Positions 1-64,000 of a DNA stretch of 64,000 nucleotides are shown here, piece by piece. The position numbers and the translations under genes are program-made. The stretch lies in NCBI GenBank assembly GCA_963810635.1, contig CAWEOB010000003.1, positions 44,736 through 108,735 on the forward strand. Direction: 5' to 3'. Position 1 is the first letter of the stretch, and every line of letters starts with the position of its first letter. The notes beneath the pieces were generated by a model. That model saw only the letters and a list, made by a program, of their open reading frames with translations, did not search any database and was not told the origin of the DNA. Source of the stretch: an uncultured Actinomycetes bacterium (lineage in GTDB: Bacteria; Actinomycetota; UBA4738; HRBIN12).

Positions 1-171
1 GTCCTGCTCGGGATTCCTCACGAGCGGTTGTGGCTGACGATGGAGCGCAACATGCACTGCGCGGTGAAGCTCTGCGGTCACTGCCAGCTGGGCCCCTGGT
101 TCGTGTGCGCGGACGGCCCCATCTTCCGATGGGATGAGGTCGAGGACCTCATGGAGGTGGAGGAGCTGTGA
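1..171 (+). CDS. Group 3b [NiFe]-hydrogenase gamma (FAD/NAD-binding, 2Fe-2S) subunit, C-terminal part only
   Basis: Frame 1 reads ...ERNMHCAVKLCGHCQLGPWFVCADGPIF..., the typical 2Fe-2S motif; TGA overlaps the next GTG. Confidence 0.85.
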   Translation, partial: VLLGIPHERLWLTMERNMHCAVKLCGHCQLGPWFVCADGPIFRWDEVEDLMEVEEL

Positions 172-1016
172 GCGTGCTGGTGGGGTCCGAGGGCACCGCA
201 GCGCCCGACGAGGCGGTCAAGCCGCGCGTCGCCGTCTTCAAGATGGCCTCCTGCGACGGATGCCAGCTCCAGTTGCTCGATGCCGAGGAGGCGCTGCTGG
301 AGCTCGCCGGCGCGGTGGAGATCGCCAACTTCGCCGAGGCGTCGAGCGGATTGCATCCGGGACCGTACGACGTGACCCTGGTGGAGGAATCCGTGTCCAC
401 GTCCGAGCAGCTGGAGCAGCTGCGAGAGATCCGGGCCCAGTCGCGGTTCCTCATCACGATCGGTGCCTGCGCGACCTCCGGCGGCGTCCAAGCGCTCCGC
501 AACGGCCGAGATGTGGACGAGTACATCCGCTCGGTGTACGCGCGTCCCGCGTTCATCGACACGCTGGCCGAGTCGACGCCGATCGCGGATCACGTCGAGG
601 TGGATCTCGAGCTGACGGGATGCCCGGTGGACCGCGGCCAGCTGCTCGCGGCCCTCGCGTGGCTCCTCCAGGGCTCCGTCGCGCGACCTCCCACCACGCC
701 GGTCTGCATCGAATGCAAGCGCCGGGGCTACGTCTGCGTGATGGTGGCGAAAGGCGAGCCATGTCTCGGGCCCGTCACCCGGACCGGGTGTGGCGCGATC
801 TGTCCGGGGATGGGTCGCGGGTGTTACGGCTGCTTCGGCCCTTCGCAGCCCCCGAACACGGACGCGCTCGCCCGCACGTTCCTGGAGCTCGGCATGGCGC
901 CCGGCCGGGTGGCCGACACGTTCCGCTTCATCACGGGCTACGCCCCCGAGTTCCGGGAGGCCGCGGAGCGCGTCGAGCGACAGGAACGAGAGGACCGGGG
1001 GGAGGCCTCGCCATGA
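168..1016 (+). CDS. Group 3b [NiFe]-hydrogenase small (delta) subunit
   Basis: SCDGC, GACA, GCP motifs and C-terminal CxxC...C...CGAxCP...CYGC Fe-S ligands. Confidence 0.9.
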   Translation: MSVLVGSEGTAAPDEAVKPRVAVFKMASCDGCQLQLLDAEEALLELAGAVEIANFAEASSGLHPGPYDVTLVEESVSTSEQLEQLREIRAQSRFLITIGACATSGGVQALRNGRDVDEYIRSVYARPAFIDTLAESTPIADHVEVDLELTGCPVDRGQLLAALAWLLQGSVARPPTTPVCIECKRRGYVCVMVAKGEPCLGPVTRTGCGAICPGMGRGCYGCFGPSQPPNTDALARTFLELGMAPGRVADTFRFITGYAPEFREAAERVERQEREDRGEASP

Positions 1017-2309
1017 CGCACCGCTCGGTCGAGGTCCCCGTCGTGGCGCGGGTGGAGGGCGAAGGGGCCCTCCACATCCGGGTGGACGACGACGTGATCA
1101 CGCGTCTCGAGCTCGAAGATCTACGAGCCGCCCCGGTTCTTCGAGGCGTTCCTTCGAGGTCGTCACTTCAGCGAGGTGCCCGACATCGTGCCCCGCATCT
1201 GCGGCATCTGCCCCGTCGCGTATCAGATGAGCGCCATCCACGGTCTCGAGCGGCTCTTCGAGGTCGAGGTCCCCGAGGGGACCCGCGAGCTGCGTCGCCT
1301 GCTCTACCTGGGTGAGTGGATCGAGAGCCACATGCTCCACGTGCATCTGCTGGCGCTCCCGGACTTCCTCGGGTTCGACGATGCGATCCAGCTGGCGCGG
1401 GCGGGGTTCGAGGATGTGGTGGCGCGCGGGCTCCGGCTGAAGCGGCTCGGGAACGACCTGATGGCAGCCATCGGTGGGAGAGAGATCCACCCCGTGAGCC
1501 CGCGCGTCGGGGGGTTCTCCAAGGCTGTGTCCCGCCGGACGCTGCGGGCGTTCGTACCCCGGATCGAGGATGCGCTCGGCGAGATCCTCCAGGTGGCCGA
1601 CGTGGTCGCGCCCCTCGAGATGCCAGCGTTCGCGCGCGACGCCGAGCTGGTCGCTCTCACCCACCCGGACGAGTACGCGATCAACGAGGGCTCCATGGCA
1701 TCGACCCGAGGCCGTCGCTGGACCTTCGAGGGGTACGAGGACGTCACCCGCGAGATCCAGGTCGAGCACTCGAACGCGCTCCACTCGGTCTTCACCGACA
1801 CCGAGACCCCGTACTTCCTCGGGCCGCTCGCCCGCGTGATGCTCAACGAGGCGCAGCTCACGCCGCTCGCCCGGGAGGTCGCGCAGCGGTCGGGGTTGCA
1901 GCTCCCCACGCTCGACCCGTTCGCCTCGATGGCAGCCCGCGTCGCCGAGGTGGCGCTCGCCTTGGAGCAGGCGCTGCAGCTGATCGTGGCGTACCAGGAG
2001 CCCGATCCGCCGGAGGCAGCCGTACGGCCGCGGGCGGGTCGGGCGACGTGGGCGACCGAGGCGCCGCGCGGCACCCTCTATCACCGCTACGACGTCGCCG
2101 AGGACGGCACGATCCTCGAGGCGAAGATCGTGCCACCCACCTCGCAGAACCTGCGGCACATGGAGAAGGACCTCTGGGAGTTCCTGCCGGGTGTGCTCGA
2201 TCGGTCGGACGAGGAGCTCACCCGCTTGGCCGAGATGGTGGTGCGCAACTACGACCCGTGCATCAGCTGCGCCACGCACTTCCTCCGGCTCGACATCGAG
2301 CGGGGTTGA
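1013..2309 (+). CDS. Group 3b [NiFe]-hydrogenase large (alpha) subunit; one frameshift near 1116
   Basis: N-term ARVEGEG in one frame; YEPPRFFE, L1 RICGICP and L2 DPCISCATH in the other; short cleavable C-tail. Confidence 0.9.
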
Positions 2310-2316
2310 ACCCAGC

Positions 2317-2778
2317 GTGGGCGGGCGCGTGATCGGCTGCGGGAACCCCGACGCCGGCGATGACGCGGTCGGGCTCGTGGTGGCGAGCGCGGTCCGATCC
2401 CGTGTTCCCGGGAGCGTGGACGTCGTCGAGACGCGAGACCCCTTGCGGGTGCTGGACCTGCTCGACGGCGTCGACCGGGTCGTGGTGGTCGATGCGATCC
2501 GTTCGAGCCCCGGCCTCCGTGAACCCGGGGACCTCGTGCGGGCCGAGGCCGGCGACGACGGTCTCCCGGCGTCGCTCCGCACCTCGCTGTCGTCGCACGG
2601 TCTGGGCATCGCGGAGACGATCGGCCTGGCGGCGGCCGTGGGCCCAACGCCCCGGATCGTGTTCCACGGGGTGGAGGTGGGCTCGGTCGCGGCCGGGAGC
2701 GGACTGTCCCCAGCGGTGGCGGCCGTCGTCCCGGCACTGACGGAGGCGGTCCTCGCCGATGTGGGGGTCGTCGCATGA
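2317..2778 (+). CDS. Hydrogenase maturation endopeptidase
   Basis: IGCGNPDAGDDAVG, VVDA and SSHG motifs; follows the large subunit. Confidence 0.85.
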   Translation: MGGRVIGCGNPDAGDDAVGLVVASAVRSRVPGSVDVVETRDPLRVLDLLDGVDRVVVVDAIRSSPGLREPGDLVRAEAGDDGLPASLRTSLSSHGLGIAETIGLAAAVGPTPRIVFHGVEVGSVAAGSGLSPAVAAVVPALTEAVLADVGVVA

Positions 2779-5060
2779 AGATCGAGGTGACCTCCCTCGA
2801 AGCGCGGCTGATCGAGGTGCACGGCGTGGTCCAGGGTGTGGGGTTCCGGCCGTTCGTCTGGCGTCTCGCGGCGTCGCACGGCGTGACCGGCTGGGTCCGG
2901 AACGAAGGCGGACGCGTGACGATCCACGCCGAAGGCCCGCCGCCGGCGCTCGATGCCTTCGTGTCGTCGCTCCGTGATGATGCGCCGCCGCTCGCTCAGG
3001 TGGACGACGTCCGCTCGTCGCCGGTCGTGCCCGTCGGGTGCGAGACGTTCGACGTCGATCTCTCGGCGGACGTCCCGGGGGGCGAGCGCTTGGTCTCCCC
3101 CGATGCCGCCACGTGCACCGCGTGCCTCGGGGAGCTGTTCGATCCGAACGACCGTCGGTTCCGCTACCCGTTCATCAACTGCACGGATTGCGGCCCTCGC
3201 TTCACGATCATCGAGTCCCTCCCGTACGACCGCGGGCGGACCTCGATGCGCGCCTTCCCGATGTGCGAGACGTGTCGCCGCGAGTACGAGGACCCGGCCG
3301 ACCGCCGGTTCCATGCGGAGCCGATCGCATGCCCCGTCTGCGGCCCCCGGCTCCGGTTGGTCGACACGGCCGGCTCTCCCGTGGGTGGGGACCCCGTGGA
3401 GGAGGCAGCGCGGCTCCTCGGCGAAGGGGAGACCGTGGCGATCAAGGGGCTCGGTGGCTTCCACCTCGCCTGCGACGCCACCGATCCGGCGGCGGTCGGA
3501 CGGCTGCGCATGCGGAAGCTCCGCCCGGACAAGCCGTTCGCCGTGATGGTCGCGGACCTGGACGAGGCGCGACGCTGGTTCGACCTCACGGACGGGGAGG
3601 CCGCAGCCCTCACGTCGTGGCGAGCTCCGATCACGCTGGTACGTGACCGGGGCGAGCTCGCGCCGCCGGTGGCCCCCGGCCACCGGCGACAGGGCGCCAT
3701 GCTCCCGTCCACCCCCCTGCACCACCTGCTGACGCGCGCCGCCGCCGTGCCGCTCGTGATGACGAGCGGCAATGCCAGCGACGAGCCGATCTGCGTCGAC
3801 GACGACGACGCGCTCCGGCGTCTGCGTGGCATCGCCGGCGCGTTCCTGCTCCACGATCGCGAGATCGTGACGCGCTATGACGACTCCGTCGTCCTCGTCC
3901 GGACGGGCGACGTGGGCCTGTCGGTCCTGCGTCGAGCGCGCTCGTTCGCACCGCACCCCATCCCGCTCGCGCGTCCGGTCACCCGCCCGGTCCTGGGCGT
4001 CGGCGCCGAGCTCCACGGGTCGTTCTGCCTCCTCGAGGGTTCCCATGCCTTCCTGTCGCAACATGTAGGCGACCTCGATTCCGAGGAAGCGATGGCGGCA
4101 TACGCCGCCGCGTACGACCGGGCCTGCGAGGTCTTCCAGGTGACACCCGAGGTGGTGGCCCACGACCTCCATCCCGACCTGATGACCACCCGCTTCGCCG
4201 AGGGACTCGGCGTCCCCACCGTCGCGGTCCAACACCATCACGCGCACATCGCCGCGACCATGGCCGAGCACGGGCTCGACGGTGAGGTGCTGGGCGTCGC
4301 CTTCGACGGTCTCGGGTACGGCGACGACGGAACGATCTGGGGAGGTGAGCTCGTGCGGTGCACGCCCGCGCGGTCGGTGCGCGTCGGGCGGCTCCACCCC
4401 GTTCGCCAACCGGGCGGCGACGCCGCGACCCGCCACCCGTGGCGGATGGCCCTGTCGCACGCTGCAGCGGCCGGTGTGCTCGACGACGCGGCCCGCCTGC
4501 TCGGAGCCGATGATCGGGAGGTCGAGGTCGTCCTGGGTCAGCTGCGTTCGGGCCTGGCCTCGCCGGCCACCAGCTCAGCAGGCCGCCTCTTCGACGCGGT
4601 CGCCGCGCTCCTCGGCGTCTGCCGGCACGCGAGCTACGACGGGCAAGCGGCCATGCTGCTCGAGCAGGTGGCCCGGCCCGAGGACCCCCCCGTGCGGCCG
4701 ACGCTCCGCTCTGTGGACGGGTTCCTCGAGATCGAGACCGGGGAGCTGGTCCGCTGGGTGGTGGCTCGGCGAACGGCGGGCGGTGCGGTGGCGGAGATCG
4801 CGGGCGGCTTCCATGCCGCGCTCGCCGGCGCCGTCGCGCGCGCGTGCCTCGAGCTGCACGAGCACGGGGTCGTCGCGGACGACCGTGTCGTGCTGGGCGG
4901 AGGGGTCTTCCAGAACGATCTCTTCACGTCGGCGCTCGTGGGCCGGTTGACGGATGGCGGCCTGCGGGTGTTCCTTCCCAGGGAGGTCCCGGTGGGCGAT
5001 GGCGGGATCGCCCTCGGCCAGGCGTACGTGGCTGCCGCGAGCGGAAGGGGGAGCGACTGA
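2775..5060 (+). CDS. hypF: Carbamoyltransferase HypF
   Basis: GVVQGVGFRPF acylphosphatase domain, two CxxC zinc fingers, KGLGGFHL, QHHHAH, DGGIALGQ. Confidence 0.97.
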   Translation: MKIEVTSLEARLIEVHGVVQGVGFRPFVWRLAASHGVTGWVRNEGGRVTIHAEGPPPALDAFVSSLRDDAPPLAQVDDVRSSPVVPVGCETFDVDLSADVPGGERLVSPDAATCTACLGELFDPNDRRFRYPFINCTDCGPRFTIIESLPYDRGRTSMRAFPMCETCRREYEDPADRRFHAEPIACPVCGPRLRLVDTAGSPVGGDPVEEAARLLGEGETVAIKGLGGFHLACDATDPAAVGRLRMRKLRPDKPFAVMVADLDEARRWFDLTDGEAAALTSWRAPITLVRDRGELAPPVAPGHRRQGAMLPSTPLHHLLTRAAAVPLVMTSGNASDEPICVDDDDALRRLRGIAGAFLLHDREIVTRYDDSVVLVRTGDVGLSVLRRARSFAPHPIPLARPVTRPVLGVGAELHGSFCLLEGSHAFLSQHVGDLDSEEAMAAYAAAYDRACEVFQVTPEVVAHDLHPDLMTTRFAEGLGVPTVAVQHHHAHIAATMAEHGLDGEVLGVAFDGLGYGDDGTIWGGELVRCTPARSVRVGRLHPVRQPGGDAATRHPWRMALSHAAAAGVLDDAARLLGADDREVEVVLGQLRSGLASPATSSAGRLFDAVAALLGVCRHASYDGQAAMLLEQVARPEDPPVRPTLRSVDGFLEIETGELVRWVVARRTAGGAVAEIAGGFHAALAGAVARACLELHEHGVVADDRVVLGGGVFQNDLFTSALVGRLTDGGLRVFLPREVPVGDGGIALGQAYVAAASGRGSD

Positions 5061-5341
5061 TGTGCCTCGGCGTCCCTGGCAAGGTGATCGAGAGCTTCGA
5101 GCGCGACGGGATCCGTATGGGCACGGTCGACTTCGGCGGCATCCGCCGCGAGGCGTGCCTGGAGTACGCGCCCGAGGTTGAGGTCGGCCACTTCGTCGTG
5201 ATCCATGTGGGGTTCGCGATCAGCGTCGTGGACGAACGCGAGGCGGCTCGCTCCTACGCGCTGCTCGCGGAGATGGACAACCTGGAGTACATCGACCTGC
5301 CGCAGGACCCCGACGGTGTCAGCCCGGAGGCGCTCGGATGA
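5060..5341 (+). CDS. hypC: Hydrogenase chaperone HypC
   Basis: MCLGVPG N-terminus, VIHVGFAI. Confidence 0.95.
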
Positions 5342-6444
5342 GGTACCTCGATGAGTACCGCGACGACGACCTGGCCCGGTCGCTCCTGGACCGGATCGCG
5401 GTTGCCACGACCCGTCCATGGACGATCATGGAGGTCTGCGGAGGACAGACCCACACGCTGATCCGCCAGGGGATCGATCAGGTGCTCCCTGAGGAGATCG
5501 AGCTCGTCCACGGCCCCGGCTGTCCCGTCTGCGTGACCCCGGTCGCCCTGATCGATGAAGCCATCGCCATCGCGAAACGGCCCGACACCATCGTGTGTTC
5601 CTTCGGCGACATGTTGCGCGTGCCGGGGGTCTCCGAGGACCTCTTCATTGCGCGCGCTGCGGGCGGCGATGTCCGGGTCGTCTATTCGCCCTTGGATGCA
5701 CTCGAGATCGCTCGCCGTCATCCGGAGGCGACGGTGGTGTTCTTCGCCGTGGGCTTCGAAACCACGGCGCCGGCGAACGCGATGGCGGTCAAGCAGGCGC
5801 ATCGTTTGGGGATCGAGAACTTCGCGCTCCTGGTCGCCCACGTGCTGGTGCCGCCCGCCATCACCGCGATCCTGGTGTCCCCCGGTAACCGCGTGCAGGG
5901 GTTCCTGGCGCCGGGGCACGTGTGCGCGATCCAGGGGTGGCGCGAGTACGAGCCCATCGCGCGTGACTTCGGCGTGCCGCTCGTCGTGACGGGGTTCGAG
6001 CCGATCGACCTGCTCGAGGGGATCCTCATGCTGGTCGGGCAGCTCGAGGAGGGCCACGCCGAGGTCGAGAACCAGTACGTGCGCGCCGTGGTCCGCGACG
6101 GCAACGTGGCGGCCCGCCGGGTGGTGGAGGAGGTCTTCGAGACGGCCGATCGTGCCTGGCGCGGGATCGGCGTCATCGAGAAGAGCGGGCTCAAGCTGCG
6201 GCCCGCGTACGAGCATCACGACGCCGAGATCCTGTTCCCGCGCGTCGACGGCCCACCCGCGAGCGAGTCCGAGATCTGTATCGCGGGCGACGTGCTCCGC
6301 GGCAAGGCGAAGCCGCACCACTGTCCCGCCTTCGGAACGGACTGCACGCCGGACCACCCACTCGGGGCTCCGATGGTGTCGACCGAAGGCGCGTGCGCCG
6401 CCTACTTCTTGGCCGGCCGGGTCCGGGAGGAAGCGCCGGCATGA
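5338..6444 (+). CDS. hypD: Hydrogenase maturation protein HypD
   Basis: [33 protein letters not shown] motifs. Confidence 0.97.
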
Positions 6445-7505
6445 CAGAGCAGCGCGCCGCCGACTTCGCGCTCCAGTGCCCCGTGCCGCTCCCGCCGGGC
6501 GACCACGTCCAGCTCGGCCACGGGTCGGGCGGGAAGCTCACACGCGAGCTGATCCGCGAGCTGTTCGCGCCGGTCTTCGGCGACCCCGAGCTCGCACGCC
6601 TGGGCGATGCAGCGGTGCTGGAGCTCCCAGCCGGGGAGCGGCTCGCGTTCACGACCGACGCCTTCGTGGTCCAGCCGGCGTTCTTCCCGGGCTCGAACAT
6701 CGGCGAGCTCGCGGTGAACGGCACCGTGAACGACCTCGCCATGATGGGCGCGCAACCCTTCGCGCTGTCCGCGGCGCTGATCCTCGAGGAAGGCCTCGAG
6801 ATGGCCGCGCTCGGCACGATCGTGGCGTCCATGGCGGAGGCGTGCGATGCGGCCGAGGTCAGGCTCGTCACCGGCGACACCAAGGTCGTCGAGCGCGGGG
6901 CCGCCGACGGCCTCTACATCACCACGTCGGGCATCGGGATCGTGCCGGCGGCGGTCGACATCGGCCCGGAGCGGGCCCGGCCGGGGGACGTGGTCGTCGT
7001 GACGGGTCCCATCGGCTCGCACGGCGTCGCGGTGATGAGCCGTCGGGCAGGAATCGCGTTCGAGGCGGAGCTCCGCTCGGACACGGCGCCGCTCACGTCG
7101 CTCGTGAGCGCGATGCGCGGAGCGGGCGACGTCCGGGTGCTCCGCGATGCCACGCGAGGAGGCGTGGCCTCGGTCCTCAACGAGCTGGCCGAGGCGAGCG
7201 GTGTGTCGATCACTGTGGAGGAGGCGGCGTTCCCGGTCCTCCCGGCCGTCAAGGCGGCGTGCGAGATGCTCGGCCTCGATCCGCTGTACGTGGCGAACGA
7301 GGGCGTGGCCGTCGCGGTGGTGGGCGCCGCGGATGCCGACGCGGTGGTCGCCGCCGCGCGGTCGGTTCCGACCGGCGCGGCGGCGACCGTCGTGGGCGTG
7401 GTCGAGGCGCCGGGCGGCGGCAGTCCCGTGCGGGTGCGCACGGGGCTCGGCACCACCCGCCCCCTCATCCTGCTGGCGGGCGATCAGCTCCCGCGGATCT
7501 GCTGA
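6441..7505 (+). CDS. hypE: Carbamoyl dehydratase HypE
   Basis: HGSGG, GTVND, GDTKV, RDATRGG, C-terminal LPRIC. Confidence 0.97.
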
Positions 7506-7525
7506 GCGCGGGTACCCTCGCCATC

Positions 7526-7876
7526 ATGGCGGTGACCCGCGAACGGTTCGAGGAGCTCGTGGCCCAGGCCCTGGACGAGCTGCCGGAGTGGGTCCGCGAG
7601 GCCATGGACAACGTGGAGATCCTGGTCGAGGACCTGCCGCCTCCGGGCCAGCGGAACCTCTTGGGTCTGTACCACGGCGTGCCCCTCGCCGATCGCGGCA
7701 TCTTCTATACGAACGTCCTCCCCGACACGATCACGCTCTACCGGGCGACGATCATGGCCGTGGCCGGACCGAACGAGGACGCTCTGCGGACGCAGGTCAA
7801 ACGAACGGTGGCGCACGAGGTGGCCCACCACTTCGGGATCAGCGACGAACGTCTCCTCGAGATCGATGCCTACTGA
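7526..7876 (+). CDS. Zinicin-like metallopeptidase
   Basis: LLGLYHGVPL, PDTITLYR, HEVAHHFG motif; TACCCT -10 7 nt upstream. Confidence 0.85.
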   Translation: MAVTRERFEELVAQALDELPEWVREAMDNVEILVEDLPPPGQRNLLGLYHGVPLADRGIFYTNVLPDTITLYRATIMAVAGPNEDALRTQVKRTVAHEVAHHFGISDERLLEIDAY

Positions 7877-8330
7877 CCCGGCACGGGACGACGAACGGTG
7901 GATGCGCCGAGCGCTCGACCGTGCCTCTTCGTGTCAGGCGCACGGGGACGTCCCGATCGGCTCCGTGATCGTCCGCGGCGGCGAGGAGCTCGCCGCAGCG
8001 GGGAACGAGCGCGAGCTCCGGCAGGACCCCACGGCGCATGCCGAGATCCTGGCGCTCCGTGCCGCCGCAGAGGCGACCGGCTCCTGGCGTCTGGACGGCT
8101 GCACGCTCTACGTGACGCTCGAGCCGTGCGCCATGTGTGCGGGAGCGATCGTGCTTGCTCGGACGCCTCGGGTCGTGTTCGGAACCCCGGACCCCAAGGC
8201 GGGTTTCGCGGGGTCGCTCGGGAACCTGCTCCAGGACGATCGGCTGAACCACCGAGCCGACGTCATGGGAGGCGTGCTCGAGCGCGAGTGCGGCGAGCTC
8301 CTCCGTGCCTTCTTCCGCGACCGGCGCTGA
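7866..8330 (+). CDS. tadA: tRNA adenosine(34) deaminase
   Basis: PTAHAE and TLEPCAMCAGA motifs, C-term FF..RR. Confidence 0.92.
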   Translation: MPTDPARDDERWMRRALDRASSCQAHGDVPIGSVIVRGGEELAAAGNERELRQDPTAHAEILALRAAAEATGSWRLDGCTLYVTLEPCAMCAGAIVLARTPRVVFGTPDPKAGFAGSLGNLLQDDRLNHRADVMGGVLERECGELLRAFFRDRR

Positions 8331-8335
8331 CGCGC

Positions 8336-8725
8336 TCAGTGTTCCCGTCGTTCGCGGAACGCGTTGGTGATGCGGTCGGCCACCATCGGGTAGTCGTGGC
8401 ACAGGGAATCGAACTCCCGCGTCGCCATGACCATGAGCCGCATCGGCGACGAGGCGACCACGGTTGCGGTCCGCCGGTCGTGCTCGAGCAGCGCGATCTC
8501 ACCGAAGAAGTCACCGGAGCCGAGCTCGGCGACCGGTTGTCCTTCGCGTTCCACGTCGGCCTTCCCGTCGAGGATCACGAAGAACTCGTGCGGCAGCCGT
8601 CCTTGGTAGAGGAGGTGATACCCGTCCGGCACGTCGACCACATCGGCCCAGCGTGCCACCGTCTCGAGGTCGCGCTTCGTCAGACCTTCGAAGAGCGGTT
8701 GTCCTTCCAGATCGTGTGCATCCAC
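8336..8725 (-). CDS. Stand-alone cyclic nucleotide-binding domain protein
   Basis: GDFFGEIALL...RRTATV phosphate-binding cassette; 129 aa, no HTH. Confidence 0.85.
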   Translation of the reverse strand: MDAHDLEGQPLFEGLTKRDLETVARWADVVDVPDGYHLLYQGRLPHEFFVILDGKADVEREGQPVAELGSGDFFGEIALLEHDRRTATVVASSPMRLMVMATREFDSLCHDYPMVADRITNAFRERREH

Positions 8726-8822
8726 GCCTCGATCCCCCTGGCTCGGCGGGTCCGTCGCACCGCATCATGCCACGGGGGGACCGGACCGGGTCGCCCGGGT
8801 ACCCCTTGCTAGACTCGGCGAC

Positions 8823-8912
8823 GGAGGCGTGCCGGAGCGGCCGAACGGGACCGCCTCGAAAGCGGTTAGGGGCCTAATCCGTCCCTCGCGTGTTCAAATC
8901 ACGCCGCCTCCG
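8823..8912 (+). tRNA. tRNA-Ser(CGA)
   Basis: Acceptor GGAGGCG/CGCCTCC, anticodon arm ACCGC-CT-CGA-AA-GCGGT, long variable arm, T-loop TTCAAAT; TAGACT upstream. Confidence 0.95.
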
Positions 8913-8914
8913 CC

Positions 8915-8945
8915 GATGGGCGGGCCCTGCGGGGCCCGCCCCGTC
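8915..8945 (+). terminator. GC-rich hairpin after tRNA-Ser (terminator or processing stem)
   Basis: GGGCGGGCCC-TGCG-GGGCCCGCCC inverted repeat; no U tract. Confidence 0.5.
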
Positions 8946-8999
8946 GTCTCTCGCGCCGCGACTCAAGGTGCAGGGTCGGGACGCCGTTGCTCTTCCGGG

Positions 9000-9563
9000 A
9001 TGGGTCGCAAGGTCATCGTGATCGTGGTGGTGTCGCTCGCGTGCGCGAGCAGTCTCCACGCTGCCGCCGGCGAGCTCCCTCCGAAAGGTCGTTTCGGCGT
9101 CGGGGACTCCATCATGCTCTCCGCCGAGGACGAGTTCGCGGCGGTCGATACGCCGGTCAACGCCGAGGTCGGCCGGCAGTTCTCCGCGGGGTTGCAGGTC
9201 ATCCGCTGGCGGGTCGCGCACGCGATCGTCCCACGGGTGCTGATCGTGCATCTCGGGACGAACGGTCCCATCGACCCCGCGGACTGCGACGAGCTCGTCA
9301 CCCTGGCGGCACCCCGCAGGGTGTTCCTCGTCACCGTGAAGGTGCCGAGGAGCTGGCGGGAGCCGAACAACCTGATCCTGGAGGCGTGCGCCGACCGCTA
9401 CGAGCGCGCCTACCTGATCCGGTGGTCGGCGTACAGCCGAACGCAGACGACCTGGTTCGCCGAGGACGGCTACCACCTCACCGCCGAAGGACAGCTGGCG
9501 TACGTCGCGTTCATCGACGCGAAGGTCGACGAGACGCTCGAGGAGATCCGAGCGGCGCGCTGA
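9000..9563 (+). CDS. Secreted SGNH-hydrolase (OatA C-terminal-like) protein
   Basis: Signal peptide; GDS, VGRQ, HLGTNG, DGYH blocks. Confidence 0.75.
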   Translation: MGRKVIVIVVVSLACASSLHAAAGELPPKGRFGVGDSIMLSAEDEFAAVDTPVNAEVGRQFSAGLQVIRWRVAHAIVPRVLIVHLGTNGPIDPADCDELVTLAAPRRVFLVTVKVPRSWREPNNLILEACADRYERAYLIRWSAYSRTQTTWFAEDGYHLTAEGQLAYVAFIDAKVDETLEEIRAAR

Positions 9564-9604
9564 CTCCGGGTCGCGGAACCTCGTTCCTCCGGTAGCCTCG
9601 TGCG

Positions 9605-10138
9605 ATGCGTCGCCTAATCGTCGTCGCCATCGTCGCCGTGCTCATGTCGACCGTCGTGCCGGCATCCGGCGGCATCAGGAACGGCAGGAACGCGATCGGC
9701 GACTCGGTCATGCTCGGCGCCAAGGACGAGTTGCGCGACGAAGGGTTCAGGGTGAACGCCGCCAGGTCGCGTCAGTTCCACGATGCGGTCGGCATCGTGC
9801 GGAGCATGCGGAACGCCGGAACCCTGCGGAGGAAGCTGGTGGTGCATCTCGGGACGAACGGCATCATCATCGAGCCCGCGGACTGCAACGCGATCTCCCG
9901 AGCCGCGGGGTCCCAGCGCAAGGTCTTCCTGGTCACGAACACCGGCCCGACGCCGGGCCTCCGCCGGACGCAGAACCGGCGTCTGGTGGCGTGCGCCCGT
10001 CGGAACGAGAACACCTCCGTGCTGGGCTGGTTCGCCTACTCGCGCGGTCACGGAACCTGGTTCTACAGCGACGGGATGCACCTCACCTCCAGCGGGCAGG
10101 ACGCCTATGCGCACTTCATCGACCAGGGCACGTCCTGA
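9605..10138 (+). CDS. Secreted SGNH-hydrolase (OatA C-terminal-like) protein, paralogue 2
   Basis: Signal peptide; GDS, SRQ, HLGTNG, DGMH blocks; TAGCCT 6 nt upstream. Confidence 0.75.
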   Translation: MRRLIVVAIVAVLMSTVVPASGGIRNGRNAIGDSVMLGAKDELRDEGFRVNAARSRQFHDAVGIVRSMRNAGTLRRKLVVHLGTNGIIIEPADCNAISRAAGSQRKVFLVTNTGPTPGLRRTQNRRLVACARRNENTSVLGWFAYSRGHGTWFYSDGMHLTSSGQDAYAHFIDQGTS

Positions 10139-10174
10139 GTCGGGCCGGCCTGCGGCGCTCGGTAGACTCGTCGC

Positions 10175-10261
10175 GGTGGCCTGCCCGAGCGGACGAAGGG
10201 GCACGCCTGGAGAGCGTGTAGGCGGGCAACTGCCTCGCGGGTTCGAATCCCGCGGCCACCG
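10175..10261 (+). tRNA. tRNA-Ser(GGA)
   Basis: Acceptor GGTGGCC/GGCCACC, anticodon arm CACGC-CT-GGA-GA-GCGTG, long variable arm, GGTTCGAATCC; TAGACT upstream. Confidence 0.95.
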
Positions 10262-10336
10262 CCTGGCGGGTTGGGATCCACTGGACGGTGCGCCGGAACG
10301 TCGGGCGTTCCTTCAGCGTCGTGTAATCATGTTTAC

Positions 10337-11305
10337 ATGACGATCCTGAGGGATGGAACCCCATCGGACGCCGAGGCCCTGGATGCCTACTCCCGCACCG
10401 TTACGGCCGTCGCCGAGCGGTTGATGCCCACGGTCGCCAGCCTCCGCGTGATGCGCGACGTACGCGGTGGGCGGGTGGCAGCCGGAGAGGAATCGGCGTT
10501 CTCCCTCACACCCGATGGGTTCCTCCTCACGTCCGCTCACGTTGTCCGGGGCGGGTCGGGCGGCAGCGCATCCTTCGCGGACGGGCGCGAGCTGGGCTTC
10601 GAGCTCGTCGGGGTCGACGTGCTCGCCGACCTCGCGATCGTCCGGGTGCTGGACTCCGCGCTGGAACCGGTGGAGCTGGGTGACGCCGGCGCTCTTCGCG
10701 TGGGTCAGCTCGTCGTGGCCGTAGGGAACCCTCTCGGCCTGTCGGGCTCGGTCACGGCCGGCGTCGTGAGCGGGCTCGGTCGATCGTTGCCGACACGGTC
10801 GGGCGCGACGGTGCGCATGATCGATCGCGTGATCCAAACCGACGCGGCGCTGAATCCGGGCAACTCGGGCGGTGCGCTCGCCGACGGTCGTGGTCGGGTG
10901 GTGGGTGTGAACACGGCCGTCGCCGGGATCGGTCTCGGGCTCGCCGTCCCGATCGATCGGATCACCCGGGGCATCGTGGCCGCGTTGATGCGTGATGGGC
11001 ATGTGCGACGTGCCTACCTCGGGATCGGCGGAGGCCCGCGGCCGCTGCCGCCGCGCGTCGCCGACGCGGTGGGCCGTCAGCGAGGGGTCGAGGTCGTGCA
11101 CGTCGGCGACGCGAGTCCAGCAGCGGCCGCGGGCCTCCGCGCCGAGGATCTGATCGTCGAGGTCGACGGCGAACCGGTGGAAGACCTGGCGGATCTCCAG
11201 TCGCTGATGATCGGCGATGCCATCGGCACCACGGTCACGTTGCATGTGTTCCGCGGTGGAACCCCGCTCTCCATCCCGGTCACGCTGGCTCAGCTGCCGG
11301 ACTGA
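10337..11305 (+). CDS. HtrA/DegP-like serine protease with PDZ domain
   Basis: TSAHVV, DLAIV, IQTDAALNPGNSGG, C-terminal PDZ; no obvious signal peptide. Confidence 0.9.
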   Translation: MTILRDGTPSDAEALDAYSRTVTAVAERLMPTVASLRVMRDVRGGRVAAGEESAFSLTPDGFLLTSAHVVRGGSGGSASFADGRELGFELVGVDVLADLAIVRVLDSALEPVELGDAGALRVGQLVVAVGNPLGLSGSVTAGVVSGLGRSLPTRSGATVRMIDRVIQTDAALNPGNSGGALADGRGRVVGVNTAVAGIGLGLAVPIDRITRGIVAALMRDGHVRRAYLGIGGGPRPLPPRVADAVGRQRGVEVVHVGDASPAAAAGLRAEDLIVEVDGEPVEDLADLQSLMIGDAIGTTVTLHVFRGGTPLSIPVTLAQLPD

Positions 11306-12218
11306 GGTCTTTCGTCATCCGCGTGTAGGTCCCGCGAACGTCCATCCCGACCTTGAGGTACACACCCAGAGCTCCCGTCCGCGAGTCGGTGGACAGGCCG
11401 ACCGTCCGGCGTCCGTCCAGCCAGAAGCGGCGGAAGCTCTCCTGTAACAGGGCCCGCCCCACCCCGCGTCCTCGGAAGGCGTTCTCGACAGCGACCTGCT
11501 GGATCCACCCCTCCTCGCCAGGCCCGTAGTCGAAGCCGATCGCGGCGCCCACGAGGTGCTCGCCATCGGCGACCAGGACGACGATCTCGGGGCGCACCTC
11601 ATCCCGATGCAGCATCTCCTCACGCCAGTTCGCGAACCCCTCCGACACGCGGTCGGGCCATTCGCTGAACGCCGGGTCGATCACGTCGAAGACGGCACGA
11701 TCGTCTTCGGTCGGAGCGAAGGGGCGGAACCGCAGACCGTGTGGGAGCTCGGGACTCGTCGGCTCCTCGCCGAGGTCGATCCGCAGCACCCACGACTCGT
11801 GCCCGACGCGGTAGCCGAGCGACGTGAACAGCTCGTGCGCATCCGAGGCCCCGTCGCTGATGGTCTGGCCCACCGAGTCCCATCCCTGCTCCCGCGCCAT
11901 CGACCACGTCCGGTGGGCGAGCCAGGTGCCGATGCCGTGGCCGCGCCGGCCGGGCAGGACGGCCGCCTCCGCTCGGCCGTTGAACACCTCCGCGTAGCCG
12001 ATCAGCGTCCGGTCGGCGAACACGCCGCACGTCATCGTCGCGAGGTCGAAATCGGGGCGGCGCCAGCCCGCCTCGATATCCGAGAGGTCGATCGCGGCCT
12101 CTCCCTCATCGTGGGCCTGGCAGACACGCTCGAGCTCGTACACCGCGTCGAGGTCGTCCGCCGTGAGGGGCCCGGCCGAGAGCCCTGCCGGCAACGTCGG
12201 GCTCAGCTGGTCGTCCAT
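11280..12218 (-). CDS. Tandem-GNAT N-acetyltransferase (MshD-like architecture)
   Basis: Two acetyl-CoA motifs, RRGHGIG and FRGRGVG; C-term ALGVYLKVGM. Confidence 0.8.
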   Translation of the reverse strand: MDDQLSPTLPAGLSAGPLTADDLDAVYELERVCQAHDEGEAAIDLSDIEAGWRRPDFDLATMTCGVFADRTLIGYAEVFNGRAEAAVLPGRRGHGIGTWLAHRTWSMAREQGWDSVGQTISDGASDAHELFTSLGYRVGHESWVLRIDLGEEPTSPELPHGLRFRPFAPTEDDRAVFDVIDPAFSEWPDRVSEGFANWREEMLHRDEVRPEIVVLVADGEHLVGAAIGFDYGPGEEGWIQQVAVENAFRGRGVGRALLQESFRRFWLDGRRTVGLSTDSRTGALGVYLKVGMDVRGTYTRMTKDLSPAAEPA

Positions 12219-12889
12219 CCCGGGCAGCGTACCGGCGCGACCGGCCCGGGCAGATCCGTCAGCGTCTCGAGCACGCGCCGAACGTCCTCGAAGTCGTTCC
12301 AAGGGAGGAACGGGACGCCGTCGCGCTCGCACCAGCTCACCAGCACGTCCTTCGCGAAGACGAGGTCGGCGTACAGAGCGCCGTAGCGATCGCTCGAGCC
12401 TTCACCGACGAACGCCACCGGGCTCGGCGCCTCGAGGACCGCTCGCATCTTGCAGGTCCCGCACCCGACGCATTCCTCGTGCCCGTTGTCGAACCACAGA
12501 CGCGGATCACCGCCGCTCCTCCACGTGTTCGTGATCACCGGCACACCCTCGATGCCGGCGGCGCGCAGCAGCGGCTCGATGTAGAAGCCGAACCCGTCCG
12601 AGACGATCGTCACCGGCATCCCCTGGTCGCGGCACCACTGGACGAAGGGCCCGAAGGTGCGGTCGATCGGGCAGTGGGTGAGCGCGAAGTCGAGCAGCCG
12701 ATCCATGGGGAGTACGAGCATCGCCGCCTGCGCCTGCAGCATCGGCCGTGCCGAGATCTCTCCACGGGCCCACGCCGCGTCGTGATCGGCCCACGACGGG
12801 TCCCCGGCTTCGATCAGCAGGTGCTCGGCGACATCGTGAACACACGCGGTGCCATCGAAATCCACGAGCACCGAAGCGATGGCCGACAC
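12203..12889 (-). CDS. HAD-IB phosphatase, MtnX-like
   Basis: DFDGT, VSDG, CVGCGTCK, GEGSSD, ADLVFAK; TAGCCT 7 nt upstream. Confidence 0.75.
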   Translation of the reverse strand: MSAIASVLVDFDGTACVHDVAEHLLIEAGDPSWADHDAAWARGEISARPMLQAQAAMLVLPMDRLLDFALTHCPIDRTFGPFVQWCRDQGMPVTIVSDGFGFYIEPLLRAAGIEGVPVITNTWRSGGDPRLWFDNGHEECVGCGTCKMRAVLEAPSPVAFVGEGSSDRYGALYADLVFAKDVLVSWCERDGVPFLPWNDFEDVRRVLETLTDLPGPVAPVRCPGWTTS

Positions 12890-12924
12890 GGACGGCAGGC
12901 TATCCCGCGTGGCAACCTCGTCTC

Positions 12925-13681
12925 GTGCAGGATCTAGCGGAGCGGATCGAGGCGTTCGCGGTGGCGGCCTGGACGGGGCGGACCGAGGCCCTGGGTGGGC
13001 GGATCGTCCGCCACGACGGTCTGGCCTCCTTCCTGACGGGGTTGCCGGCTCCGCCGTTCAATCCCACCGTGGTGGAACGGGCGTCACGGGATCCGGCCGC
13101 CGCGCTTGCGGCTGCCGAGTCGGCGTACGGTCCGGTCGGCCTGCCGTTCGGGATCGACCTGGATCCCGAACGGTGGCCTGTATCGCGGCGTGCGGCCGAA
13201 GGAGCGGGGCTGACCCTGATCGACTCCCGGCCGCTGATGGCGCTCACCCCCGACCAGCTCGTCACCGTGGGCGTGCCCGACGGCGTCCTCATCGCTCCGG
13301 GCGGGGAGGTCCTCGATGAGATGGCCCGTGTGGATACCGCAGCGTTCGGCGGAGACGTCGGCGTGAACCGGGCCTTCATCGGCGGGGCCGAGCGAGACCC
13401 CGGCGCCCGCGTGTACGCAGCCTTCCTCGATGGGGTCGTCGTGGGGAGCGGCGAGACGTTCGTCGCCGACGGGGTGATGGGTGTGTTCGGGGTGGCGACG
13501 GCCCCCGAGGCCCGCCGCCGGGGGATCGGGGAGCGCCCTCACGTGGTTCGCGGTCTCGGACCGGTCGGCGGAGATCGATGTCGCGATCCTCGTTGCGAGC
13601 GAGCCTGGCCACGGCGTCTACGAACGGCTGGGTTTCCGGGACCTGGCCATCTCCGAGATCTGGGTCCGTCGAGACGGGTGA
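12925..13681 (+). CDS. GNAT acetyltransferase; frameshift near 13531
   Basis: VATAPEARRRGIG continues in another frame as SALT...ASEPGHGVYERLGF. Confidence 0.75.
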
Positions 13682-13689
13682 GGTGAGGC

Positions 13690-14382
13690 TCAGGCCGCTG
13701 GGTCGCCCTTGCTCGCGGCGCCGTCGACGATCTCTCGATCGCCGAGAGGCTCGTCGAGCGTGATCACGACCCGTTTGAGGACCGCGATCTCGATGCAGGC
13801 GACGTCGCCGCCCGAGGGATCGCTGCCTTCATGCAGCGTGATCGTGACCTCGTGGTCGCCGTACGCCACGTCGACGTGGTCGAGCACGGAGCAGGGTTCG
13901 ATGCCGGCCCAGAAGTCGATCGTGATGGTACGGCCGTCGTCGCCCACGCTTGCGGTGTCGAAGGAGCGTGGGAAGACGTTCGACATCCCCGGTGTGGGTT
14001 CCACGATCTGCGGCTGCGGCTCGGTCGGGATGGGATCCTCGCCGAGACATGGTGAGTACGAGACCGTCCCGTCGGGACCCTCGCCCTCGACGATCTCCAC
14101 GCCGCACGGAGGCTCCTCGGCGACGCCGTCGTCACCGGGGAGCCCGGTGTTGGGCGGGTCCCCCCCGCCGTCCCAGCCGGGGACCGCGTCACCGTCCGGG
14201 ATCCCGGGCGTGTCGTTGCAGTCAGGGACCCCTTCGATGCACATCGCAGCGGCCCCTCCTCCGCCATGTTCCGAGGCGGACCTGCTGGCCTGCCGGGGGG
14301 TGTGGGCACCGGCAACCGCGGCCACGAGCAGTACGCCGAGCGCCGTCACGATCGCGATCGTCGCTCGCAGGGAAGTGCGCAT
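13690..14382 (-). CDS. Secreted Cys-paired hypothetical protein
   Basis: ATG with GGAAAGGA RBS, signal peptide, Pro/Gly/Asp linker, C-terminal domain with PC...ACIEIA. Confidence 0.7.
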   Translation of the reverse strand: MRTSLRATIAIVTALGVLLVAAVAGAHTPRQASRSASEHGGGGAAAMCIEGVPDCNDTPGIPDGDAVPGWDGGGDPPNTGLPGDDGVAEEPPCGVEIVEGEGPDGTVSYSPCLGEDPIPTEPQPQIVEPTPGMSNVFPRSFDTASVGDDGRTITIDFWAGIEPCSVLDHVDVAYGDHEVTITLHEGSDPSGGDVACIEIAVLKRVVITLDEPLGDREIVDGAASKGDPAA

Positions 14383-14553
14383 GTCGTCCGTCCTTTCCAC
14401 CTCGCGCACGGGGCGCGAGCCGTTGCGTCGCGCGGGAGGCGCGGGCTCTGGTCGACCGCGTCGGACCGGTCGGTCTCGACACGGCCTTCGACGCAGCGGA
14501 CGAGCACCACGGTTCCCCTCCCGCGGGCCTGATCCGTCGTCGGAGGCGGCCCG

Positions 14554-14559
14554 TATACT
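14554..14559 (+). promoter_or_regulatory. -10 element (TATACT) of the SRP RNA gene
   Basis: TATACT 6 nt before the 5' end of the SRP RNA. Confidence 0.7.
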
Positions 14560-14565
14560 CGCGGA

Positions 14566-14836
14566 GGCCGTGCTAGGCGGGGAGCTAGCGGTGCCCTGTA
14601 CCCGAGATCCGCTCATGCGGGGCTGAATCCCCGCCGGAGGCCCGCGAGGCCCGAGGTCGCCCTCGGCGCGGGGCGTTGAAGGCCGGGTCCCACGCGACGT
14701 CGGACCGCGAACCGGGTCAGGGCGGGAACGCAGCAGCCCTAAGCGGTTCCCGGCGGGTGCCGTGGGCTCGCCTGGCTGGAGCTTGCCGCGCTCGGTAGCA
14801 CTCGAGTCTCACGGCGTCGATGGCGGGTGCACGGCC
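14566..14836 (+). ncRNA. ffs: Signal recognition particle RNA, large (Alu-domain) bacterial type
   Basis: Terminal helix GGCCGTGC/GCACGGCC; Alu-like GGGGAGCTAGCGGTGCCCTGTACCC; helix 8 TCAGG-GCG-GGAA-CGC-AGCAGC; directly upstream of dnaX. Confidence 0.92.
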
Positions 14837-14859
14837 ATCTCATGCGGTCGGGAGGATGC

Positions 14860-16726
14860 GTGGCGGAGGACGAGGTGGAGCACCCAGAGGCGGAGGCCGT
14901 CGCCGTGCCGGCCGACGTCGTGCCGCATCAGGCCCTCTACCGGCGGTACCGACCGCAGACGCCGGCCGACCTCATCGGCCAGGACCATGTGGTCCGGGCG
15001 CTGACGGGGTCGATCCGTGAGGGGCGTCTCCATCACGCGTTCCTGTTCTGCGGGCCGCGGGGAACCGGCAAGACCTCCACCGCGCGGATCCTGGCCAAGA
15101 TGGTGAACTGCGAGCGGGCACCCACCGCCGAACCCTGCGACACGTGCGTCCAATGCGTCGCCATCCGCGAGGGCACGCACGTCGACGTCGTCGAGATCGA
15201 CGCGGCTTCCCACGGCGGTGTGGATGATGCACGGGACCTGCGCGAGAAGGCGTCCACGGCACCCATGGCGGGCCGGGAGAAGGTCTACATCATCGATGAG
15301 GCACAGCGTCTGTCGCGCGAGGCGTTCGATGCGCTCCTGAAGCTGTTCGAGGAGCCGCCGTCGGGGGTCCGCTTCGTGCTCGCCACCACCGAGCCCCACA
15401 AGATGCCGGCCACCATCGTCGGGCGTTGCCAGCGGTACGACTTCCGGCGACTCACCATGGAGGATCTCGCCGCCCACCTGCGCTCGATCGCCGAGGCGGA
15501 GGGCGTCGCGCTCGACCCGGTGGCCGCCGACGCCATCGCGCGACAGGCGGAAGGGTCCGCGCGGGACGCCCTGTCGCTGCTCGACCAGGCAACGGTGCTC
15601 GGCGGCAACACGGTGGACGACGCCGCGGTCCGCGCGCTCCTCGGCGCTCCGCGCGATGAGATCCACCACGAGTTGGCCGACGTGGTGGCCATCGGCGACG
15701 TCCATGGGGCCTTCGCCGTGGTCGGCCGGCTCGTCCAGGACGGCCAGGATCCTCCGGCACGTCACCGCCGATGCCCTGACGCATCTCCGCAACCTCCTGC
15801 TGGTGAAGACCGCGCCGGGGCAGGAGGACCTGCTCGACATCCCGGCCGACGCGTACGAGCCGCTCCGTCAGCAAGCCGAGAAGTTCTCGACCGCGGAGCT
15901 CGGGCGCTTCATCGCTCTGCTGCTCGCCGCGCAGAACGACATGCGCTGGACCACGAGCCCGCGGATCACGCTCGAGCTCGCCTTGGTTCGAGCCTGCGTG
16001 CCCGAGACCGACCCCACGCCCGCGGGTGTCGTTGCCCGGCTCGAGCGCCTCGAACGCTTGGCGAACCTGTCCCCCGGCGCGGCGATCCCGGACCACGGGG
16101 CGGCCGGCACCCCGGCGCCCGTCGCCGAGGAGCAGGCGGCCGAGGAGCAGGCGGCCGGCCGGCCGCCTGCTGCCCAGGCGCCGGTCACCCACGTGGCGTC
16201 GCCTCCCGAGCTCCCGACGACGGACGAGGTGGTCACGACCCGCCCTGCGACCGAGCCGCCCGCCGAGCCCGCGGCTGCAGGTGCAGATGGTGCTCCGGCG
16301 CAGCAGATGCCGGTCCCGCATGCCGCCGACGCCGGTTCCGTCGACGTCATCATGCTGCGCCGCTCGTGGGCGTCGTTGCTCGACCACCTGGGTCAGATGG
16401 CTCGGCCCCAGCCGGTGCTCCGTGCCCTCCTGGAGCCCGCAACCCCCGCTTCCTTCGACGGCTCCACGCTGGAGCTGGCCTTCCCGCCGAGCGGCGGGTT
16501 CGGCGTGCAGCGCGTCATGGACCGTCAGGACGTCCTGAGGCAGGCGCTGAACGATCTCTTCGGGGTCTCGCCGCAGATCGTGTGTGTCGTCCGTGAATCC
16601 CGGGAGCCGGCGAGCGAGCATGTCGTCGAGCTGGTCGACGACGACGAGGCACCCGACGAAGCCGAGGCGCTGCGGCGCGTGCAGGAGATGTTGGGCGCGA
16701 CGCCGGTCGGCGAGATTGAGGAGTAG
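14860..16726 (+). CDS. dnaX: DNA polymerase III subunit gamma/tau; frameshift near 15750
   Basis: [18 protein letters not shown], zinc Cys cluster, EIDAAS, IIDE; domain III continues in ORF 15656..16726. Confidence 0.93.
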
Positions 16727-16728
16727 GC

Positions 16729-17322
16729 GTGTACGAGGGGCCCATCCAGGACCTGGTCGACGAGCTGGCGCGGCTCCCGGGCGTCGGCCCGAAGTCGGCG
16801 CAACGCCTCGCCTTTTGGCTGGTGAAGCAGCCGCCCGACGATGCGAAGCGGCTCGCGGCGGCCATCGTGACCGCGAAGGATCGCATCGCCTTCTGCCGGG
16901 AATGCGGCAACGTCGCCGAGGGTGACCTCTGCAGGATCTGCCGCGACGAGAGCCGCGATCGCACCGTGCTCTGCGTCGTCGAAGAGCCCAAGGACGCGGC
17001 CTCCATCGAGAAGAGCTCCCTCCACAAGGGTCGCTACCACATCCTCGGGGGTGCCATCAGCCCGTTGGATGGCATCGGTCCCGAGGACCTCCGCGTCCAG
17101 GAGCTGCTCGATCGTGTCGAGCGGGATCACGTGACGGAGTGCATCTTGGCTACGAACCCCAACCTCGAGGGCAACGCGACCGCCATGTACGTCGCCGCGA
17201 TGCTGAAGCCCGCGGGGGTGCGCGTGACTCGCTTGGCGAGCGGGCTCCCCGTCGGAGGGGATCTGGAGTACGCCGACGAGGTCACGCTGTCCCAGGCCCT
17301 GGAGGGCCGGAGGGAGATGTGA
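16729..17322 (+). CDS. recR: Recombination mediator RecR
   Basis: [12 protein letters not shown]4 zinc finger, Toprim domain, GGDLEYAD. Confidence 0.97.
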
Positions 17323-19445
17323 CGGATCCGCTCGCGGAGCGACATCCGGAGGATGTCGCGTTCCCTCGTCAGAGCGCCAGGACCCAGGGCTTCACCCTGG
17401 GCATCCCTCGGAACGTCACGGTCGCTCCCGGTGGCGAGCGCGTGGTGTTCCTCCGATCGCCGGCCGGCGACGACCCCGTCCATGCGCTGTGGGTGTTCGA
17501 CGTGACAGCCGGGCGGGAACGGCTCGTGTTCGCTCCGGGCGATCACGAACCGGAGCAGGATGCTCCGGGTCTGACGCCGGCCGAGCGAGCGCGCCGCGAG
17601 CGTGCTCGAGAGCGCGCGGGCGGTGTGGTGGCGTACGCGTGCGACCGCGATGTGACCGTCGCGGCCTTCGTCGAGCGGGGCCGGCTGTTCGTCGTGGAGC
17701 TCGCCGAGGGCGGGGGTGTGCAGGAGCTGCACACCCCCGGCATCCCCGATGACCCGCGACCTTCTCCCGACGGGGAGAAGGTCGCCTACGTGGTGAACGG
17801 CGATCTCCACGTGCAGGAGATCGGAGGCGTCGCGCGCGTCGTCGCGAGCGACGCCGAACCCGAGGTCTCGTGGGGGCTCGCCGACTTCGCCGCGGCCGAG
17901 GAGATGGGCAGGATGCGCGGGTTCTGGTGGTCGCCCGACGGAACCCAGATCGCGGCCTGCCGGGTGGACGAATGCCCCGTGCAGACCTGGTGGATCGCGG
18001 ACGCCACGTCACCGGCCGCCGAGCCGTCTCCCATCCGCTACCCGCAGGCGGGCACCTCCAACGCCGACGTGACGCTCCACGTGCTCGATGTCGAGAGCGG
18101 TTCCGCCACCGAGATCGTCTGGGATCGAACGGCGTTCGAGTACCTCGCCGCCGTCCGCTGGGATGCGAGCTCGCCGCTCACCCTGCTGGTCCAGTCGCGC
18201 GATCAGCGGCGGACGCAGATCCTCGAGGCAGGCGACGATGGGAGCACGGCTGCCATCCGCGACGACAGCGATCCTGCCTGGGTCGATCTCGTGGACGGCT
18301 CGCCGGACCGGCTCGCCGATGGCACGCTCGTCGTGACGTCGGACGTCGACGATCGCCGCCGGATCTCCATCGGTGGCGCCGTGGCGACCCCCGTCTCGAT
18401 CCAGGTGGACACCGTCATCGGGACCGATGGCGACACGGTCTGGTTCCGCGGTTGGGAGGACGATCCCACCGAGGGCCACGTCTTCCGTGTGTCGGTGGGC
18501 ACGGTACCCGAGCGGGTCACCACCACGGCGGGCGATCATGTCGCGGCGGTGGCCGGACCCGTGACCGTCATCAAGTCCTCCGCCGTCGACGACCAGCACC
18601 CCACCGTCACCGTGCGGCACACTGCTGGCGTCGAGGTCACGCTCGGGTCGAGCGTCGAAGACCCGGTCGTCGACCCGCTTCCGTCGTATGCCGTCCTGGG
18701 CGAACGTCGGCTCCGCGCGGCGCTCCTCCTGCCGGGCGGCCGAGAGCCGGGCGAGGCCGTCCCCGTGATGCTGAGTCCCTACGGCGGACCGCACCATGCG
18801 GAGGTGCGGCACACCCGGGGCGCCTACCGGCCGGCCCAGTGGTTCGCCGACCGTCTGGGCGCCGCGGTGCTGGTCATCGACGGTCGCGGCACCCCCGGCC
18901 GCGGGGCGGCATGGGACCGGGCCGTCCACCTGGACTTCTCCGTGACCTTGCAGGATCAGGTTGACGGCCTCCACGCCGCCGCTGAACGCTGGGCGTTCCT
19001 CGATCTGGATCGGGTAGGAATCCGCGGATGGTCCTTCGGGGGGATGCTGTCGGCGCTCGCCGTGTGCACCCGGCCCGATGTCTTCCACACGGCCGTCGCC
19101 GGTGCGCCCGTCACCGACCAGCGTCTCTACGACACGCACTACACGGAGAGGTATCTCGGTATGCCGCTCGAACAACCCGAGGCCTATCGGGTCAGCTCGC
19201 CGATCTCCTTCGCGTCGGAGCTCCGACGGCCGTTGCTCCTGATCCACGGCCTCGCCGACGACAACGTGGTGGCCGCGCACACGCTGCAGATGTCGGCCCG
19301 GCTGTTCGAAGGGGGGATCGCTCACGATCTCGTGCTGCTCCCGAACGCCTCTCACATGGGCGGGAGCGGCGACCTCGTGGTCGCCCGGTACCTGGCCGAG
19401 CTCGACTTCCTGCGACGCACGCTCGACCTCCCCGTTCCCTCATGA
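17319..19445 (+). CDS. S9B family dipeptidyl-peptidase IV-like peptidase
   Basis: AAAEEM, WWSPDG, GWSFGG nucleophile, HGLADDNV, catalytic His. Confidence 0.92.
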
Positions 19446-20011
19446 CGGGGTCGCCGTCGACCCTCGAGGTGTCCGATCGCGCCCTCGTCCTCTACGCCGT
19501 GAGCCGCCGAGCAACCATCGAGCTCGCGCTCGGAGAGTTCGGAGACGATCCACGCCGGTTCGCGCAGGCCGAGCGCGCTCGGACGGAGACCGATCGCTGG
19601 CTGGTTCGGGAGTCGCTCACCCAGGCGGTCACCGACCTCGAGCGCCGACTCCTCGAAGGTGCATCCGGCTCCTGGCCGCACCAGGCCGTTGTCGATGGTA
19701 TGTGGCGCAAGGAATCCATGGGCGTCCTGCTCTGGTCGCTCCAGCACGTCGCGGAGCTGCCGTCGTTCGGCGATGAGTTCGAGGTGGCCGTGCTGAACGA
19801 GCGGATCGAGGCCTACGGGAGCGTCTCGTCGTTCCGTGCGGCCGGCCGGCTGCGCGGGACCGATGAGCTGGAAACGGCGTGGCAGGAGGCCGACGCGTGG
19901 TTCGCCGCCACCGAGGACGCGGGGGGAGAGGACGCCGCCCTCGCCTCCATCAGCGCCGAGCGGGTCCGCGCCCTCAACTGGCTGCGCGACCGCGACGCCG
20001 AACCAGCCTGA
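19442..20011 (+). CDS. Hypothetical protein, DUF4272-like
   Basis: WRKESMGVLLWSL and ERVRALNWL motifs; ATGA coupling to the peptidase. Confidence 0.6.
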   Translation: MTGSPSTLEVSDRALVLYAVSRRATIELALGEFGDDPRRFAQAERARTETDRWLVRESLTQAVTDLERRLLEGASGSWPHQAVVDGMWRKESMGVLLWSLQHVAELPSFGDEFEVAVLNERIEAYGSVSSFRAAGRLRGTDELETAWQEADAWFAATEDAGGEDAALASISAERVRALNWLRDRDAEPA

Positions 20012-20997
20012 TCACCACGTAGACCAGGCCGCCGAGCGCCGCGATCGGCAGCAGGTAGCCCAGGCCGATCAGCGTGGTCGCGATGACGTTCAGGAACCCC
20101 TGCACGGCGCGATCGAGCGCGGTCCCGAGGCTCGGGTTCGCCACGCCGTCGTCGGTCTCGACGGCCGAAGCGTCGGCGCTCGTCTCGCGGAGATCGACCT
20201 TCAGGGTGGACTCCGCGACCTGATCCTCGAGGAACCGGAGCTGCCCCTGGAGGCGTTCGATCTCGAGCTGCACGTCGTCGAGTTGGCGCTTGACGGTGAG
20301 CGACTCGCCGATGGTGTCGGCTTGTCCGAGGAGGCCGAGGAGGAAGGTTCGGTCCGCGCGCTCGATCCTCAGCCGAGCATGGAGGTCGACGTACTCCGCG
20401 GTGACGTCCTCGCCCTTCAGGTTCGACGCCACCGGCTCACCGAGCGCCCGGATCGCGAGGAACGCCTCGTCGAGGTGGTCGGCGGGGATGCGCAGGACGA
20501 GGGCCCCGCTGTCGTCGCCTCGGGTCTCGCCCGACAGGACGAACCCGCCCGCCCGCTCGGCGATCGCCACGACCTGGCGGTAGCGCTCGTCGAAGGTGCC
20601 GTCGGGGATCACGATCGCCAGCGAGCCATCCCGGACGATCTTCGAGAGGTCCGCCGGGCTCCTCGAGCCGGTGCCGGGCGCCTGCGAGGGGCTGGGGGCT
20701 GGCTGGTTCCCCGAGCCGACGAGGCCGCGCTGGTTCGCTTCGTCGGTGGGTAGGAGGGGGGCGTCACGTGGAGCCCCGTCACGGACGAGCAGGGCTTGGT
20801 TCGCGACTTCCGTCTGGCTCAGCCACCCGACACTGGTCGCGAGCACCAGCAGGGCGGCGGCCGCGCCCGACCACCATGCCCACCGACGCCGTCGGGCGCG
20901 GCCACGCCGACCTCGCGTGCCTCCGGACATCTCGTCGTCGGCGAGGATACTCGAGATCGGCTTCGAGCTGGCGGAGGAACTCGATCTGGGTCTCCAT
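19974..20997 (-). CDS. DUF4349 membrane protein, possible anti-sigma; frameshift near 20945
   Basis: METQIEFLRQLEADLE start coupled to the sigma stop; TM helix; LRIPA, EDVTAEYVDL, IERLQGQL; C-terminal TM. Confidence 0.75.
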
Positions 20998-21581
20998 CAC
21001 TCCACCTCCGCGACGGGTTCGAGCCCGCGTTCCTGCAGGACCAGCGCCAGGCGTCGCAGCCCCCGGCTCACCCGCTGGCGCGCCACCGCCTCGCCGCAGT
21101 GGAGCCGGGCCGCGACGTCGGGGTACGGGAGGCCATCGATCACCCGCAGCCGCAGCGCCTCGCGTTGGGACTCCCCGAGCGTCTCGAGCGCCTCCGCGAG
21201 GGCGGTGCGGATCGGCGCGAAGTCGATCAGGTCCTCGATGCGCTCGAAGTCTTCCGGTGGGAGCGCTCGTGGCGGGAGCGCGAGCCGCGCCCTGGCTCTG
21301 GCGTCGACCCGGCCGTGCCGGAAGTACCGGCCCAGCTGGTGCCTCGCGATCCCGTACAACCACGCCACGCCGTTCGCCCCCGTGTCCCGGTAGCTCGCGC
21401 GCGACGCGTACGCCTCGGCGAAGGTCTCGGCCGTGAGCTCTGCCGCCGACTCCGGGTCGAGGGTGCGCCGTGCGAAGTAGCGGAGGAGATCCTCCGCGTG
21501 GCGGCGATACACCTCCACGAAGGCCGCGGGGTCGGCTCCCGAGGCGGTGAGCAGCTCGGCGTCGGTCGGCTCGTCCGGCAC
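20997..21581 (-). CDS. ECF RNA polymerase sigma factor
   Basis: AELTAETF, AWLYGIAR (region 2); LPYPDVA...RQRVSRGL (region 4). Confidence 0.9.
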   Translation of the reverse strand: MPDEPTDAELLTASGADPAAFVEVYRRHAEDLLRYFARRTLDPESAAELTAETFAEAYASRASYRDTGANGVAWLYGIARHQLGRYFRHGRVDARARARLALPPRALPPEDFERIEDLIDFAPIRTALAEALETLGESQREALRLRVIDGLPYPDVAARLHCGEAVARQRVSRGLRRLALVLQERGLEPVAEVE

Positions 21582-21737
21582 GATCCCCTCTCCGACGGCG
21601 TCCGCGTGGAGCGCGGATCCGTCTGGTCGACCCGACCATGCCGCTCCCTGCCTCGGCTGTGACACGCCACGCCTCACGGGGGCGAGCGTAGCCCTCGGTA
21701 GACTCGACCGGTCCCGGAGAACAGGAGCCCGCGCCGC

Positions 21738-22973
21738 ATGCCCATCGTCGTGCAGAAGTACGGCGGCACCTCCGTCGGATCCGTGGAGCGGATCCAGGCG
21801 GTCGCCGACCGTGTCGTGCGCACGCGGGAAGCGGGGAACGACGTGATCGTGGTCGTGTCGGCCATGGGTGACACGACCGACGATCTCTTCGAGATGGCGC
21901 AGGTCATCACCGAGATGCCGGACCCGCGCGAGCTGGACATGCTGCTCACCGCGGGGGAGCGCATCGCGATGTCGCTGCTCGGCATCGCGATCAACGCACG
22001 AGGGTGCCGGGCCGCCAGCTACACGGGCTCGCAGGCCGGCATCATCACGGACACGCAGCACGGCGCCGCCAAGATCGTCGAGATCCGGCCGAAGCGCATC
22101 CTCGAGGCGCTCGACGCCGGGAACGTCGTGGTGCTGGCCGGGTTCCAGGGGTTGTCGAGCCAATACGAGATCACGACCTTGGGGCGCGGAGGCTCGGATC
22201 TCACGGCGGTCGCGATGGCGGGCGCGGTCGGCGCCGCGGTCTGTGAGATCTACACCGACGTCAACGGCATCTTCACCGCCGACCCGCGGTTGGTCCCGGC
22301 GGCGCGCAAGGTCGACGTGATCAGCTACGACGAGATGCTCGAGCTGGCGGCGGCGGGAGCGAAGGTGCTCCAATCGCGCTCCGTCGAGGTGGCACGCCGC
22401 CACGGGATGCGCATCCACGTCCGGTCGTCGTTCGTGGACGAAGACGGGACCTGGGTCCAGGAGGTAGCGAACGACATGGCCGAAGGCATGGAAGGCGTTC
22501 TGATCAGCGGTACCGCGGTCGACGTCGACGAAGCGAAGGTGACGATCGATGCGGTGCCGGACCGGCCGGGCGTCGCGGCCTCGATCTTCAAGGCCATCGC
22601 GGCCGAGGGCATCAACGTGGACATGATCGTGCAGAACGTGTCGCATGCCGGCACGACCGATGTTTCCTTCACCGCACCACGTGAGCACCTCCCTCGGCTC
22701 CAGAGTGCCCTCGAGGGATTGGTCGCCGACATCGCCGCCCGAGGTTTCAACGTGGATGACGGGATCGCGAAGCTGTCGCTCGTCGGCGCAGGGATGAAGT
22801 CGCACCCGGGGGTCGCAGCCGACATGTTCGACGTCCTCGCCACCGAGGGCATCAACATCGAGATGATCTCCACGTCACCCATCCGCGTCTCGTGCGTGAT
22901 CCGCCGCGACGATGCGGAGCGCGCCCTCCGGGCCGTGCACACACGGTTCGGCCTGGACGCATCAGACGCCTGA
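21738..22973 (+). CDS. lysC: Aspartate kinase
   Basis: VQKYGGTSV, VVSAMG, TTLGRGGSD, two ACT domains. Confidence 0.97.
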   Translation: MPIVVQKYGGTSVGSVERIQAVADRVVRTREAGNDVIVVVSAMGDTTDDLFEMAQVITEMPDPRELDMLLTAGERIAMSLLGIAINARGCRAASYTGSQAGIITDTQHGAAKIVEIRPKRILEALDAGNVVVLAGFQGLSSQYEITTLGRGGSDLTAVAMAGAVGAAVCEIYTDVNGIFTADPRLVPAARKVDVISYDEMLELAAAGAKVLQSRSVEVARRHGMRIHVRSSFVDEDGTWVQEVANDMAEGMEGVLISGTAVDVDEAKVTIDAVPDRPGVAASIFKAIAAEGINVDMIVQNVSHAGTTDVSFTAPREHLPRLQSALEGLVADIAARGFNVDDGIAKLSLVGAGMKSHPGVAADMFDVLATEGINIEMISTSPIRVSCVIRRDDAERALRAVHTRFGLDASDA

Positions 22974-22988
22974 GCCCATCATCGACGC

Positions 22989-23630
22989 ATGAGCCGCGAG
23001 CGCGACGCGGTGCCGGGCGCGCGGTCGGCGCCCGTCGATCCGTTGCCACCGCCACCGGAGGTGGGCCCGCCGTTGCCGCCGCCGCCACCCTCGGCGGCGC
23101 GTTCGGGAAGCAGGAAGGCGCTCGTGGCAGCGGGACTCCTCGCGGTGGGTGTCACCGCGGGATTCGTCGTGGAGATGCTCCTCGGGAGCGGTCCGTGCCA
23201 CGAAGCGACGTTCGAGTCCGCGGCGTTCGGCTACTGCGTGGACACCCCGGAGGGGTGGCTCGTGTCCCCGGCGTCCGAGGAGGAGGCCGGCGCGGACGTG
23301 TTCCGGAACCAGGACGGGGCGACCGTGGTCGTGGTCAAAGCGGTCGAGCACGAGAGCGGGTCACTCGAGGCGTTCGCCGACTCGATCCGGAAGAGCGACT
23401 CGCTCGCGGGGTTCGCGCTCGGCGAGGTCGAGGGCGGCAACCTCGCCGGGTCGCCCACGCTCGAATGGGATGTCCGCGTCTCCACCGAGGTCTCCGAGGT
23501 CCTCATGCGCGAGATCGTCGTGATCCGTGAGGGTAAGGCCTTCCGGTTGCAGATCGCCGACGAGGAGGGCGCGCCGCCCGACGGCGTCGACGAAGCGACG
23601 CGCCTGGTCGATTCGTGGCGGTTCACCTGA
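22989..23630 (+). CDS. Hypothetical single-TM membrane protein
   Basis: Pro-rich N-term, one TM helix, extracellular domain with PEGW; fills the lysC-asd gap. Confidence 0.65.
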   Translation: MSRERDAVPGARSAPVDPLPPPPEVGPPLPPPPPSAARSGSRKALVAAGLLAVGVTAGFVVEMLLGSGPCHEATFESAAFGYCVDTPEGWLVSPASEEEAGADVFRNQDGATVVVVKAVEHESGSLEAFADSIRKSDSLAGFALGEVEGGNLAGSPTLEWDVRVSTEVSEVLMREIVVIREGKAFRLQIADEEGAPPDGVDEATRLVDSWRFT

Positions 23631-23688
23631 TCGGTGTTCCGGCACATGAGCTCCGTCCGGCAGGCCCCCGTTGGTACTGTGGTCCGAC

Positions 23689-24717
23689 ATGAAGGTCGCC
23701 GTCCTCGGAGCCACAGGCGCCGTCGGGCGGGAGATGACCCGCATCCTGCAGGAGCGGAACTTCCCCGTCGATGGGTTCGTCCCCCTTGCCAGCGCGCGCA
23801 GCGCCGGGCGCACCGTTCGATTCGCAGGTGAGGAGCATGAGGTGCGCGAGCTGACACCTCGCGCGGTACGTGGCGCCGACGTCGCCTTCGTCTCCATCGG
23901 CGCCACGGCGTCCCGGGAGCATCTCCCGGCGATCGCAGCTGCGGGCACGCTCTGCATCGACAACTCGAGCGCATTCCGGATGGGGGCCGAGGTGCCGCTG
24001 TCGGTGCCGGAGGTCAACCCCGAGGCGCTCGACGGGTGGCCACACCCCGGCATCATCGCGGTCCCGAACTGCACCACGATCACCGCGGTGCTCCCGATCG
24101 GCCCGCTCCACCGCGCGGCCGGCTGCACCTCGCTCGTGCTCTCCAGCTATCAGGCCGTGAGCGGTGCGGGCTGGCGCGGCACGCGGGAGCTCATCGAACA
24201 GGTCGAGAAGCTGGCTCCCGATGCCGAGTCGCTGAACCACCCCGACCACGCATCGCTGCCACGCGGCTACCTCTTCGCGAAGCCCATCGCGTTCAACGTG
24301 GTGGCCAAGGTGGGTGAGTTCGAGCCATCGGGGTTCACGGGCGAGGAGGCCAAGGTGATGGCAGAGATGCCGAAGATCCTCGACGCTCCGGACCTGCGGG
24401 TGGTCGCGACCACCGTGCGGGTGCCCGTGGTGACCGGTCACGCCGTGTCCATCCTGGCGGAGTTCGCTCGCCCGATCTCGGTCGACGAGGCGCGCGCGAT
24501 CCTCGCCGGCGCGAACGGGGTGCGTCTGATGGACGATCCCGCGAACGGCGTGTTCCCGAGCCCGTTGGAGGCTGCCGGCCTCGACGAAGCGCTCGTCGGC
24601 CGCATCCGGCAGGTGCCGGGTCGCGACGACACGCTCCTGGTGTTCAGCTGCGCGGACAACCTCCGGATGGGTGCCGCGCTCGATGCGGTGCACATCGCCG
24701 AGCATCTCTTCCGGTGA
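23689..24717 (+). CDS. asd: Aspartate-semialdehyde dehydrogenase
   Basis: GATGAVG, DNSSAFR, PNCTT, YQAVSGAG, RVPVVTGH, DNLR. Confidence 0.96.
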   Translation: MKVAVLGATGAVGREMTRILQERNFPVDGFVPLASARSAGRTVRFAGEEHEVRELTPRAVRGADVAFVSIGATASREHLPAIAAAGTLCIDNSSAFRMGAEVPLSVPEVNPEALDGWPHPGIIAVPNCTTITAVLPIGPLHRAAGCTSLVLSSYQAVSGAGWRGTRELIEQVEKLAPDAESLNHPDHASLPRGYLFAKPIAFNVVAKVGEFEPSGFTGEEAKVMAEMPKILDAPDLRVVATTVRVPVVTGHAVSILAEFARPISVDEARAILAGANGVRLMDDPANGVFPSPLEAAGLDEALVGRIRQVPGRDDTLLVFSCADNLRMGAALDAVHIAEHLFR

Positions 24718-25136
24718 TGACGTCTTCCTTCGCGTGCATCTTCTGCGCGATCGTGGCCGGCGATGCTCCGAGCCACGTGGTCGCCGAGTCCGATCGTGCT
24801 CTGGCGTTCCTCGACATCAACCCGGCGGTGGAGGGACACGCCCTCGTGGTGCCGAAGGCGCACGCGGACGACATCTGGGATCTCGATCCAGAGGACGGAG
24901 GCGCGATGTGGTCCTTGGTCCACGACGTCTCCCTCACGATGCTGGAGCGCCTCCGACCAGACGGCCTGACGCTGTTCCAGGCGAACCGGAAGGCCGGCTG
25001 GCAGGACGTGTTCCACTTCCACCTCCACGTGCTGCCGCGATGGGAGGGAGACCGGCTCGTGAAGCCGTGGGAGATGACGCCGGGGGACCCGGAGCAGCTC
25101 GCCGCGCTGGCGACGCGGCTCAGCGCCGCTCCCTAG
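24714..25136 (+). CDS. HIT family nucleotide hydrolase
   Basis: CIFC, GHALVVPK, HFHLHVLPR. Confidence 0.92.
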   Translation: MMTSSFACIFCAIVAGDAPSHVVAESDRALAFLDINPAVEGHALVVPKAHADDIWDLDPEDGGAMWSLVHDVSLTMLERLRPDGLTLFQANRKAGWQDVFHFHLHVLPRWEGDRLVKPWEMTPGDPEQLAALATRLSAAP

Positions 25137-25624
25137 GTGTCGTCGCGGAGCGGCTCGCCGCTCGGTGCCACGTCCTCGGTCAGCGACTTGACGAACCAGG
25201 TGCCGTAGTCCTGCCAGCCGCCGCGTTCGTAGAACGCCACCGCGTCCGTCCGCCGCGCGGCGGTGACCAGGGCCATGCGGAAGCAGCCGCGCCGCCGAGC
25301 GAGCTCCTCGGCGCGGGAGAGCAACGCGGTCCCGACCCCGGCATGACGCGCCGAGCCCGTCACCACGAGGTCGTGGACCCGTGCCTGGGGCCGGTGGTCA
25401 CCGAGGCGCTGGTGGTACTCCATGTCGATCACGCCCACGACCCGCCCCTCGCCCTCCGCCACGAGCGTCACGTGCTCGATCTGACGGATGTGTCCGTCGA
25501 ACTGCAGTTGGTGCGTGGCGTCGTCCGCGGTCCCCGAGGCCACGCCACGGCCGAGCTCGACCAGGAGCCCGGCAACGGCCGGCCAATCGCCGGCCCTCGC
25601 CAGCCGCACCGTGACGTCGCTCAC
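25133..25624 (-). CDS. GNAT acetyltransferase
   Basis: LVVTGSARHAGVG, AVAFYERGGW. Confidence 0.8.
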   Translation of the reverse strand: MSDVTVRLARAGDWPAVAGLLVELGRGVASGTADDATHQLQFDGHIRQIEHVTLVAEGEGRVVGVIDMEYHQRLGDHRPQARVHDLVVTGSARHAGVGTALLSRAEELARRRGCFRMALVTAARRTDAVAFYERGGWQDYGTWFVKSLTEDVAPSGEPLRDDT

Positions 25625-25634
25625 GCCGAGCTCC

Positions 25635-26834
25635 TCAGAAGAAGAAGGGGCACCACGGGTCGGGTCCTGCGAGGAGGTCGCCGAAGGCCTCCACGACCGG
25701 GTCGTCCGCGTCCAGGTACCCGAAGCGTGCAGCGTCGACCGGGTGCAGGTAGCCGGAGAACAGGGACGACAGGATCCCGATCGAGATGGGTCGTCGGTCG
25801 TGGTCACCGGCCGGCTCGACGCTCGGTTCGCCTCGCTCGACGGTCAGCCGCCACGGGCCCGTGTTGTCGCGGTACATCGGATCCTCCACCCGGAACGTGA
25901 CGGACGCGTCGAGGGCGGGGTAGCCGCGGGCTTCGAACGCGGCCGGAACGTCGAGGAGCCGGAGCATCCATCGGTAGCGGCGAGCGAGGTCGACCTCCTG
26001 CACGCCGACCCACAACGACAATGGGTCGTTCGGCGGGCCGACCCACTCCACCCACCGTCCGACCCCTCGATGCCCGCGCAGGTAGGCGATGAGCGCCTGG
26101 AGCGCCCGGAGGTCGGTCGCGACCAACGGTTCGCACGCGATGCCGAAGGCCACGTCGAGGTGCGCCGCCGGCTCCGGCGTCCGGGTGAAGGCGACGACCC
26201 CGGTCACCCGCTCGCCGTCGCGGACCACGATCGCCCGGAAGGTGTCGTCCCACGGGCGGTGCAGGATCCGACGAGCCCAGTGGTCGTCCCCGCGAGGCTC
26301 GATCGGACCGTTGTGGCTCCTGACCCACTCCCGGTAGCACGCTCGGATGCCCGCGAGGTCGCGATCCAGATCGACGAGCTCGACGTCGGGGAGATCCCCC
26401 CGGGGGACGGATGGGAGCGCATCGAGGGCCACCCGATGCTCGTTGTGCGTTCCCGCGAGCTCGTAGCCCATCCGACGGTAGGGCTCGAGCACGGCAGGGA
26501 AGAGCGCGCTGAGGGGGTCGCCGCGGCGCCGGGCTCCATCCAGCAGGTCGGTGACGCAGGCCGTGGCGAGCCCGGCGCCACGGCGCTCGGGCTCGGTCGT
26601 CACGCCCCAGATGCCCGAGCACGGGATCGGCTGCCCTCCGAACCATTGGTCGAACAGGAACTCGCCCGCCGTGGCGACGACCTGCCCGTCCACGTACGCG
26701 CACCGCATGTCCTCGAGGGGCAGGCGGTCCTTGCGGACGAGCGTCCTCTCCAACGGGAGGTTGAGCGACGTCGAGAAGAGCCTCGCCATCGCCTCGCGAT
26801 CGCCGTCGACGGGCGTGCGCACATCCGGGGTCAT
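25635..26834 (-). CDS. Eis-like GNAT acetyltransferase with SCP2 domain
   Basis: VTTEPERRGAG, SALFP...YRRMGYE, C-terminal PWCPFFF. Confidence 0.88.
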   Translation of the reverse strand: MTPDVRTPVDGDREAMARLFSTSLNLPLERTLVRKDRLPLEDMRCAYVDGQVVATAGEFLFDQWFGGQPIPCSGIWGVTTEPERRGAGLATACVTDLLDGARRRGDPLSALFPAVLEPYRRMGYELAGTHNEHRVALDALPSVPRGDLPDVELVDLDRDLAGIRACYREWVRSHNGPIEPRGDDHWARRILHRPWDDTFRAIVVRDGERVTGVVAFTRTPEPAAHLDVAFGIACEPLVATDLRALQALIAYLRGHRGVGRWVEWVGPPNDPLSLWVGVQEVDLARRYRWMLRLLDVPAAFEARGYPALDASVTFRVEDPMYRDNTGPWRLTVERGEPSVEPAGDHDRRPISIGILSSLFSGYLHPVDAARFGYLDADDPVVEAFGDLLAGPDPWCPFFF

Positions 26835-26868
26835 GGGACGGCCACGATACGCGGTCGGCCCCTCCGGG

Positions 26869-27153
26869 TCACCGTGGGCAGACGCAGGGCAGCGCGCCGC
26901 ACTTCGGGCAACCCCGCGCGTAGCGAGCGATCGCCTCGTCGAGGTCGACGCCGGTGAGGTTCGCGAGCGAGACGAGCCACGCGAGGACGTCGGAGAACTC
27001 GAGGACGAGGTTCTCCCGGTCGCCCTTCCTGATGGCGCGCGCGAGCTCGCCGACCTCTTCGGTGAACCAGCGGAACGTGGCGTCCACCCCCCGGTCGAGG
27101 TCGCGCGCGAGGTAGGTCTCGCGGATCGTGCCGTGCAACTCGGACAGCTCCAT
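26869..27153 (-). CDS. MazG-like NTP pyrophosphohydrolase
   Basis: EEVGELA, EFSDVLAWL, C-terminal CPKC...CVC. Confidence 0.88.
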   Translation of the reverse strand: MELSELHGTIRETYLARDLDRGVDATFRWFTEEVGELARAIRKGDRENLVLEFSDVLAWLVSLANLTGVDLDEAIARYARGCPKCGALPCVCPR

Positions 27154-27217
27154 GGGGCCGCGAGTCTAGAGGGCGGCGGGCGACCGAGGTCGACGTTCGG
27201 GTCCGCGTCCTCCGGAC

Positions 27218-27246
27218 TTGTCTACCAACCGGTAGATATGGATAAT
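27218..27246 (+). promoter_or_regulatory. Promoter TTGTCT-N17-GATAAT with overlapping palindromic operator TCTACC-AACC-GGTAGA (27221-27236)
   Basis: 17-bp spacing; perfect 6-bp inverted repeat; -10 lies 7 nt before GTG 27254. Confidence 0.75.
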
Positions 27247-27253
27247 CTGCCGC

Positions 27254-29556
27254 GTGGTAGAGAACGAAGCGGGAGGCGCCGCCGCCGATCGGTCGATCGT
27301 GGATGCCCTGGCCGGCCGGACCATCTTCCTGACCGGGGTCACGGGGTTCCTCGGTCAGGTCGTGCTGGAACGCCTCCTCCTCGACTTCCCCGAGACGCAC
27401 GTCACGGTGCTCGTGCGATCGCAGCCATCGGCCTCCGCCCACGACCGCGTCCTCTATCTCCTGAGGAAGCCCGCGTTCGACGTCCTCCGGGCGCGACACG
27501 GATCGGACGAGGCGTTGGCAGCCCTGCTCGACCGGCAGGTGACCGTGCTCGAGGGCGACTTCACGCACGGAGAGCCGGACATCCCCGCGGGGATCGACGT
27601 CGTGATCCATTCCGCCGCCACGGTGAGCTTCGATCCGCCCATCGACGAGGGGTTCCAGACGAACCTCCTGGGCGCCAGGAACCTCTACCGCGGGGCGATC
27701 GCGCGGAACCGGCCCCACCTCGTCCACGTTTCCACGGCGTACGTGGCCGGTGTGCAGAAAGGGGTGATCCCGGAGGGTCCCCTCGAGCACCGCGTGGACT
27801 ACGAGCTCGAGGCCGACCTCGCGCTGCAGGCACGACGCGACGTCGAGGCGCAGTCGCGCAAGCCCGAGATGCTCGAGCACTTCATGGCGAAGGCCGCGAA
27901 GGACCACTCGCGCGCCGGACCCAGCACGGTGTCCCAGGACGCGGAGGAACGACGCAAGGACTGGGTGACGAAGCGTCTCGTGGAGTACGGCCGGATGCGT
28001 GCTCGGACACTCGGATGGCCCGACGTGTATACGTTCACGAAGGCTCTCGGCGAGCGTGCGGTCGAAGACCTCGCGCACGCCGAAGACCTGCCCCTGTCGA
28101 TCGTCCGTCCGTCGATCATCGAATCGGCGTTGGAGCATCCGTCGCCCGGGTGGATCGACGGCTTCAAGATGGCGGATCCGATCATCCGGGCCTACGGCCT
28201 GGGTCAGATCCCCGAGTTCCCCGGCATCCCCGAGGGCATCGTCGATCTCATCCCCGTGGACTACGTGGTCAACGTGATCCTCGCCGTGGCGGCGTCGCCA
28301 CCTCGCGCCGGTGACCCGGCCCACTACAACGTGTCGAGCGGCGATCGGAACCCGCTCCGGTTCTTCGAGCTGTACGAGTACGTTCGCGCGTACTTCGAGG
28401 CGCACCCCTTGCCGGAGCGCGGGCGCGGTGAGCACAAGGTCCCCGAGTGGAAGTTCCCCGGTACCGCTGCGGTCGAGACGATGCTCCGCCGTGCGGAGCA
28501 GCTGACCGACGTCGCCGAGAAGGTCGTGACCCACCTGCCGAAGTCCAGGCGGATGCGCGACGCGGTCGCGCGGGTGGATCGTGACCAAGCTCGGGTGGAG
28601 TTCGTGAAGCGGTATTCGGACCTGTACGGCATGTACACCGAGACCGAGGTCGTCTACACCGACGAGCGTGTCGTCCGGCTCTGGCGCTCGATATCGGCAG
28701 AGGACCAGCAGCGGTTCCCCTTCGACGCCGGCACGATCGATTGGCGTCACTACCTCCAAGACGTCCATTGCCCGGCGGTGACGCAGAGCCTCCGGGAGCT
28801 CTCCACGAAGGATCGCGAGAAGCCGCGCGTCTCGGTCCGACCACACGACGACCTCGTGCTGGCGGTCTTCGACATGGAGGGCACGATCATCAGCTCGAAC
28901 GTCGTCGAGTCCTACGTCTGGACGCGCTTCGCCGATCTCGAGCGGGACGAGTGGCCGAGCGAGCTGGTGTCGGTCTTCGGGCGGAATCCCCGGGTACCTG
29001 CGGACCGACCGCCGGGACCGTGGTGATTTCCTCCGGACGTTCTTCCGCCGCTACGAGGATGCGTCCGTCGAGCGCGTCGACGCCCTGATCGAGAACCACG
29101 TGGGCGAGTTCATGCTGCAGAAGGCCTCGCCCGCCGCCCTCCGCCGCGTCCGTGAGCACCGTGCCGCCGGCCATCGCACCATCCTCATCACCGCGGCCGC
29201 CGAACCGTTCGTCCGGGTCCTCGCACCTCTCTTCGATGTGCTCGATCGGAGCCGAGCTCGAGGTCCGCGACGGCCGCTACACCGGCTTCATGTCCGCACC
29301 GCCGTTGGTGGGGGAGGCGCGCGCCGCGTGGCTCCGGCGCTACGCGTTGCAGGAAGGTGCCGGGTTGCGGCACTCGTACGGATACGCGGACTCGTATTCG
29401 GACCTGCCGCTGCTCCGCACCGTCGGTCATCCGGTTGCCGTGTCGCCCGACTCCCAGCTGTACCGGCATGCGCGGCGCCGGCGGTGGCCGATCGAGGAAT
29501 GGGCGATGTCGAAGGGGATGCCCAGGGTGCGCTTCCCGAAGCCGGCGGCCAGGTGA
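27254..29556 (+). CDS. Fatty acyl-CoA reductase (extended SDR + FAR C-domain) fused to HAD-IB phosphatase; frameshifts near 28985 and 29244
   Basis: TGVTGFLG, HVSTAYV, YTFTK, RPSIIES, DLIPVD; then FDMEGT...ITAA...YADSYSDLPLL HAD motifs. Confidence 0.85.
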
Positions 29557-29563
29557 GGATGGG

Positions 29564-30781
29564 ATGACGACGCTCGCCATCGAGTACTTCCGCTCAACCG
29601 CCCGGTACCTGGGTGCGCGCACCGTGGGTACGAAGGCACCCGGGCTGCTCGCGGGTCCCCTCGCGCCCCTCCGACTGGTCAACCGGAAGGACCCCGAGCC
29701 GCCGCGGGGCCGCACGGGGTGGGCGCGGGTGAAGCCGGTGCTCTCAGGATCTGCGGGAGCGACCTCGCGACCATCGCCGGCCGATCGTCCTTCTACTTCT
29801 CGCCCTTGGTCTCGATGCCCTTCGTCCCCGGCCACGAGGTCGTCGGCGAGCTGGTGGACGGGTGCGAGGACCTTGACGCCGGAACCAGGGTCGTCCTCGC
29901 CAGCGTGCTCGCGTGCGCCGCCCGCGGCGAGGACCCGCCGTGCGCCAACTGTGCGGTGGGCATGGCCAACCGTTGCGACCGCGTCACGGTCGGCCATCTG
30001 CGGCCGGCGCTCCAGACCGGCTACAGCGCCGAGACGTCCGGCGGGTGGGCCCGTCAGATGGTGGCGCATAGGTCGCAGCTGTGGGCCGTTCCCGACGGCA
30101 TCGATGACCGAACGGCGGTCCTGATCGAGCCCCTGGCCGATGCCATCCACGCCGCCTTCCGTGCCGACCTCCAGCCGGAGAGCGAGGTCCTGATCGTCGG
30201 AGCTGGAACGGTCGGCCTGCTGACCCTCCTGGCGGTCAAGCTGCTGACGCCGGCGGGTCGTGTCACCGTGGCGGCGAAGCACGAGCGCCAACGGGCCGCC
30301 GCGCGGTTGGCGGGCGCGGACGAGATCGTTCGGCCGGAGCACGCCGTGAAATCCGTCCGACGGCACGCGAGCGCCGTGAAGCTCTCACCCGAGCGAGGTC
30401 AGGACTTCCTGCTCGGCGGCGTCGACGTCGCGATCGAATGCACCGGGTCGCGCTCGGCGTTGGATCCTGGCGCTCCGGACCACGCGGGCCGGCGGCCGCG
30501 TGGTCGTGACCGGGATCCCCGGCGCCGGCGCCGACCTGACCCCGCTGTGGTTCCGCGAGCTCGAACTGGTGGGCGCGTACACGACCGGCACAGAGACGCT
30601 CCGCGACGGTTCCCAGAAGCACGCGTTCCAGCTCGCGCTGGAGCTGGCGGCCAACCTCCCGATGCTGGCGGACATGGTGGGTGCCACGTATCCGCTCGAC
30701 CGGTGGCGAGATGCCATCGACCACGCGATGTCCGCCGGCAAGCTCGGCACGTTCAAGGTGGCGTTCGCGCCGCAGGACTGA
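29564..30781 (+). CDS. Zinc-binding medium-chain dehydrogenase; frameshifts near 29747 and 30468
   Basis: ICGSD, PGHE, structural-Zn Cys cluster, IEPLA, GAGTVG. Confidence 0.85.
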
Positions 30782-30798
30782 AGGAGAGACCGAACCCG

Positions 30799-32388
30799 AT
30801 GCCTAGGCCAGGATTCGTCTTGGAGGTCGACGAACGGACGCCGTCACTGCTCGTCCACGAGGGCGAGGGGTACCGGTTGCAGCGGTTCCCCCTCGGGACC
30901 CGCGTCGTCTATCCACCCGATCCTCTGCCGGGGATCAAGGACCTCAACGCGCAGATCCGTCGTGCTCTGCTCGAGCCCATCGGCGATGCCGAACCCCTCC
31001 CGGAGCTCCTGTTCGCGGGGATGAAGCTCACGATCGCCGTGGACGACATCTCCATCCCGCTCCCACCCATGGTCACCCCGGACATCCGCCAGCGGATCCT
31101 GGAGCACGTGATCGAGCTGGCGGCGCAGAAGGGTGTCGACGACCTCGAGATCGTGGTGGCCACCGCGCTGCATCGTCGGATGACCGCCGACGAGATCCGC
31201 CGGATGGTGGGCGAGCGCGTGTATCGCTCCTTCTGGCCGAAGAGCCTCTACAACCTGGATGCGGAGGACGCGGACGCCATGACCGTCATGGGCCGGACGG
31301 ACCAGGGCGAGGTCGTCCAGATCCAGACGCGCGCCGCGGAGTCGGACCTGATCGTCTACGTCAACATCAACCTGGTGGCCATGGACGGTGGGCACAAATC
31401 CGTAGCTGTCGGACTCGCCGGGTACGAGAGTCTCAAGCACCACCACAACGTGAACACGATGCTGCACTCGAGGTCCTACATGGATCCGCGCGCAGGGCAT
31501 TCAGCGATCAACGACAGCGTCACGCGGATGGGACGGTTCCTCCGTGACAACGGCGTGAAGATCTTCCAGATCGAGACGACGATGAACAGCGAGACCTTCC
31601 CCTCCCAGATGTCCTTCCTCAACAAGCGGGAGTGGGAGTGGTCCGCCAAGGATCAGGCGTTGATGGTGGCCGCGAAGAAGGCCAACGACCTGGCACCGCC
31701 GAGGGTCCGCCGGGAGTTCTACCGTCGGATCGAAGCGCCGTACAAGGTGACCGGGATCAACGCGGGCGAGGTGGAGGCCGTGCACGAGCGCACGCTCGAG
31801 AACCTCCACCGTCAGCAGCTGGTCGAGGTCCAGGGTCAGTCCGACATCGCGATCTTCGGGCTGCCGTACCTCGGCCCGTACAACGTGAACTCGATCCTCA
31901 ACCCGATCCTGGTGCATTGCCTCGGGCTCGGGTACCTCTTCAACATGTACCGGAACAAGCCGCTGGTCCGCGAGGGCGGTGTCGCGATCCTGTATCACCC
32001 CGTGCCCTGGGAGTTCCACACGATCCACCACCCCAGCTACATCGACTTCTTCGAAGAGGTACTGGCGGACACGACCGATCCGAAGGAGATCGAGGCGAAG
32101 TACGAGGAGCGGTACGCAACGGACCCCTGGTACGTCCACCTCTACCGGACCTCGCACGCGTACCACGGCGTGCATCCCTTCTACATGTGGTACTGGGGAG
32201 CGCACGGCCGCGATCATTGCGGCGACGTGATCTTCGTGGGCGGCGAGCCGAAGAGCGTCAGCAGGCTCGGCTACCGTCGAGCGGATTCGCTCCGCGACGC
32301 TCTCGAGATGGCGAAGGACTCGGTCGGTTCGTCGCCGTCGATCACCTACTTCCACGCGCCGCCGATCATGATCGCGGACGTGCACTGA
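30799..32388 (+). CDS. LarA (lactate racemase)/DUF2088 domain protein
   Basis: AAGGAGA RBS; IAVDDIS, ATALHRRM, DGGHKS motifs; 529 aa. Confidence 0.8.
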   Translation: MPRPGFVLEVDERTPSLLVHEGEGYRLQRFPLGTRVVYPPDPLPGIKDLNAQIRRALLEPIGDAEPLPELLFAGMKLTIAVDDISIPLPPMVTPDIRQRILEHVIELAAQKGVDDLEIVVATALHRRMTADEIRRMVGERVYRSFWPKSLYNLDAEDADAMTVMGRTDQGEVVQIQTRAAESDLIVYVNINLVAMDGGHKSVAVGLAGYESLKHHHNVNTMLHSRSYMDPRAGHSAINDSVTRMGRFLRDNGVKIFQIETTMNSETFPSQMSFLNKREWEWSAKDQALMVAAKKANDLAPPRVRREFYRRIEAPYKVTGINAGEVEAVHERTLENLHRQQLVEVQGQSDIAIFGLPYLGPYNVNSILNPILVHCLGLGYLFNMYRNKPLVREGGVAILYHPVPWEFHTIHHPSYIDFFEEVLADTTDPKEIEAKYEERYATDPWYVHLYRTSHAYHGVHPFYMWYWGAHGRDHCGDVIFVGGEPKSVSRLGYRRADSLRDALEMAKDSVGSSPSITYFHAPPIMIADVH

Positions 32389-32396
32389 GGCCCGCC

Positions 32397-33308
32397 ATGT
32401 CGAAGGCACGCGACGAAGTCAAGGAGATGGCCCGGGGGTTCCGGTGGGGTCGGCGCCCGCTCGTGCCGCGCTCGGCCGAGCCGTTCGTGGAGGAGTCGTT
32501 CGACGAGGGGTTCCCCACCGACTGGGCCCGGAGCGAGGCCGGGGTCGCGGCCCGCCAGGCGATCCTCAACGGCGTCATGCAGCCCATCGTGCGCAACGAG
32601 CTCTCGCTCCGCGTCTACGGTCTCGACAACCTGAAGGGTGAGTCCGGGCCCGTGCTCTTCTTCTCGAACCACTCGAGCCACCTGGACGCCACGTTGATCC
32701 TCTGCACGCTTCCCGACCGCTGGCAGCGCAAGACCGCCGTCGGCGCGGCGCGCGACTACTTCTTCGATGTGTGGTGGCGGCAGGCTTTCACCGCGCTCGT
32801 GTACGGCGCGTTCCCGATCGATCGGGGCAGGGGAGGGACGGGCGCCATCGACAAGGCCCGAGCCCTCGTGCAGGAGGGGTGGTCGATCGTCGTGTTCCCG
32901 GAGGGGACGAGGTCGCCCGACGGGCACCTGCAGCGCTTCCGGCACGGGACGTCCCGCCTCGCGCTCGAGCTCGGCGTGCCGTTGGTGCCCATCGCGATCG
33001 TCGGTGCCTACCAGGCCATGCCGAAGGGCAAATGGTGGCCGCGCCCGGGTCGGCCCGTGGTCACGATGCGCTACGGGCCGCCGATCCACGCCGAGGAGGG
33101 TGAGACGCATCAGTCCCTCTCGCTGCGGATGCAGCACGCGGTCGCGCGGATGTTCGATGAGGACCGGACCACCTGGTGGGAGTCCTTGCAGCGGGCCGAG
33201 CGGGGCGAGACGCCCTCCTTGGCGGGGCCGCCCGGGCCCTCATGGCGCCGGACATGGGAGGGCATGCGGCCGGTGGCGCGCCGCGGCGAACCGAAGGCCT
33301 GGGAGTAG
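32397..33308 (+). CDS. PlsC-like lysophospholipid acyltransferase
   Basis: NHSSHLD, FPIDR, FPEGTRS, LVPIAI motifs. Confidence 0.9.
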   Translation: MSKARDEVKEMARGFRWGRRPLVPRSAEPFVEESFDEGFPTDWARSEAGVAARQAILNGVMQPIVRNELSLRVYGLDNLKGESGPVLFFSNHSSHLDATLILCTLPDRWQRKTAVGAARDYFFDVWWRQAFTALVYGAFPIDRGRGGTGAIDKARALVQEGWSIVVFPEGTRSPDGHLQRFRHGTSRLALELGVPLVPIAIVGAYQAMPKGKWWPRPGRPVVTMRYGPPIHAEEGETHQSLSLRMQHAVARMFDEDRTTWWESLQRAERGETPSLAGPPGPSWRRTWEGMRPVARRGEPKAWE

Positions 33309-33316
33309 GAGGGGCG

Positions 33317-33928
33317 ATGCCGCGGACCGGCGGCGAGCAGCGTCGAAGCACGATCGTGGAGGAGGCGATCCGCGCGTTCGGTCGCGAGGGCTACCAGGGT
33401 GCATCGCTGGACACCATCGCCCAGGCCGTCGGGGTGCGGAAGCAGACGCTGCTCTACTACTACCCCACGAAGGACGATCTCCTCGAGGCTTGCCTCGCCG
33501 CCGCGGGCCAGCGCGTGGCGGAGGAGATCGCGACGGCGCTCGAAGGTCCCGCCGAGGCGGGTGAACGAGCCGAACGCGTGATCAGGGCGGTCTACGCGCT
33601 CGCGGAGGAGTGGCCGGAGTTCCCGATGTTCATCCGCGAGGCCGGCCGTCTCGGCCCGGACGCGTTCCACCGGTTCGCGGGCTCCCTCGACCCCCTCCGC
33701 GACCGGGCGATCGAGTTCCTCCAGGCGGGGATGGACGCGGGTCAGATCCGCAAGCAGGACCCCGCCCTGTTGCTCTTCACGCTCTACACGGCCGTGATCG
33801 GCTCGCTCACCGAGGCGAGCGTGCTGTCGTCGTTCGTGGGAGCGGATGACGCCCGAACGTCGCTGCGTCGCCGCGAGGAGGAGGTCGTGGCGTTCGTGCG
33901 CGCGGCACTTCGGCCGCCGGACGACTGA
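33317..33928 (+). CDS. TetR/AcrR family regulator
   Basis: GYQGASLDTIAQAVGVRKQTLLYYYPTKDDL HTH. Confidence 0.93.
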   Translation: MPRTGGEQRRSTIVEEAIRAFGREGYQGASLDTIAQAVGVRKQTLLYYYPTKDDLLEACLAAAGQRVAEEIATALEGPAEAGERAERVIRAVYALAEEWPEFPMFIREAGRLGPDAFHRFAGSLDPLRDRAIEFLQAGMDAGQIRKQDPALLLFTLYTAVIGSLTEASVLSSFVGADDARTSLRRREEEVVAFVRAALRPPDD

Positions 33929-33934
33929 CGTCGG

Positions 33935-34537
33935 CTACGAGTAGAACTCGACGATCATCCGCTCTTCCACGGGGACCGGGAGCGGGATCTCGTCGCGTTC
34001 GGGGTACCGGGAGAGCGTGCCCGATCCCTCGTCCTTGTTCCGGTAGAGGTACGGGGGCGGGTCGGCCGTGATCTCGAGCGCCTCGCGGACCGGCACGAAG
34101 TTCCGTGCCTTGTCGGACAGGGTGATGGCCTGACCGGGCTTCACCTGGGCGCTCGGGATGTCGATCCGGCGACCATCGAGCGACACGTGTCCGTGCGACA
34201 CGAGCTGCCGGGCCTGGCTCGTGGTGAGGGCGAAACCGAGGCGGAGGCAGACCGTGTCGAGCCGCGTCTCCAGTTGGCGGATCATCTCCTCGCCGGTCAC
34301 CCCGAGCTGGCGGTTGGCGTTCTCGTAGTAGCGACGCATCTGCTTCTCGTTCACGCCGTAGATGGCGCGGAGCTTCTGCTTCTCGAGCAGCCGCGTTTGG
34401 TACTCGGAGATGCGCTTGCGCCCGCGGCCGTGCTGGCCGGGCGGGTAGGGTCGCTTCTCAGCCGGGCAGTTGGGTCGCCCGCAGAGCGGGGCGCCGACGC
34501 GCCGACAGGTCCGGTGTTTGGGGCCGTTCTTCTGCAT
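33935..34537 (-). CDS. rpsD: 30S ribosomal protein S4
   Basis: PYPPGQHG, SEYQTRLLEKQKL, LETRLD, ARQLVSHGH, IVEFYS. Confidence 0.97.
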   Translation of the reverse strand: MQKNGPKHRTCRRVGAPLCGRPNCPAEKRPYPPGQHGRGRKRISEYQTRLLEKQKLRAIYGVNEKQMRRYYENANRQLGVTGEEMIRQLETRLDTVCLRLGFALTTSQARQLVSHGHVSLDGRRIDIPSAQVKPGQAITLSDKARNFVPVREALEITADPPPYLYRNKDEGSGTLSRYPERDEIPLPVPVEERMIVEFYS

Positions 34538-34598
34538 ACGAGGGCCCAGGCTACCAGACGTTCCAAGGCTGTGACCTGCGGAGATGCGCGCCGGCGGC

Positions 34599-34922
34599 TC
34601 AGATGCAATCGCCGGGACGGATCTCGGGGCGAGCGATGATCGCTGCGATGGACAGCACGATGGCGAACGGGATCAAGATCACCATCGCGATCGTCACGCC
34701 GCGTCGGGGACGATCGGGGAGGCATCGTGCGAAGCCGAAGCCGAAGGCCAAGACGCTGAGCGCCAGGGTGGGGGCGGCCCACGCGCTCACGCCACGGCAT
34801 GCCTCCGCGTCGGGGGCGAGGAAGCGGGTCGAGATGCCGAGGATGACCCCGACGACCATGAGCGCGATGCCCAGGACGTCCATGCGGAAGCCGGACTCGG
34901 GACCGGCGGGGCGGTCGCTCAC
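34599..34922 (-). CDS. Small hypothetical membrane protein (about 3 TM)
   Basis: Three hydrophobic segments; fills the gap between rpsD and the next gene; start uncertain. Confidence 0.55.
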   Translation of the reverse strand: MSDRPAGPESGFRMDVLGIALMVVGVILGISTRFLAPDAEACRGVSAWAAPTLALSVLAFGFGFARCLPDRPRRGVTIAMVILIPFAIVLSIAAIIARPEIRPGDCI

Positions 34923-34940
34923 GGTCGCTAGCATGCGGGC

Positions 34941-35846
34941 GTGAGCGACCCGAGGCAACGAGCGATCGGCTCGATCCTCGGGTTGGCGATCGGCGATGCG
35001 CTCGGAGCCCCGTTCGAGTTCCGCCGTGCCCGCGACGTCCCCGATCCGGTCCCCGCCTTCGAGCTGCCGTGGATGGGACGGCCGCCGGGCTCGTGGACCG
35101 ACGACACGGCGATGGCCCGGAACCTGTGGCGGTCGCTCATCGAGCACGGAGGCGAGCTCGTGCTGGCCGACGTGCTCGATCGCCACCTGGCGTGGCTGGC
35201 AACGGGGCCGCCCGACGTGGGGAACCAGACCCGGGCGGCGCTGGCCGAGGCGGCGCGCGGCACCGCCGAGCCGGCCCGCGCGGTCTTCGACCGGCGCGGT
35301 CCGGAGGTGAGCGCCGGGAACGGATCCGTGATGTACTGCGCGCCGCTCGGGGTGGCGCGCGCACGTGCACCCGACCGGCTCCACGTCGAGGCCCCTGCCC
35401 TCTCACAGCTCACCCACTGGGACGAGCGCTGCCGGACGGCCTGCCTGGCGGTGACCCTCGCGGCCGCGGCGCTCGTTCGGGGTGAGGCCCCGCGCGACGC
35501 GGTGATCGCGTCCGTGTCCGCATGCGGAGGGCTCGCCGGCGCCGAGGAGCTCGAGTACCTGGTGGATCACGCCGGCCGGGAGCGCTCGATCGACGGACCT
35601 GAGATGGGGTTCACGCTCTTCGCGGCCGGGATCGCCCTCCAGGTCGTCGGTGAGGAGCGAGGGTTCGAGGACGGTCTGCGCGCCGTCGTGGCGCTGGGCG
35701 GGGACACGGACACCAACGGCGCCGTGGCGGGTGCATTGCTGGGCGCGTGCCACGGCGCCGCCGTGATCCCCTCTGTGTGGCTCGACCGACTCGCCGACGG
35801 CCACGGGATCGTCGACGAGGCCGACGCCGTCGCGGATCTCGCTTGA
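34941..35846 (+). CDS. ADP-ribosylglycohydrolase (DraG family)
   Basis: GDALG, WTDDT, GNGSVM, GGDTDT. Confidence 0.92.
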   Translation: MSDPRQRAIGSILGLAIGDALGAPFEFRRARDVPDPVPAFELPWMGRPPGSWTDDTAMARNLWRSLIEHGGELVLADVLDRHLAWLATGPPDVGNQTRAALAEAARGTAEPARAVFDRRGPEVSAGNGSVMYCAPLGVARARAPDRLHVEAPALSQLTHWDERCRTACLAVTLAAAALVRGEAPRDAVIASVSACGGLAGAEELEYLVDHAGRERSIDGPEMGFTLFAAGIALQVVGEERGFEDGLRAVVALGGDTDTNGAVAGALLGACHGAAVIPSVWLDRLADGHGIVDEADAVADLA

Positions 35847-35850
35847 GGAG

Positions 35851-36072
35851 CTAGCGCTCGTCGATCGGCAGCGTCGAGACGTACTCGTCGTCGAGGCGGG
35901 TGACCAGCCCCACCGCGACCAGGTCCATGAGGACGGCCTGCACGGTCGCGACCGGGAGCGCGAGCGCGCCCGCCAGCTGATCCGCGGTGAAGCCGGCTTC
36001 CGGTTGTCGATCGAACGTGCGACGGACCAAGGAACGTGCTTCGGCGTCGGTCGTGGGGAGGTCGGTTGGCAT
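35851..36072 (-). CDS. Small winged-helix/HTH-like protein
   Basis: TADQLAGALALPVATVQAVLMDLVAVGLV pattern. Confidence 0.55.
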   Translation of the reverse strand: MPTDLPTTDAEARSLVRRTFDRQPEAGFTADQLAGALALPVATVQAVLMDLVAVGLVTRLDDEYVSTLPIDER

Positions 36073-36281
36073 CTGCACCTGCTTTCCGGAAGGAGGTTCG
36101 GCCCGACGGCGGTCGCCCGACGAGCCTCGTGCGTGACGACCTGCCGGCGCTAGGGGCCCGCCGCATCGTTCGCCATCCGTTCCCGGAAGATCCTCCGGCC
36201 GGACGCCGTGGCGGCATCTGTAACGTGGTGGCTCGTCCGATGCACGGAGCGCAGGGGAGCGACCAGGAGGAGCGAGCGGCG

Positions 36282-37505
36282 ATGCCCGAGGAGAACGTCG
36301 ATCCGATCGATCTGTACGGAGCCAGCTGGTGCCCCGACTGCCGGCGCGCGAAGAGGTTCCTCGCGGATCAGCGCGTGCACTACCTCTGGCACGACATCGA
36401 CGGTCGCGACGATCTCCAGCAGCTGGTGGAGGACCGCAACGACGGCAAGCGGATCATCCCGACGATCGTGTTCCCGGACGGCTCGCACCTGTCCGAGCCG
36501 ACGAACGAAGAGCTCGCGGAGAAGCTGGGCCTCGCGCGCATGGCGAGCATGCACGTGTACGACCTGGTCATCGTGGGGGGCGGACCGGCGGGCCTGACCA
36601 CCGCCATCTACGCGGCGCGCGAGAACCTCGACACGCTCGTGATCGACTCGAAGGGGCTGGGCGGCCAGGCGGGCGTCACCGAGCGGTTGGACAACTACCC
36701 CGGGTTCCCGGATGGGATCGGCGGCGCGGAGCTCGCGGAACGATTCGTGAAACAGGCGCAACGCTACGGGGTCGAGATGCTCCAGGCGGTCTCCGTGACC
36801 GGGTTCGCGCCGGACGACGAAGGGCTCGACATCGCGACCGCCACCGGCGACCACTACCACGCGAGGGCGGTCGTCCTCGCAACCGGGTCGTCGTATCGGA
36901 GGACCGGCGCCGACGGTGAGGACGACCTGATCGGTGGCGGCATCCATTTCTGCGCCACCTGCGACGGGCCGTTCTACAAGGGCTCCCAGGAGCTCATGGT
37001 GATCGGGGGCGGGAACTCGGGTCTCGAGGAGGGCCTGTTCCTGACCCAGTTCACGGATCTCGTGACGGTGGTGGAGTCCGGGGAAGAGCTGCGCGGGTCG
37101 AAGCTGCTGCAGGACAAGGTCCGCAACCATCCGAAGATGCGGATCGAGCTCGGCCATGCCGTGAAGGCGTTCCGCGCGAAGGACGACGGGAGCTCCAAGC
37201 TCGGCACCGTGGTGATCGAAGACCGGCAGACGGGTGAGCCGGAGGAGCACCACCCGGCAGCCGTCTTCGTGTTCGTGGGCCTCGATCCCACGACCGCGTT
37301 CCTCGACGGTGTCGTTGAGCTGGACGAGCGACGGTTCATCCGGACCGACGCCACCTTCATGACGAGCATGCCGGGCGTGTTCGCGGCAGGTGACGTCCGC
37401 GCGGGCTCCACGAAGCAGTTGGCGAGCGCGGTGGGCGAGGGTGCTGCGGTCGCGATCCAGATCCGTGGCTACCTCGAGCGGACCGGAGCGGAGGAGCATC
37501 AGTGA
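36282..37505 (+). CDS. Glutaredoxin/mycoredoxin-like domain fused to thioredoxin reductase
   Basis: WCPDC and IPT in the first ~85 aa; GGGPAG, NYPGF, CATCDG, GGGNSG, FAAGD; AGGAGG RBS. Confidence 0.9.
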   Translation: MPEENVDPIDLYGASWCPDCRRAKRFLADQRVHYLWHDIDGRDDLQQLVEDRNDGKRIIPTIVFPDGSHLSEPTNEELAEKLGLARMASMHVYDLVIVGGGPAGLTTAIYAARENLDTLVIDSKGLGGQAGVTERLDNYPGFPDGIGGAELAERFVKQAQRYGVEMLQAVSVTGFAPDDEGLDIATATGDHYHARAVVLATGSSYRRTGADGEDDLIGGGIHFCATCDGPFYKGSQELMVIGGGNSGLEEGLFLTQFTDLVTVVESGEELRGSKLLQDKVRNHPKMRIELGHAVKAFRAKDDGSSKLGTVVIEDRQTGEPEEHHPAAVFVFVGLDPTTAFLDGVVELDERRFIRTDATFMTSMPGVFAAGDVRAGSTKQLASAVGEGAAVAIQIRGYLERTGAEEHQ

Positions 37506-37750
37506 TGGAACCTCAGGAGATCTTCGAACTGATCGTGAAGGCGGACGAGAAGCTGAAGTACGCCACGCCGGCCCGGGGCGACCAGCGCGCGAAGCAAGCC
37601 GCCGATCTGCTCGACGAGGCGATACGAGAAGCCGAGGCCATCGGCAACGACGCCCTCGTCCAGCAGGCGAAGGTGCGCCTGGCGGATCTCGACGCGCTCC
37701 TGTCCGGCGGGTCGCCGGAAGGTCCGTCGCGACCCGCTCCCGGGTCCTAG
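37505..37750 (+). CDS. Small helical hypothetical protein
   Basis: GGAGG RBS; overlaps the reductase stop; high-GC codon pattern. Confidence 0.6.
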   Translation: MEPQEIFELIVKADEKLKYATPARGDQRAKQAADLLDEAIREAEAIGNDALVQQAKVRLADLDALLSGGSPEGPSRPAPGS

Positions 37751-38016
37751 GTTCGTTGCTCGGCTGCTCCGGCGCCCCGCCATCCGCGGAACGCCTCGAG
37801 CACCGTTGCTCGCTGGGTGTCCGTGAGCTGCGCCTCGGTCAGCATCCCCGTCATCCGGATCGTGTCGCGGAACTCCTCGAGCACGATGCGGCATCCATCG
37901 CAGCTAGCAACGTGCGACTCGACCGAGCGCCGGAGATCGCTCGGGAGCGCGTCGTCGAGGTAGGCGCTGATCAGCTCCACGATCTCGCGGCAGGTGAGGC
38001 CATCCGGTTCGCTCAT
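37747..38016 (-). CDS. Zinc-finger (zf-HC2/ZAS) anti-sigma factor, soluble
   Basis: C...YLD...HVASCDGC motif downstream of an ECF sigma. Confidence 0.9.
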   Translation of the reverse strand: MSEPDGLTCREIVELISAYLDDALPSDLRRSVESHVASCDGCRIVLEEFRDTIRMTGMLTEAQLTDTQRATVLEAFRGWRGAGAAEQRT

Positions 38017-38041
38017 GCCCGTTCCCTCACGCCCAGCTCCC

Positions 38042-38704
38042 TCAAGCCCGGCTCACCGCTCGGAAGTGCTCTTCGAGGGCCGCCCGCACCTTCGCGCGAG
38101 CCCGGTGCAGCAGCACCCTCTGATTGGTCATCGTCAGCCCCAGAGCGTTACGGACCTCTTCCGACGACCATCCGGCGACGTCGCGCAGCCGCAGCACCTC
38201 GGCCTGCATGGGCGGGAGGACGTCGATGGCCTCGCCGATCGCGCGGAGCGTCTCGGCCTCGGTGGCGCGCGTCTCCGGGATCCCCCGCCAGTCGAACGGG
38301 AGCGTGGACCAGTGCCCGGACGACTCTGCCTCCGGTCCCAGGAACGACGAGGGGTCCCACGACGGCTGATCCAGGTCGTCGCCCGCGAGGGAGGAGAACG
38401 GCACGCTCCGGCCCTCGCGTTGACCCCGGGTCTTCGCGATGTTCACGAGGATCCGGAAGATCCAGGTGCGGAGGGAGGCTCGGCCCTCGAACCCGTCGAG
38501 ACCCTGGAGGACCCCGAGCCAGGCATCCTGGACGACCTCGTCGGCCACAGCATCGGTGGACACGTACATGCGGGCCACCCGGCGCATCGAAGGCTCCAAG
38601 CTCTCGACGAGCTCCATGAAGGCGGCCTCGTCGCCGGCGCGGAGCCGCGAGACGAGGACTCGGTCGCGGTGCGAGCTTTCCGAGGGCGCACGTCGGTCTT
38701 CCAC
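38042..38704 (-). CDS. ECF RNA polymerase sigma factor
   Basis: EVVQDAW, FEGRASLRTWIFRI, NQRVLLHRAR; TAGGCT 7 nt upstream. Confidence 0.93.
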   Translation of the reverse strand: MEDRRAPSESSHRDRVLVSRLRAGDEAAFMELVESLEPSMRRVARMYVSTDAVADEVVQDAWLGVLQGLDGFEGRASLRTWIFRILVNIAKTRGQREGRSVPFSSLAGDDLDQPSWDPSSFLGPEAESSGHWSTLPFDWRGIPETRATEAETLRAIGEAIDVLPPMQAEVLRLRDVAGWSSEEVRNALGLTMTNQRVLLHRARAKVRAALEEHFRAVSRA

Positions 38705-38773
38705 CGACGCGAGCCTACCGGGGCCGCTGGAGGCGGGAGGTGCGCTGATGGTGATGGCGCGGATCGAGGAACG

Positions 38774-39856
38774 TCAGGCGACGCGGACCGCGCCCCAGGG
38801 CTCGTCGTAGCCGTACATGGAGCTGACCTGCACCGCGCCGCTCGGGCTCGGGTTCCGAGCATGAACGATCTGGCCACCGCCGATGTAGAGCGCCACGTGG
38901 GGTCCGAAGTTGCCGTAGTAGATGATGTCGCCGACGACGACCTGCGAGAGCGGGATGTGGGGGAGCGACGTCCACTGTCCCACGGCGGAGTGTGAGATCG
39001 AGACACCCGCCTGCGACCACGCCCAGGCCGTGAGCCCGGAGCAGTCGAAGCCGACGTTGGGATCGGACGACCCCCACACGTACTGGGTGCCGAGGACCGA
39101 CAGCGCGGCCTGCTTCGCGATCTCACCACCGGAGAGGTTCGGGTCCGGGACGAAGCCGTCCCACCCACCCCCGTCGTCGGAGCCACCGGTCTGGCCGTCG
39201 TTCGCGTCGGCCTCGTTCTCGGCCGCCGCCGCCGCGGTGGCCGCAGCGCGCTGGGCATCCAGGTAGTCCTGGTAGTCAGCGTTCAGCTGCTGGTACAGGG
39301 CCGCCTGTTCATCGAGCATGCCCTCGATGTTGGAGCGCTCCTTGCGCATCTGCGCCACGAACTGCTTGGCCTCGCCGACCGCCGCCGCGTAATCGTTCGC
39401 CGCCCATTCGGCACGCTGACCGGCCGTGTCGGCCGCGGCAGCGAGCTCGGCGTCGGACTGGGCGATCGCGCCCATGAACTCGAGCTGGTCGGAGAACTCC
39501 GAGAAGTTGTCGGCGCCGAGGAGACCGTCGATCTGGTTGCCCATCGCTGTGTACGCCGCCACGGCCCGCTCGGAGAGCCGTGTGCGCGCGGCCGCCGCAT
39601 CTCGTTCGGCGGCGGCCTTCTCGGCCTTCGCCATCGTGAGCTTGCCCTGGGTCTTCAGGAGCTTGAGCTCGGCGTCGTTGTACCGCTCGATCGCCTGTTC
39701 GAGCTCGTGGTTCAGCTGGCTCAGACGCGCCTTGGCGGTGGCGACCTGCTGCTCGGTGGGAGCGGCGTTGGCGGTGACGAGGGACAGGACGACGGTGGGG
39801 ATGACGATGAGGGCGGCTACTGCGAGCCGCGTAGTCCTCGTGGGGCCGCTACGCAT
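38774..39856 (-). CDS. Secreted coiled-coil NlpC/P60 peptidoglycan endopeptidase
   Basis: GGAGG RBS, signal peptide, coiled coil, YVWG, FDCSGL, HVALYIG. Confidence 0.92.
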   Translation of the reverse strand: MRSGPTRTTRLAVAALIVIPTVVLSLVTANAAPTEQQVATAKARLSQLNHELEQAIERYNDAELKLLKTQGKLTMAKAEKAAAERDAAAARTRLSERAVAAYTAMGNQIDGLLGADNFSEFSDQLEFMGAIAQSDAELAAAADTAGQRAEWAANDYAAAVGEAKQFVAQMRKERSNIEGMLDEQAALYQQLNADYQDYLDAQRAAATAAAAAENEADANDGQTGGSDDGGGWDGFVPDPNLSGGEIAKQAALSVLGTQYVWGSSDPNVGFDCSGLTAWAWSQAGVSISHSAVGQWTSLPHIPLSQVVVGDIIYYGNFGPHVALYIGGGQIVHARNPSPSGAVQVSSMYGYDEPWGAVRVA

Positions 39857-39880
39857 CGTCCTCCGCATGGTCTGGATAGG

Positions 39881-39945
39881 CCGAAGGCTCGGTTTCCCGA
39901 GCCCTCCGGTCGGAGACCCTAGCCGCTCGATCGGAAGGCCGTCAA
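39881..39945 (-). promoter_or_regulatory. Promoter TTGACG-N18-TAGGGT plus 5'-UTR GAAA-tetraloop hairpin of the NlpC/P60 gene
   Basis: -35 at 39940-39945, -10 at 39916-39921, stem CCGGAGGGCTCGG-GAAA-CCGAGCCTTCGG. Confidence 0.65.
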
Positions 39946-40015
39946 ACACGATCCGAACAGGCGTTCGGAGAAGGCTCGTCGGTGCCGAGGCGTTCCTCGT
40001 GGTGGCCTGAGGGTC

Positions 40016-40048
40016 TCGGGGCGGGTCGCGAACCGCGACCCGCCCCGA
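40016..40048 (-). terminator. Strong hairpin downstream of tRNA-Pro
   Basis: TCGGGGCGGGTCGCG / CGCGACCCGCCCCGA 15-bp inverted repeat. Confidence 0.6.
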
Positions 40049-40057
40049 ACTCTCCGG

Positions 40058-40131
40058 TCGGGACGGCGGGATTCGAACCCGCGACCTCAGCGTCCCGAAC
40101 GCTGCGCGCTACCAAGCTGCGCTACGTCCCG
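40058..40131 (-). tRNA. tRNA-Pro(CGG)
   Basis: CGGGACG acceptor, AGCTTGGTAGC D-loop, CAGCG-TT-CGG-GA-CGCTG, GGTTCGAATCC. Confidence 0.96.
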
Positions 40132-40142
40132 GAAGGTGCAGT

Positions 40143-41036
40143 TTAGCGGGCCGACGGCGCGGCCTGCCCCGCGGGTCGCCTCGACAGCTCGAGGATGGTG
40201 ACCTCCGGCCGACAGCAGAACCGGAACGGTGCGAACTTGCTGGTCCCGAGGCCCGGTGAAGTGTGGAGGACGGCCGGTCCCATCTGGATCAAGCCCGAAG
40301 CCAGCCGTCGCGGCATGGAGCAGTTGGTCACCAGAGCGCCGGCGCCTGGGATCCGCACCTGACCGCCGTGCGTGTGCCCGGCGACCATGAGGTCGTACCC
40401 GAGCGCCGCGGTCTCCGGCGCGGAGTCCGGCGAATGCATCACCGCGAGCCCGAACCGCTCCGGCGCGCGACGAGGTGCGACCCGCAGGTCGTGCCAGCGG
40501 ATGTGCGCGTCGTCGAGACCGAGGAGCTCGACCGGAAGGCCGTCGATCCTCACCTCGTGCCGGGTGTTCGTCAGATCCTGCCAGCCGTCGTCACGGAGCT
40601 GCGCGATCAGATCTGCCGCTCGGCCACGGGTCGCGCGGCGGTGCTTCCGCCGCCGCCGGAAGTAGGCGAAGTAGTTCAGCGGCTTGGGCTCGAAGTGGTC
40701 GTTCGATCCCAGGACGAACCAGGAGGCGAGGCGACCACGAACGGCGCGCACGCCCTCGACGGCGGCTTCGACCGCGTCCGGCTCGGCCAGGAAGTCCCCC
40801 GTCACCACGGTGACGTCGGGCTGCGGGAGCGAGCGGAGGAAGCGGGCCTTCTTGGGGTCGCTCCGAACGAAGTGCAGGTCCGACAGGTGGAGTACCGTGA
40901 GGTTCGAAGGACCGTCGGGGGGCAGGAGCGCGAGCCGGTAGCGCACGACGCGGTACCAGGAGCGTTCCACGACGACGCCCCACACGACGCAGCACGCGCC
41001 GAGCCCGAGGACCGCGAGCGCGAGGGCGGGGAACAC
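40143..41036 (-). CDS. Metallophosphoesterase
   Basis: SDLH, TGD, GSND, HSPD, GHTHGGQ. Confidence 0.9.
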   Translation of the reverse strand: MFPALALAVLGLGACCVVWGVVVERSWYRVVRYRLALLPPDGPSNLTVLHLSDLHFVRSDPKKARFLRSLPQPDVTVVTGDFLAEPDAVEAAVEGVRAVRGRLASWFVLGSNDHFEPKPLNYFAYFRRRRKHRRATRGRAADLIAQLRDDGWQDLTNTRHEVRIDGLPVELLGLDDAHIRWHDLRVAPRRAPERFGLAVMHSPDSAPETAALGYDLMVAGHTHGGQVRIPGAGALVTNCSMPRRLASGLIQMGPAVLHTSPGLGTSKFAPFRFCCRPEVTILELSRRPAGQAAPSAR

Positions 41037-41053
41037 GGGAAGGGAGTCTACGG

Positions 41054-41510
41054 GTGGCCGGTTCGTTGAAAGAGCAGATCGCAGCCGACATCACGTCCTC
41101 GCTCAAAGGGGGCGACAAGCTCCGACTGAGCACCCTCCGGATGCTGTCGGCCAGCGTCACGAACCGCGAGAAGGACGTCCTGCACCCGCTCTCCGACGAC
41201 GAGGTCCGTCAGGTGGCGGGTGAGGAGATGAAGAAGCGGAGCCAAGCGATCCAAGCGTACGAGGGAGCCGGCCGGCAGGAGCTGGCGGACAAGGAGCGCG
41301 CCGAGCGTGAGGTGTTGAAGGAGTACGCACCCGCGCCACTGTCCGACGAGGCCGTCGATGCCCTCGTCGAGGAGGCGATCGCTGCCACCGGGGCTACCTC
41401 CATGAAGGACATGGGTGCCGTCATGGGCTCCGTGATGGCGAAGGCGAAGGGCGCCGTCGACGGCGGTGTCGTCCAGCGGAAGGTGCGTGCCCGGCTGGGC
41501 GGGTCGATCA
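41054..41510 (+). CDS. GatB/YqeY domain protein; natural stop probably lost to an indel near 41505
   Basis: SLKEQI...RLSTLRML...YEGAGR...KDMGAVMG...VRARLG. Confidence 0.85.
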
Positions 41511-43967
41511 GTGGTCGGGTGAGGGTGTGGCCGTCGGGGTCGGGCTCTGGGGCGACGGGTCGGTGCCGACGACGAGCGTGACGGTGGATCCTTCGAGCAC
41601 CACGGAGCCTGCGCCGGGCTCGGAGCTCAGCACGATCCCGCGCAGAGCCTCGTCGTGCACCTTCTTCTCGGTGACGGCGACGAACAGATGGAGCGCGCCG
41701 AGTCGCGCCGTCGCTTCCTCCAGGGTCAGCCCCTCCAGGACCGGGACGGTGACCTCGGAAGCGACGCCATTGCTGATCGAGATCGTGACGGTGGCACCGC
41801 TGACGGTCTGCGCGCCCGCCCCGGGATCCTGCTCCGCGACCGTGCCCGCCGTCCGATAGGAGTCCACCACCTGCGAACGTGCCCGGAGCCCGACCGCCCT
41901 GAGCGCTGTGCGGGCCTCATCCTCGGTCATGCCGATGAGGTAGGGGACGCTCACGAGTTCGGCCTCGTGGAAATCGAGCGGCGGCATCCCTTCGAGCACC
42001 TGGAGCATGTACGCCTTCCAGATCGGCGCCGCAACGGTGCTGCCGAACACATCGGACCCGAAGAACTCGCTCAAGGGGTAGGGCTCCCCTTGCGAGCCGA
42101 CCCAAACCGCGGTCACGAGCTGGCGCGTGTAGCCCACGAACCAGACGTTGGTGTTGGTGTCGGCCGTGCCGGTCTTCCCCGCGATCGGCCAGGGACCCCA
42201 GCCGCTCGAGAAGACCGAGGCGGCGGTCCCATGGTCCACGACACCTTCGAGCATCGTGGTGATGAGGTCGGCGTTGGCACTGCTGATCGCCCGCTCGCAC
42301 TGGGGGCGCTGTCGGAAGAGGATCTGCTCACCCCGGTAGATCTCCGAGACGGCGTACGGTTCGCAGTGCACGCCGCTGTTGGCGAGCGTCTGGTAGCCGG
42401 ACGCCTGATCGAGCGGGCTGATCCCCACGGACCCTGTGGCGAGCGAGCACACCGGGACGAGCGGGCTCTTCACGCCCATCCGCTGAGCGACGTCGACGGT
42501 GCGCTCGAGTCCGGCATCGAGGATGAGCCGGGCGAACACGGCATTGACCGACTCGGCCGTGGCGTCGTAGAGGTTCATGTTGCCTCGGCTCGAACCCTCG
42601 GCGTTGATGACGTTCCACGGTTCCCCATCCGTCTGGCAGCGCTCGTCGTCGATGATGCCCTGGACCCCGGAGTAGGTTGCCGACGGGGGGATGCCACTCT
42701 CGAAGGCTGCCGCGAGCACATAGGGTTTGAACGACGATCCCGGTTGATGGGCGGTCGTGACCGTATCGACCTTGTCTTCCTCGTAGTCCTTGCCCGACAG
42801 CATCGTCACGATCGCGCCGGTGTCGACATCCATGGAGACCAGCCCCACGTCGGCGGGCGGGTCGTGGTTCGGATACAGGGGTGTGCGGGCCCACGGCAGG
42901 TTGGCGGCTCGCTCGGCCGCGTCGAGCCCGGCGGGGTCGAGCGTGGTGATGATGTCGAGTCCGCCACGGGCGAGGGATCGCTTCCGCTCTTTCGGCGTCT
43001 CGCCGAGCACGGTGTACCAACCGTTCGGATCGCCGACGATCTGCTCGCGGACGTAGTCGACGAGGAACGGCGGTGTCGGCAGGGTCCGCTTCCCGACGTT
43101 CTCGGGGAGACCGAGCGGGAGTTGCTTGATCCGCTGACCCCGCTCTTCGCTGAGCCAGCTCGGTCCCAGAGCGATCATCCGGTTGAGCACGTCGTTGCGA
43201 CGGAGCTTCGCCTTGCCGGGCCGTTCGAGTGGGTCGTAGTACGCCGGCGCTCGGATGAGCCCGGCCAGCAGCGCGCCCTCCCGCAGGGTCAACTCGGATG
43301 CCGGCTTGTGGAAGTAGAACTCCGACGCGGTCCCGATCCCGTAGACGTTGTTCCCGTAGAAGACGTAGTTGAGGTACATCTCCAGGATCCGGTCCTTCGA
43401 GTACCGCCGTTCCACCTGGATCGCGAGCGCCGCCTCCTGGAACTTGCGTTCGAAGCTCAGGTCGTTCGGGTCCAGCCCCAAGGTCTGCTTCACGAGCTGC
43501 TGCGTGATCGTGGAACCACCCTGCGTGACCGTGCCGGCCTTCACGTTCTCCACCATCGCGCGGAAGATCGACGCCAGGTTGAGCGCACCATGGTCGTAGA
43601 ACCCCGAGTCCTCGATCGCCAGCACCGCCTTGCGTGCCGGGACGCTGATGTCCTCGAGCCGGACAATCTCGCGGTTGTCTAGGTAGATCCGCGCCAGCAC
43701 GGTGGTGCCGTCGTTCGCATAGATCGTGGAACGCTGCGGGAACTGAGGGATCCTGGTGAAGTCGGCGCCCACGGCGTCCAGGCGCCGTTCCAGCTCCTTG
43801 ACACCCATGCCGGCACCGATGAACGGGGGGGCGATCACGACGGCCGTCAGGCCGGCGGTGGCCACGACGACCGTCACGAGCAACACGACCGCAACCGGTT
43901 TGAAGGACCAGCGGTCGGTGACAGGGCCGCGCGGGGCCCGCGGGGAAGCGCCGTTGCCGCGTGCCAT
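41508..43967 (-). CDS. Class A penicillin-binding protein (PonA2-like) with two PASTA domains
   Basis: AIEDSGF, GGSTITQQ, RKFQE; SSFK, SVN, KTG; C-terminal PASTA repeats. Confidence 0.95.
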   Translation of the reverse strand: MARGNGASPRAPRGPVTDRWSFKPVAVVLLVTVVVATAGLTAVVIAPPFIGAGMGVKELERRLDAVGADFTRIPQFPQRSTIYANDGTTVLARIYLDNREIVRLEDISVPARKAVLAIEDSGFYDHGALNLASIFRAMVENVKAGTVTQGGSTITQQLVKQTLGLDPNDLSFERKFQEAALAIQVERRYSKDRILEMYLNYVFYGNNVYGIGTASEFYFHKPASELTLREGALLAGLIRAPAYYDPLERPGKAKLRRNDVLNRMIALGPSWLSEERGQRIKQLPLGLPENVGKRTLPTPPFLVDYVREQIVGDPNGWYTVLGETPKERKRSLARGGLDIITTLDPAGLDAAERAANLPWARTPLYPNHDPPADVGLVSMDVDTGAIVTMLSGKDYEEDKVDTVTTAHQPGSSFKPYVLAAAFESGIPPSATYSGVQGIIDDERCQTDGEPWNVINAEGSSRGNMNLYDATAESVNAVFARLILDAGLERTVDVAQRMGVKSPLVPVCSLATGSVGISPLDQASGYQTLANSGVHCEPYAVSEIYRGEQILFRQRPQCERAISSANADLITTMLEGVVDHGTAASVFSSGWGPWPIAGKTGTADTNTNVWFVGYTRQLVTAVWVGSQGEPYPLSEFFGSDVFGSTVAAPIWKAYMLQVLEGMPPLDFHEAELVSVPYLIGMTEDEARTALRAVGLRARSQVVDSYRTAGTVAEQDPGAGAQTVSGATVTISISNGVASEVTVPVLEGLTLEEATARLGALHLFVAVTEKKVHDEALRGIVLSSEPGAGSVVLEGSTVTLVVGTDPSPQSPTPTATPSPDH

Positions 43968-44016
43968 GGGTGTGGCCAGCAGGATACCCCGAGGCCGCTC
44001 GGTAGCATGGTCGGCG

Positions 44017-45384
44017 ATGCGTCGTCACCTCCTCCGTCTCCTCTTCGCCGGGTCGCTCATCGTCCTGGTATGGCCGGCGGTCGCGCTCGCCCGAACGACG
44101 CCGGCCGGCACGACTCCCCCGATCGACGTGATCAAGGTGGAAGGGGCCATCGACGGTCCGTTGCTCGGCTTCCTGAACGATCGCCTCGACGCGGCGGTCG
44201 CTTCGGGTTCGGTGGTGGTGCTGCAACTCGACACGTCGGGAACGTTGGATCAGAACGCCGTGGAGCTCGCGGACCGCGTGGCGGCGCTCCCCGTCCCGGT
44301 CCTGACCTGGATCGGACCGGTGCCCGCCCGTGCCAGCGGCGCCGGGCTCCTGTTGATGTACGCCTCGTCGGTCGCGGGCGTGTCGCCGGGCTCGCAGACC
44401 GGTCCGCTCGAGCCGCTCGATCTGTTGCATCCCGATCGGACCGACCCCGCCCTCGACGCGTTGGTCGACGGCTGGTTGGCCGCGCGTGGGCACGACGTTG
44501 ATCGCTCGCTCGAGAACGACGCGCTCACCGCGCAGCGAGCCTTGGACGGAGGCTTCGCTCAGGTTGCGGCGACGTCGGTGCTCGACTTCCTCGACGAGGT
44601 CGACGGGATGGAGGTCAGCGTCCCGGAGGGAACCGTGGTCCTGGACACGAGGATCGTCGACGCCGGAGGGGTGGATCCGAGTGAGGTCGACACGCTCCGC
44701 TTCAACGAGCCGGGTCCGGTGAAGCGGCTCCAGCACGCGGTGGCCACGCCCACGATGGTGTACGTCCTCCTGGTGATCGGCCTCGCTTGTCTCGCGTTCG
44801 AGCTCACCCAGCCGGGCTTCGGGTTCGCCGGGTTCGCCGGGGTCGGCCTGCTCATCCTGGGGGTCTACGGGATCATCATCGTTCCGCCCTGGTGGCTGGG
44901 TCTGCTCGTCCTGCTCGGCTCGATCGGCCTCCTGGTCGCCGACGTGCAGCTGCGACGCTTCGGCATCCTCACAGCCCTCGGGCTCGTCACGTTCGTGGTG
45001 GGCTCCTTCCTCCTCTACCGGGGTGTGGCGGATGCCATCGCGATCTCCCCCTGGCTGATCGGCGGGATGACCGTGGCCTCCTTCCTGTACTACGGTTTCG
45101 GCCTGACCGTCGCGATCCAGTCCCGCGACCGGATCGTGAGCACCCAGCGGGGGCTGATCGGGCTCTTGGGCGAGGCCCGCGGCAGGCTCGCTCCCGACGG
45201 GCCCGTCTACGTGAAGGGCGCCCTCTGGCGCGGCCGATCGGTGGGCGAGCCCATCGACCCGGGATCCATGGTGCGCGTACGAGGCGTGGACGGCCTGATC
45301 TTGCAGGTGGAGCAGGCGGGGTCCGGCCCGCCGGCGGGGCCCGTCGACCAGCCCTCGTTCCCGGGTCCTTCCTCCGGCGACTGA
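44017..45384 (+). CDS. NfeD-like membrane protein (ClpP-like domain, TMs, OB fold)
   Basis: IKVEGAID, LDTSG, FELTQPGFG, GPVYVKGALWRG; TAGCAT 8 nt upstream. Confidence 0.85.
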   Translation: MRRHLLRLLFAGSLIVLVWPAVALARTTPAGTTPPIDVIKVEGAIDGPLLGFLNDRLDAAVASGSVVVLQLDTSGTLDQNAVELADRVAALPVPVLTWIGPVPARASGAGLLLMYASSVAGVSPGSQTGPLEPLDLLHPDRTDPALDALVDGWLAARGHDVDRSLENDALTAQRALDGGFAQVAATSVLDFLDEVDGMEVSVPEGTVVLDTRIVDAGGVDPSEVDTLRFNEPGPVKRLQHAVATPTMVYVLLVIGLACLAFELTQPGFGFAGFAGVGLLILGVYGIIIVPPWWLGLLVLLGSIGLLVADVQLRRFGILTALGLVTFVVGSFLLYRGVADAIAISPWLIGGMTVASFLYYGFGLTVAIQSRDRIVSTQRGLIGLLGEARGRLAPDGPVYVKGALWRGRSVGEPIDPGSMVRVRGVDGLILQVEQAGSGPPAGPVDQPSFPGPSSGD

Positions 45385-45481
45385 CCTCCAGGACCGACCC
45401 ACCTGCGGGCGTGTGGAGTTCGCGTGTCGTGGCGACCGAAGCGAACCCTCGAGGCCCCTTTTCCCGAATCACCCGGTAGGG

Positions 45482-45760
45482 ATGAACGTCGCGACCGAGG
45501 ACTGGTGGGCCGGCGCCGCGTGCCGGGAACAGGATGCTTCGTCGTTCTTCGCTCCCGCGTACTTCGAGAAGCGCGCGGAGAAGGCAGCGAGGGAGGCCGT
45601 GGCGAAGGGGTTCTGCCGGCAGTGCCCCGTGATCGAAGCCTGTCTGGAGTTCGCCCTGCGGATGCGCGATCCCCACGGGGTCTGGGGCGGACTGAACGAG
45701 ATGGAGCGCCGCCGTCTGGTCCGCGTCCGCGCGGGCGAGCTCGAGCCGCGCGCCAGCTGA
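45482..45760 (+). CDS. WhiB-family Fe-S regulator (WhiB4-like position)
   Basis: WWAGAAC...AKGFCRQCPVIEAC...HGVWGGLNEMER. Confidence 0.93.
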   Translation: MNVATEDWWAGAACREQDASSFFAPAYFEKRAEKAAREAVAKGFCRQCPVIEACLEFALRMRDPHGVWGGLNEMERRRLVRVRAGELEPRAS

Positions 45761-45812
45761 TCGACCCATCCATCCGGCGGCTCGGTCCGCCCGGGCGTGG
45801 CAGGATACGCCG

Positions 45813-46289
45813 ATGGATGACGCCGCGATCCTCGCTCGATTGGCCGAGCTCGGTCTCGAGCTCCCACCACCACCGGCCGCGTTCGCCACGTACGTTCCGT
45901 GCGTGGTCCACGGCGGCTTGGCGTTCGTCGCAGGTCAGGTCCCCAACGTCGACGGCACGATCGTGCACGCCGGGCGCTTGGGGGAGCACATCGATGTGGC
46001 CGAGGGCGCCGACGGCGCCAGGCGCGCCGCGCTCCAGGCCCTGTCGGCGTTGCGGCACGCGCTGGGCGACACACTCGCGCCCCTCGAGCGGATCCTCCAG
46101 GTCACCGTCTACATGACGGCGGTCGAAGGCTTCATCGAGCACCCGAAGGTCGCGAACGGAGCCAGCGAGCTCCTCATCGAGGTCCTCGGCGATGCGGGCC
46201 GTCACGCCCGCGTCGCGGTCGGCGTCGCCTCCCTGCCGCTCGGTGGGAGCGTGGAGCTCGCGCTCACCGCCGCGGTCAGCTCGGGCTGA
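45813..46289 (+). CDS. RidA/YjgF family protein
   Basis: YVP, AGQVP, VANGASE, HARVAVG, SVEL. Confidence 0.92.
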   Translation: MDDAAILARLAELGLELPPPPAAFATYVPCVVHGGLAFVAGQVPNVDGTIVHAGRLGEHIDVAEGADGARRAALQALSALRHALGDTLAPLERILQVTVYMTAVEGFIEHPKVANGASELLIEVLGDAGRHARVAVGVASLPLGGSVELALTAAVSSG

Positions 46290-46320
46290 CACACCGCCTC
46301 GCGACCCACACGCCCGTCGG

Positions 46321-48144
46321 TCAGCGTGGGAAGCGGAGGTCACCGCGCCGCAGCGTCAGCCCCTGGCGGTCCATCCACTCCACGAGGGGAACGGCGAACC
46401 TCCGGCTGGTACCCAGCTCGCTGCGCAGAGCGCTCACGGTGATCCCCGTGTCGGCGTGCGCACGGACGACCGTGAGCGCCCGGTCGACGAGGGCCGGCGC
46501 GACGACCAGGTCGGGCGCGATCCGCGTCACCGCGCCGGCCCTCGAGGCCGCGTCGAGGACGTCGCGAGGGATGCCGGCGGCGAGGAGCTCGTTGATGGTG
46601 GGCGGCGACGCCTCGTGCTCACCCGAGATCGCCGTGAGGAGACGCTCGAGATCCTCGGACCGCGCGTCCAGCGAGACCCGGTGGGTGTCGAGACGCACGG
46701 TGGTCGCCGTGCGGATGGTGCCGGGTGTCGATGCCAGGAGCTCGTCCACCAGCGACGCGTCGGTGGGTGCGCGAGCCGCGCGGAGCGCCAACCTGATGGC
46801 CGACCGGGCCTCGTCCAGCGGCGACCCGTCCTCCAGCGGGTGTCGTGCATGGTGGTCATGCAGCATCTCGGTGAGCGCGTCGGCGGCACGGTCGCGGATG
46901 GCGGCCGCCACGCACCAGTCGCCGATCCGCAGGTCGTCGGGCGCCGCAGCCCCGACGACGGGGACCACCTCGGAGGCGAGGATCGCTCCGCGCTCCTCGA
47001 CCAGCACGGTGGGAAGCTCGGCCCGACCGGTCGCGGCGCGGCGCCGGAGCGCCGCCAGCCGCTCCTCGCTCCCGAAACGGCGCGGCGGCGCCACATCGAG
47101 CACCACGCCGCCCCCGACCGTGGCCCGGCGTCCCGCCTCCCGCAGCACGAATCGATCGCCCACGTCGAGGACCAGCGGATCGGACGACGTGATGCGCGCG
47201 AAGAGCTCGCCGCCGTCGCTCGCGAGCCGGACCTTCGCATCGACCTCGGCCGCACCCACGTGCACCTTGTAGGCGCCACGGGCCGGGATCGAGTCGAGCC
47301 CCCGCACGGGTCGGACGGATCCTTCGAAGACGGTCGTCGGCCGCCAGGCCCCCGGGCGCCCGAGGACCTCGCCACGGCTGAACCGGCGTCGCTCCACGCC
47401 GACGAGGTTGGCCGCCACGCGCGTCACCGGGCACGCCGTGTCCTCCGCATGCCGGTGCGTCTGCAAGCCCCGGATCCTGGCCCGAACGCCGGACGGCAGC
47501 AGCTCCACGTCGTCGTCCACCCGCAGGCATCCGCCCGTGAGGGTTCCGGTGATCACCGTGCCGGCGCCCTTGATGGTGAAGATCCGGTCGACGAACAGCC
47601 GCGTCCGGGCGTCCACCGGCACGGGTGCCCGCGCCACCATCGCGTCGAGCGCGGCGGTGAGCTCGTCGAGCCCCGCTCCGGTCGTCGCGGAGACCGCGAC
47701 CACCGGGCTCCCCTCGAGCGCGGTCCCCTTCACGTTCTCGCGGACCTCGTCCTCCGCAATCGCGAGCGTCTCCGCGTCGACGAGGTCGCGCTTGGTGAGG
47801 GCGATCACGCCTCCCGAGACGCCGAGCACGTTGAGGATCTGGAGGTGCTCCTCGGACTGTGGGCGCCACCCTTCATCGGCTGCCACCACGAACAGGACGA
47901 GTCGCACCGGGCCGACGCCGGCCAGCATGTTGCCGATGAACCGTTCGTGGCCCGGGACGTCGACGAAGCCGACCTCGCGGCCCGAGGGGAGGGTGCACCA
48001 GGCGTACCCGAGGTCGATGGTGAGGCCCCGGCGCTTCTCTTCCTCCCAGCGATCCGGGTCGATGCCCGTGAGCCGGACGATCAGCGACGACTTGCCGTGG
48101 TCGACGTGGCCCGCCGTGGCGACGACCCGGAGCTCCGCCGCCAC
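46321..48144 (-). CDS. selB: Selenocysteine-specific elongation factor
   Basis: TAGHVDHGKS, EEKRRGLTIDLGYA, DVPGHE, TKRD, C-terminal winged helix SRRFAVP. Confidence 0.96.
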   Translation of the reverse strand: MAAELRVVATAGHVDHGKSSLIVRLTGIDPDRWEEEKRRGLTIDLGYAWCTLPSGREVGFVDVPGHERFIGNMLAGVGPVRLVLFVVAADEGWRPQSEEHLQILNVLGVSGGVIALTKRDLVDAETLAIAEDEVRENVKGTALEGSPVVAVSATTGAGLDELTAALDAMVARAPVPVDARTRLFVDRIFTIKGAGTVITGTLTGGCLRVDDDVELLPSGVRARIRGLQTHRHAEDTACPVTRVAANLVGVERRRFSRGEVLGRPGAWRPTTVFEGSVRPVRGLDSIPARGAYKVHVGAAEVDAKVRLASDGGELFARITSSDPLVLDVGDRFVLREAGRRATVGGGVVLDVAPPRRFGSEERLAALRRRAATGRAELPTVLVEERGAILASEVVPVVGAAAPDDLRIGDWCVAAAIRDRAADALTEMLHDHHARHPLEDGSPLDEARSAIRLALRAARAPTDASLVDELLASTPGTIRTATTVRLDTHRVSLDARSEDLERLLTAISGEHEASPPTINELLAAGIPRDVLDAASRAGAVTRIAPDLVVAPALVDRALTVVRAHADTGITVSALRSELGTSRRFAVPLVEWMDRQGLTLRRGDLRFPR

Positions 48145-48147
48145 GGG

Positions 48148-49531
48148 TCAGCTCTCGTCGTCGAGGTCGTCGCCCTCCAGCGCGTACTGGACCGCGCGCG
48201 CCAGGTCGCGGACCTGCCCGTCCGTCACCGTTCGGACATCGAGGAGCACGTGATCCTCCGCGACGCGGCAGAACACCGAGAGCCCGCCGCCCGACCGGAG
48301 ACGGCCGGCGAAGGCGGGAGGATCCGGGACGCTCACGCGGACGCCCCACGAGGGGAGCGTCATCCCAGGAAGTGCGCCACCGCCGACGACCGATGCGCAA
48401 TGGACCACATGGGCTCCCTCGAGATCGCCGTCGAGCGCCTCGCACAGCCGATGGGCCCGCTTCGCGAGCGCCTCGACCGGCTCGTGGATCATCCGATGGA
48501 CCGGGATCTCGCTGTGCTTCCCCGTGGCGTAGAGCATCAATGTGGCCTCGAGGGCCGCCACCTGGAGCTTGTCGACGCGGACGGCCCGGGCGACCGGATG
48601 GAGGCGGAGCTTCGCCAACAGGTCGGCACGTCCCACGATGCACCCGGCTTGCGGACCGCCGAGCAACTTGTCGCCGCTGAACGTCACGACGTGGGCCCCT
48701 TCGTCGAGCGCGCCGCGCACGTTGGGCTCGTCACCGGAGAGGCCTCGCTCGGCATCGAGGAGTCCGGAGCCGACGTCGTAGAGCAAGGGAACGCCTTTCG
48801 AGGTGGCGAGTGCCGCCAGCTCGGGAGCACCGGCCTCGGCGGTGAAGCCGACGACCCGGTAGTTCGATGGGTGGACCTTGAGGATCGCCGCGGTCCGGTC
48901 GTCGAACGCCTTGCGGTAGTCCGCGAGGCGGGTCCGGTTGGTGGTCCCGACCTCGACCAGCTTGGCGCCGGCCGCCGCCATGATGTCGGGGATCCTGAAC
49001 TCGCCGCCGATCTCGATCAACTCGCCCCGGGACACCAGGACGGGCTTGCCCTTCGCGAGGGCTGCGAGCGCCAGCAAGAGTGCCGCGGCGCAGTTGTTCA
49101 CGACGAGGGCGTCCTCGGCGCCCGTGAGGGCGGCGAGGATGGCCTCCGCTCGAGCGCCGCGCTTGCCTCGGCGCCCGGTCTCCCGGTCCACCTCGAGGTC
49201 GGTGTACCCGGGCGCCGCTCGCGAGACGGCGCGGAGCGCCGCCTCCGCGAGCGGCGCCCTCCCCAGGTTCGTGTGCAGGATGACCCCGGTGGCGTTGATC
49301 ACCGGGGTGAGACCGAACGCCACCACACGGGCACGGCTCACGGCCGTCGCGAGGATACTCGTCGGCGATGGGCGGCTCGATGCCCTCGGCCGCCGCCTTC
49401 CGCACCTCGCCCAGCACGCGGTCGAGCTCGCGCTTCAGGAGCGCCCGGCCCACAACCGCTGCGGCCCGCTTGCCGGGCCCCGAACGGAGCAGCGTGTCCA
49501 ACGAGGGGACCTTCCGCCGAGCGTCGGTCAT
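48148..49531 (-). CDS. selA: L-seryl-tRNA(Sec) selenium transferase; frameshift near 49355
   Basis: PVINATGVILHTNLGRAPL, VNNCAAA, SRGELIEIGG, EVGTTN, FSGDKLLGGPQAG; TACACT 7 nt upstream. Confidence 0.95.
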
Positions 49532-49622
49532 GACCGTGAGTGTAGGTTCCGGCGCAACCGCTGGGTTCCGGTCGGCGAACAACTCCCCGTAGGATTGCCC
49601 GATCCGAGCCCGCGGAGGTCCG

Positions 49623-51392
49623 ATGCGCAGAGTGGTGGTCGCCTGCAGCCTGGTGGCGGGCCTCCTGCTGGTGGGAACCGCCCCGGCTGCGGGGCAGAGC
49701 GCCACCCCCTCACCCGAGCCGAAGGTGACCTTCACCGTCGGCGTCACGTACGACCTCAACTCCGCGAACCCCCTCCGCGCGATCGATGGCAACGAGTGGG
49801 AGCTCCTGGCGTTCCAATACGACGGGTTGGTTAGGTACGCCCAGAAGGACTACGCGCTCGAGCCGGAGATGATCGACAACTGGGAGACGAGCGCCGACGG
49901 ACTCACCTGGACCTTCCAACTGAAGGACGGTCTCACCTGGAGCGACGGTGTGCCGCTCACGGCCCACGACTTCGTATGGACCGCGGACTTCATCATGGAC
50001 AACGACATCGCCGCGTGGACCGACGGCTATCGGTACACGAAGGACATCGTCGCGACCGATGACCGGACCATCGTGTGGACGACGACGCGTCCCTCGCTGG
50101 CCCCCGGGTGGCCCGGCTACAACCTGATGCTGCCGGAGCACATCTGGGGCGGGATGTCGAAGCAGGAGGCCATGAAGTTCCCCAACTTCCCTGACCCGGT
50201 CGTCTCCGGAGCCTTCGAGCTCGCCGAGTGGGAGACGGGGGAGTTCTGGAGGCTGGAGGCGCGCGACGACTACTACGGTGGGGATCCGTTCATCGACGAG
50301 ATCGTCTATCGCGTCTACAAGAGCGACGAAGCGGTGATCCAGGCCCTCCTGAAGGGAGCCATCGACTACACGGCGGTCCCCACCGCGGAGTTCCACGAAC
50401 GGCTCCTGGATGAGCCGAACATCGAATCGGTGGCCATCAGCGCGGAGGCGTTCTATCAACTGTCGTTCAACCTCGCGACCGTTCCCCCTTCGACGGCGGA
50501 TCCGGCCGTGCGCGATCCCGCGTTCCGGCGCGCCGTCGACGCCGCGATCGACAAGGAGACCCTGATCCGGAAGGTGATCGGAGGCTACGGAACACCCGCA
50601 ACCTCGCCGATCGCCGCCGTGTATCCGTTCTGGCATTGGGATCCTCCCCCCGATGAGTTCATCGCCTTCGACCCGGCGGCGTCGCGGGCCATGCTCGACG
50701 AGGCGGGGTACGTCGACACCGACGACGATGGCATCCGAGAGTCACCCGACACCGGTGAGCCGCTCAAGCTGCGGCTGATGGTGTCCGCGGACGATCAGGA
50801 CGGCATCCAGGCCGCCACCTACATCCAGGCGTGGCTCCGTGATGTCGGGATCGACGTCGCGTACCGAACCATGGCCTGGTCGCAGATGCTGGGCGTCTGG
50901 TACGAGTTCGACTGGGACATGTTGATCTCGTCCTGGGGGACCGGACCGGACCCCGACTTCCTCCTGTCGAGTTTCACGACCGGCCAATGCGGCCCGGATC
51001 TGTGGAGCGATACGTGCTACCGCGATCCGGTCTACGACGACCTGTACGCGGAGCAGCAGGTCACGATCGATCCGGATGAGCGTCAGGCGATCGTCCACGA
51101 GATGCAGCAGATCCTCTACCGCGACATGCCCGAGATCCAGCTCTGGTACCCGAACTCGTTCGAGGCGTGGCGGAGCGACCGCTGGACCGGGTTCCTCCCC
51201 TGGCCCGAACCGGACGGCCTGCGCTTCCACGTCTACTCCATCATGAACATCCGTCAGGTTGCGAACGCCGAAGTCGCCGGCCAGGACGCGGGTCCCTCCG
51301 GCGTGATCTGGCTGCTGGGCGTGGGGATCGTGGTCGCCGTGATGCTCATCATGAACATCCGACACCGGCGCGCCGACGCCTACTACGCGTAG
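49623..51392 (+). CDS. Peptide/nickel ABC substrate-binding protein (family 5) with C-terminal TM anchor
   Basis: Signal peptide, SADGLTWTFQLK...WSDGVPLTAHD, C-terminal hydrophobic helix and RHRR tail. Confidence 0.92.
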   Translation: MRRVVVACSLVAGLLLVGTAPAAGQSATPSPEPKVTFTVGVTYDLNSANPLRAIDGNEWELLAFQYDGLVRYAQKDYALEPEMIDNWETSADGLTWTFQLKDGLTWSDGVPLTAHDFVWTADFIMDNDIAAWTDGYRYTKDIVATDDRTIVWTTTRPSLAPGWPGYNLMLPEHIWGGMSKQEAMKFPNFPDPVVSGAFELAEWETGEFWRLEARDDYYGGDPFIDEIVYRVYKSDEAVIQALLKGAIDYTAVPTAEFHERLLDEPNIESVAISAEAFYQLSFNLATVPPSTADPAVRDPAFRRAVDAAIDKETLIRKVIGGYGTPATSPIAAVYPFWHWDPPPDEFIAFDPAASRAMLDEAGYVDTDDDGIRESPDTGEPLKLRLMVSADDQDGIQAATYIQAWLRDVGIDVAYRTMAWSQMLGVWYEFDWDMLISSWGTGPDPDFLLSSFTTGQCGPDLWSDTCYRDPVYDDLYAEQQVTIDPDERQAIVHEMQQILYRDMPEIQLWYPNSFEAWRSDRWTGFLPWPEPDGLRFHVYSIMNIRQVANAEVAGQDAGPSGVIWLLGVGIVVAVMLIMNIRHRRADAYYA

Positions 51393-51400
51393 GGGATCGG

Positions 51401-52381
51401 GTGGGCGGCTGGCGGTTCGTGCTCCGGAAGGTCCTCGAAGCGCTGTTCACCCTCGTGTTCGTGCTGATCTTCAACTTCTTCCTGTTCCGCATCATGCCGA
51501 GCGATCCGATCAGGATCCTGACGCGCCAGCGTGGGGTCCGGTTGTCGCCCGACGCCCAGGCCGCGCTGGCGCACGAGCTCGGACTCGATCGGGCGTTGCC
51601 GGCGCAGTTCGTGGGCTACGTCAAGGATCTCTTCCGCGGTGACCTCGGCGAGACGTTCATCTACCGGGGGCAGAGCGTGATGTCGATCTTCCTGCGGTTC
51701 CTGTGGCCGACCGTCCTGCTCGTGGGAACGGCAACCGTGCTCATGATCGCGATCGGCCTCTACCTGGGGATCCGCGGCGGGTGGACCCGCGGGAGCCGGC
51801 TGGATCGGGCTTCCATGGGTCTCTCGCTCACGTTCTATTCGACCCCCGACTTCTGGCTCGCGATGATGTTGTTGATCGTGTTCTCCACGGCCCTCGGGTG
51901 GTTCCCGTCGGGTGGGTACGCGACACCGAACACGGATCTGACCGGATCCGCTCACCTGATCGATGTCCTGAACCACCTCGTCCTCCCGGTGGGGACGCTC
52001 ACCCTCGGCTACGTCGGCGAGTACTACTTGGTGATGCGCTCGTCCCTGCTCGATGTCATGGGCGAGGAGTACCTGACGGCGGTCCGGGCGAAAGGCATCC
52101 GTGAAGAGCGGGTGCTCTGGCGTCACGCCGCACGGAACGCGCTCTTGCCGTCGATCTCGCTCATCGCGTTGTCGTTCGGCTTCATCATCGGCGGCGCCAT
52201 CACCGTCGAGCTGGTGTTCTCATACCCGGGCCTCGGCCTCTTGACGATCCAGGCACTCGACGCGCAGGACTACTGGCTGCTCCAGGGACTCTTCCTGTTC
52301 TTCACGCTCGCCGTCCTGGTGTCGAACCTCATCGCCGACCTCCTGTACGGCTACCTCGACCCCCGGGTGCGGGAGGCGTAG
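51401..52381 (+). CDS. DppB/OppB-like permease
   Basis: GDLG, HLVLP, RAKG...HAARNALLP, ELVFSYPGLG, YLDPRV. Confidence 0.93.
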   Translation: MGGWRFVLRKVLEALFTLVFVLIFNFFLFRIMPSDPIRILTRQRGVRLSPDAQAALAHELGLDRALPAQFVGYVKDLFRGDLGETFIYRGQSVMSIFLRFLWPTVLLVGTATVLMIAIGLYLGIRGGWTRGSRLDRASMGLSLTFYSTPDFWLAMMLLIVFSTALGWFPSGGYATPNTDLTGSAHLIDVLNHLVLPVGTLTLGYVGEYYLVMRSSLLDVMGEEYLTAVRAKGIREERVLWRHAARNALLPSISLIALSFGFIIGGAITVELVFSYPGLGLLTIQALDAQDYWLLQGLFLFFTLAVLVSNLIADLLYGYLDPRVREA

Positions 52382-52384
52382 CCG

Positions 52385-53320
52385 ATGGCCGTCGTCCGCT
52401 CGGAGCACCCCACCGACGAGCCGTTCTCGCCGGGGAACCCCAAGGAGATCGATCGTCACCGCCGCCGGGCGTCGCGCGCCCGTGTCTGGGCGCTCTACCG
52501 CTCCAGCGCGATGGGGATCGCCGGACTCATCATCCTGATCGCGTTCGTGCTGACCGCGCTCCTCGCGCCCCTCCTCGTCGACTCGGACGCGCTCGACGTG
52601 ACGAAGGTGGAAGGCCCGCCGCTCGCCGCGCCCTCGTGGGAGTACCCCTTCGGGACCGACGAGGCGGGACGGTCCGTCCTCGACCTGGTGATCTGGGGTT
52701 CGAGGATCTCGCTCACCGTCGGTCTGCTGGCGGCGGTCGTGTCGATGAGCGTCGGCTCCGCGATCGGGATCTTCGCCGGGTACCGGGGCGGCCCCTGGGA
52801 CTCGGCACTCATGCGCTTCACCGACTGGTTCCTCGTGCTCCCGTTGATCCCCTTGCTCATCGTCCTGTCCGGCGTGCTCGGTCAGTCGACGGTCATGATC
52901 GTGCTCGTGATCGGCCTCACGTCGTGGCCATGGACCACGCGGCTCGTCCGCAGCCAGACGCTCTCCGTCAAGGAGCGGCCCTACATCGAACGGGCGCGAG
53001 GGCTCGGGGCGAAGGACCGCCACCTGATCGCGAAGCACGTCCTGCCGAATGTCTTCCCGGTGATCTTCGCCAACACCATCCTCCAGGTCGCGCTGATGAT
53101 CCTGCTGGAGTCCACCCTGTCGTTCATCGGGCTCGGGAACCCGACCTCGGTCTCGTGGGGCTCCACGCTCGAGAAGGCGTTCGCCGCAGGGGCGCCCACC
53201 CTCGGTGCGTGGTGGTGGATCGGTTACCCGGGCCTCTGCATCGTGCTCGTGGTGCTCGCGTTCACGATGTGCGGGAACGCGCTCGAGGAGATCCTGAACC
53301 CGAGGTTGCAGCAACGATGA
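52385..53320 (+). CDS. DppC/OppC-like permease
   Basis: PFGTDEAGR, GSRISL, HVLPN, LSFIGLG, NPR. Confidence 0.93.
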   Translation: MAVVRSEHPTDEPFSPGNPKEIDRHRRRASRARVWALYRSSAMGIAGLIILIAFVLTALLAPLLVDSDALDVTKVEGPPLAAPSWEYPFGTDEAGRSVLDLVIWGSRISLTVGLLAAVVSMSVGSAIGIFAGYRGGPWDSALMRFTDWFLVLPLIPLLIVLSGVLGQSTVMIVLVIGLTSWPWTTRLVRSQTLSVKERPYIERARGLGAKDRHLIAKHVLPNVFPVIFANTILQVALMILLESTLSFIGLGNPTSVSWGSTLEKAFAAGAPTLGAWWWIGYPGLCIVLVVLAFTMCGNALEEILNPRLQQR

Positions 53321-54300
53321 GTGTGCTCGACGTGCGGGACCTCACCGTCACCTATCGCACCCGGGAGGGCCCGTCGCCGGCCGTCCGCGGGGTGAGCTTC
53401 GCGATCGACCGGGGACGGGTGCTCGGGCTGGCCGGCGAGTCGGGCTGCGGGAAGTCCACGATCGCCCTCGCGCTCCTGCGGCTGCTCCCACGCGGCACCA
53501 CCGTGTCCGGCCGTGTGCTCCTCGATGGACAGGACGTCCTCGCGATGGATCCCGGCGCCGTCGGCGCGGTGCGTTGGACGCAGGAGTCCATCATCTTCCA
53601 AGGAGCGCAGCACGCGCTGGATCCGGTCGTCCGGATCGGAGAGCAGATCATCGAGCCGATCCTCGCGCACAACGTGGCGACCCGACGCGAGGCGACCGTC
53701 CGTGCCGGGGACCTCCTGGAGCGGGTGGGGATCCCGCCCCGCCGCGCCGGCGATTTCCCGCACGAGTTCTCGGGCGGCCAGAAGCAACGGGTCGTGATCG
53801 CCATGGCTCTCGCCTGTTCCCCCGACATCGTGATCGCCGATGAACCGACCACGGCCCTCGACGTCATGGTGCAGGCGCAGATCCTGCAGCTGCTCCAGTC
53901 GCTCCGCGACGACCTGGGCCTCTCGATGCTCTTCATCACGCATGACCTCTCGGTGCTCGTGGATGTCAGCGACCGGCTCGCCGTGATGTACGCGGGACGT
54001 CTCGTCGAGGAGGGACCCGCGAAGCTGGTCTTCACCGATCCGCAGCACCCGTACACGAAGGCGCTCGCAGCGGCGTTCCCGGCGGTCGGGGACGAGCGGT
54101 TCGTCCAGGCGCCGTCCGGGCTGCCGGGCGATCCGCCGGATCCTCGCGAGCTGCCGAGCGGCTGCACGTTCCATCCGCGGTGCGCCGTGGCTTTCGATCG
54201 GTGTCCGAAGGAGGATCCGGCGCTCCTCGAAGCGGGAGAGGGTCGGCGGGCGGCCTGCCTCCTGGTCCAGTCCGGTCCTGAGCGGGGGTCGAAGCGGTGA
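53317..54300 (+). CDS. DppD/OppD-like ATPase
   Basis: GESGCGKS, FSGGQKQR, IADEPTTALD, HPYT, C-terminal CTFHPRC. Confidence 0.94.
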   Translation: MSVLDVRDLTVTYRTREGPSPAVRGVSFAIDRGRVLGLAGESGCGKSTIALALLRLLPRGTTVSGRVLLDGQDVLAMDPGAVGAVRWTQESIIFQGAQHALDPVVRIGEQIIEPILAHNVATRREATVRAGDLLERVGIPPRRAGDFPHEFSGGQKQRVVIAMALACSPDIVIADEPTTALDVMVQAQILQLLQSLRDDLGLSMLFITHDLSVLVDVSDRLAVMYAGRLVEEGPAKLVFTDPQHPYTKALAAAFPAVGDERFVQAPSGLPGDPPDPRELPSGCTFHPRCAVAFDRCPKEDPALLEAGEGRRAACLLVQSGPERGSKR

Positions 54301-55349
54301 CCGACACGCTCGCGACATCTCCGGAACAGGTCCCCGCCAGGAGCGGTTCCCCGCTGCTGGAGGTGCGGGGACTCCACGTGAGCTTCGCGCCCCGCCGATC
54401 CTTCCTGGGTCATGACGACGACGCCGTCGCCCGTGCGGTCGATGGGGTCGACCTGTCGCTCGCGGAGGGCGAGATCGTGGCGCTCGCGGGTGAGTCGGGA
54501 TGCGGCAAGACCACGCTCGCCCGTTCGATCATGGGGTTCGTGACGCCCAACGCAGGCGAGATCCTGTTCGAGGGGGCGTCGATCCGGAAGGACCTGCGCG
54601 CGTATCGCCGGAAGGTCCAGATGGTCTACCAGGACCCGACGGGCTCGCTGAACCCGCGTCAGACGATCTACGACTCCGTGGCCGAGGGACCTCGGATCCA
54701 CAAGCTCCCGGAGCACGAGCAGGAGATCGTGACCCGGGCGCTCGCCCGGGCGGGTCTCCGACCGCCGGAGCGGTTCTTCACTAGGTTCCCGCACGAGCTC
54801 TCGGGCGGACAGCGGCAGCGGGTGGTGATCGCGGGGGCACTCGCGCTGGAGCCGAGGGTGATCATCGCGGACGAGCCGGTCTCGAACCTCGATGCGTCGG
54901 TGCGAGGAGAGATCCTGCGGCTCCTCCTGGATCTGCGCGCATCCTCGAAGATCTCGATCCTGATCGTGACGCACGACCTGGGTCTCGCGTGGATGGTGGC
55001 GGACCGTGTGGCGGTGATGTACCTGGGGAGGATCGTCGAGGTGGGACCCACGCGGGACGTGCTCACCGATCCCCGACACCCGTACACGAGGGCCTTGCTC
55101 GACGTGGTGCCGGAAGGGGAGCGTGGCAGCAGGGGGTACAACCTGCTCACGGGTGAGCCGCCCGACCCCACGAAGATCCCCGCCGGCTGCCGCTTCCACC
55201 CTCGGTGTCCGGCGCTCGCCGATGGCAGGGCCACCGCCGCAGGTCTGGAGTCCCGATGCCGTGGCGAGGACCTCGGCCTCGAGGTGAAGGCGCCGAACCA
55301 TCGAGCCGCCTGCCACCTCGCGATCCCGGACACGCCGCCGGTAGGATAG
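54297..55349 (+). CDS. DppF/OppF-like ATPase
   Basis: GESGCGKT, LSGGQRQR, ADEPVSNLD, CRFHPRC. Confidence 0.94.
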   Translation: MTDTLATSPEQVPARSGSPLLEVRGLHVSFAPRRSFLGHDDDAVARAVDGVDLSLAEGEIVALAGESGCGKTTLARSIMGFVTPNAGEILFEGASIRKDLRAYRRKVQMVYQDPTGSLNPRQTIYDSVAEGPRIHKLPEHEQEIVTRALARAGLRPPERFFTRFPHELSGGQRQRVVIAGALALEPRVIIADEPVSNLDASVRGEILRLLLDLRASSKISILIVTHDLGLAWMVADRVAVMYLGRIVEVGPTRDVLTDPRHPYTRALLDVVPEGERGSRGYNLLTGEPPDPTKIPAGCRFHPRCPALADGRATAAGLESRCRGEDLGLEVKAPNHRAACHLAIPDTPPVG

Positions 55350-55355
55350 GTACCC

Positions 55356-56546
55356 ATGTCCGAGACTCAGGTCCGGCCCGCGTTCCAGAGCTCCGAGACC
55401 ATGAACCTCGTTCGTGGCGGCGGCGTCGACATCATCCCCGCCGGCCGGTTCGCGACCGAGGAGATGATCCTCAACATCGGCCCGCAGCACCCGTCGACCC
55501 ACGGGGTTCTCAGGATCGTGATCGAGCTCGACGGCGAGGTGATCACGCGCGCCGAGCCGGTGATCGGCTACATGCACCGGGGCGCCGAGAAGCTCGCCGA
55601 GTACCGCGACGCCCGCCAGACGCTGGTGCTCATGAACCGCCACGACTGGCTGTCGGCGTTCAACAACGAGCTCGGCTGGACCATCGCCGTCGAACGGCTG
55701 ATGGGCGTCGAGGTTCCGGATCGCGCGCAGTGGATCCGCACGATGTTCGCCGAGTGGAACCGGATCATGAACCACCTCGTGTTCATGGGCTCGTACCCGT
55801 TGGAGCTCGGGGCCATGACGCCGATCTTCTACGCGTTCCGCGAGCGCGAGATGGTGCAGGACCTGGTCGAGTCCGCCACCGGTGCGCGCATGCACCACTC
55901 CTTCGCGCGCGTCGGCGGTTTGAAGGACGACCTGCCGCGCGGGTTCGTGAAGCGCGCCGGCCAGGTCCTCGAGGCCGTCCGTGGTGTCGTCCGTGAGTAC
56001 GAGTCACTCATCATGGGCAACGAGATCGTCTTCGCCCGCTGCCGGGACGTGGGCAACATCCACCGGTCGATCGCGCTGCAGTACGGCTGCTCGGGACCCA
56101 CGGGTCAGGCCTCCGGCGTGGCCATGGACCCCCGGAAGGACGAGCCGTACGAGAAGTACGGCGAGGTGGAGTTCGAGGTTCCGGTCGGTGCCCGAGGTGA
56201 TTCGTACGACCGACTGTGGGTGCTGGTCGAGCGCATCAAGCAGTCATGCAACATCATCGAGCAGTGCCTGGACAAGCTCCCGCCGGGTCCGTACCGCGCG
56301 TCCGGGCTGCCGAAGACCATCAAGATCCCCGAGGGCGAGATCTACGTCCGCACCGAGAACCCGCTCGGCATCATGGGCTACTACGTGGTCGGCAACGGCA
56401 AGAAGGCGCCGTACCGGCTCAAGATGCGCACGGCGAGCTTCTCGAACGTGAGCGTGATCCCGGCGATCCTGCCCGGGACGCTCGTCCCCGATCTCATCGC
56501 CATCCTCGGCTCGATCTTCTTCGTCGTCGGCGACGTCGACAAGTAG
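55356..56546 (+). CDS. nuoD: NADH-quinone oxidoreductase subunit D-like protein, not in a nuo operon
   Basis: NIGPQHPSTHGVLR, GYMHRGAEK, FRERE, TGARM, C-term GDVDK; no CxxC Ni ligands. Confidence 0.9.
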   Translation: MSETQVRPAFQSSETMNLVRGGGVDIIPAGRFATEEMILNIGPQHPSTHGVLRIVIELDGEVITRAEPVIGYMHRGAEKLAEYRDARQTLVLMNRHDWLSAFNNELGWTIAVERLMGVEVPDRAQWIRTMFAEWNRIMNHLVFMGSYPLELGAMTPIFYAFREREMVQDLVESATGARMHHSFARVGGLKDDLPRGFVKRAGQVLEAVRGVVREYESLIMGNEIVFARCRDVGNIHRSIALQYGCSGPTGQASGVAMDPRKDEPYEKYGEVEFEVPVGARGDSYDRLWVLVERIKQSCNIIEQCLDKLPPGPYRASGLPKTIKIPEGEIYVRTENPLGIMGYYVVGNGKKAPYRLKMRTASFSNVSVIPAILPGTLVPDLIAILGSIFFVVGDVDK

Positions 56547-56586
56547 CCAAGTCGGCGTTCGCGGGGACCCGTGTAGGGTCGTCGCC

Positions 56587-56829
56587 ATGGACGACACCGA
56601 CGTCATCACCCGGATCAACCAGCTCGCCGCCGAGGAACACGAGCTCTTCGAGCGCGAAGGTCGCGGGGAAGCCAGCGATGCCGATCGCACGCGGCTGAGT
56701 GAGCTCCAGGTCATGCTCGACCAGTGTTGGGATCTCCTGCACCAACGCCGGGCGCGCGAGGCCGCCGGGCAAGACCCGGATCAAGCTTCGGTGCGTGACG
56801 AGCGGACCGTGGAGGGCTACACGGGCTGA
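56587..56829 (+). CDS. DUF2630 family protein
   Basis: LDQCWDLLHQRRA...VEGY signature. Confidence 0.88.
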   Translation: MDDTDVITRINQLAAEEHELFEREGRGEASDADRTRLSELQVMLDQCWDLLHQRRAREAAGQDPDQASVRDERTVEGYTG

Positions 56830-56874
56830 TCGGACCGAGCGGGACGCGCTGACCCCTCCGGTATCCTCGGGCGC

Positions 56875-58302
56875 ATGGCGCTCCCCAGCTTCTCCGACGA
56901 CTTCCCGGCCTGGTACCAGGACGTGGTCCGTCAGGCCGACCTGGCGGAGAACTCGCTCGCACGCGGCACCATGGTCATCAAGGCCGACGGCTACGCGATC
57001 TGGGAAGCGATCCAGAGCGCGATGGATGCGCGGATCAAGGGGACCGGACACCGGAACGTCTACTTCCCTATGTTCATCCCGGCGAGGCTGATCGAGAAGG
57101 AGAAGGAGCACGTCGAGGGCTTCGCGCCGGAGGTCGCGGTCGTCACGCATGCGGGCGGGAAAGAGCTCGCCGAACCGCTGGTCGTCCGCCCGACGTCCGA
57201 GACCATCATCTGGGACACCTATTCGCGATGGGTGCAGAGCTACCGCGACCTGCCGCTCCTCTACAACCAGTGGTGCAACATCGTCCGCTGGGAGATGCAC
57301 CCGCGCCTGTTCCTACGCACGACCGAGTTCCTCTGGCAGGAAGGTCACACGGCGCACGAGACGGAGCAGGAGGCCTGGGCCGAGGCGAAGCAGATGCTCG
57401 ACGTCTACCGGCAGGTCGCCGAGGACGTGATGGCGATGCCCGTGCACATGGGCCGCAAGACCGCCGCGGAACGGTTCCCGGGCGCGGTGGAGACGCTCAC
57501 CATCGAAGCGCTGATGCGCGATGGCAAGGCGCTGCAGTCCGGCACCTCCCATTACCTGGGAGAGAACTTCGCTCGCGCGTACGACGTGACCTTCCTGGGC
57601 CGCGACGGCGAAGAGCACTACGCCCAGGCCACGTCGTGGGGGTCGTCGACGCGCTTGGTCGGGGGGCTGATCATGGCGCACGGCGACGCGAAGGGCCTGC
57701 GGCTCCCCCCGCTCGTGGCACCCACGCAGGTCGTGATCGTCCCGATCTATCGGACCGACGACGAGCAGGGTCGGGTCCTCGCGGCGGCGGCCGGTCTGGC
57801 CGACGAGTGGCGAGCGGCCGGGCTACGCGTCCGCGTCGACGACCGTGACGACGTGCGCCCGGGGTTCAAGTACGCCGACCATGAGCTGCGCGGGGTGCCG
57901 GTCCGGGTCGAGGTGGGGCCTCGTGACCTGGACGCCGACCAGGTCACGGTCGTCCGTCGGGACACGGCCGAGAAGTCGGCCGTGCCCATGGCAGCGATCG
58001 GTCGGCAGCTCCCCGAGCTGATGACCGAGATCCAACGGTCGCTCTTCGAGGACGCGCTCGCGTTCCGGGAGGCGCACACGCACCCGGTCTCGTCGCTCGC
58101 CGAGCTCCATGAGGTGATCGCCGATGGAGGCGGGTTCGCGATCGGCTCCTGGTGCGGCGATCCCGCCTGCGAAGCGAAGGTGAAGGCGGAGACGAAGGCG
58201 ACGATCCGGTTCCTCCCGCTCGAGACGGAAGAACCGGGGGCAGCGTGCACGGTGTGCGGCCGCCCCGGGACCGAGATCGCCACCTGGGCGATCGCCTACT
58301 GA
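56875..58302 (+). CDS. proS: Proline--tRNA ligase, archaeal/eukaryotic type (no INS editing domain)
   Basis: EKEHVEGFAPE, RPTSET, FLRTTEFLWQEGHTAH, LQSGTSHYLG, C-terminal AIAY. Confidence 0.96.
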   Translation: MALPSFSDDFPAWYQDVVRQADLAENSLARGTMVIKADGYAIWEAIQSAMDARIKGTGHRNVYFPMFIPARLIEKEKEHVEGFAPEVAVVTHAGGKELAEPLVVRPTSETIIWDTYSRWVQSYRDLPLLYNQWCNIVRWEMHPRLFLRTTEFLWQEGHTAHETEQEAWAEAKQMLDVYRQVAEDVMAMPVHMGRKTAAERFPGAVETLTIEALMRDGKALQSGTSHYLGENFARAYDVTFLGRDGEEHYAQATSWGSSTRLVGGLIMAHGDAKGLRLPPLVAPTQVVIVPIYRTDDEQGRVLAAAAGLADEWRAAGLRVRVDDRDDVRPGFKYADHELRGVPVRVEVGPRDLDADQVTVVRRDTAEKSAVPMAAIGRQLPELMTEIQRSLFEDALAFREAHTHPVSSLAELHEVIADGGGFAIGSWCGDPACEAKVKAETKATIRFLPLETEEPGAACTVCGRPGTEIATWAIAY

Positions 58303-59354
58303 CGCGCCCGCGCTTCCTCCAGCCAGGCCGGGGCGGGGAGCCCCGGCGTGGCGAGCACCAGCCATCGGAACCGTCCGAGCCCGCCGGGGTCGGCCAGGAG
58401 GGTGGCGCGCGAACGTCCGGACCACGTCCGGACGGCCGCCGCCCCTTCGCGGGCCTCGAGCTCCTCGTGCTGGCGTGACAGCTCCTCGCGCAGCCATCGC
58501 TCGAGCCCGAGCGCCATCAGCGCATCGTGCTGGGAGACGAGGGGGAAAGCCTGAAGGCCGGCGGCCCGTGCCCGGGCCGCGACGGCGTCGAAGTCGACCC
58601 CTGCCGTGATGTCGGTCTCGCCCGGAGCGGTCGAGGACATCGGCCACCACGCGGTGGGCCCGGTAGCCGTGGACCTCGCCGGACGGTCCGGCATCGCCGT
58701 AGTCGATCAGCACGGCGTAGCCGTTCGGTCGCAGGGTTCCGGCGAGCCGCCCGATGAACGTCTGGATGCCGACCGGCACCACGATGTCGCCGGCGGGAAC
58801 CGTTCCGGGGAGCATCGAGCGCAGCTCGTCGTCCGCGTCCATCTCGAGCGTGACGAGGCGGTCGCCGTCGAGGCCGACCCGCATCTCCTTGCCCGTCGCG
58901 CACGACCCGGAAGGGGAGGTTGTCGAGGAGCTCGTTCGCGATCAGCACGTGGGTGTCGACCCGAAGCTCGCTCCACGGCGACGACACCCGCGACCCGGGC
59001 GAGCTCCTCCCGGGCCGTCGCGCCGAGCTCCACCCCCGTGTACGTCGAGGGAACGTCCGCCAGCGCGTCGAGCAGCTGCCGTGCGAGGGTCCCGTCGCCG
59101 GCCCCCACCTCCGCGATCTTGAGCGGGTCGGGTCGTCCGAGGGCTTCCCAGAGGTGGCGGACCGCACGACCGAGCAGCTCCCCGAACACGGGATGGACGT
59201 GGGGACTCGTGACGAAGTCGCCGTCGGTCCCTACCGGCGTGCCGGTGTAGAACCCGCCGGACCCGTACAGGGCGCGCTCCATGAACTCGGCGACCGTGAT
59301 CGGGCCGTGGTCACGGATGGCGTCGTGGATCGCCCGGCTGGCTCCTTCGGTCAC
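58296..59354 (-). CDS. NDUFAF7/MidA (DUF185) SAM-dependent methyltransferase; frameshifts near 58965, 58890 and 58627
   Basis: FMERALY, GDFVTSP, EVGAGDGTLA, ANELLDNLPF, IDYG, DITAGVDF, Q..AL..LG spread over several frames. Confidence 0.82.
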
Positions 59355-59444
59355 GCTCCGAGTATGGGACGGGGCCACGATGACGCCACCCCGCGGCTCC
59401 GACGCCGAGGCGATCCGACGGAGAGCGCCTGGGAGGATGGGGAC

Positions 59445-60093
59445 GTGAGCGATGCGCCGATCCGCCGGGCTGCCTCCGTCATCTGCGTGCGCGAGGGCGG
59501 CGGAGGTCCCGAGGTGCTCGTGGTCGAACGGAGCCTCGAGAGTCGTTTCCTCCCCGGCTACGTCGCGTTCCCCGGCGGGGCGGTGGAGGATGCGGACGCG
59601 GAGCACGCGGAGCGGTGGTTCGGCTCCGCCGGCGAGGCACCACGTGCCGCGGCGATCCGCGAGCTGCTCGAGGAGGTGGGCCTCGTGCTGAACGCGGATG
59701 GACTCGGGGCAACGGAGGGAGCCGATCCGCTCGCTCGGGTGCACGCGGCACCGCCGACCACGCGGCAGCTGCCGGAGATGGCGCACTGGATCGCCCCACC
59801 GGCCGTCCCGGTCCGGTTCGATGCGCGCTACTTCGCGGTCTCCGGCGAGGGCTGCCGTGACGCCGGTTCCCGACGGCGTGGAGGCGTCCGACGCCTGGTG
59901 GATCTCGCCTCGCCAGCTGCTGGCCGAGTGGGAGCGTGCGGAGCGGAAGCTCTACTGGCCGACGTTCGTTACCGTCCGACATCTCGCGGCGTGCGGGTCG
60001 GCCGACGACGTCCTCTCGCTCCGGTTCGAGACACGTGAGCCCAACGACGAGGAGATCGCCACGCTCCCCCGGTCCGTGATGGAGCAGGACTGA
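59445..60093 (+). CDS. NUDIX hydrolase; frameshift near 59855
   Basis: AASVI, FPGGAVE, AAIRELLEEVG, HWIAP, RFDARYF. Confidence 0.85.
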
Positions 60094-60094
60094 C

Positions 60095-60884
60095 GTGCTC
60101 CGGATCGTGCGTGTGCTGGCGCCGAACCCCGGCGTGTACACCCTGGAAGGCACCAACACCTGGGTCCTCGGCGACGGATCCGGCTCTCGTGATCGACCCG
60201 GGACCGGCCGACGCCGGACACCTCGAGGAGGTGGCGCGCACCGCTGGCCGGGTGGCCGCCGTCCTCGTCACGCACGACCACGAGGATCATGCCGAGGCGC
60301 GCGCTCCGGTTCGGTGCGAACGTCAGGCGCGCCGGTCCACGCCTGGCGACTGGATGGTGCCGAGCCCCTCGCCGATGGCCAGCGGTTCGTGGCGGGCGAT
60401 GCCGACGTCGTCGCCGTGCACACGCCGGGCCACAGCGCCGACCACATGGCCTTCTCCATCCCTTCGGAGCGGGCGCTCGTCACCGGTGACGCCGTGCTCG
60501 GCCGCGGGACGAGCTTCGTCGATCCGCCCGACGGCGACCTCGTGGCCTATCTCTCGTCGCTCGAGCGGATGCTGCAGCTGGACCCGAGCACGATCCTCCC
60601 CGGGCATGGGCCGGTGGTGACGGATGCTCCCGCCAAGCTCCGGGAGTACCGGTCGCATCGGTTCGATCGTGAACGCCAGGTTGTGGACACCCTGCGGACC
60701 GGCCCCCTCACGGTGGACGAGCTGGTCGAGTCGATCTACCGGGATCCTCCCGCCCGGCGTGCGGCCGCTCGCCGCCCGGTCGGTCACCGCCCACCTCCTG
60801 AAGCTCCTGGGCGAGCATCGCGTGACGAAGCACGGGCGGGGGCGCGCGCAGACCTGGGCGCTCGCGGATCCGACCCCCGCGTAG
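60095..60884 (+). CDS. MBL-fold metallo-hydrolase; frameshifts near 60180, 60300 and 60745
   Basis: APNPG..TLEGTNTW, IDPGP, THDHEDH, TPGHSADH, GD, PGHG. Confidence 0.85.
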
Positions 60885-60885
60885 G

Positions 60886-61471
60886 TCATCCGGGCACGGC
60901 GCGCAGCCTCGGACGGACGACGTAGCGGCCGGGCCGCGCGACCGAGAGCCGGTCGCACGCGACCAGCGCGCGCAGAGCACGGTTGGCTGACTCGCGCGTG
61001 GTCCCGACGAGCGAGGCGACGTCGTCCTGGGTCATCCTCGGAAGGAGCGATCCCGCCCGACACGGGGCGGCCGATCCGCGAGGCGAGCTCGGTCAGCCGC
61101 ACCTCGATCCTGTCGCGGACCTCGAGCCACGCGAGCTGGCACGCGAGCGCGGTGATCCGCTCACGCCGCGCCGCCCGCGCCTCGGCGAGCTCACCGGACC
61201 CGGTGGGCCGGAGCCTCCCGGGCCCCAGCGACGTCACGGTCCACGCCGAGACGGCCCCGTCGCCGTCGCCCACCAGGTCGCCCGGCCCGAGGAGGTCGAG
61301 AACCAGCTCACGTCCACCGTCGTCGATGGCCCACATGCGCAGCAGCCCGGTCTCGACGATCCACGCCGACTCGGTGACCTCTCCTTGGCGCACGGGCGAC
61401 GTGCCCGCGCGCACGATCCGGAGGGGGAGTGGTTGGACGACGCCCACCTGGCGCTGGTTCACCGGCACCAC
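60886..61471 (-). CDS. Crp/Fnr family regulator with degenerate cNMP domain; frameshift near 61045; start uncertain
   Basis: IVETG...GRELVLDLLGPGD; HTH MTQDDVASLVGTTRESANRAL. Confidence 0.78.
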
Positions 61472-61580
61472 CCCGTCGGCGGACCCTAGCGACACCCACC
61501 GACATCCGCCGTAGCGCTGCGCCGTTCGCGACCGATAGGCTGTGCGCGGCAACCTTCGGAGACCCGAGAGAGGATCTGCC

Positions 61581-62012
61581 GTGGCCAAGAAGGACAAGGC
61601 GAAGGTCGAAGAGGTCCTGGCGATGGTGCCGATGTTCCGCGATCTGCCGCGGCGTCACCTCAGGAAGCTCGCGGGGCTCTGCGAGGTGGGTGAGTACATG
61701 GCCGACGCCTCGATCGTGAAGCAGGGGGAACCGGGCGACGCCTTCTACGTGCTGCTCTCCGGTCAAGCGAAGGTCACCGTGGGTCGGAGGTTCATCGCGC
61801 GGCTCCTCCCCGGGGACCACTTCGGTGAGATCGCCGTGCTCGACGGGGGCACACGGTCGGCGACCGTGAAGAGCGAGACGCCGATGACGCTCCTCATCCT
61901 CCGGAGGGCTGATCTGCTGCGAGCCCTGAAGGACGATGCCGAGTTGTCCATGCAGATGATGGTGGAGCTCGCCAAGATGTTCCGCCGTCTGAGCAGCAGC
62001 AATACCCAGTGA
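61581..62012 (+). CDS. Stand-alone cyclic nucleotide-binding domain protein
   Basis: VPMF, QGEPGDAFY, GDHFGEIAVLDGGTRSATV; GAGAGGA RBS. Confidence 0.9.
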   Translation: MAKKDKAKVEEVLAMVPMFRDLPRRHLRKLAGLCEVGEYMADASIVKQGEPGDAFYVLLSGQAKVTVGRRFIARLLPGDHFGEIAVLDGGTRSATVKSETPMTLLILRRADLLRALKDDAELSMQMMVELAKMFRRLSSSNTQ

Positions 62013-62383
62013 TGCGGATCGAATGCTTCCGTCCCGACGATGAGGAGAAACGCATGGTCGCCGTGGCGACGTGGGACGGCCACGATGTCACCGTGACCGC
62101 CGACGATGACGAGGTCCGCGCGGCGATCGCGCACGCGTTCCGGCGCACGCCCGTCGCCGTCGACGACGCCGCCTATCGGCGGCTGGGCGCGAGCGGCACG
62201 GTGATCCTCCAGCCGGGTGACCTCGAGTGGTTCCGCGCGGCCGCCTACGATCGCATCCCGAAGGAGACCGGGCTCGGCGTCCGCTCCGTGGTGGAGCGGG
62301 TCGAGGGTGGCTACGATCCGGCCGCGAACTACCGCCCGTTCGTGGAGCAGATGGATCGGATCGACGCCCGCCGACGCGGCTGA
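62012..62383 (+). CDS. Hypothetical protein
   Basis: Translationally coupled to the cNMP gene; high-GC codon pattern. Confidence 0.6.
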   Translation: MRIECFRPDDEEKRMVAVATWDGHDVTVTADDDEVRAAIAHAFRRTPVAVDDAAYRRLGASGTVILQPGDLEWFRAAAYDRIPKETGLGVRSVVERVEGGYDPAANYRPFVEQMDRIDARRRG

Positions 62384-62385
62384 GC

Positions 62386-64000
62386 TCAACCGTTCTCGGC
62401 GAGCCACGCCTTCCCCGCGTCGCAGAACCCACGGAAGTCGCAGAACGAGCACCAGGCCCCCGGCGTGGGATCGAACGCGCCGGCATCGATCGAGGCGAGC
62501 GACGCCTCGAGTCTGGAGCGCACCAGGGCGGGATCGTCCATCGGACGCGATGCGGCCTCGCCTTTCGCCAGGTAGAAGTACGTGAGCGTGACGTCCTCGG
62601 GGCGCTTGCCCCAGATCTCGGTGCACGCCAAGCCGTACAGGTCGAGCTGGAGCGGATCGGCGACGCCCATCCCGGTCTTCCAGTCCACGACCTCCCACGG
62701 ACCGTCGGCGTCGCCGTAGATCGCGTCGATCCGGCCGCCCACCGTGAACGCGCCCGCCCGCAGCAGGAACGCGCGCTCGGCGAACAGCGGCACGGCATCG
62801 GCGTAGCGGGAGACCAGGAATGCCTCCCGCAACCGCTCCACGCGACCCGGATCGCCGGCGAGCTCCTCCTGGGTGAGGTCGACGGGGTCGTCGATCTCCA
62901 CGAGCTGACCCTGCCCGCTGGCGCGGCGCTCGATCCAGCGGTGGATCTCGGTGCCGATGCGGGCCGCCGGCCCGCTGAACCGCGGGAGCGGCCGGACCGC
63001 CGTCCAGTAGAAACGCTTGGGGCAGCGGGCGTGGTCCACGAGCGCGCTCGCCGACAGGACGGTGGGGACCCGCGGCCCGGCGTCGGTGCCGTCCGCCGAC
63101 TCGCGTTCGAGCAGATGGACGGCGAGCTGGCGCTGGTCGGCGACGAGGGCGTCGTACGCGAGGCGGTCGTCGCCGACCAGCGCGTCGACCAGCTGGGTCT
63201 GCACGCCGCCACCGGCCGCCGCCTCGGCGGCCGCCGCACGCCATCCCAGCGGGAAGGTCTCGTCCGCCTCGTCGCGCCGCGCCGGTCCCGGCCAATCGCG
63301 GACCCGTTCCAGCCGGTAGCCGAGCATCGGGTTCTGCTCGTCGCCGGAACCGTCGTCCTCGGCGATCTCCAGGACGGCGTCGCCCGTCTCCTCGCCCCAT
63401 GTCCTCAGCTCCTGGAAGAAGCCGCTCGCGCCCTTCGCGTTGATGAGCTCGCCGTACCAGGTCGCCGCGCTCACCCAGAGCGTCCGGCGCGCCCGCGTGA
63501 GCGCCACGTACATGGTGCGCCGCTCCTCGATGACCTCCTGGCGCTGCAGGTCGGTCTTGAAGTGCGAGAGCACGCCGTCGAACGTGGGGAGGACGGCCGC
63601 ATCGCCGCGGAGCTCGAAGTCGAGCGAGTAGCCGCGCTCGGCCGGGTTCTGCTGGATCCGCTTCGATGGCATGAGGCCGGTGGCGACGCCGGGCACGAAG
63701 ACGTGGTCGAACTCGAGGCCCTTCGCCTGGTGGATGGTCATGATCTTCACGGCGTCCTCGTCCGAGGGCTGCACGGTCTCCCAGTCCTCGCGCTCGAGCG
63801 CGATCACGTCGTCGATGTAGTCGAGGAACACGCGGAGCGTGAGCTCGCCCTCGATGGGCTCGAACGCATGGACCTGGTCGAGGAACGCCGCGAGGTTCCG
63901 GGTCCGTTGGGTCGCAGCGGCACGGTCGACCTCGGCGTCGAGCTCGTCGAGGATGCCGGTCCGGCGCAAGAGTTCCCCCATGAAGTCACCCACCGGCCGG
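62386..64000 (-). CDS. AdnB/AddA-like UvrD helicase with PD-(D/E)XK nuclease, C-terminal part only
   Basis: MTIHQAKGLEF, EERRTMYVALTRAR, GRIDA, VDWKTG, QLDLY, Fe-S Cys CPKR...CSFC...C. Confidence 0.9.
   Translation of the reverse strand, partial: RPVGDFMGELLRRTGILDELDAEVDRAAATQRTRNLAAFLDQVHAFEPIEGELTLRVFLDYIDDVIALEREDWETVQPSDEDAVKIMTIHQAKGLEFDHVFVPGVATGLMPSKRIQQNPAERGYSLDFELRGDAAVLPTFDGVLSHFKTDLQRQEVIEERRTMYVALTRARRTLWVSAATWYGELINAKGASGFFQELRTWGEETGDAVLEIAEDDGSGDEQNPMLGYRLERVRDWPGPARRDEADETFPLGWRAAAAEAAAGGGVQTQLVDALVGDDRLAYDALVADQRQLAVHLLERESADGTDAGPRVPTVLSASALVDHARCPKRFYWTAVRPLPRFSGPAARIGTEIHRWIERRASGQGQLVEIDDPVDLTQEELAGDPGRVERLREAFLVSRYADAVPLFAERAFLLRAGAFTVGGRIDAIYGDADGPWEVVDWKTGMGVADPLQLDLYGLACTEIWGKRPEDVTLTYFYLAKGEAASRPMDDPALVRSRLEASLASIDAGAFDPTPGAWCSFCDFRGFCDAGKAWLAENG

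What the first reader, a model, noticed from the sequence alone, without database searches (positions are those of the whole stretch)
27254..33928. Five-gene operon for an uncharacterised lipid: FAR-HAD fusion, Zn-dehydrogenase, LarA-like protein, acyltransferase, TetR
Seen: co-oriented genes with gaps of 7-17 nt and intact catalytic motifs once indels are corrected. Established: FAR makes fatty alcohols or aldehydes; PlsC-type enzymes acylate glycerol-phosphate/DHAP backbones; HAD-IB removes phosphate. The myxobacterial ether-lipid enzyme ElbD combines FAR-like and acyltransferase domains. From memory, to be verified, its operon also has a HAD hydrolase and a DUF2088-type gene. Inference: a re-shuffled, split elb-like route to alkyl-glycerol ether lipids, with the LarA-like protein as candidate ether-forming or stereo-inverting enzyme and the dehydrogenase reducing a keto backbone. 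Wax esters or another alcohol-derived lipid are alternatives. I know of no characterised actinobacterial example.
Basis: partly seen in the sequence, partly recalled or inferred. Interest (0 to 1): 0.85.

Follow-up and report, generated by a model that had tools for sequence, protein, structure and literature searches.

The report
Split ether-lipid operon with nickel enzyme
A soil actinobacterium carries a widely conserved operon that looks like a taken-apart version of the myxobacterial ether-lipid gene cluster, and it suggests that the cluster's one unexplained gene encodes a nickel-cofactor enzyme of the lactate-racemase family.

Summary
The five co-oriented genes are real. They are FAR-HAD 27254-29556, Zn-dehydrogenase 29564-30781, LarA-like 30799-32388, PlsC 32397-33308 and TetR 33317-33928, with gaps of 7, 17, 8 and 8 nt. 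Four single-base indels break the first two genes. Public short-read contigs lack two of them, so they are probably assembly errors.

The four-gene core keeps its order wherever the contig reaches, in 80 of 80 actinobacterial loci (Kribbella, Micromonospora, Actinomadura, Frankia and others).

- The FAR domain and the PlsC match the two end domains of ElbD-type proteins.
- In 47 of 61 ElbD-type metagenome loci with enough upstream sequence, a full-length relative of the window's LarA-like protein (45-52% identity, same NCBIfam family LarAH14/15/16) sits in the ElbC position.
- An ElbB-like HAD gene lies just upstream of it.

The operon is therefore a split elb-type cluster. It lacks the ACS-ACP module and has a Zn-dehydrogenase in place of ElbE.

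An ether-lipid product is inferred, not shown. So is a role for the nickel-pincer enzyme in forming the ether bond.

One puzzle remains: this genome and six relatives hold no LarC, although their LarA-like gene is under purifying selection.

The parts
27218..27261 (+). Promoter-like region with two operator-like palindromes. It reads TTGTCT (27218-27223), a 17-nt spacer, then GATAAT (27241-27246). TCTACC-N4-GGTAGA lies at 27221-27236 (perfect) and at 27246-27261 (1 mismatch). The second palindrome overlaps the GTG start, so the transcript may be leaderless (inference).
   Evidence: Inverted repeats were found. The block is conserved in 7 of 7 relatives of the window's family that were aligned, and its second palindrome is also kept in G035 of another family. 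The perfect palindrome occurs once in the 2.96-Mb assembly, and the 1-mismatch copy lies 25 nt downstream. Binding by the TetR is inferred, not tested.
27254..29556 (+). FAR-HAD fusion gene. It encodes an alcohol-forming fatty acyl-CoA reductase (NAD_binding_4 + Sterile) fused to a HAD-IB phosphatase. In this assembly it is read in three frames because of an extra base at 28985 and another at 29243.
   Evidence: Pfam and NCBIfam hits are. PDB 7eoz, a fatty acyl-CoA reductase, matches at E 1e-48 over residues 8-504 of the intact G004 orthologue. The indels are placed. GxTGFxG and YxxxK are kept in 62 of 62 orthologues. HAD motif I is FD[ML][ED]GT, and DSxSD is kept in 62 of 62.
29564..30781 (+). 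Zn-dependent medium-chain dehydrogenase of the polyol-dehydrogenase type. It is broken by a missing base near 29743 and an extra base at 30465.
   Evidence: Pfam ADH_N and ADH_zinc_N hit. The closest solved relatives are 4ej6, ketose reductase 1e3j, L-idonate 5-dehydrogenase, and xylitol and sorbitol dehydrogenases. The catalytic Cys, His and Glu, four structural Cys and GxGxxG are kept in 71 of 71 orthologues. The indels are placed.
30799..32388 (+). LarA-like protein (529 aa, intact) of the LarAH14/15/16 family. It is a presumed nickel-pincer-nucleotide enzyme with only one catalytic histidine, and it is the counterpart of the gene in the ElbC position of elb-type clusters.
   Evidence: NF052592 scores 881 bits against a cut-off of 740. 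Lar_N hits. D82/D83, H125, K200 and H215/H216 are invariant in 76 of 76. The His174 position of L. plantarum LarA is N61/T14/S1, and the Arg75 position is L or I. Counterparts in the ElbC position are 45-52% identical.
32397..33308 (+). PlsC/AGPAT-type acyltransferase (303 aa, intact), homologous to the C-terminal domain of ElbD-type proteins.
   Evidence: Pfam Acyltransferase hits. HX4D is kept in 78 of 78, and in the FPEGTR motif E is kept in 77 and R in 78 of 78. PDB 5kym matches at E 2.5e-16. The best hits are 35-45% identical to the AT domain, and 97 of 102 ElbD-type proteins are hit.
33317..33928 (+). TetR-family regulator (203 aa, intact) and last gene of the operon. It is the candidate repressor acting on the palindromes at 27221 and 27246.
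   Evidence: Pfam TetR_N hits. A TetR gene lies directly downstream of PlsC in 23 of 80 actinobacterial loci, all of the window's own order or close to it; four Acidimicrobiales-like loci have one upstream and divergent. The link between regulator and operator is inferred.

Best explanation
This is the actinobacterial, split form of the elb-type gene cluster. That cluster is the elbB-elbC-elbD-elbE system which genetics links to alkyl and vinyl ether lipids in Myxococcus xanthus.

Correspondence of parts:
- The FAR domain and the separate PlsC correspond to the two end domains of ElbD.
- The HAD domain fused to FAR corresponds to ElbB.
- The LarA-like protein corresponds to the gene in the ElbC position.
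- A Zn-dependent polyol-type dehydrogenase stands where ElbE (an SDR) stands.
- The ACS-ACP module is missing, so the reductase presumably takes ready-made acyl-CoA.
- A TetR at the 3' end probably represses the operon through two palindromes over the promoter.

Proposed working (inferred, by analogy with the eukaryotic and AGPS route):
1. PlsC acylates DHAP or glycerol-3-phosphate.
2. FAR supplies the fatty alcohol or aldehyde.
3. The nickel-pincer enzyme carries out the step that AGPS performs elsewhere. It would use its cofactor as a transient hydride or electron sink at C2 of the backbone, so that the sn-1 acyl group can be exchanged for an alkyl group.
4. The dehydrogenase fixes the C2 alcohol.
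5. The HAD domain removes the phosphate, giving 1-O-alkylglycerol-based lipids.

My odds: elb-type homologous cluster about 0.85; product is an ether (alkyl) glycerolipid about 0.5; the LarA-like enzyme is the ether-forming step about 0.3. The confidence given for this explanation as a whole (0.55) is for 'an elb-type cluster that makes an alkyl ether glycerolipid'.

The four frameshifts are most likely assembly errors, so the operon is probably intact in the organism.
For: Shown:
- Domain content and intact motifs.
- Invariant gene order FAR-HAD > ADH > LarAH > PlsC in 80 fetched loci. PlsC lies next to LarAH in 80 of 80 and ADH upstream in 78 of 80. FAR is upstream in 72 of 80, and the other 8 contigs end before it.
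- No other flanking gene family is shared beyond genus or family level.
- FAR matches ElbD-type proteins (101 of 102 longer hits, 26-38% identity). PlsC matches their AT domain (97 of 102).
- Of 61 ElbD-type metagenome loci with at least 1700 nt upstream, 47 have a full-length LarAH upstream and co-oriented, 1 has it downstream and 13 have none.
- The four of those LarAH that were scanned (three upstream, plus the downstream one of L202) score 767-854 bits on NF052592, whose cut-off is 740.
- An ElbB-like HAD is found in 45 of 80 of these loci.
- Locus L135 reads HAD, LarAH, FAR-ACS-ACP-AT, NAD-epimerase. This is the published elbB-E order (PMC9131029, passages read).
- A variant order ElbD, HAD, Zn-ADH occurs in L198, L202, L209 and L213. 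Its ADH is 40-41% identical to the window's type. L202 has LarAH after the ADH, while L213 has none within the fetched flank.
- The ElbE-like SDR occurs in 46 of 80 ElbD loci and 0 of 80 actinobacterial loci, and never together with the Zn-ADH.
- In the LarAH tree the actinobacterial (23) and ElbC-position (47) proteins are each one clade. Together they are separated from a sister group linked to a CoA-transferase (quick IQ-TREE, SH-aLRT 100).
- Both groups share the same active-site signature.
- NPN use is supported in two ways. larB, larC and larE lie within the fetched flank in 14 of 80 actinobacterial loci. LarC is present in 63 of 70 genomes that hold this LarAH.
- Frameshifts as errors.

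Inferred: every chemical step. M. xanthus has a second operon with AGPS, a FAR-AT fusion and an SDR (PMC9131029). The elb operon has HAD and ElbC where that one has AGPS, which makes the LarAH the natural candidate for the AGPS-like step.
Against: - No lipid data exist for any organism with this operon, and I found no paper on it.
- The biochemistry of the elb route is itself unsolved. The review I read says no acyltransferase activity and no fatty alcohol were detected with ElbD, that effects of elbB insertions were put down to polarity, and it gives no phenotype for elbC (PMC9131029).
- A cultured Pontiella with an ElbD homologue showed no ether lipids (PMC11868695, passage read).
- M. xanthus Elb sequences were not compared directly.
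[quoted passage not shown] Frankia LarAH14 showed none of the seven activities assayed (PMC7583248, table read).
- G000 has no LarB, LarC or LarE. Six other genomes of its family (92-98% complete) with this LarAH gene also lack LarC, so the cofactor supply in this organism is unexplained.
- 13 of 61 ElbD loci have no LarAH nearby. None of the 10 neighbouring ORFs scanned there is AGPS-like, so no mutual exclusion supports the AGPS analogy.
- Two of the four frameshifts were not checked by reads.
Confidence: 0.55

Rival explanations
1. The operon makes another lipid derived from a fatty alcohol, with no ether bond. Examples are a wax-ester-like or acylated polyol lipid, or a phosphorylated intermediate that is trimmed by the HAD domain. 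In this reading the LarA-like enzyme and the dehydrogenase only tailor a polyol or sugar-phosphate head piece.
For: The dehydrogenase is closest to ketose, idonate, xylitol and sorbitol dehydrogenases. The closest solved LarA relatives (9q2u, 9q3j) are single-histidine enzymes whose authors suspect a phosphorylated sugar as substrate (PMC12611868, sections 2.1, 2.5 and 2.6 read). FAR products feed wax esters in other bacteria (recalled). A cultured organism with an ElbD homologue had no ether lipids (PMC11868695).
Against: The operon holds no wax synthase or glycosyltransferase, and none is conserved beside it. The shared gene set with elb-type clusters points to the one pathway for which genetics exists.
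Confidence: 0.2
2. The LarA-like enzyme epimerises a 2-hydroxyacyl thioester or a 2-hydroxy fatty acid. FAR reduces the product to a long-chain 1,2-diol, which PlsC then acylates, giving a diol lipid in place of a glycerolipid.
For: The arginine that binds the carboxylate in L. plantarum LarA is replaced by Leu or Ile, which fits a substrate without a free carboxylate. The sister LarAH subfamily (505-536 bits on NF052592) sits directly after a family III CoA-transferase in the two loci whose neighbours were scanned, L129 and L133. L129 also has an AMP-binding enzyme beside it, which hints at CoA-linked substrates in this branch.
Against: No 2-hydroxylase or 2-oxoacid enzyme lies in or beside the operon. 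The HAD phosphatase and the polyol-type dehydrogenase have no clear role. I know of no report of such diol lipids in the cultured carriers (recalled, not searched).
Confidence: 0.08
3. The LarA-like enzyme inverts the C2 centre of glycerol phosphate or of a lyso-lipid, so the operon builds glycerolipids of the opposite stereochemistry.
For: The LarA family chemistry is inversion of a secondary alcohol through a keto intermediate (PMC7583248, introduction passage read).
Against: Inversion by the known mechanism needs two catalytic histidines. Here the second is Asn, Thr or Ser in 76 of 76 actinobacterial and 48 of 48 ElbC-position proteins. The authors of the single-histidine structures argue that such enzymes could at most work in one direction (PMC12611868).
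Confidence: 0.07
4. In this particular genome the operon is a decaying pseudogene cluster. The four frameshifts are real, and the loss of larBCE has made the pathway useless.
For: Four indels fall within 1.5 kb. No LarB, LarC or LarE is found in the assembly. Two of the indels were not checked by reads.
Against: Near-identical short-read contigs lack two of the indels. Identity to relatives does not drop in the shifted parts (about 81% across all three FAR-HAD pieces), and GC3 stays near 0.9 in the correct frames. Other genes of the window are also split (near 49355, 40150 and 58.6-59.4 kb). The MAG has 11 contigs but only 81.7% marker completeness. LarAH dN/dS is 0.06-0.13 between LarC-less genomes, and the operon is fully open in six of them.
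Confidence: 0.07

Closest known systems
elbB-elbE ether-lipid cluster of Myxococcus xanthus (ElbD pathway; Lorenzen et al. 2014, known to me only through the review PMC9131029 and other citing papers)
   Same: Both have a FAR-like reductase, an AGPAT-like acyltransferase, a HAD phosphohydrolase, a gene of the LarAH14/15/16 family in the ElbC position, and an NAD(P)-dependent reductase. All are co-oriented.
   Different: Here FAR and the acyltransferase are separate genes, and HAD is fused to FAR instead of standing alone. There is no acyl-CoA synthetase and no ACP. A Zn-dependent MDR dehydrogenase replaces the ElbE SDR, and a TetR is attached. The comparison used ElbD-type loci from metagenomes, not the M. 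xanthus genes themselves.
Eukaryotic and myxobacterial AGPS route (FAR1, GNPAT, AGPS, acyl/alkyl-DHAP reductase; M. xanthus MXAN_1676-1674)
   Same: Both have a fatty alcohol supply, an acyltransferase on the backbone and a ketoreductase. A phosphatase acts later (PMC9131029, passages read; pathway otherwise recalled).
   Different: No FAD-dependent AGPS is present. A nickel-pincer LarA-type protein occupies the one slot that has no counterpart.
LarA superfamily: lactate racemase, and the single-histidine LarA homologues from Streptococcus plurextorum and Blautia wexlerae (PDB 9q2u, 9q3k, 9q3j)
   Same: Both have the Lar_N domain, the lysine that tethers NPN, the nickel-binding histidine, the ribose-binding aspartate and one catalytic histidine. 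The second histidine is replaced, mostly by Asn.
   Different: Sequence similarity to these solved enzymes is distant. The carboxylate-binding Arg or Lys is replaced by Leu or Ile. The gene context is lipid metabolism rather than glycolysis and sugar genes. No substrate is known (Frankia LarAH14 was negative in PMC7583248).
Anaerobic ether-lipid enzymes PlsA/PlsR and Ger
   Same: They would share the end product class, alkyl or alkenyl glycerol ethers (PMC13159169, passages read).
   Different: The proteins are unrelated and act on finished ester lipids. No homologue is part of this operon.

Membership tests
elb-type ether-lipid gene cluster | FAR-like reductase homologous to the N-terminal domain of ElbD | tested here: met
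   101 of 102 longer homologues are FAR plus AMP-binding multidomain proteins, E down to 6e-85, 26-38% identity. One search confirms this architecture for the two that were scanned (P0200, labelled Myxococcota, and P0124).
elb-type ether-lipid gene cluster | AGPAT-like acyltransferase homologous to the C-terminal domain of ElbD | tested here: met
   the window's PlsC hits residues around 1215-1440 of 97 of 102 ElbD-type proteins. The best hits are 35-45% identical and score up to 124 bits.
elb-type ether-lipid gene cluster | Acyl-CoA synthetase and ACP domains within ElbD | tested here: not met
   No AMP-binding or PP-binding domain is found in any of the five genes, and none is conserved beside the core in 80 loci.
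elb-type ether-lipid gene cluster | HAD phosphohydrolase (ElbB) | tested here: met
   the HAD domain of the window's type matches the HAD gene upstream of LarAH in ElbD-type loci (45 of 80 loci, 27-35% identity over the near-full-length matches, E down to 1e-31); both are PF12710.
elb-type ether-lipid gene cluster | Protein in the ElbC position | tested here: met
   a full-length LarAH, 45-52% identical, lies directly upstream of the ElbD-type gene in 47 of 61 loci with enough flank. It belongs to the same NCBIfam family and has the same active-site signature. M. xanthus ElbC itself was not compared.
elb-type ether-lipid gene cluster | NAD-dependent epimerase/dehydratase-type SDR (ElbE) | tested here: not met
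   0 of 80 actinobacterial loci have it, against 46 of 80 ElbD-type loci. A Zn-dependent MDR dehydrogenase stands in the operon instead.
elb-type ether-lipid gene cluster | Ether lipids depend on the genes | not testable with these tools
   This needs lipid analysis of mutants or expression hosts.
LarA superfamily, LarAH14/15/16 family (NF052592) | Score over the curated cut-off, and the Lar_N domain | tested here: met
   881.3 bits against a cut-off of 740. PF09861 at E 1e-36.
LarA superfamily, LarAH14/15/16 family (NF052592) | Residues that hold the nickel-pincer cofactor (Lys tether, His nickel ligand, Asp at the ribose) | tested here: met
   One search gives the alignment to L. plantarum LarA. 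K200, H216 and D83 are invariant in 76 of 76.
LarA superfamily, LarAH14/15/16 family (NF052592) | Two catalytic histidines, as in racemases (His108 and His174 of L. plantarum LarA) | tested here: not met
   H125 is kept in 76 of 76. The His174 position is N61/T14/S1. This agrees with the remark on groups 14 and 15 in PMC12611868.
LarA superfamily, LarAH14/15/16 family (NF052592) | NPN synthesis genes larB, larC and larE in the same genome | tested here: not met
   None is found in G000, which is 81.7% complete. They are present in most relatives (LarC in 33 of 41, LarB in 32 of 41) and in 63 of 70 holders in the phylum sample.
Alcohol-forming fatty acyl-CoA reductase (PF07993 + PF03015) | Rossmann GxxGxxG, the YxxxK catalytic pair and the C-terminal Sterile domain | tested here: met
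   (62 of 62 orthologues). Whether the product is the alcohol or the aldehyde cannot be told.
PlsC/AGPAT acyltransferases (PF01553) | HX4D and FPEGTR motifs | tested here: met
   HX4D is kept in 78 of 78. In the FPEGTR motif, E is kept in 77 and R in 78 of 78. The acceptor (DHAP, glycerol-3-phosphate or a lyso-lipid) cannot be told.
HAD-IB phosphatases (PF12710, TIGR01490) | Motif I DxDxT with an acidic residue at +2, motif II Thr, motif IV DSxxD | tested here: met
   D in 62 of 62; the +2 residue is E in 33 and D in 29; T in 61 of 62; DSxSD in 62 of 62.
TetR-family repressor with local operator | N-terminal HTH domain and a palindromic operator at its own operon | tested here: inconclusive
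   TetR_N is present. Paired palindromes unique in the genome overlap the promoter. Binding was not tested.

The most novel reading that the evidence does not exclude
The LarAH14/15/16 branch of the nickel-pincer LarA superfamily, which includes the elb-cluster gene known only as 'ElbC, unknown function', is the missing AGPS-independent enzyme that forms the ether bond in aerobic bacteria. It would use a tethered nickel-pincer nucleotide as a transient hydride or electron sink on a glycerol or DHAP backbone. Through the split operon described here, a large share of soil Actinomycetota would make alkyl-glycerol ether lipids. In the phylum sample, 70 of 301 genomes at least 90% complete hold this LarAH. 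That would make these bacteria an unrecognised source of ether-lipid biomarkers.
Probability: 0.3. Interest if true: 0.9.

Novelty: new variant of a known kind. Interest (0 to 1): 0.8.

Why it matters
1. It gives an orphan branch of the nickel-pincer enzyme superfamily a concrete, testable context. Frankia LarAH14 showed none of the seven activities assayed, and here its family sits in lipid synthesis rather than 2-hydroxy-acid metabolism.

2. It names a candidate for the unsolved step of the ElbD ether-lipid route. The ether-forming enzyme of that route is unknown, and ElbC is listed as being of unknown function.

3. It shows a compact, four-gene version of the pathway in cultured, tractable actinomycetes (Kribbella, Micromonospora, Actinomadura, Actinoplanes, Nocardioides, Frankia). 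Knock-outs and lipid analysis there are routine.

4. If ether lipids are made, abundant soil Actinomycetota become candidate sources of alkyl-glycerol ethers. These compounds are used as environmental markers, and one paper already speculates that elb genes in Actinobacteriota serve branched tetraether synthesis (PMC11868695).

5. Genomes that keep this enzyme under selection without larBCE raise a question about how the cofactor is supplied.

Tried and rejected
- **Other conserved neighbours.** I clustered 643 flanking ORFs from the 80 actinobacterial loci. The largest family was the TetR (16 loci by this clustering). The rest followed genus-level synteny: a histidine-biosynthesis-type barrel, a P450, a methyltransferase, a TauE-type exporter, an aldehyde dehydrogenase and a sigma factor. 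The exceptions were larB and larE.
- **Rosetta-stone fusion.** P0122 (1153 aa, FAR...ADH) lacks most of the HAD domain and the ADH N-terminus. It is probably an ORF called across frameshifts, so I did not count it.
- **AGPS in place of LarAH.** I scanned 10 ORFs next to ElbD-type genes in 9 of the 13 loci that have no LarAH. They gave a TPR protein, an SDR, a permease, a DAG-kinase domain or nothing. None was AGPS-like, so there is no mutual-exclusion argument.
- **Further operator sites.** The only other pair of 1-mismatch sites (contig C7, 46936 and 47122) lies inside a coding region and is taken as chance.
- **larBCE synteny.** None of the 21 ORFs in the 20-kb neighbourhood of larBCE in relative G005 has an orthologue in G000. 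An assembly gap and a real loss therefore cannot be told apart for G000.
- **Read laying.** No contig bridged 29743 or 30465. All runs held small shares of the stretch (at most 0.14), so I make no habitat claim.
- **GATC.** All 4 operon indels lie within 5 nt of GATC or would restore GATC. The background for random positions is 0.15, and GATC itself occurs 702 times against 176 expected. A fifth, roughly placed split near 49355 failed the same test. I keep this only as a hint of motif-linked long-read error.
- **Literature.** No paper in the held library has 'nickel-pincer' with 'acyltransferase' or 'ether lipid' with 'lactate racemase'. 'Lactate racemase' with 'acyl-CoA reductase' gave one irrelevant paper. 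Searches were swamped by generic terms or by the surname Lara. In the 40 of 248 papers listed, DUF2088 never co-occurred with 'ether lipid'. Of the 54 'ElbC' papers, 20 were listed and only PMC9131029 was relevant. Lorenzen et al. 2014 is not held. Supplements are closed. Table S1 of PMC7583248, which gives COG contexts of LarAH groups 14-16, may already list FAR, PlsC, HAD or ADH neighbours. The main text of that paper has no 'lipid' or 'acyltransferase'.
- **Not run.** I made no structure or complex prediction, because the tools return no coordinates to inspect a pocket.

Full report
**What is there**

The window is part of contig C3 of a 2.96-Mb, 11-contig metagenome-assembled genome of about 70% G+C. 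It has 81.7% marker completeness. Its close relatives are labelled only as uncultured Actinomycetota or Actinomycetes.

Between 27254 and 33928 the + strand carries five genes:
- A fatty acyl-CoA reductase (NAD_binding_4 plus Sterile domains) fused to a HAD-IB phosphatase, 27254-29556.
- A zinc-dependent medium-chain dehydrogenase, 29564-30781.
- A 529-residue LarA-like protein, 30799-32388.
- A PlsC-type acyltransferase, 32397-33308.
- A TetR regulator, 33317-33928.

The gaps are 7, 17, 8 and 8 nt. The neighbours look like housekeeping genes: an S4 ribosomal protein gene on the other strand directly downstream, and aspartokinase and aspartate-semialdehyde dehydrogenase upstream. I recognised these by eye and did not test them.

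**The frameshifts**

The first two genes are each read in three frames. Against four relatives the window has an extra base at 28985, 29243 and 30465 and lacks a base near 29743. The GC3 frame plot switches at the same places. In relatives both genes are single open frames.

Several things argue that these are assembly errors:
- Identity to relatives does not fall in the shifted pieces.
- Other genes of the window are split as well, near 49355, about 40150 and 58.6-59.4 kb.
- Several few-contig relatives show similar splits: G001 in HAD, G247 in PlsC, and G301 in HAD and LarAH.
- Public short-read contigs that are near-identical to the window lack the extra base at 29243 (one contig is 150/150 identical otherwise) and at 28985.

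The other two sites were not covered. I therefore read the four indels as probable assembly errors (about 0.9). All four lie at or next to GATC, against a background of 0.15 for random positions. That hints at motif-linked long-read error but is no more than a hint.

**Conservation**

A scan of one genome per species found at least 595 loci with a relative of the LarA-like protein. I examined the best 80. They come from Kribbella, Actinomadura, Micromonospora, Actinoplanes, Nocardioides, Frankia, Actinoallomurus, Phytohabitans, Haloechinothrix, Jiangellaceae, Acidimicrobiales and many uncultured lines.

In these 80 loci:
- PlsC follows the LarA-like gene in 80 of 80.
- The dehydrogenase precedes it in 78 of 80. 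The other two contigs start at the LarA-like gene.
- FAR is upstream in 72 of 80. The other eight contigs end before it.
- In 62 loci FAR and HAD are one open frame.
- A TetR directly downstream is found in 23 of 80, all in or near the window's own order.

No other flanking family is shared beyond genus or family level. The exception is larB, larC and larE, which lie within the fetched flanks in 14 of 80 loci.

In an even sample of 301 Actinomycetota genomes at least 90% complete, 70 hold a member of this LarA family over the curated cut-off. Catalytic motifs of all four enzymes are conserved in 62 to 78 orthologues.

**The regulator**

Upstream of the first gene lies a block that is conserved in the window's family. 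It reads TTGTCT, 17 nt, GATAAT. One perfect TCTACC-N4-GGTAGA palindrome lies in the spacer, and a one-mismatch copy lies 25 nt further on, across the GTG start. The perfect palindrome is unique in the assembly. I infer a TetR-repressed, possibly leaderless, operon.

**The LarA-like protein**

- It scores 881 bits on NCBIfam NF052592, 'LarAH14/15/16 family' (cut-off 740).
- Aligned to L. plantarum LarA, it keeps the lysine that tethers the nickel-pincer nucleotide, the nickel-binding histidine, the ribose-binding aspartate and one catalytic histidine.
- The second catalytic histidine is Asn, Thr or Ser. The arginine that binds the substrate carboxylate is Leu or Ile.
- Published work says that groups 14 and 15 lack that histidine (PMC12611868, section 2.1).
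- Frankia LarAH14 showed none of the seven activities assayed (PMC7583248, table).

A substrate other than a free 2-hydroxy acid, and a reaction other than simple racemisation, are therefore likely.

**The link to elb**

The review PMC9131029 (passages read) describes the M. xanthus operon as follows:
- elbA: NAD-epimerase family, dispensable.
- elbB: HAD-like phosphohydrolase.
- elbC: unknown function.
- elbD: FAR-like, acyl-CoA synthetase, ACP and AGPAT-like domains.
- elbE: NAD-epimerase family.

Searching the window's FAR part against longer proteins gave 102 hits. Of these, 101 combine NAD_binding_4 with AMP-binding, and 97 also carry an acyltransferase domain. That is the ElbD architecture, found in Acidobacteriota, Planctomycetota, Gemmatimonadota, Verrucomicrobiota and Myxococcota. 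The window's PlsC matches the C-terminal acyltransferase domain of 97 of the 102, with 35-45% identity for the best hits.

I then fetched 80 ElbD-type loci from metagenome contigs:
- Of the 61 with at least 1700 nt upstream, 47 have a full-length relative of the window's LarA-like protein directly upstream and co-oriented (45-52% identity). One has it downstream and 13 have none.
- The four of these proteins that were scanned score 767-854 bits on the same NCBIfam model.
- Across 48 of them the same active-site signature is kept.
- A HAD gene related to the window's HAD domain lies upstream of them (45 of 80 loci).
- Locus L135 reads HAD (220 aa), LarA-like (532), FAR-ACS-ACP-AT (1470), NAD-epimerase (364). 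This is the published elbB-C-D-E order.
- A second arrangement, ElbD-type then HAD then Zn-dehydrogenase, occurs in L198, L202, L209 and L213. In L202 the LarA-like gene follows the dehydrogenase, while L213 has none within the fetched flank. The dehydrogenase is 40-41% identical to the window's type and stands in the same order as in the window.
- The ElbE-like SDR is found in 46 of the 80 ElbD-type loci and in none of the 80 actinobacterial loci, and never together with the Zn-dehydrogenase.

In a quick maximum-likelihood tree the 23 actinobacterial and 47 ElbC-position proteins each form one clade. Together they are separated from a sister group (SH-aLRT 100). The sister group scores 505-536 bits on the model and, in the two loci whose neighbours were scanned, sits after a family III CoA-transferase.

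**Reading**

The gene set {FAR, AGPAT-like acyltransferase, HAD, LarAH14/15/16, a reductase} is one conserved module. It exists fused (elb) or split (this operon). Genetics in M. xanthus ties elbD, and less surely elbE and elbB, to alkyl and vinyl ether lipids. So the most likely product here is an alkyl-glycerol-based lipid.

M. xanthus also has a second, minor operon with AGPS, a FAR-acyltransferase fusion and an SDR (PMC9131029). Set beside it, the elb module has the LarA-like protein (and HAD) where that operon has AGPS. This is the basis for proposing that the nickel-pincer enzyme does the AGPS-like step.

A single catalytic histidine fits an enzyme that takes a hydride from C2 and gives it back on the same face, after a change at the neighbouring carbon. 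It fits a racemase less well. All of this chemistry is inference.

**What speaks against it, or is unexplained**

- The elb biochemistry is unsolved, and no phenotype of elbC is reported in what I could read.
- An organism with an ElbD homologue had no ether lipids (PMC11868695).
- G000 holds no LarB, LarC or LarE. The whole 20-kb neighbourhood that carries them in relative G005 has no orthologues in G000, so a gap cannot be excluded for this MAG.
- In the phylum sample, however, the 7 of 70 LarAH holders without LarC all belong to the window's family. They include assemblies that are 92-98% complete.
- The operon is fully open in six LarC-less genomes. LarAH dN/dS between LarC-less genomes is 0.06-0.13, no higher than between LarC-positive ones.
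- Either the cofactor is obtained in another way or these assemblies share a blind spot.

**Novelty**

In the held library I found no paper that links the LarA family, DUF2088 or nickel-pincer enzymes to ether lipids or acyltransferases. I also found none on this actinobacterial operon. One paper reports ElbD homologues in Actinobacteriota MAGs (PMC11868695). Closed supplements of PMC7583248 may list the gene neighbours of LarAH group 14.

I class the finding as a new variant of a known kind of system. It carries one possibly far-reaching by-product: the identity of the ElbC-position gene.

Noticed in passing
L119 (G054) 3531-4203; the same gap of about 830-920 nt between FAR-HAD and ADH occurs in G016, G018 and G019 (L016, L122, L015): In some relatives of the same genus two small ORFs are inserted between the FAR-HAD and dehydrogenase genes. 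By eye they look like a ribbon-helix-helix antitoxin and a MazF/PemK-like toxin. The window and G004 lack the insert. I ran no family search on them.
   Followed up: partly
window, whole; operon indels at 28985, 29243, about 29743 and 30465: GATC occurs 702 times in 64 kb against 176 expected from base composition. All four operon indels sit at or beside GATC. This may reflect long-read basecalling error at a methylated motif.
   Followed up: partly
window about 49355, about 40130-40190, about 58600-59450: Other genes of the window are split between frames when compared with ORFs of relatives G004 and G001. The frameshift problem is therefore not confined to the operon.
   Followed up: no
G000 genome-wide; relatives G054, G112, G152, G214, G247, G301, G018, G019, G023: No LarC was found in these genomes of the window's family. 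G018, G019 and G023 also have no LarB over the cut-off. Yet the LarA-like gene is kept under purifying selection, and the whole operon is open in the six of them that were checked and found unbroken.
   Followed up: partly
L129 (G071) 5756-8699; L133 (G179) 5931-8831: A sister subfamily of the LarA-like protein (37-38% identity, 505-536 bits on NF052592, below the cut-off) lies directly after a family III CoA-transferase. In L129 an AMP-binding enzyme lies beside it. This hints at CoA-linked substrates in this branch.
   Followed up: partly
L198, L202, L209, L213 (metagenome contigs): A variant elb-type cluster has the order ElbD-type, HAD, Zn-dehydrogenase. In L202 the LarA-like gene follows the dehydrogenase. 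It looks like an intermediate between the classical elb order and the actinobacterial split operon.
   Followed up: partly
L091 (contig of a MAG labelled Candidatus Velamenicoccus archaeovorus): A 2.7-kb contig carries LarA-like, PlsC and TetR genes that are 63-73% identical to the window's. This fits an actinobacterial contig binned into a genome of another phylum.
   Followed up: no
P0122 (1153 aa, from a public 469-kb contig): This looks like a FAR-dehydrogenase fusion protein. It lacks most of the HAD domain and the dehydrogenase N-terminus, so it is probably a gene call running across frameshifts in another long-read assembly.
   Followed up: partly
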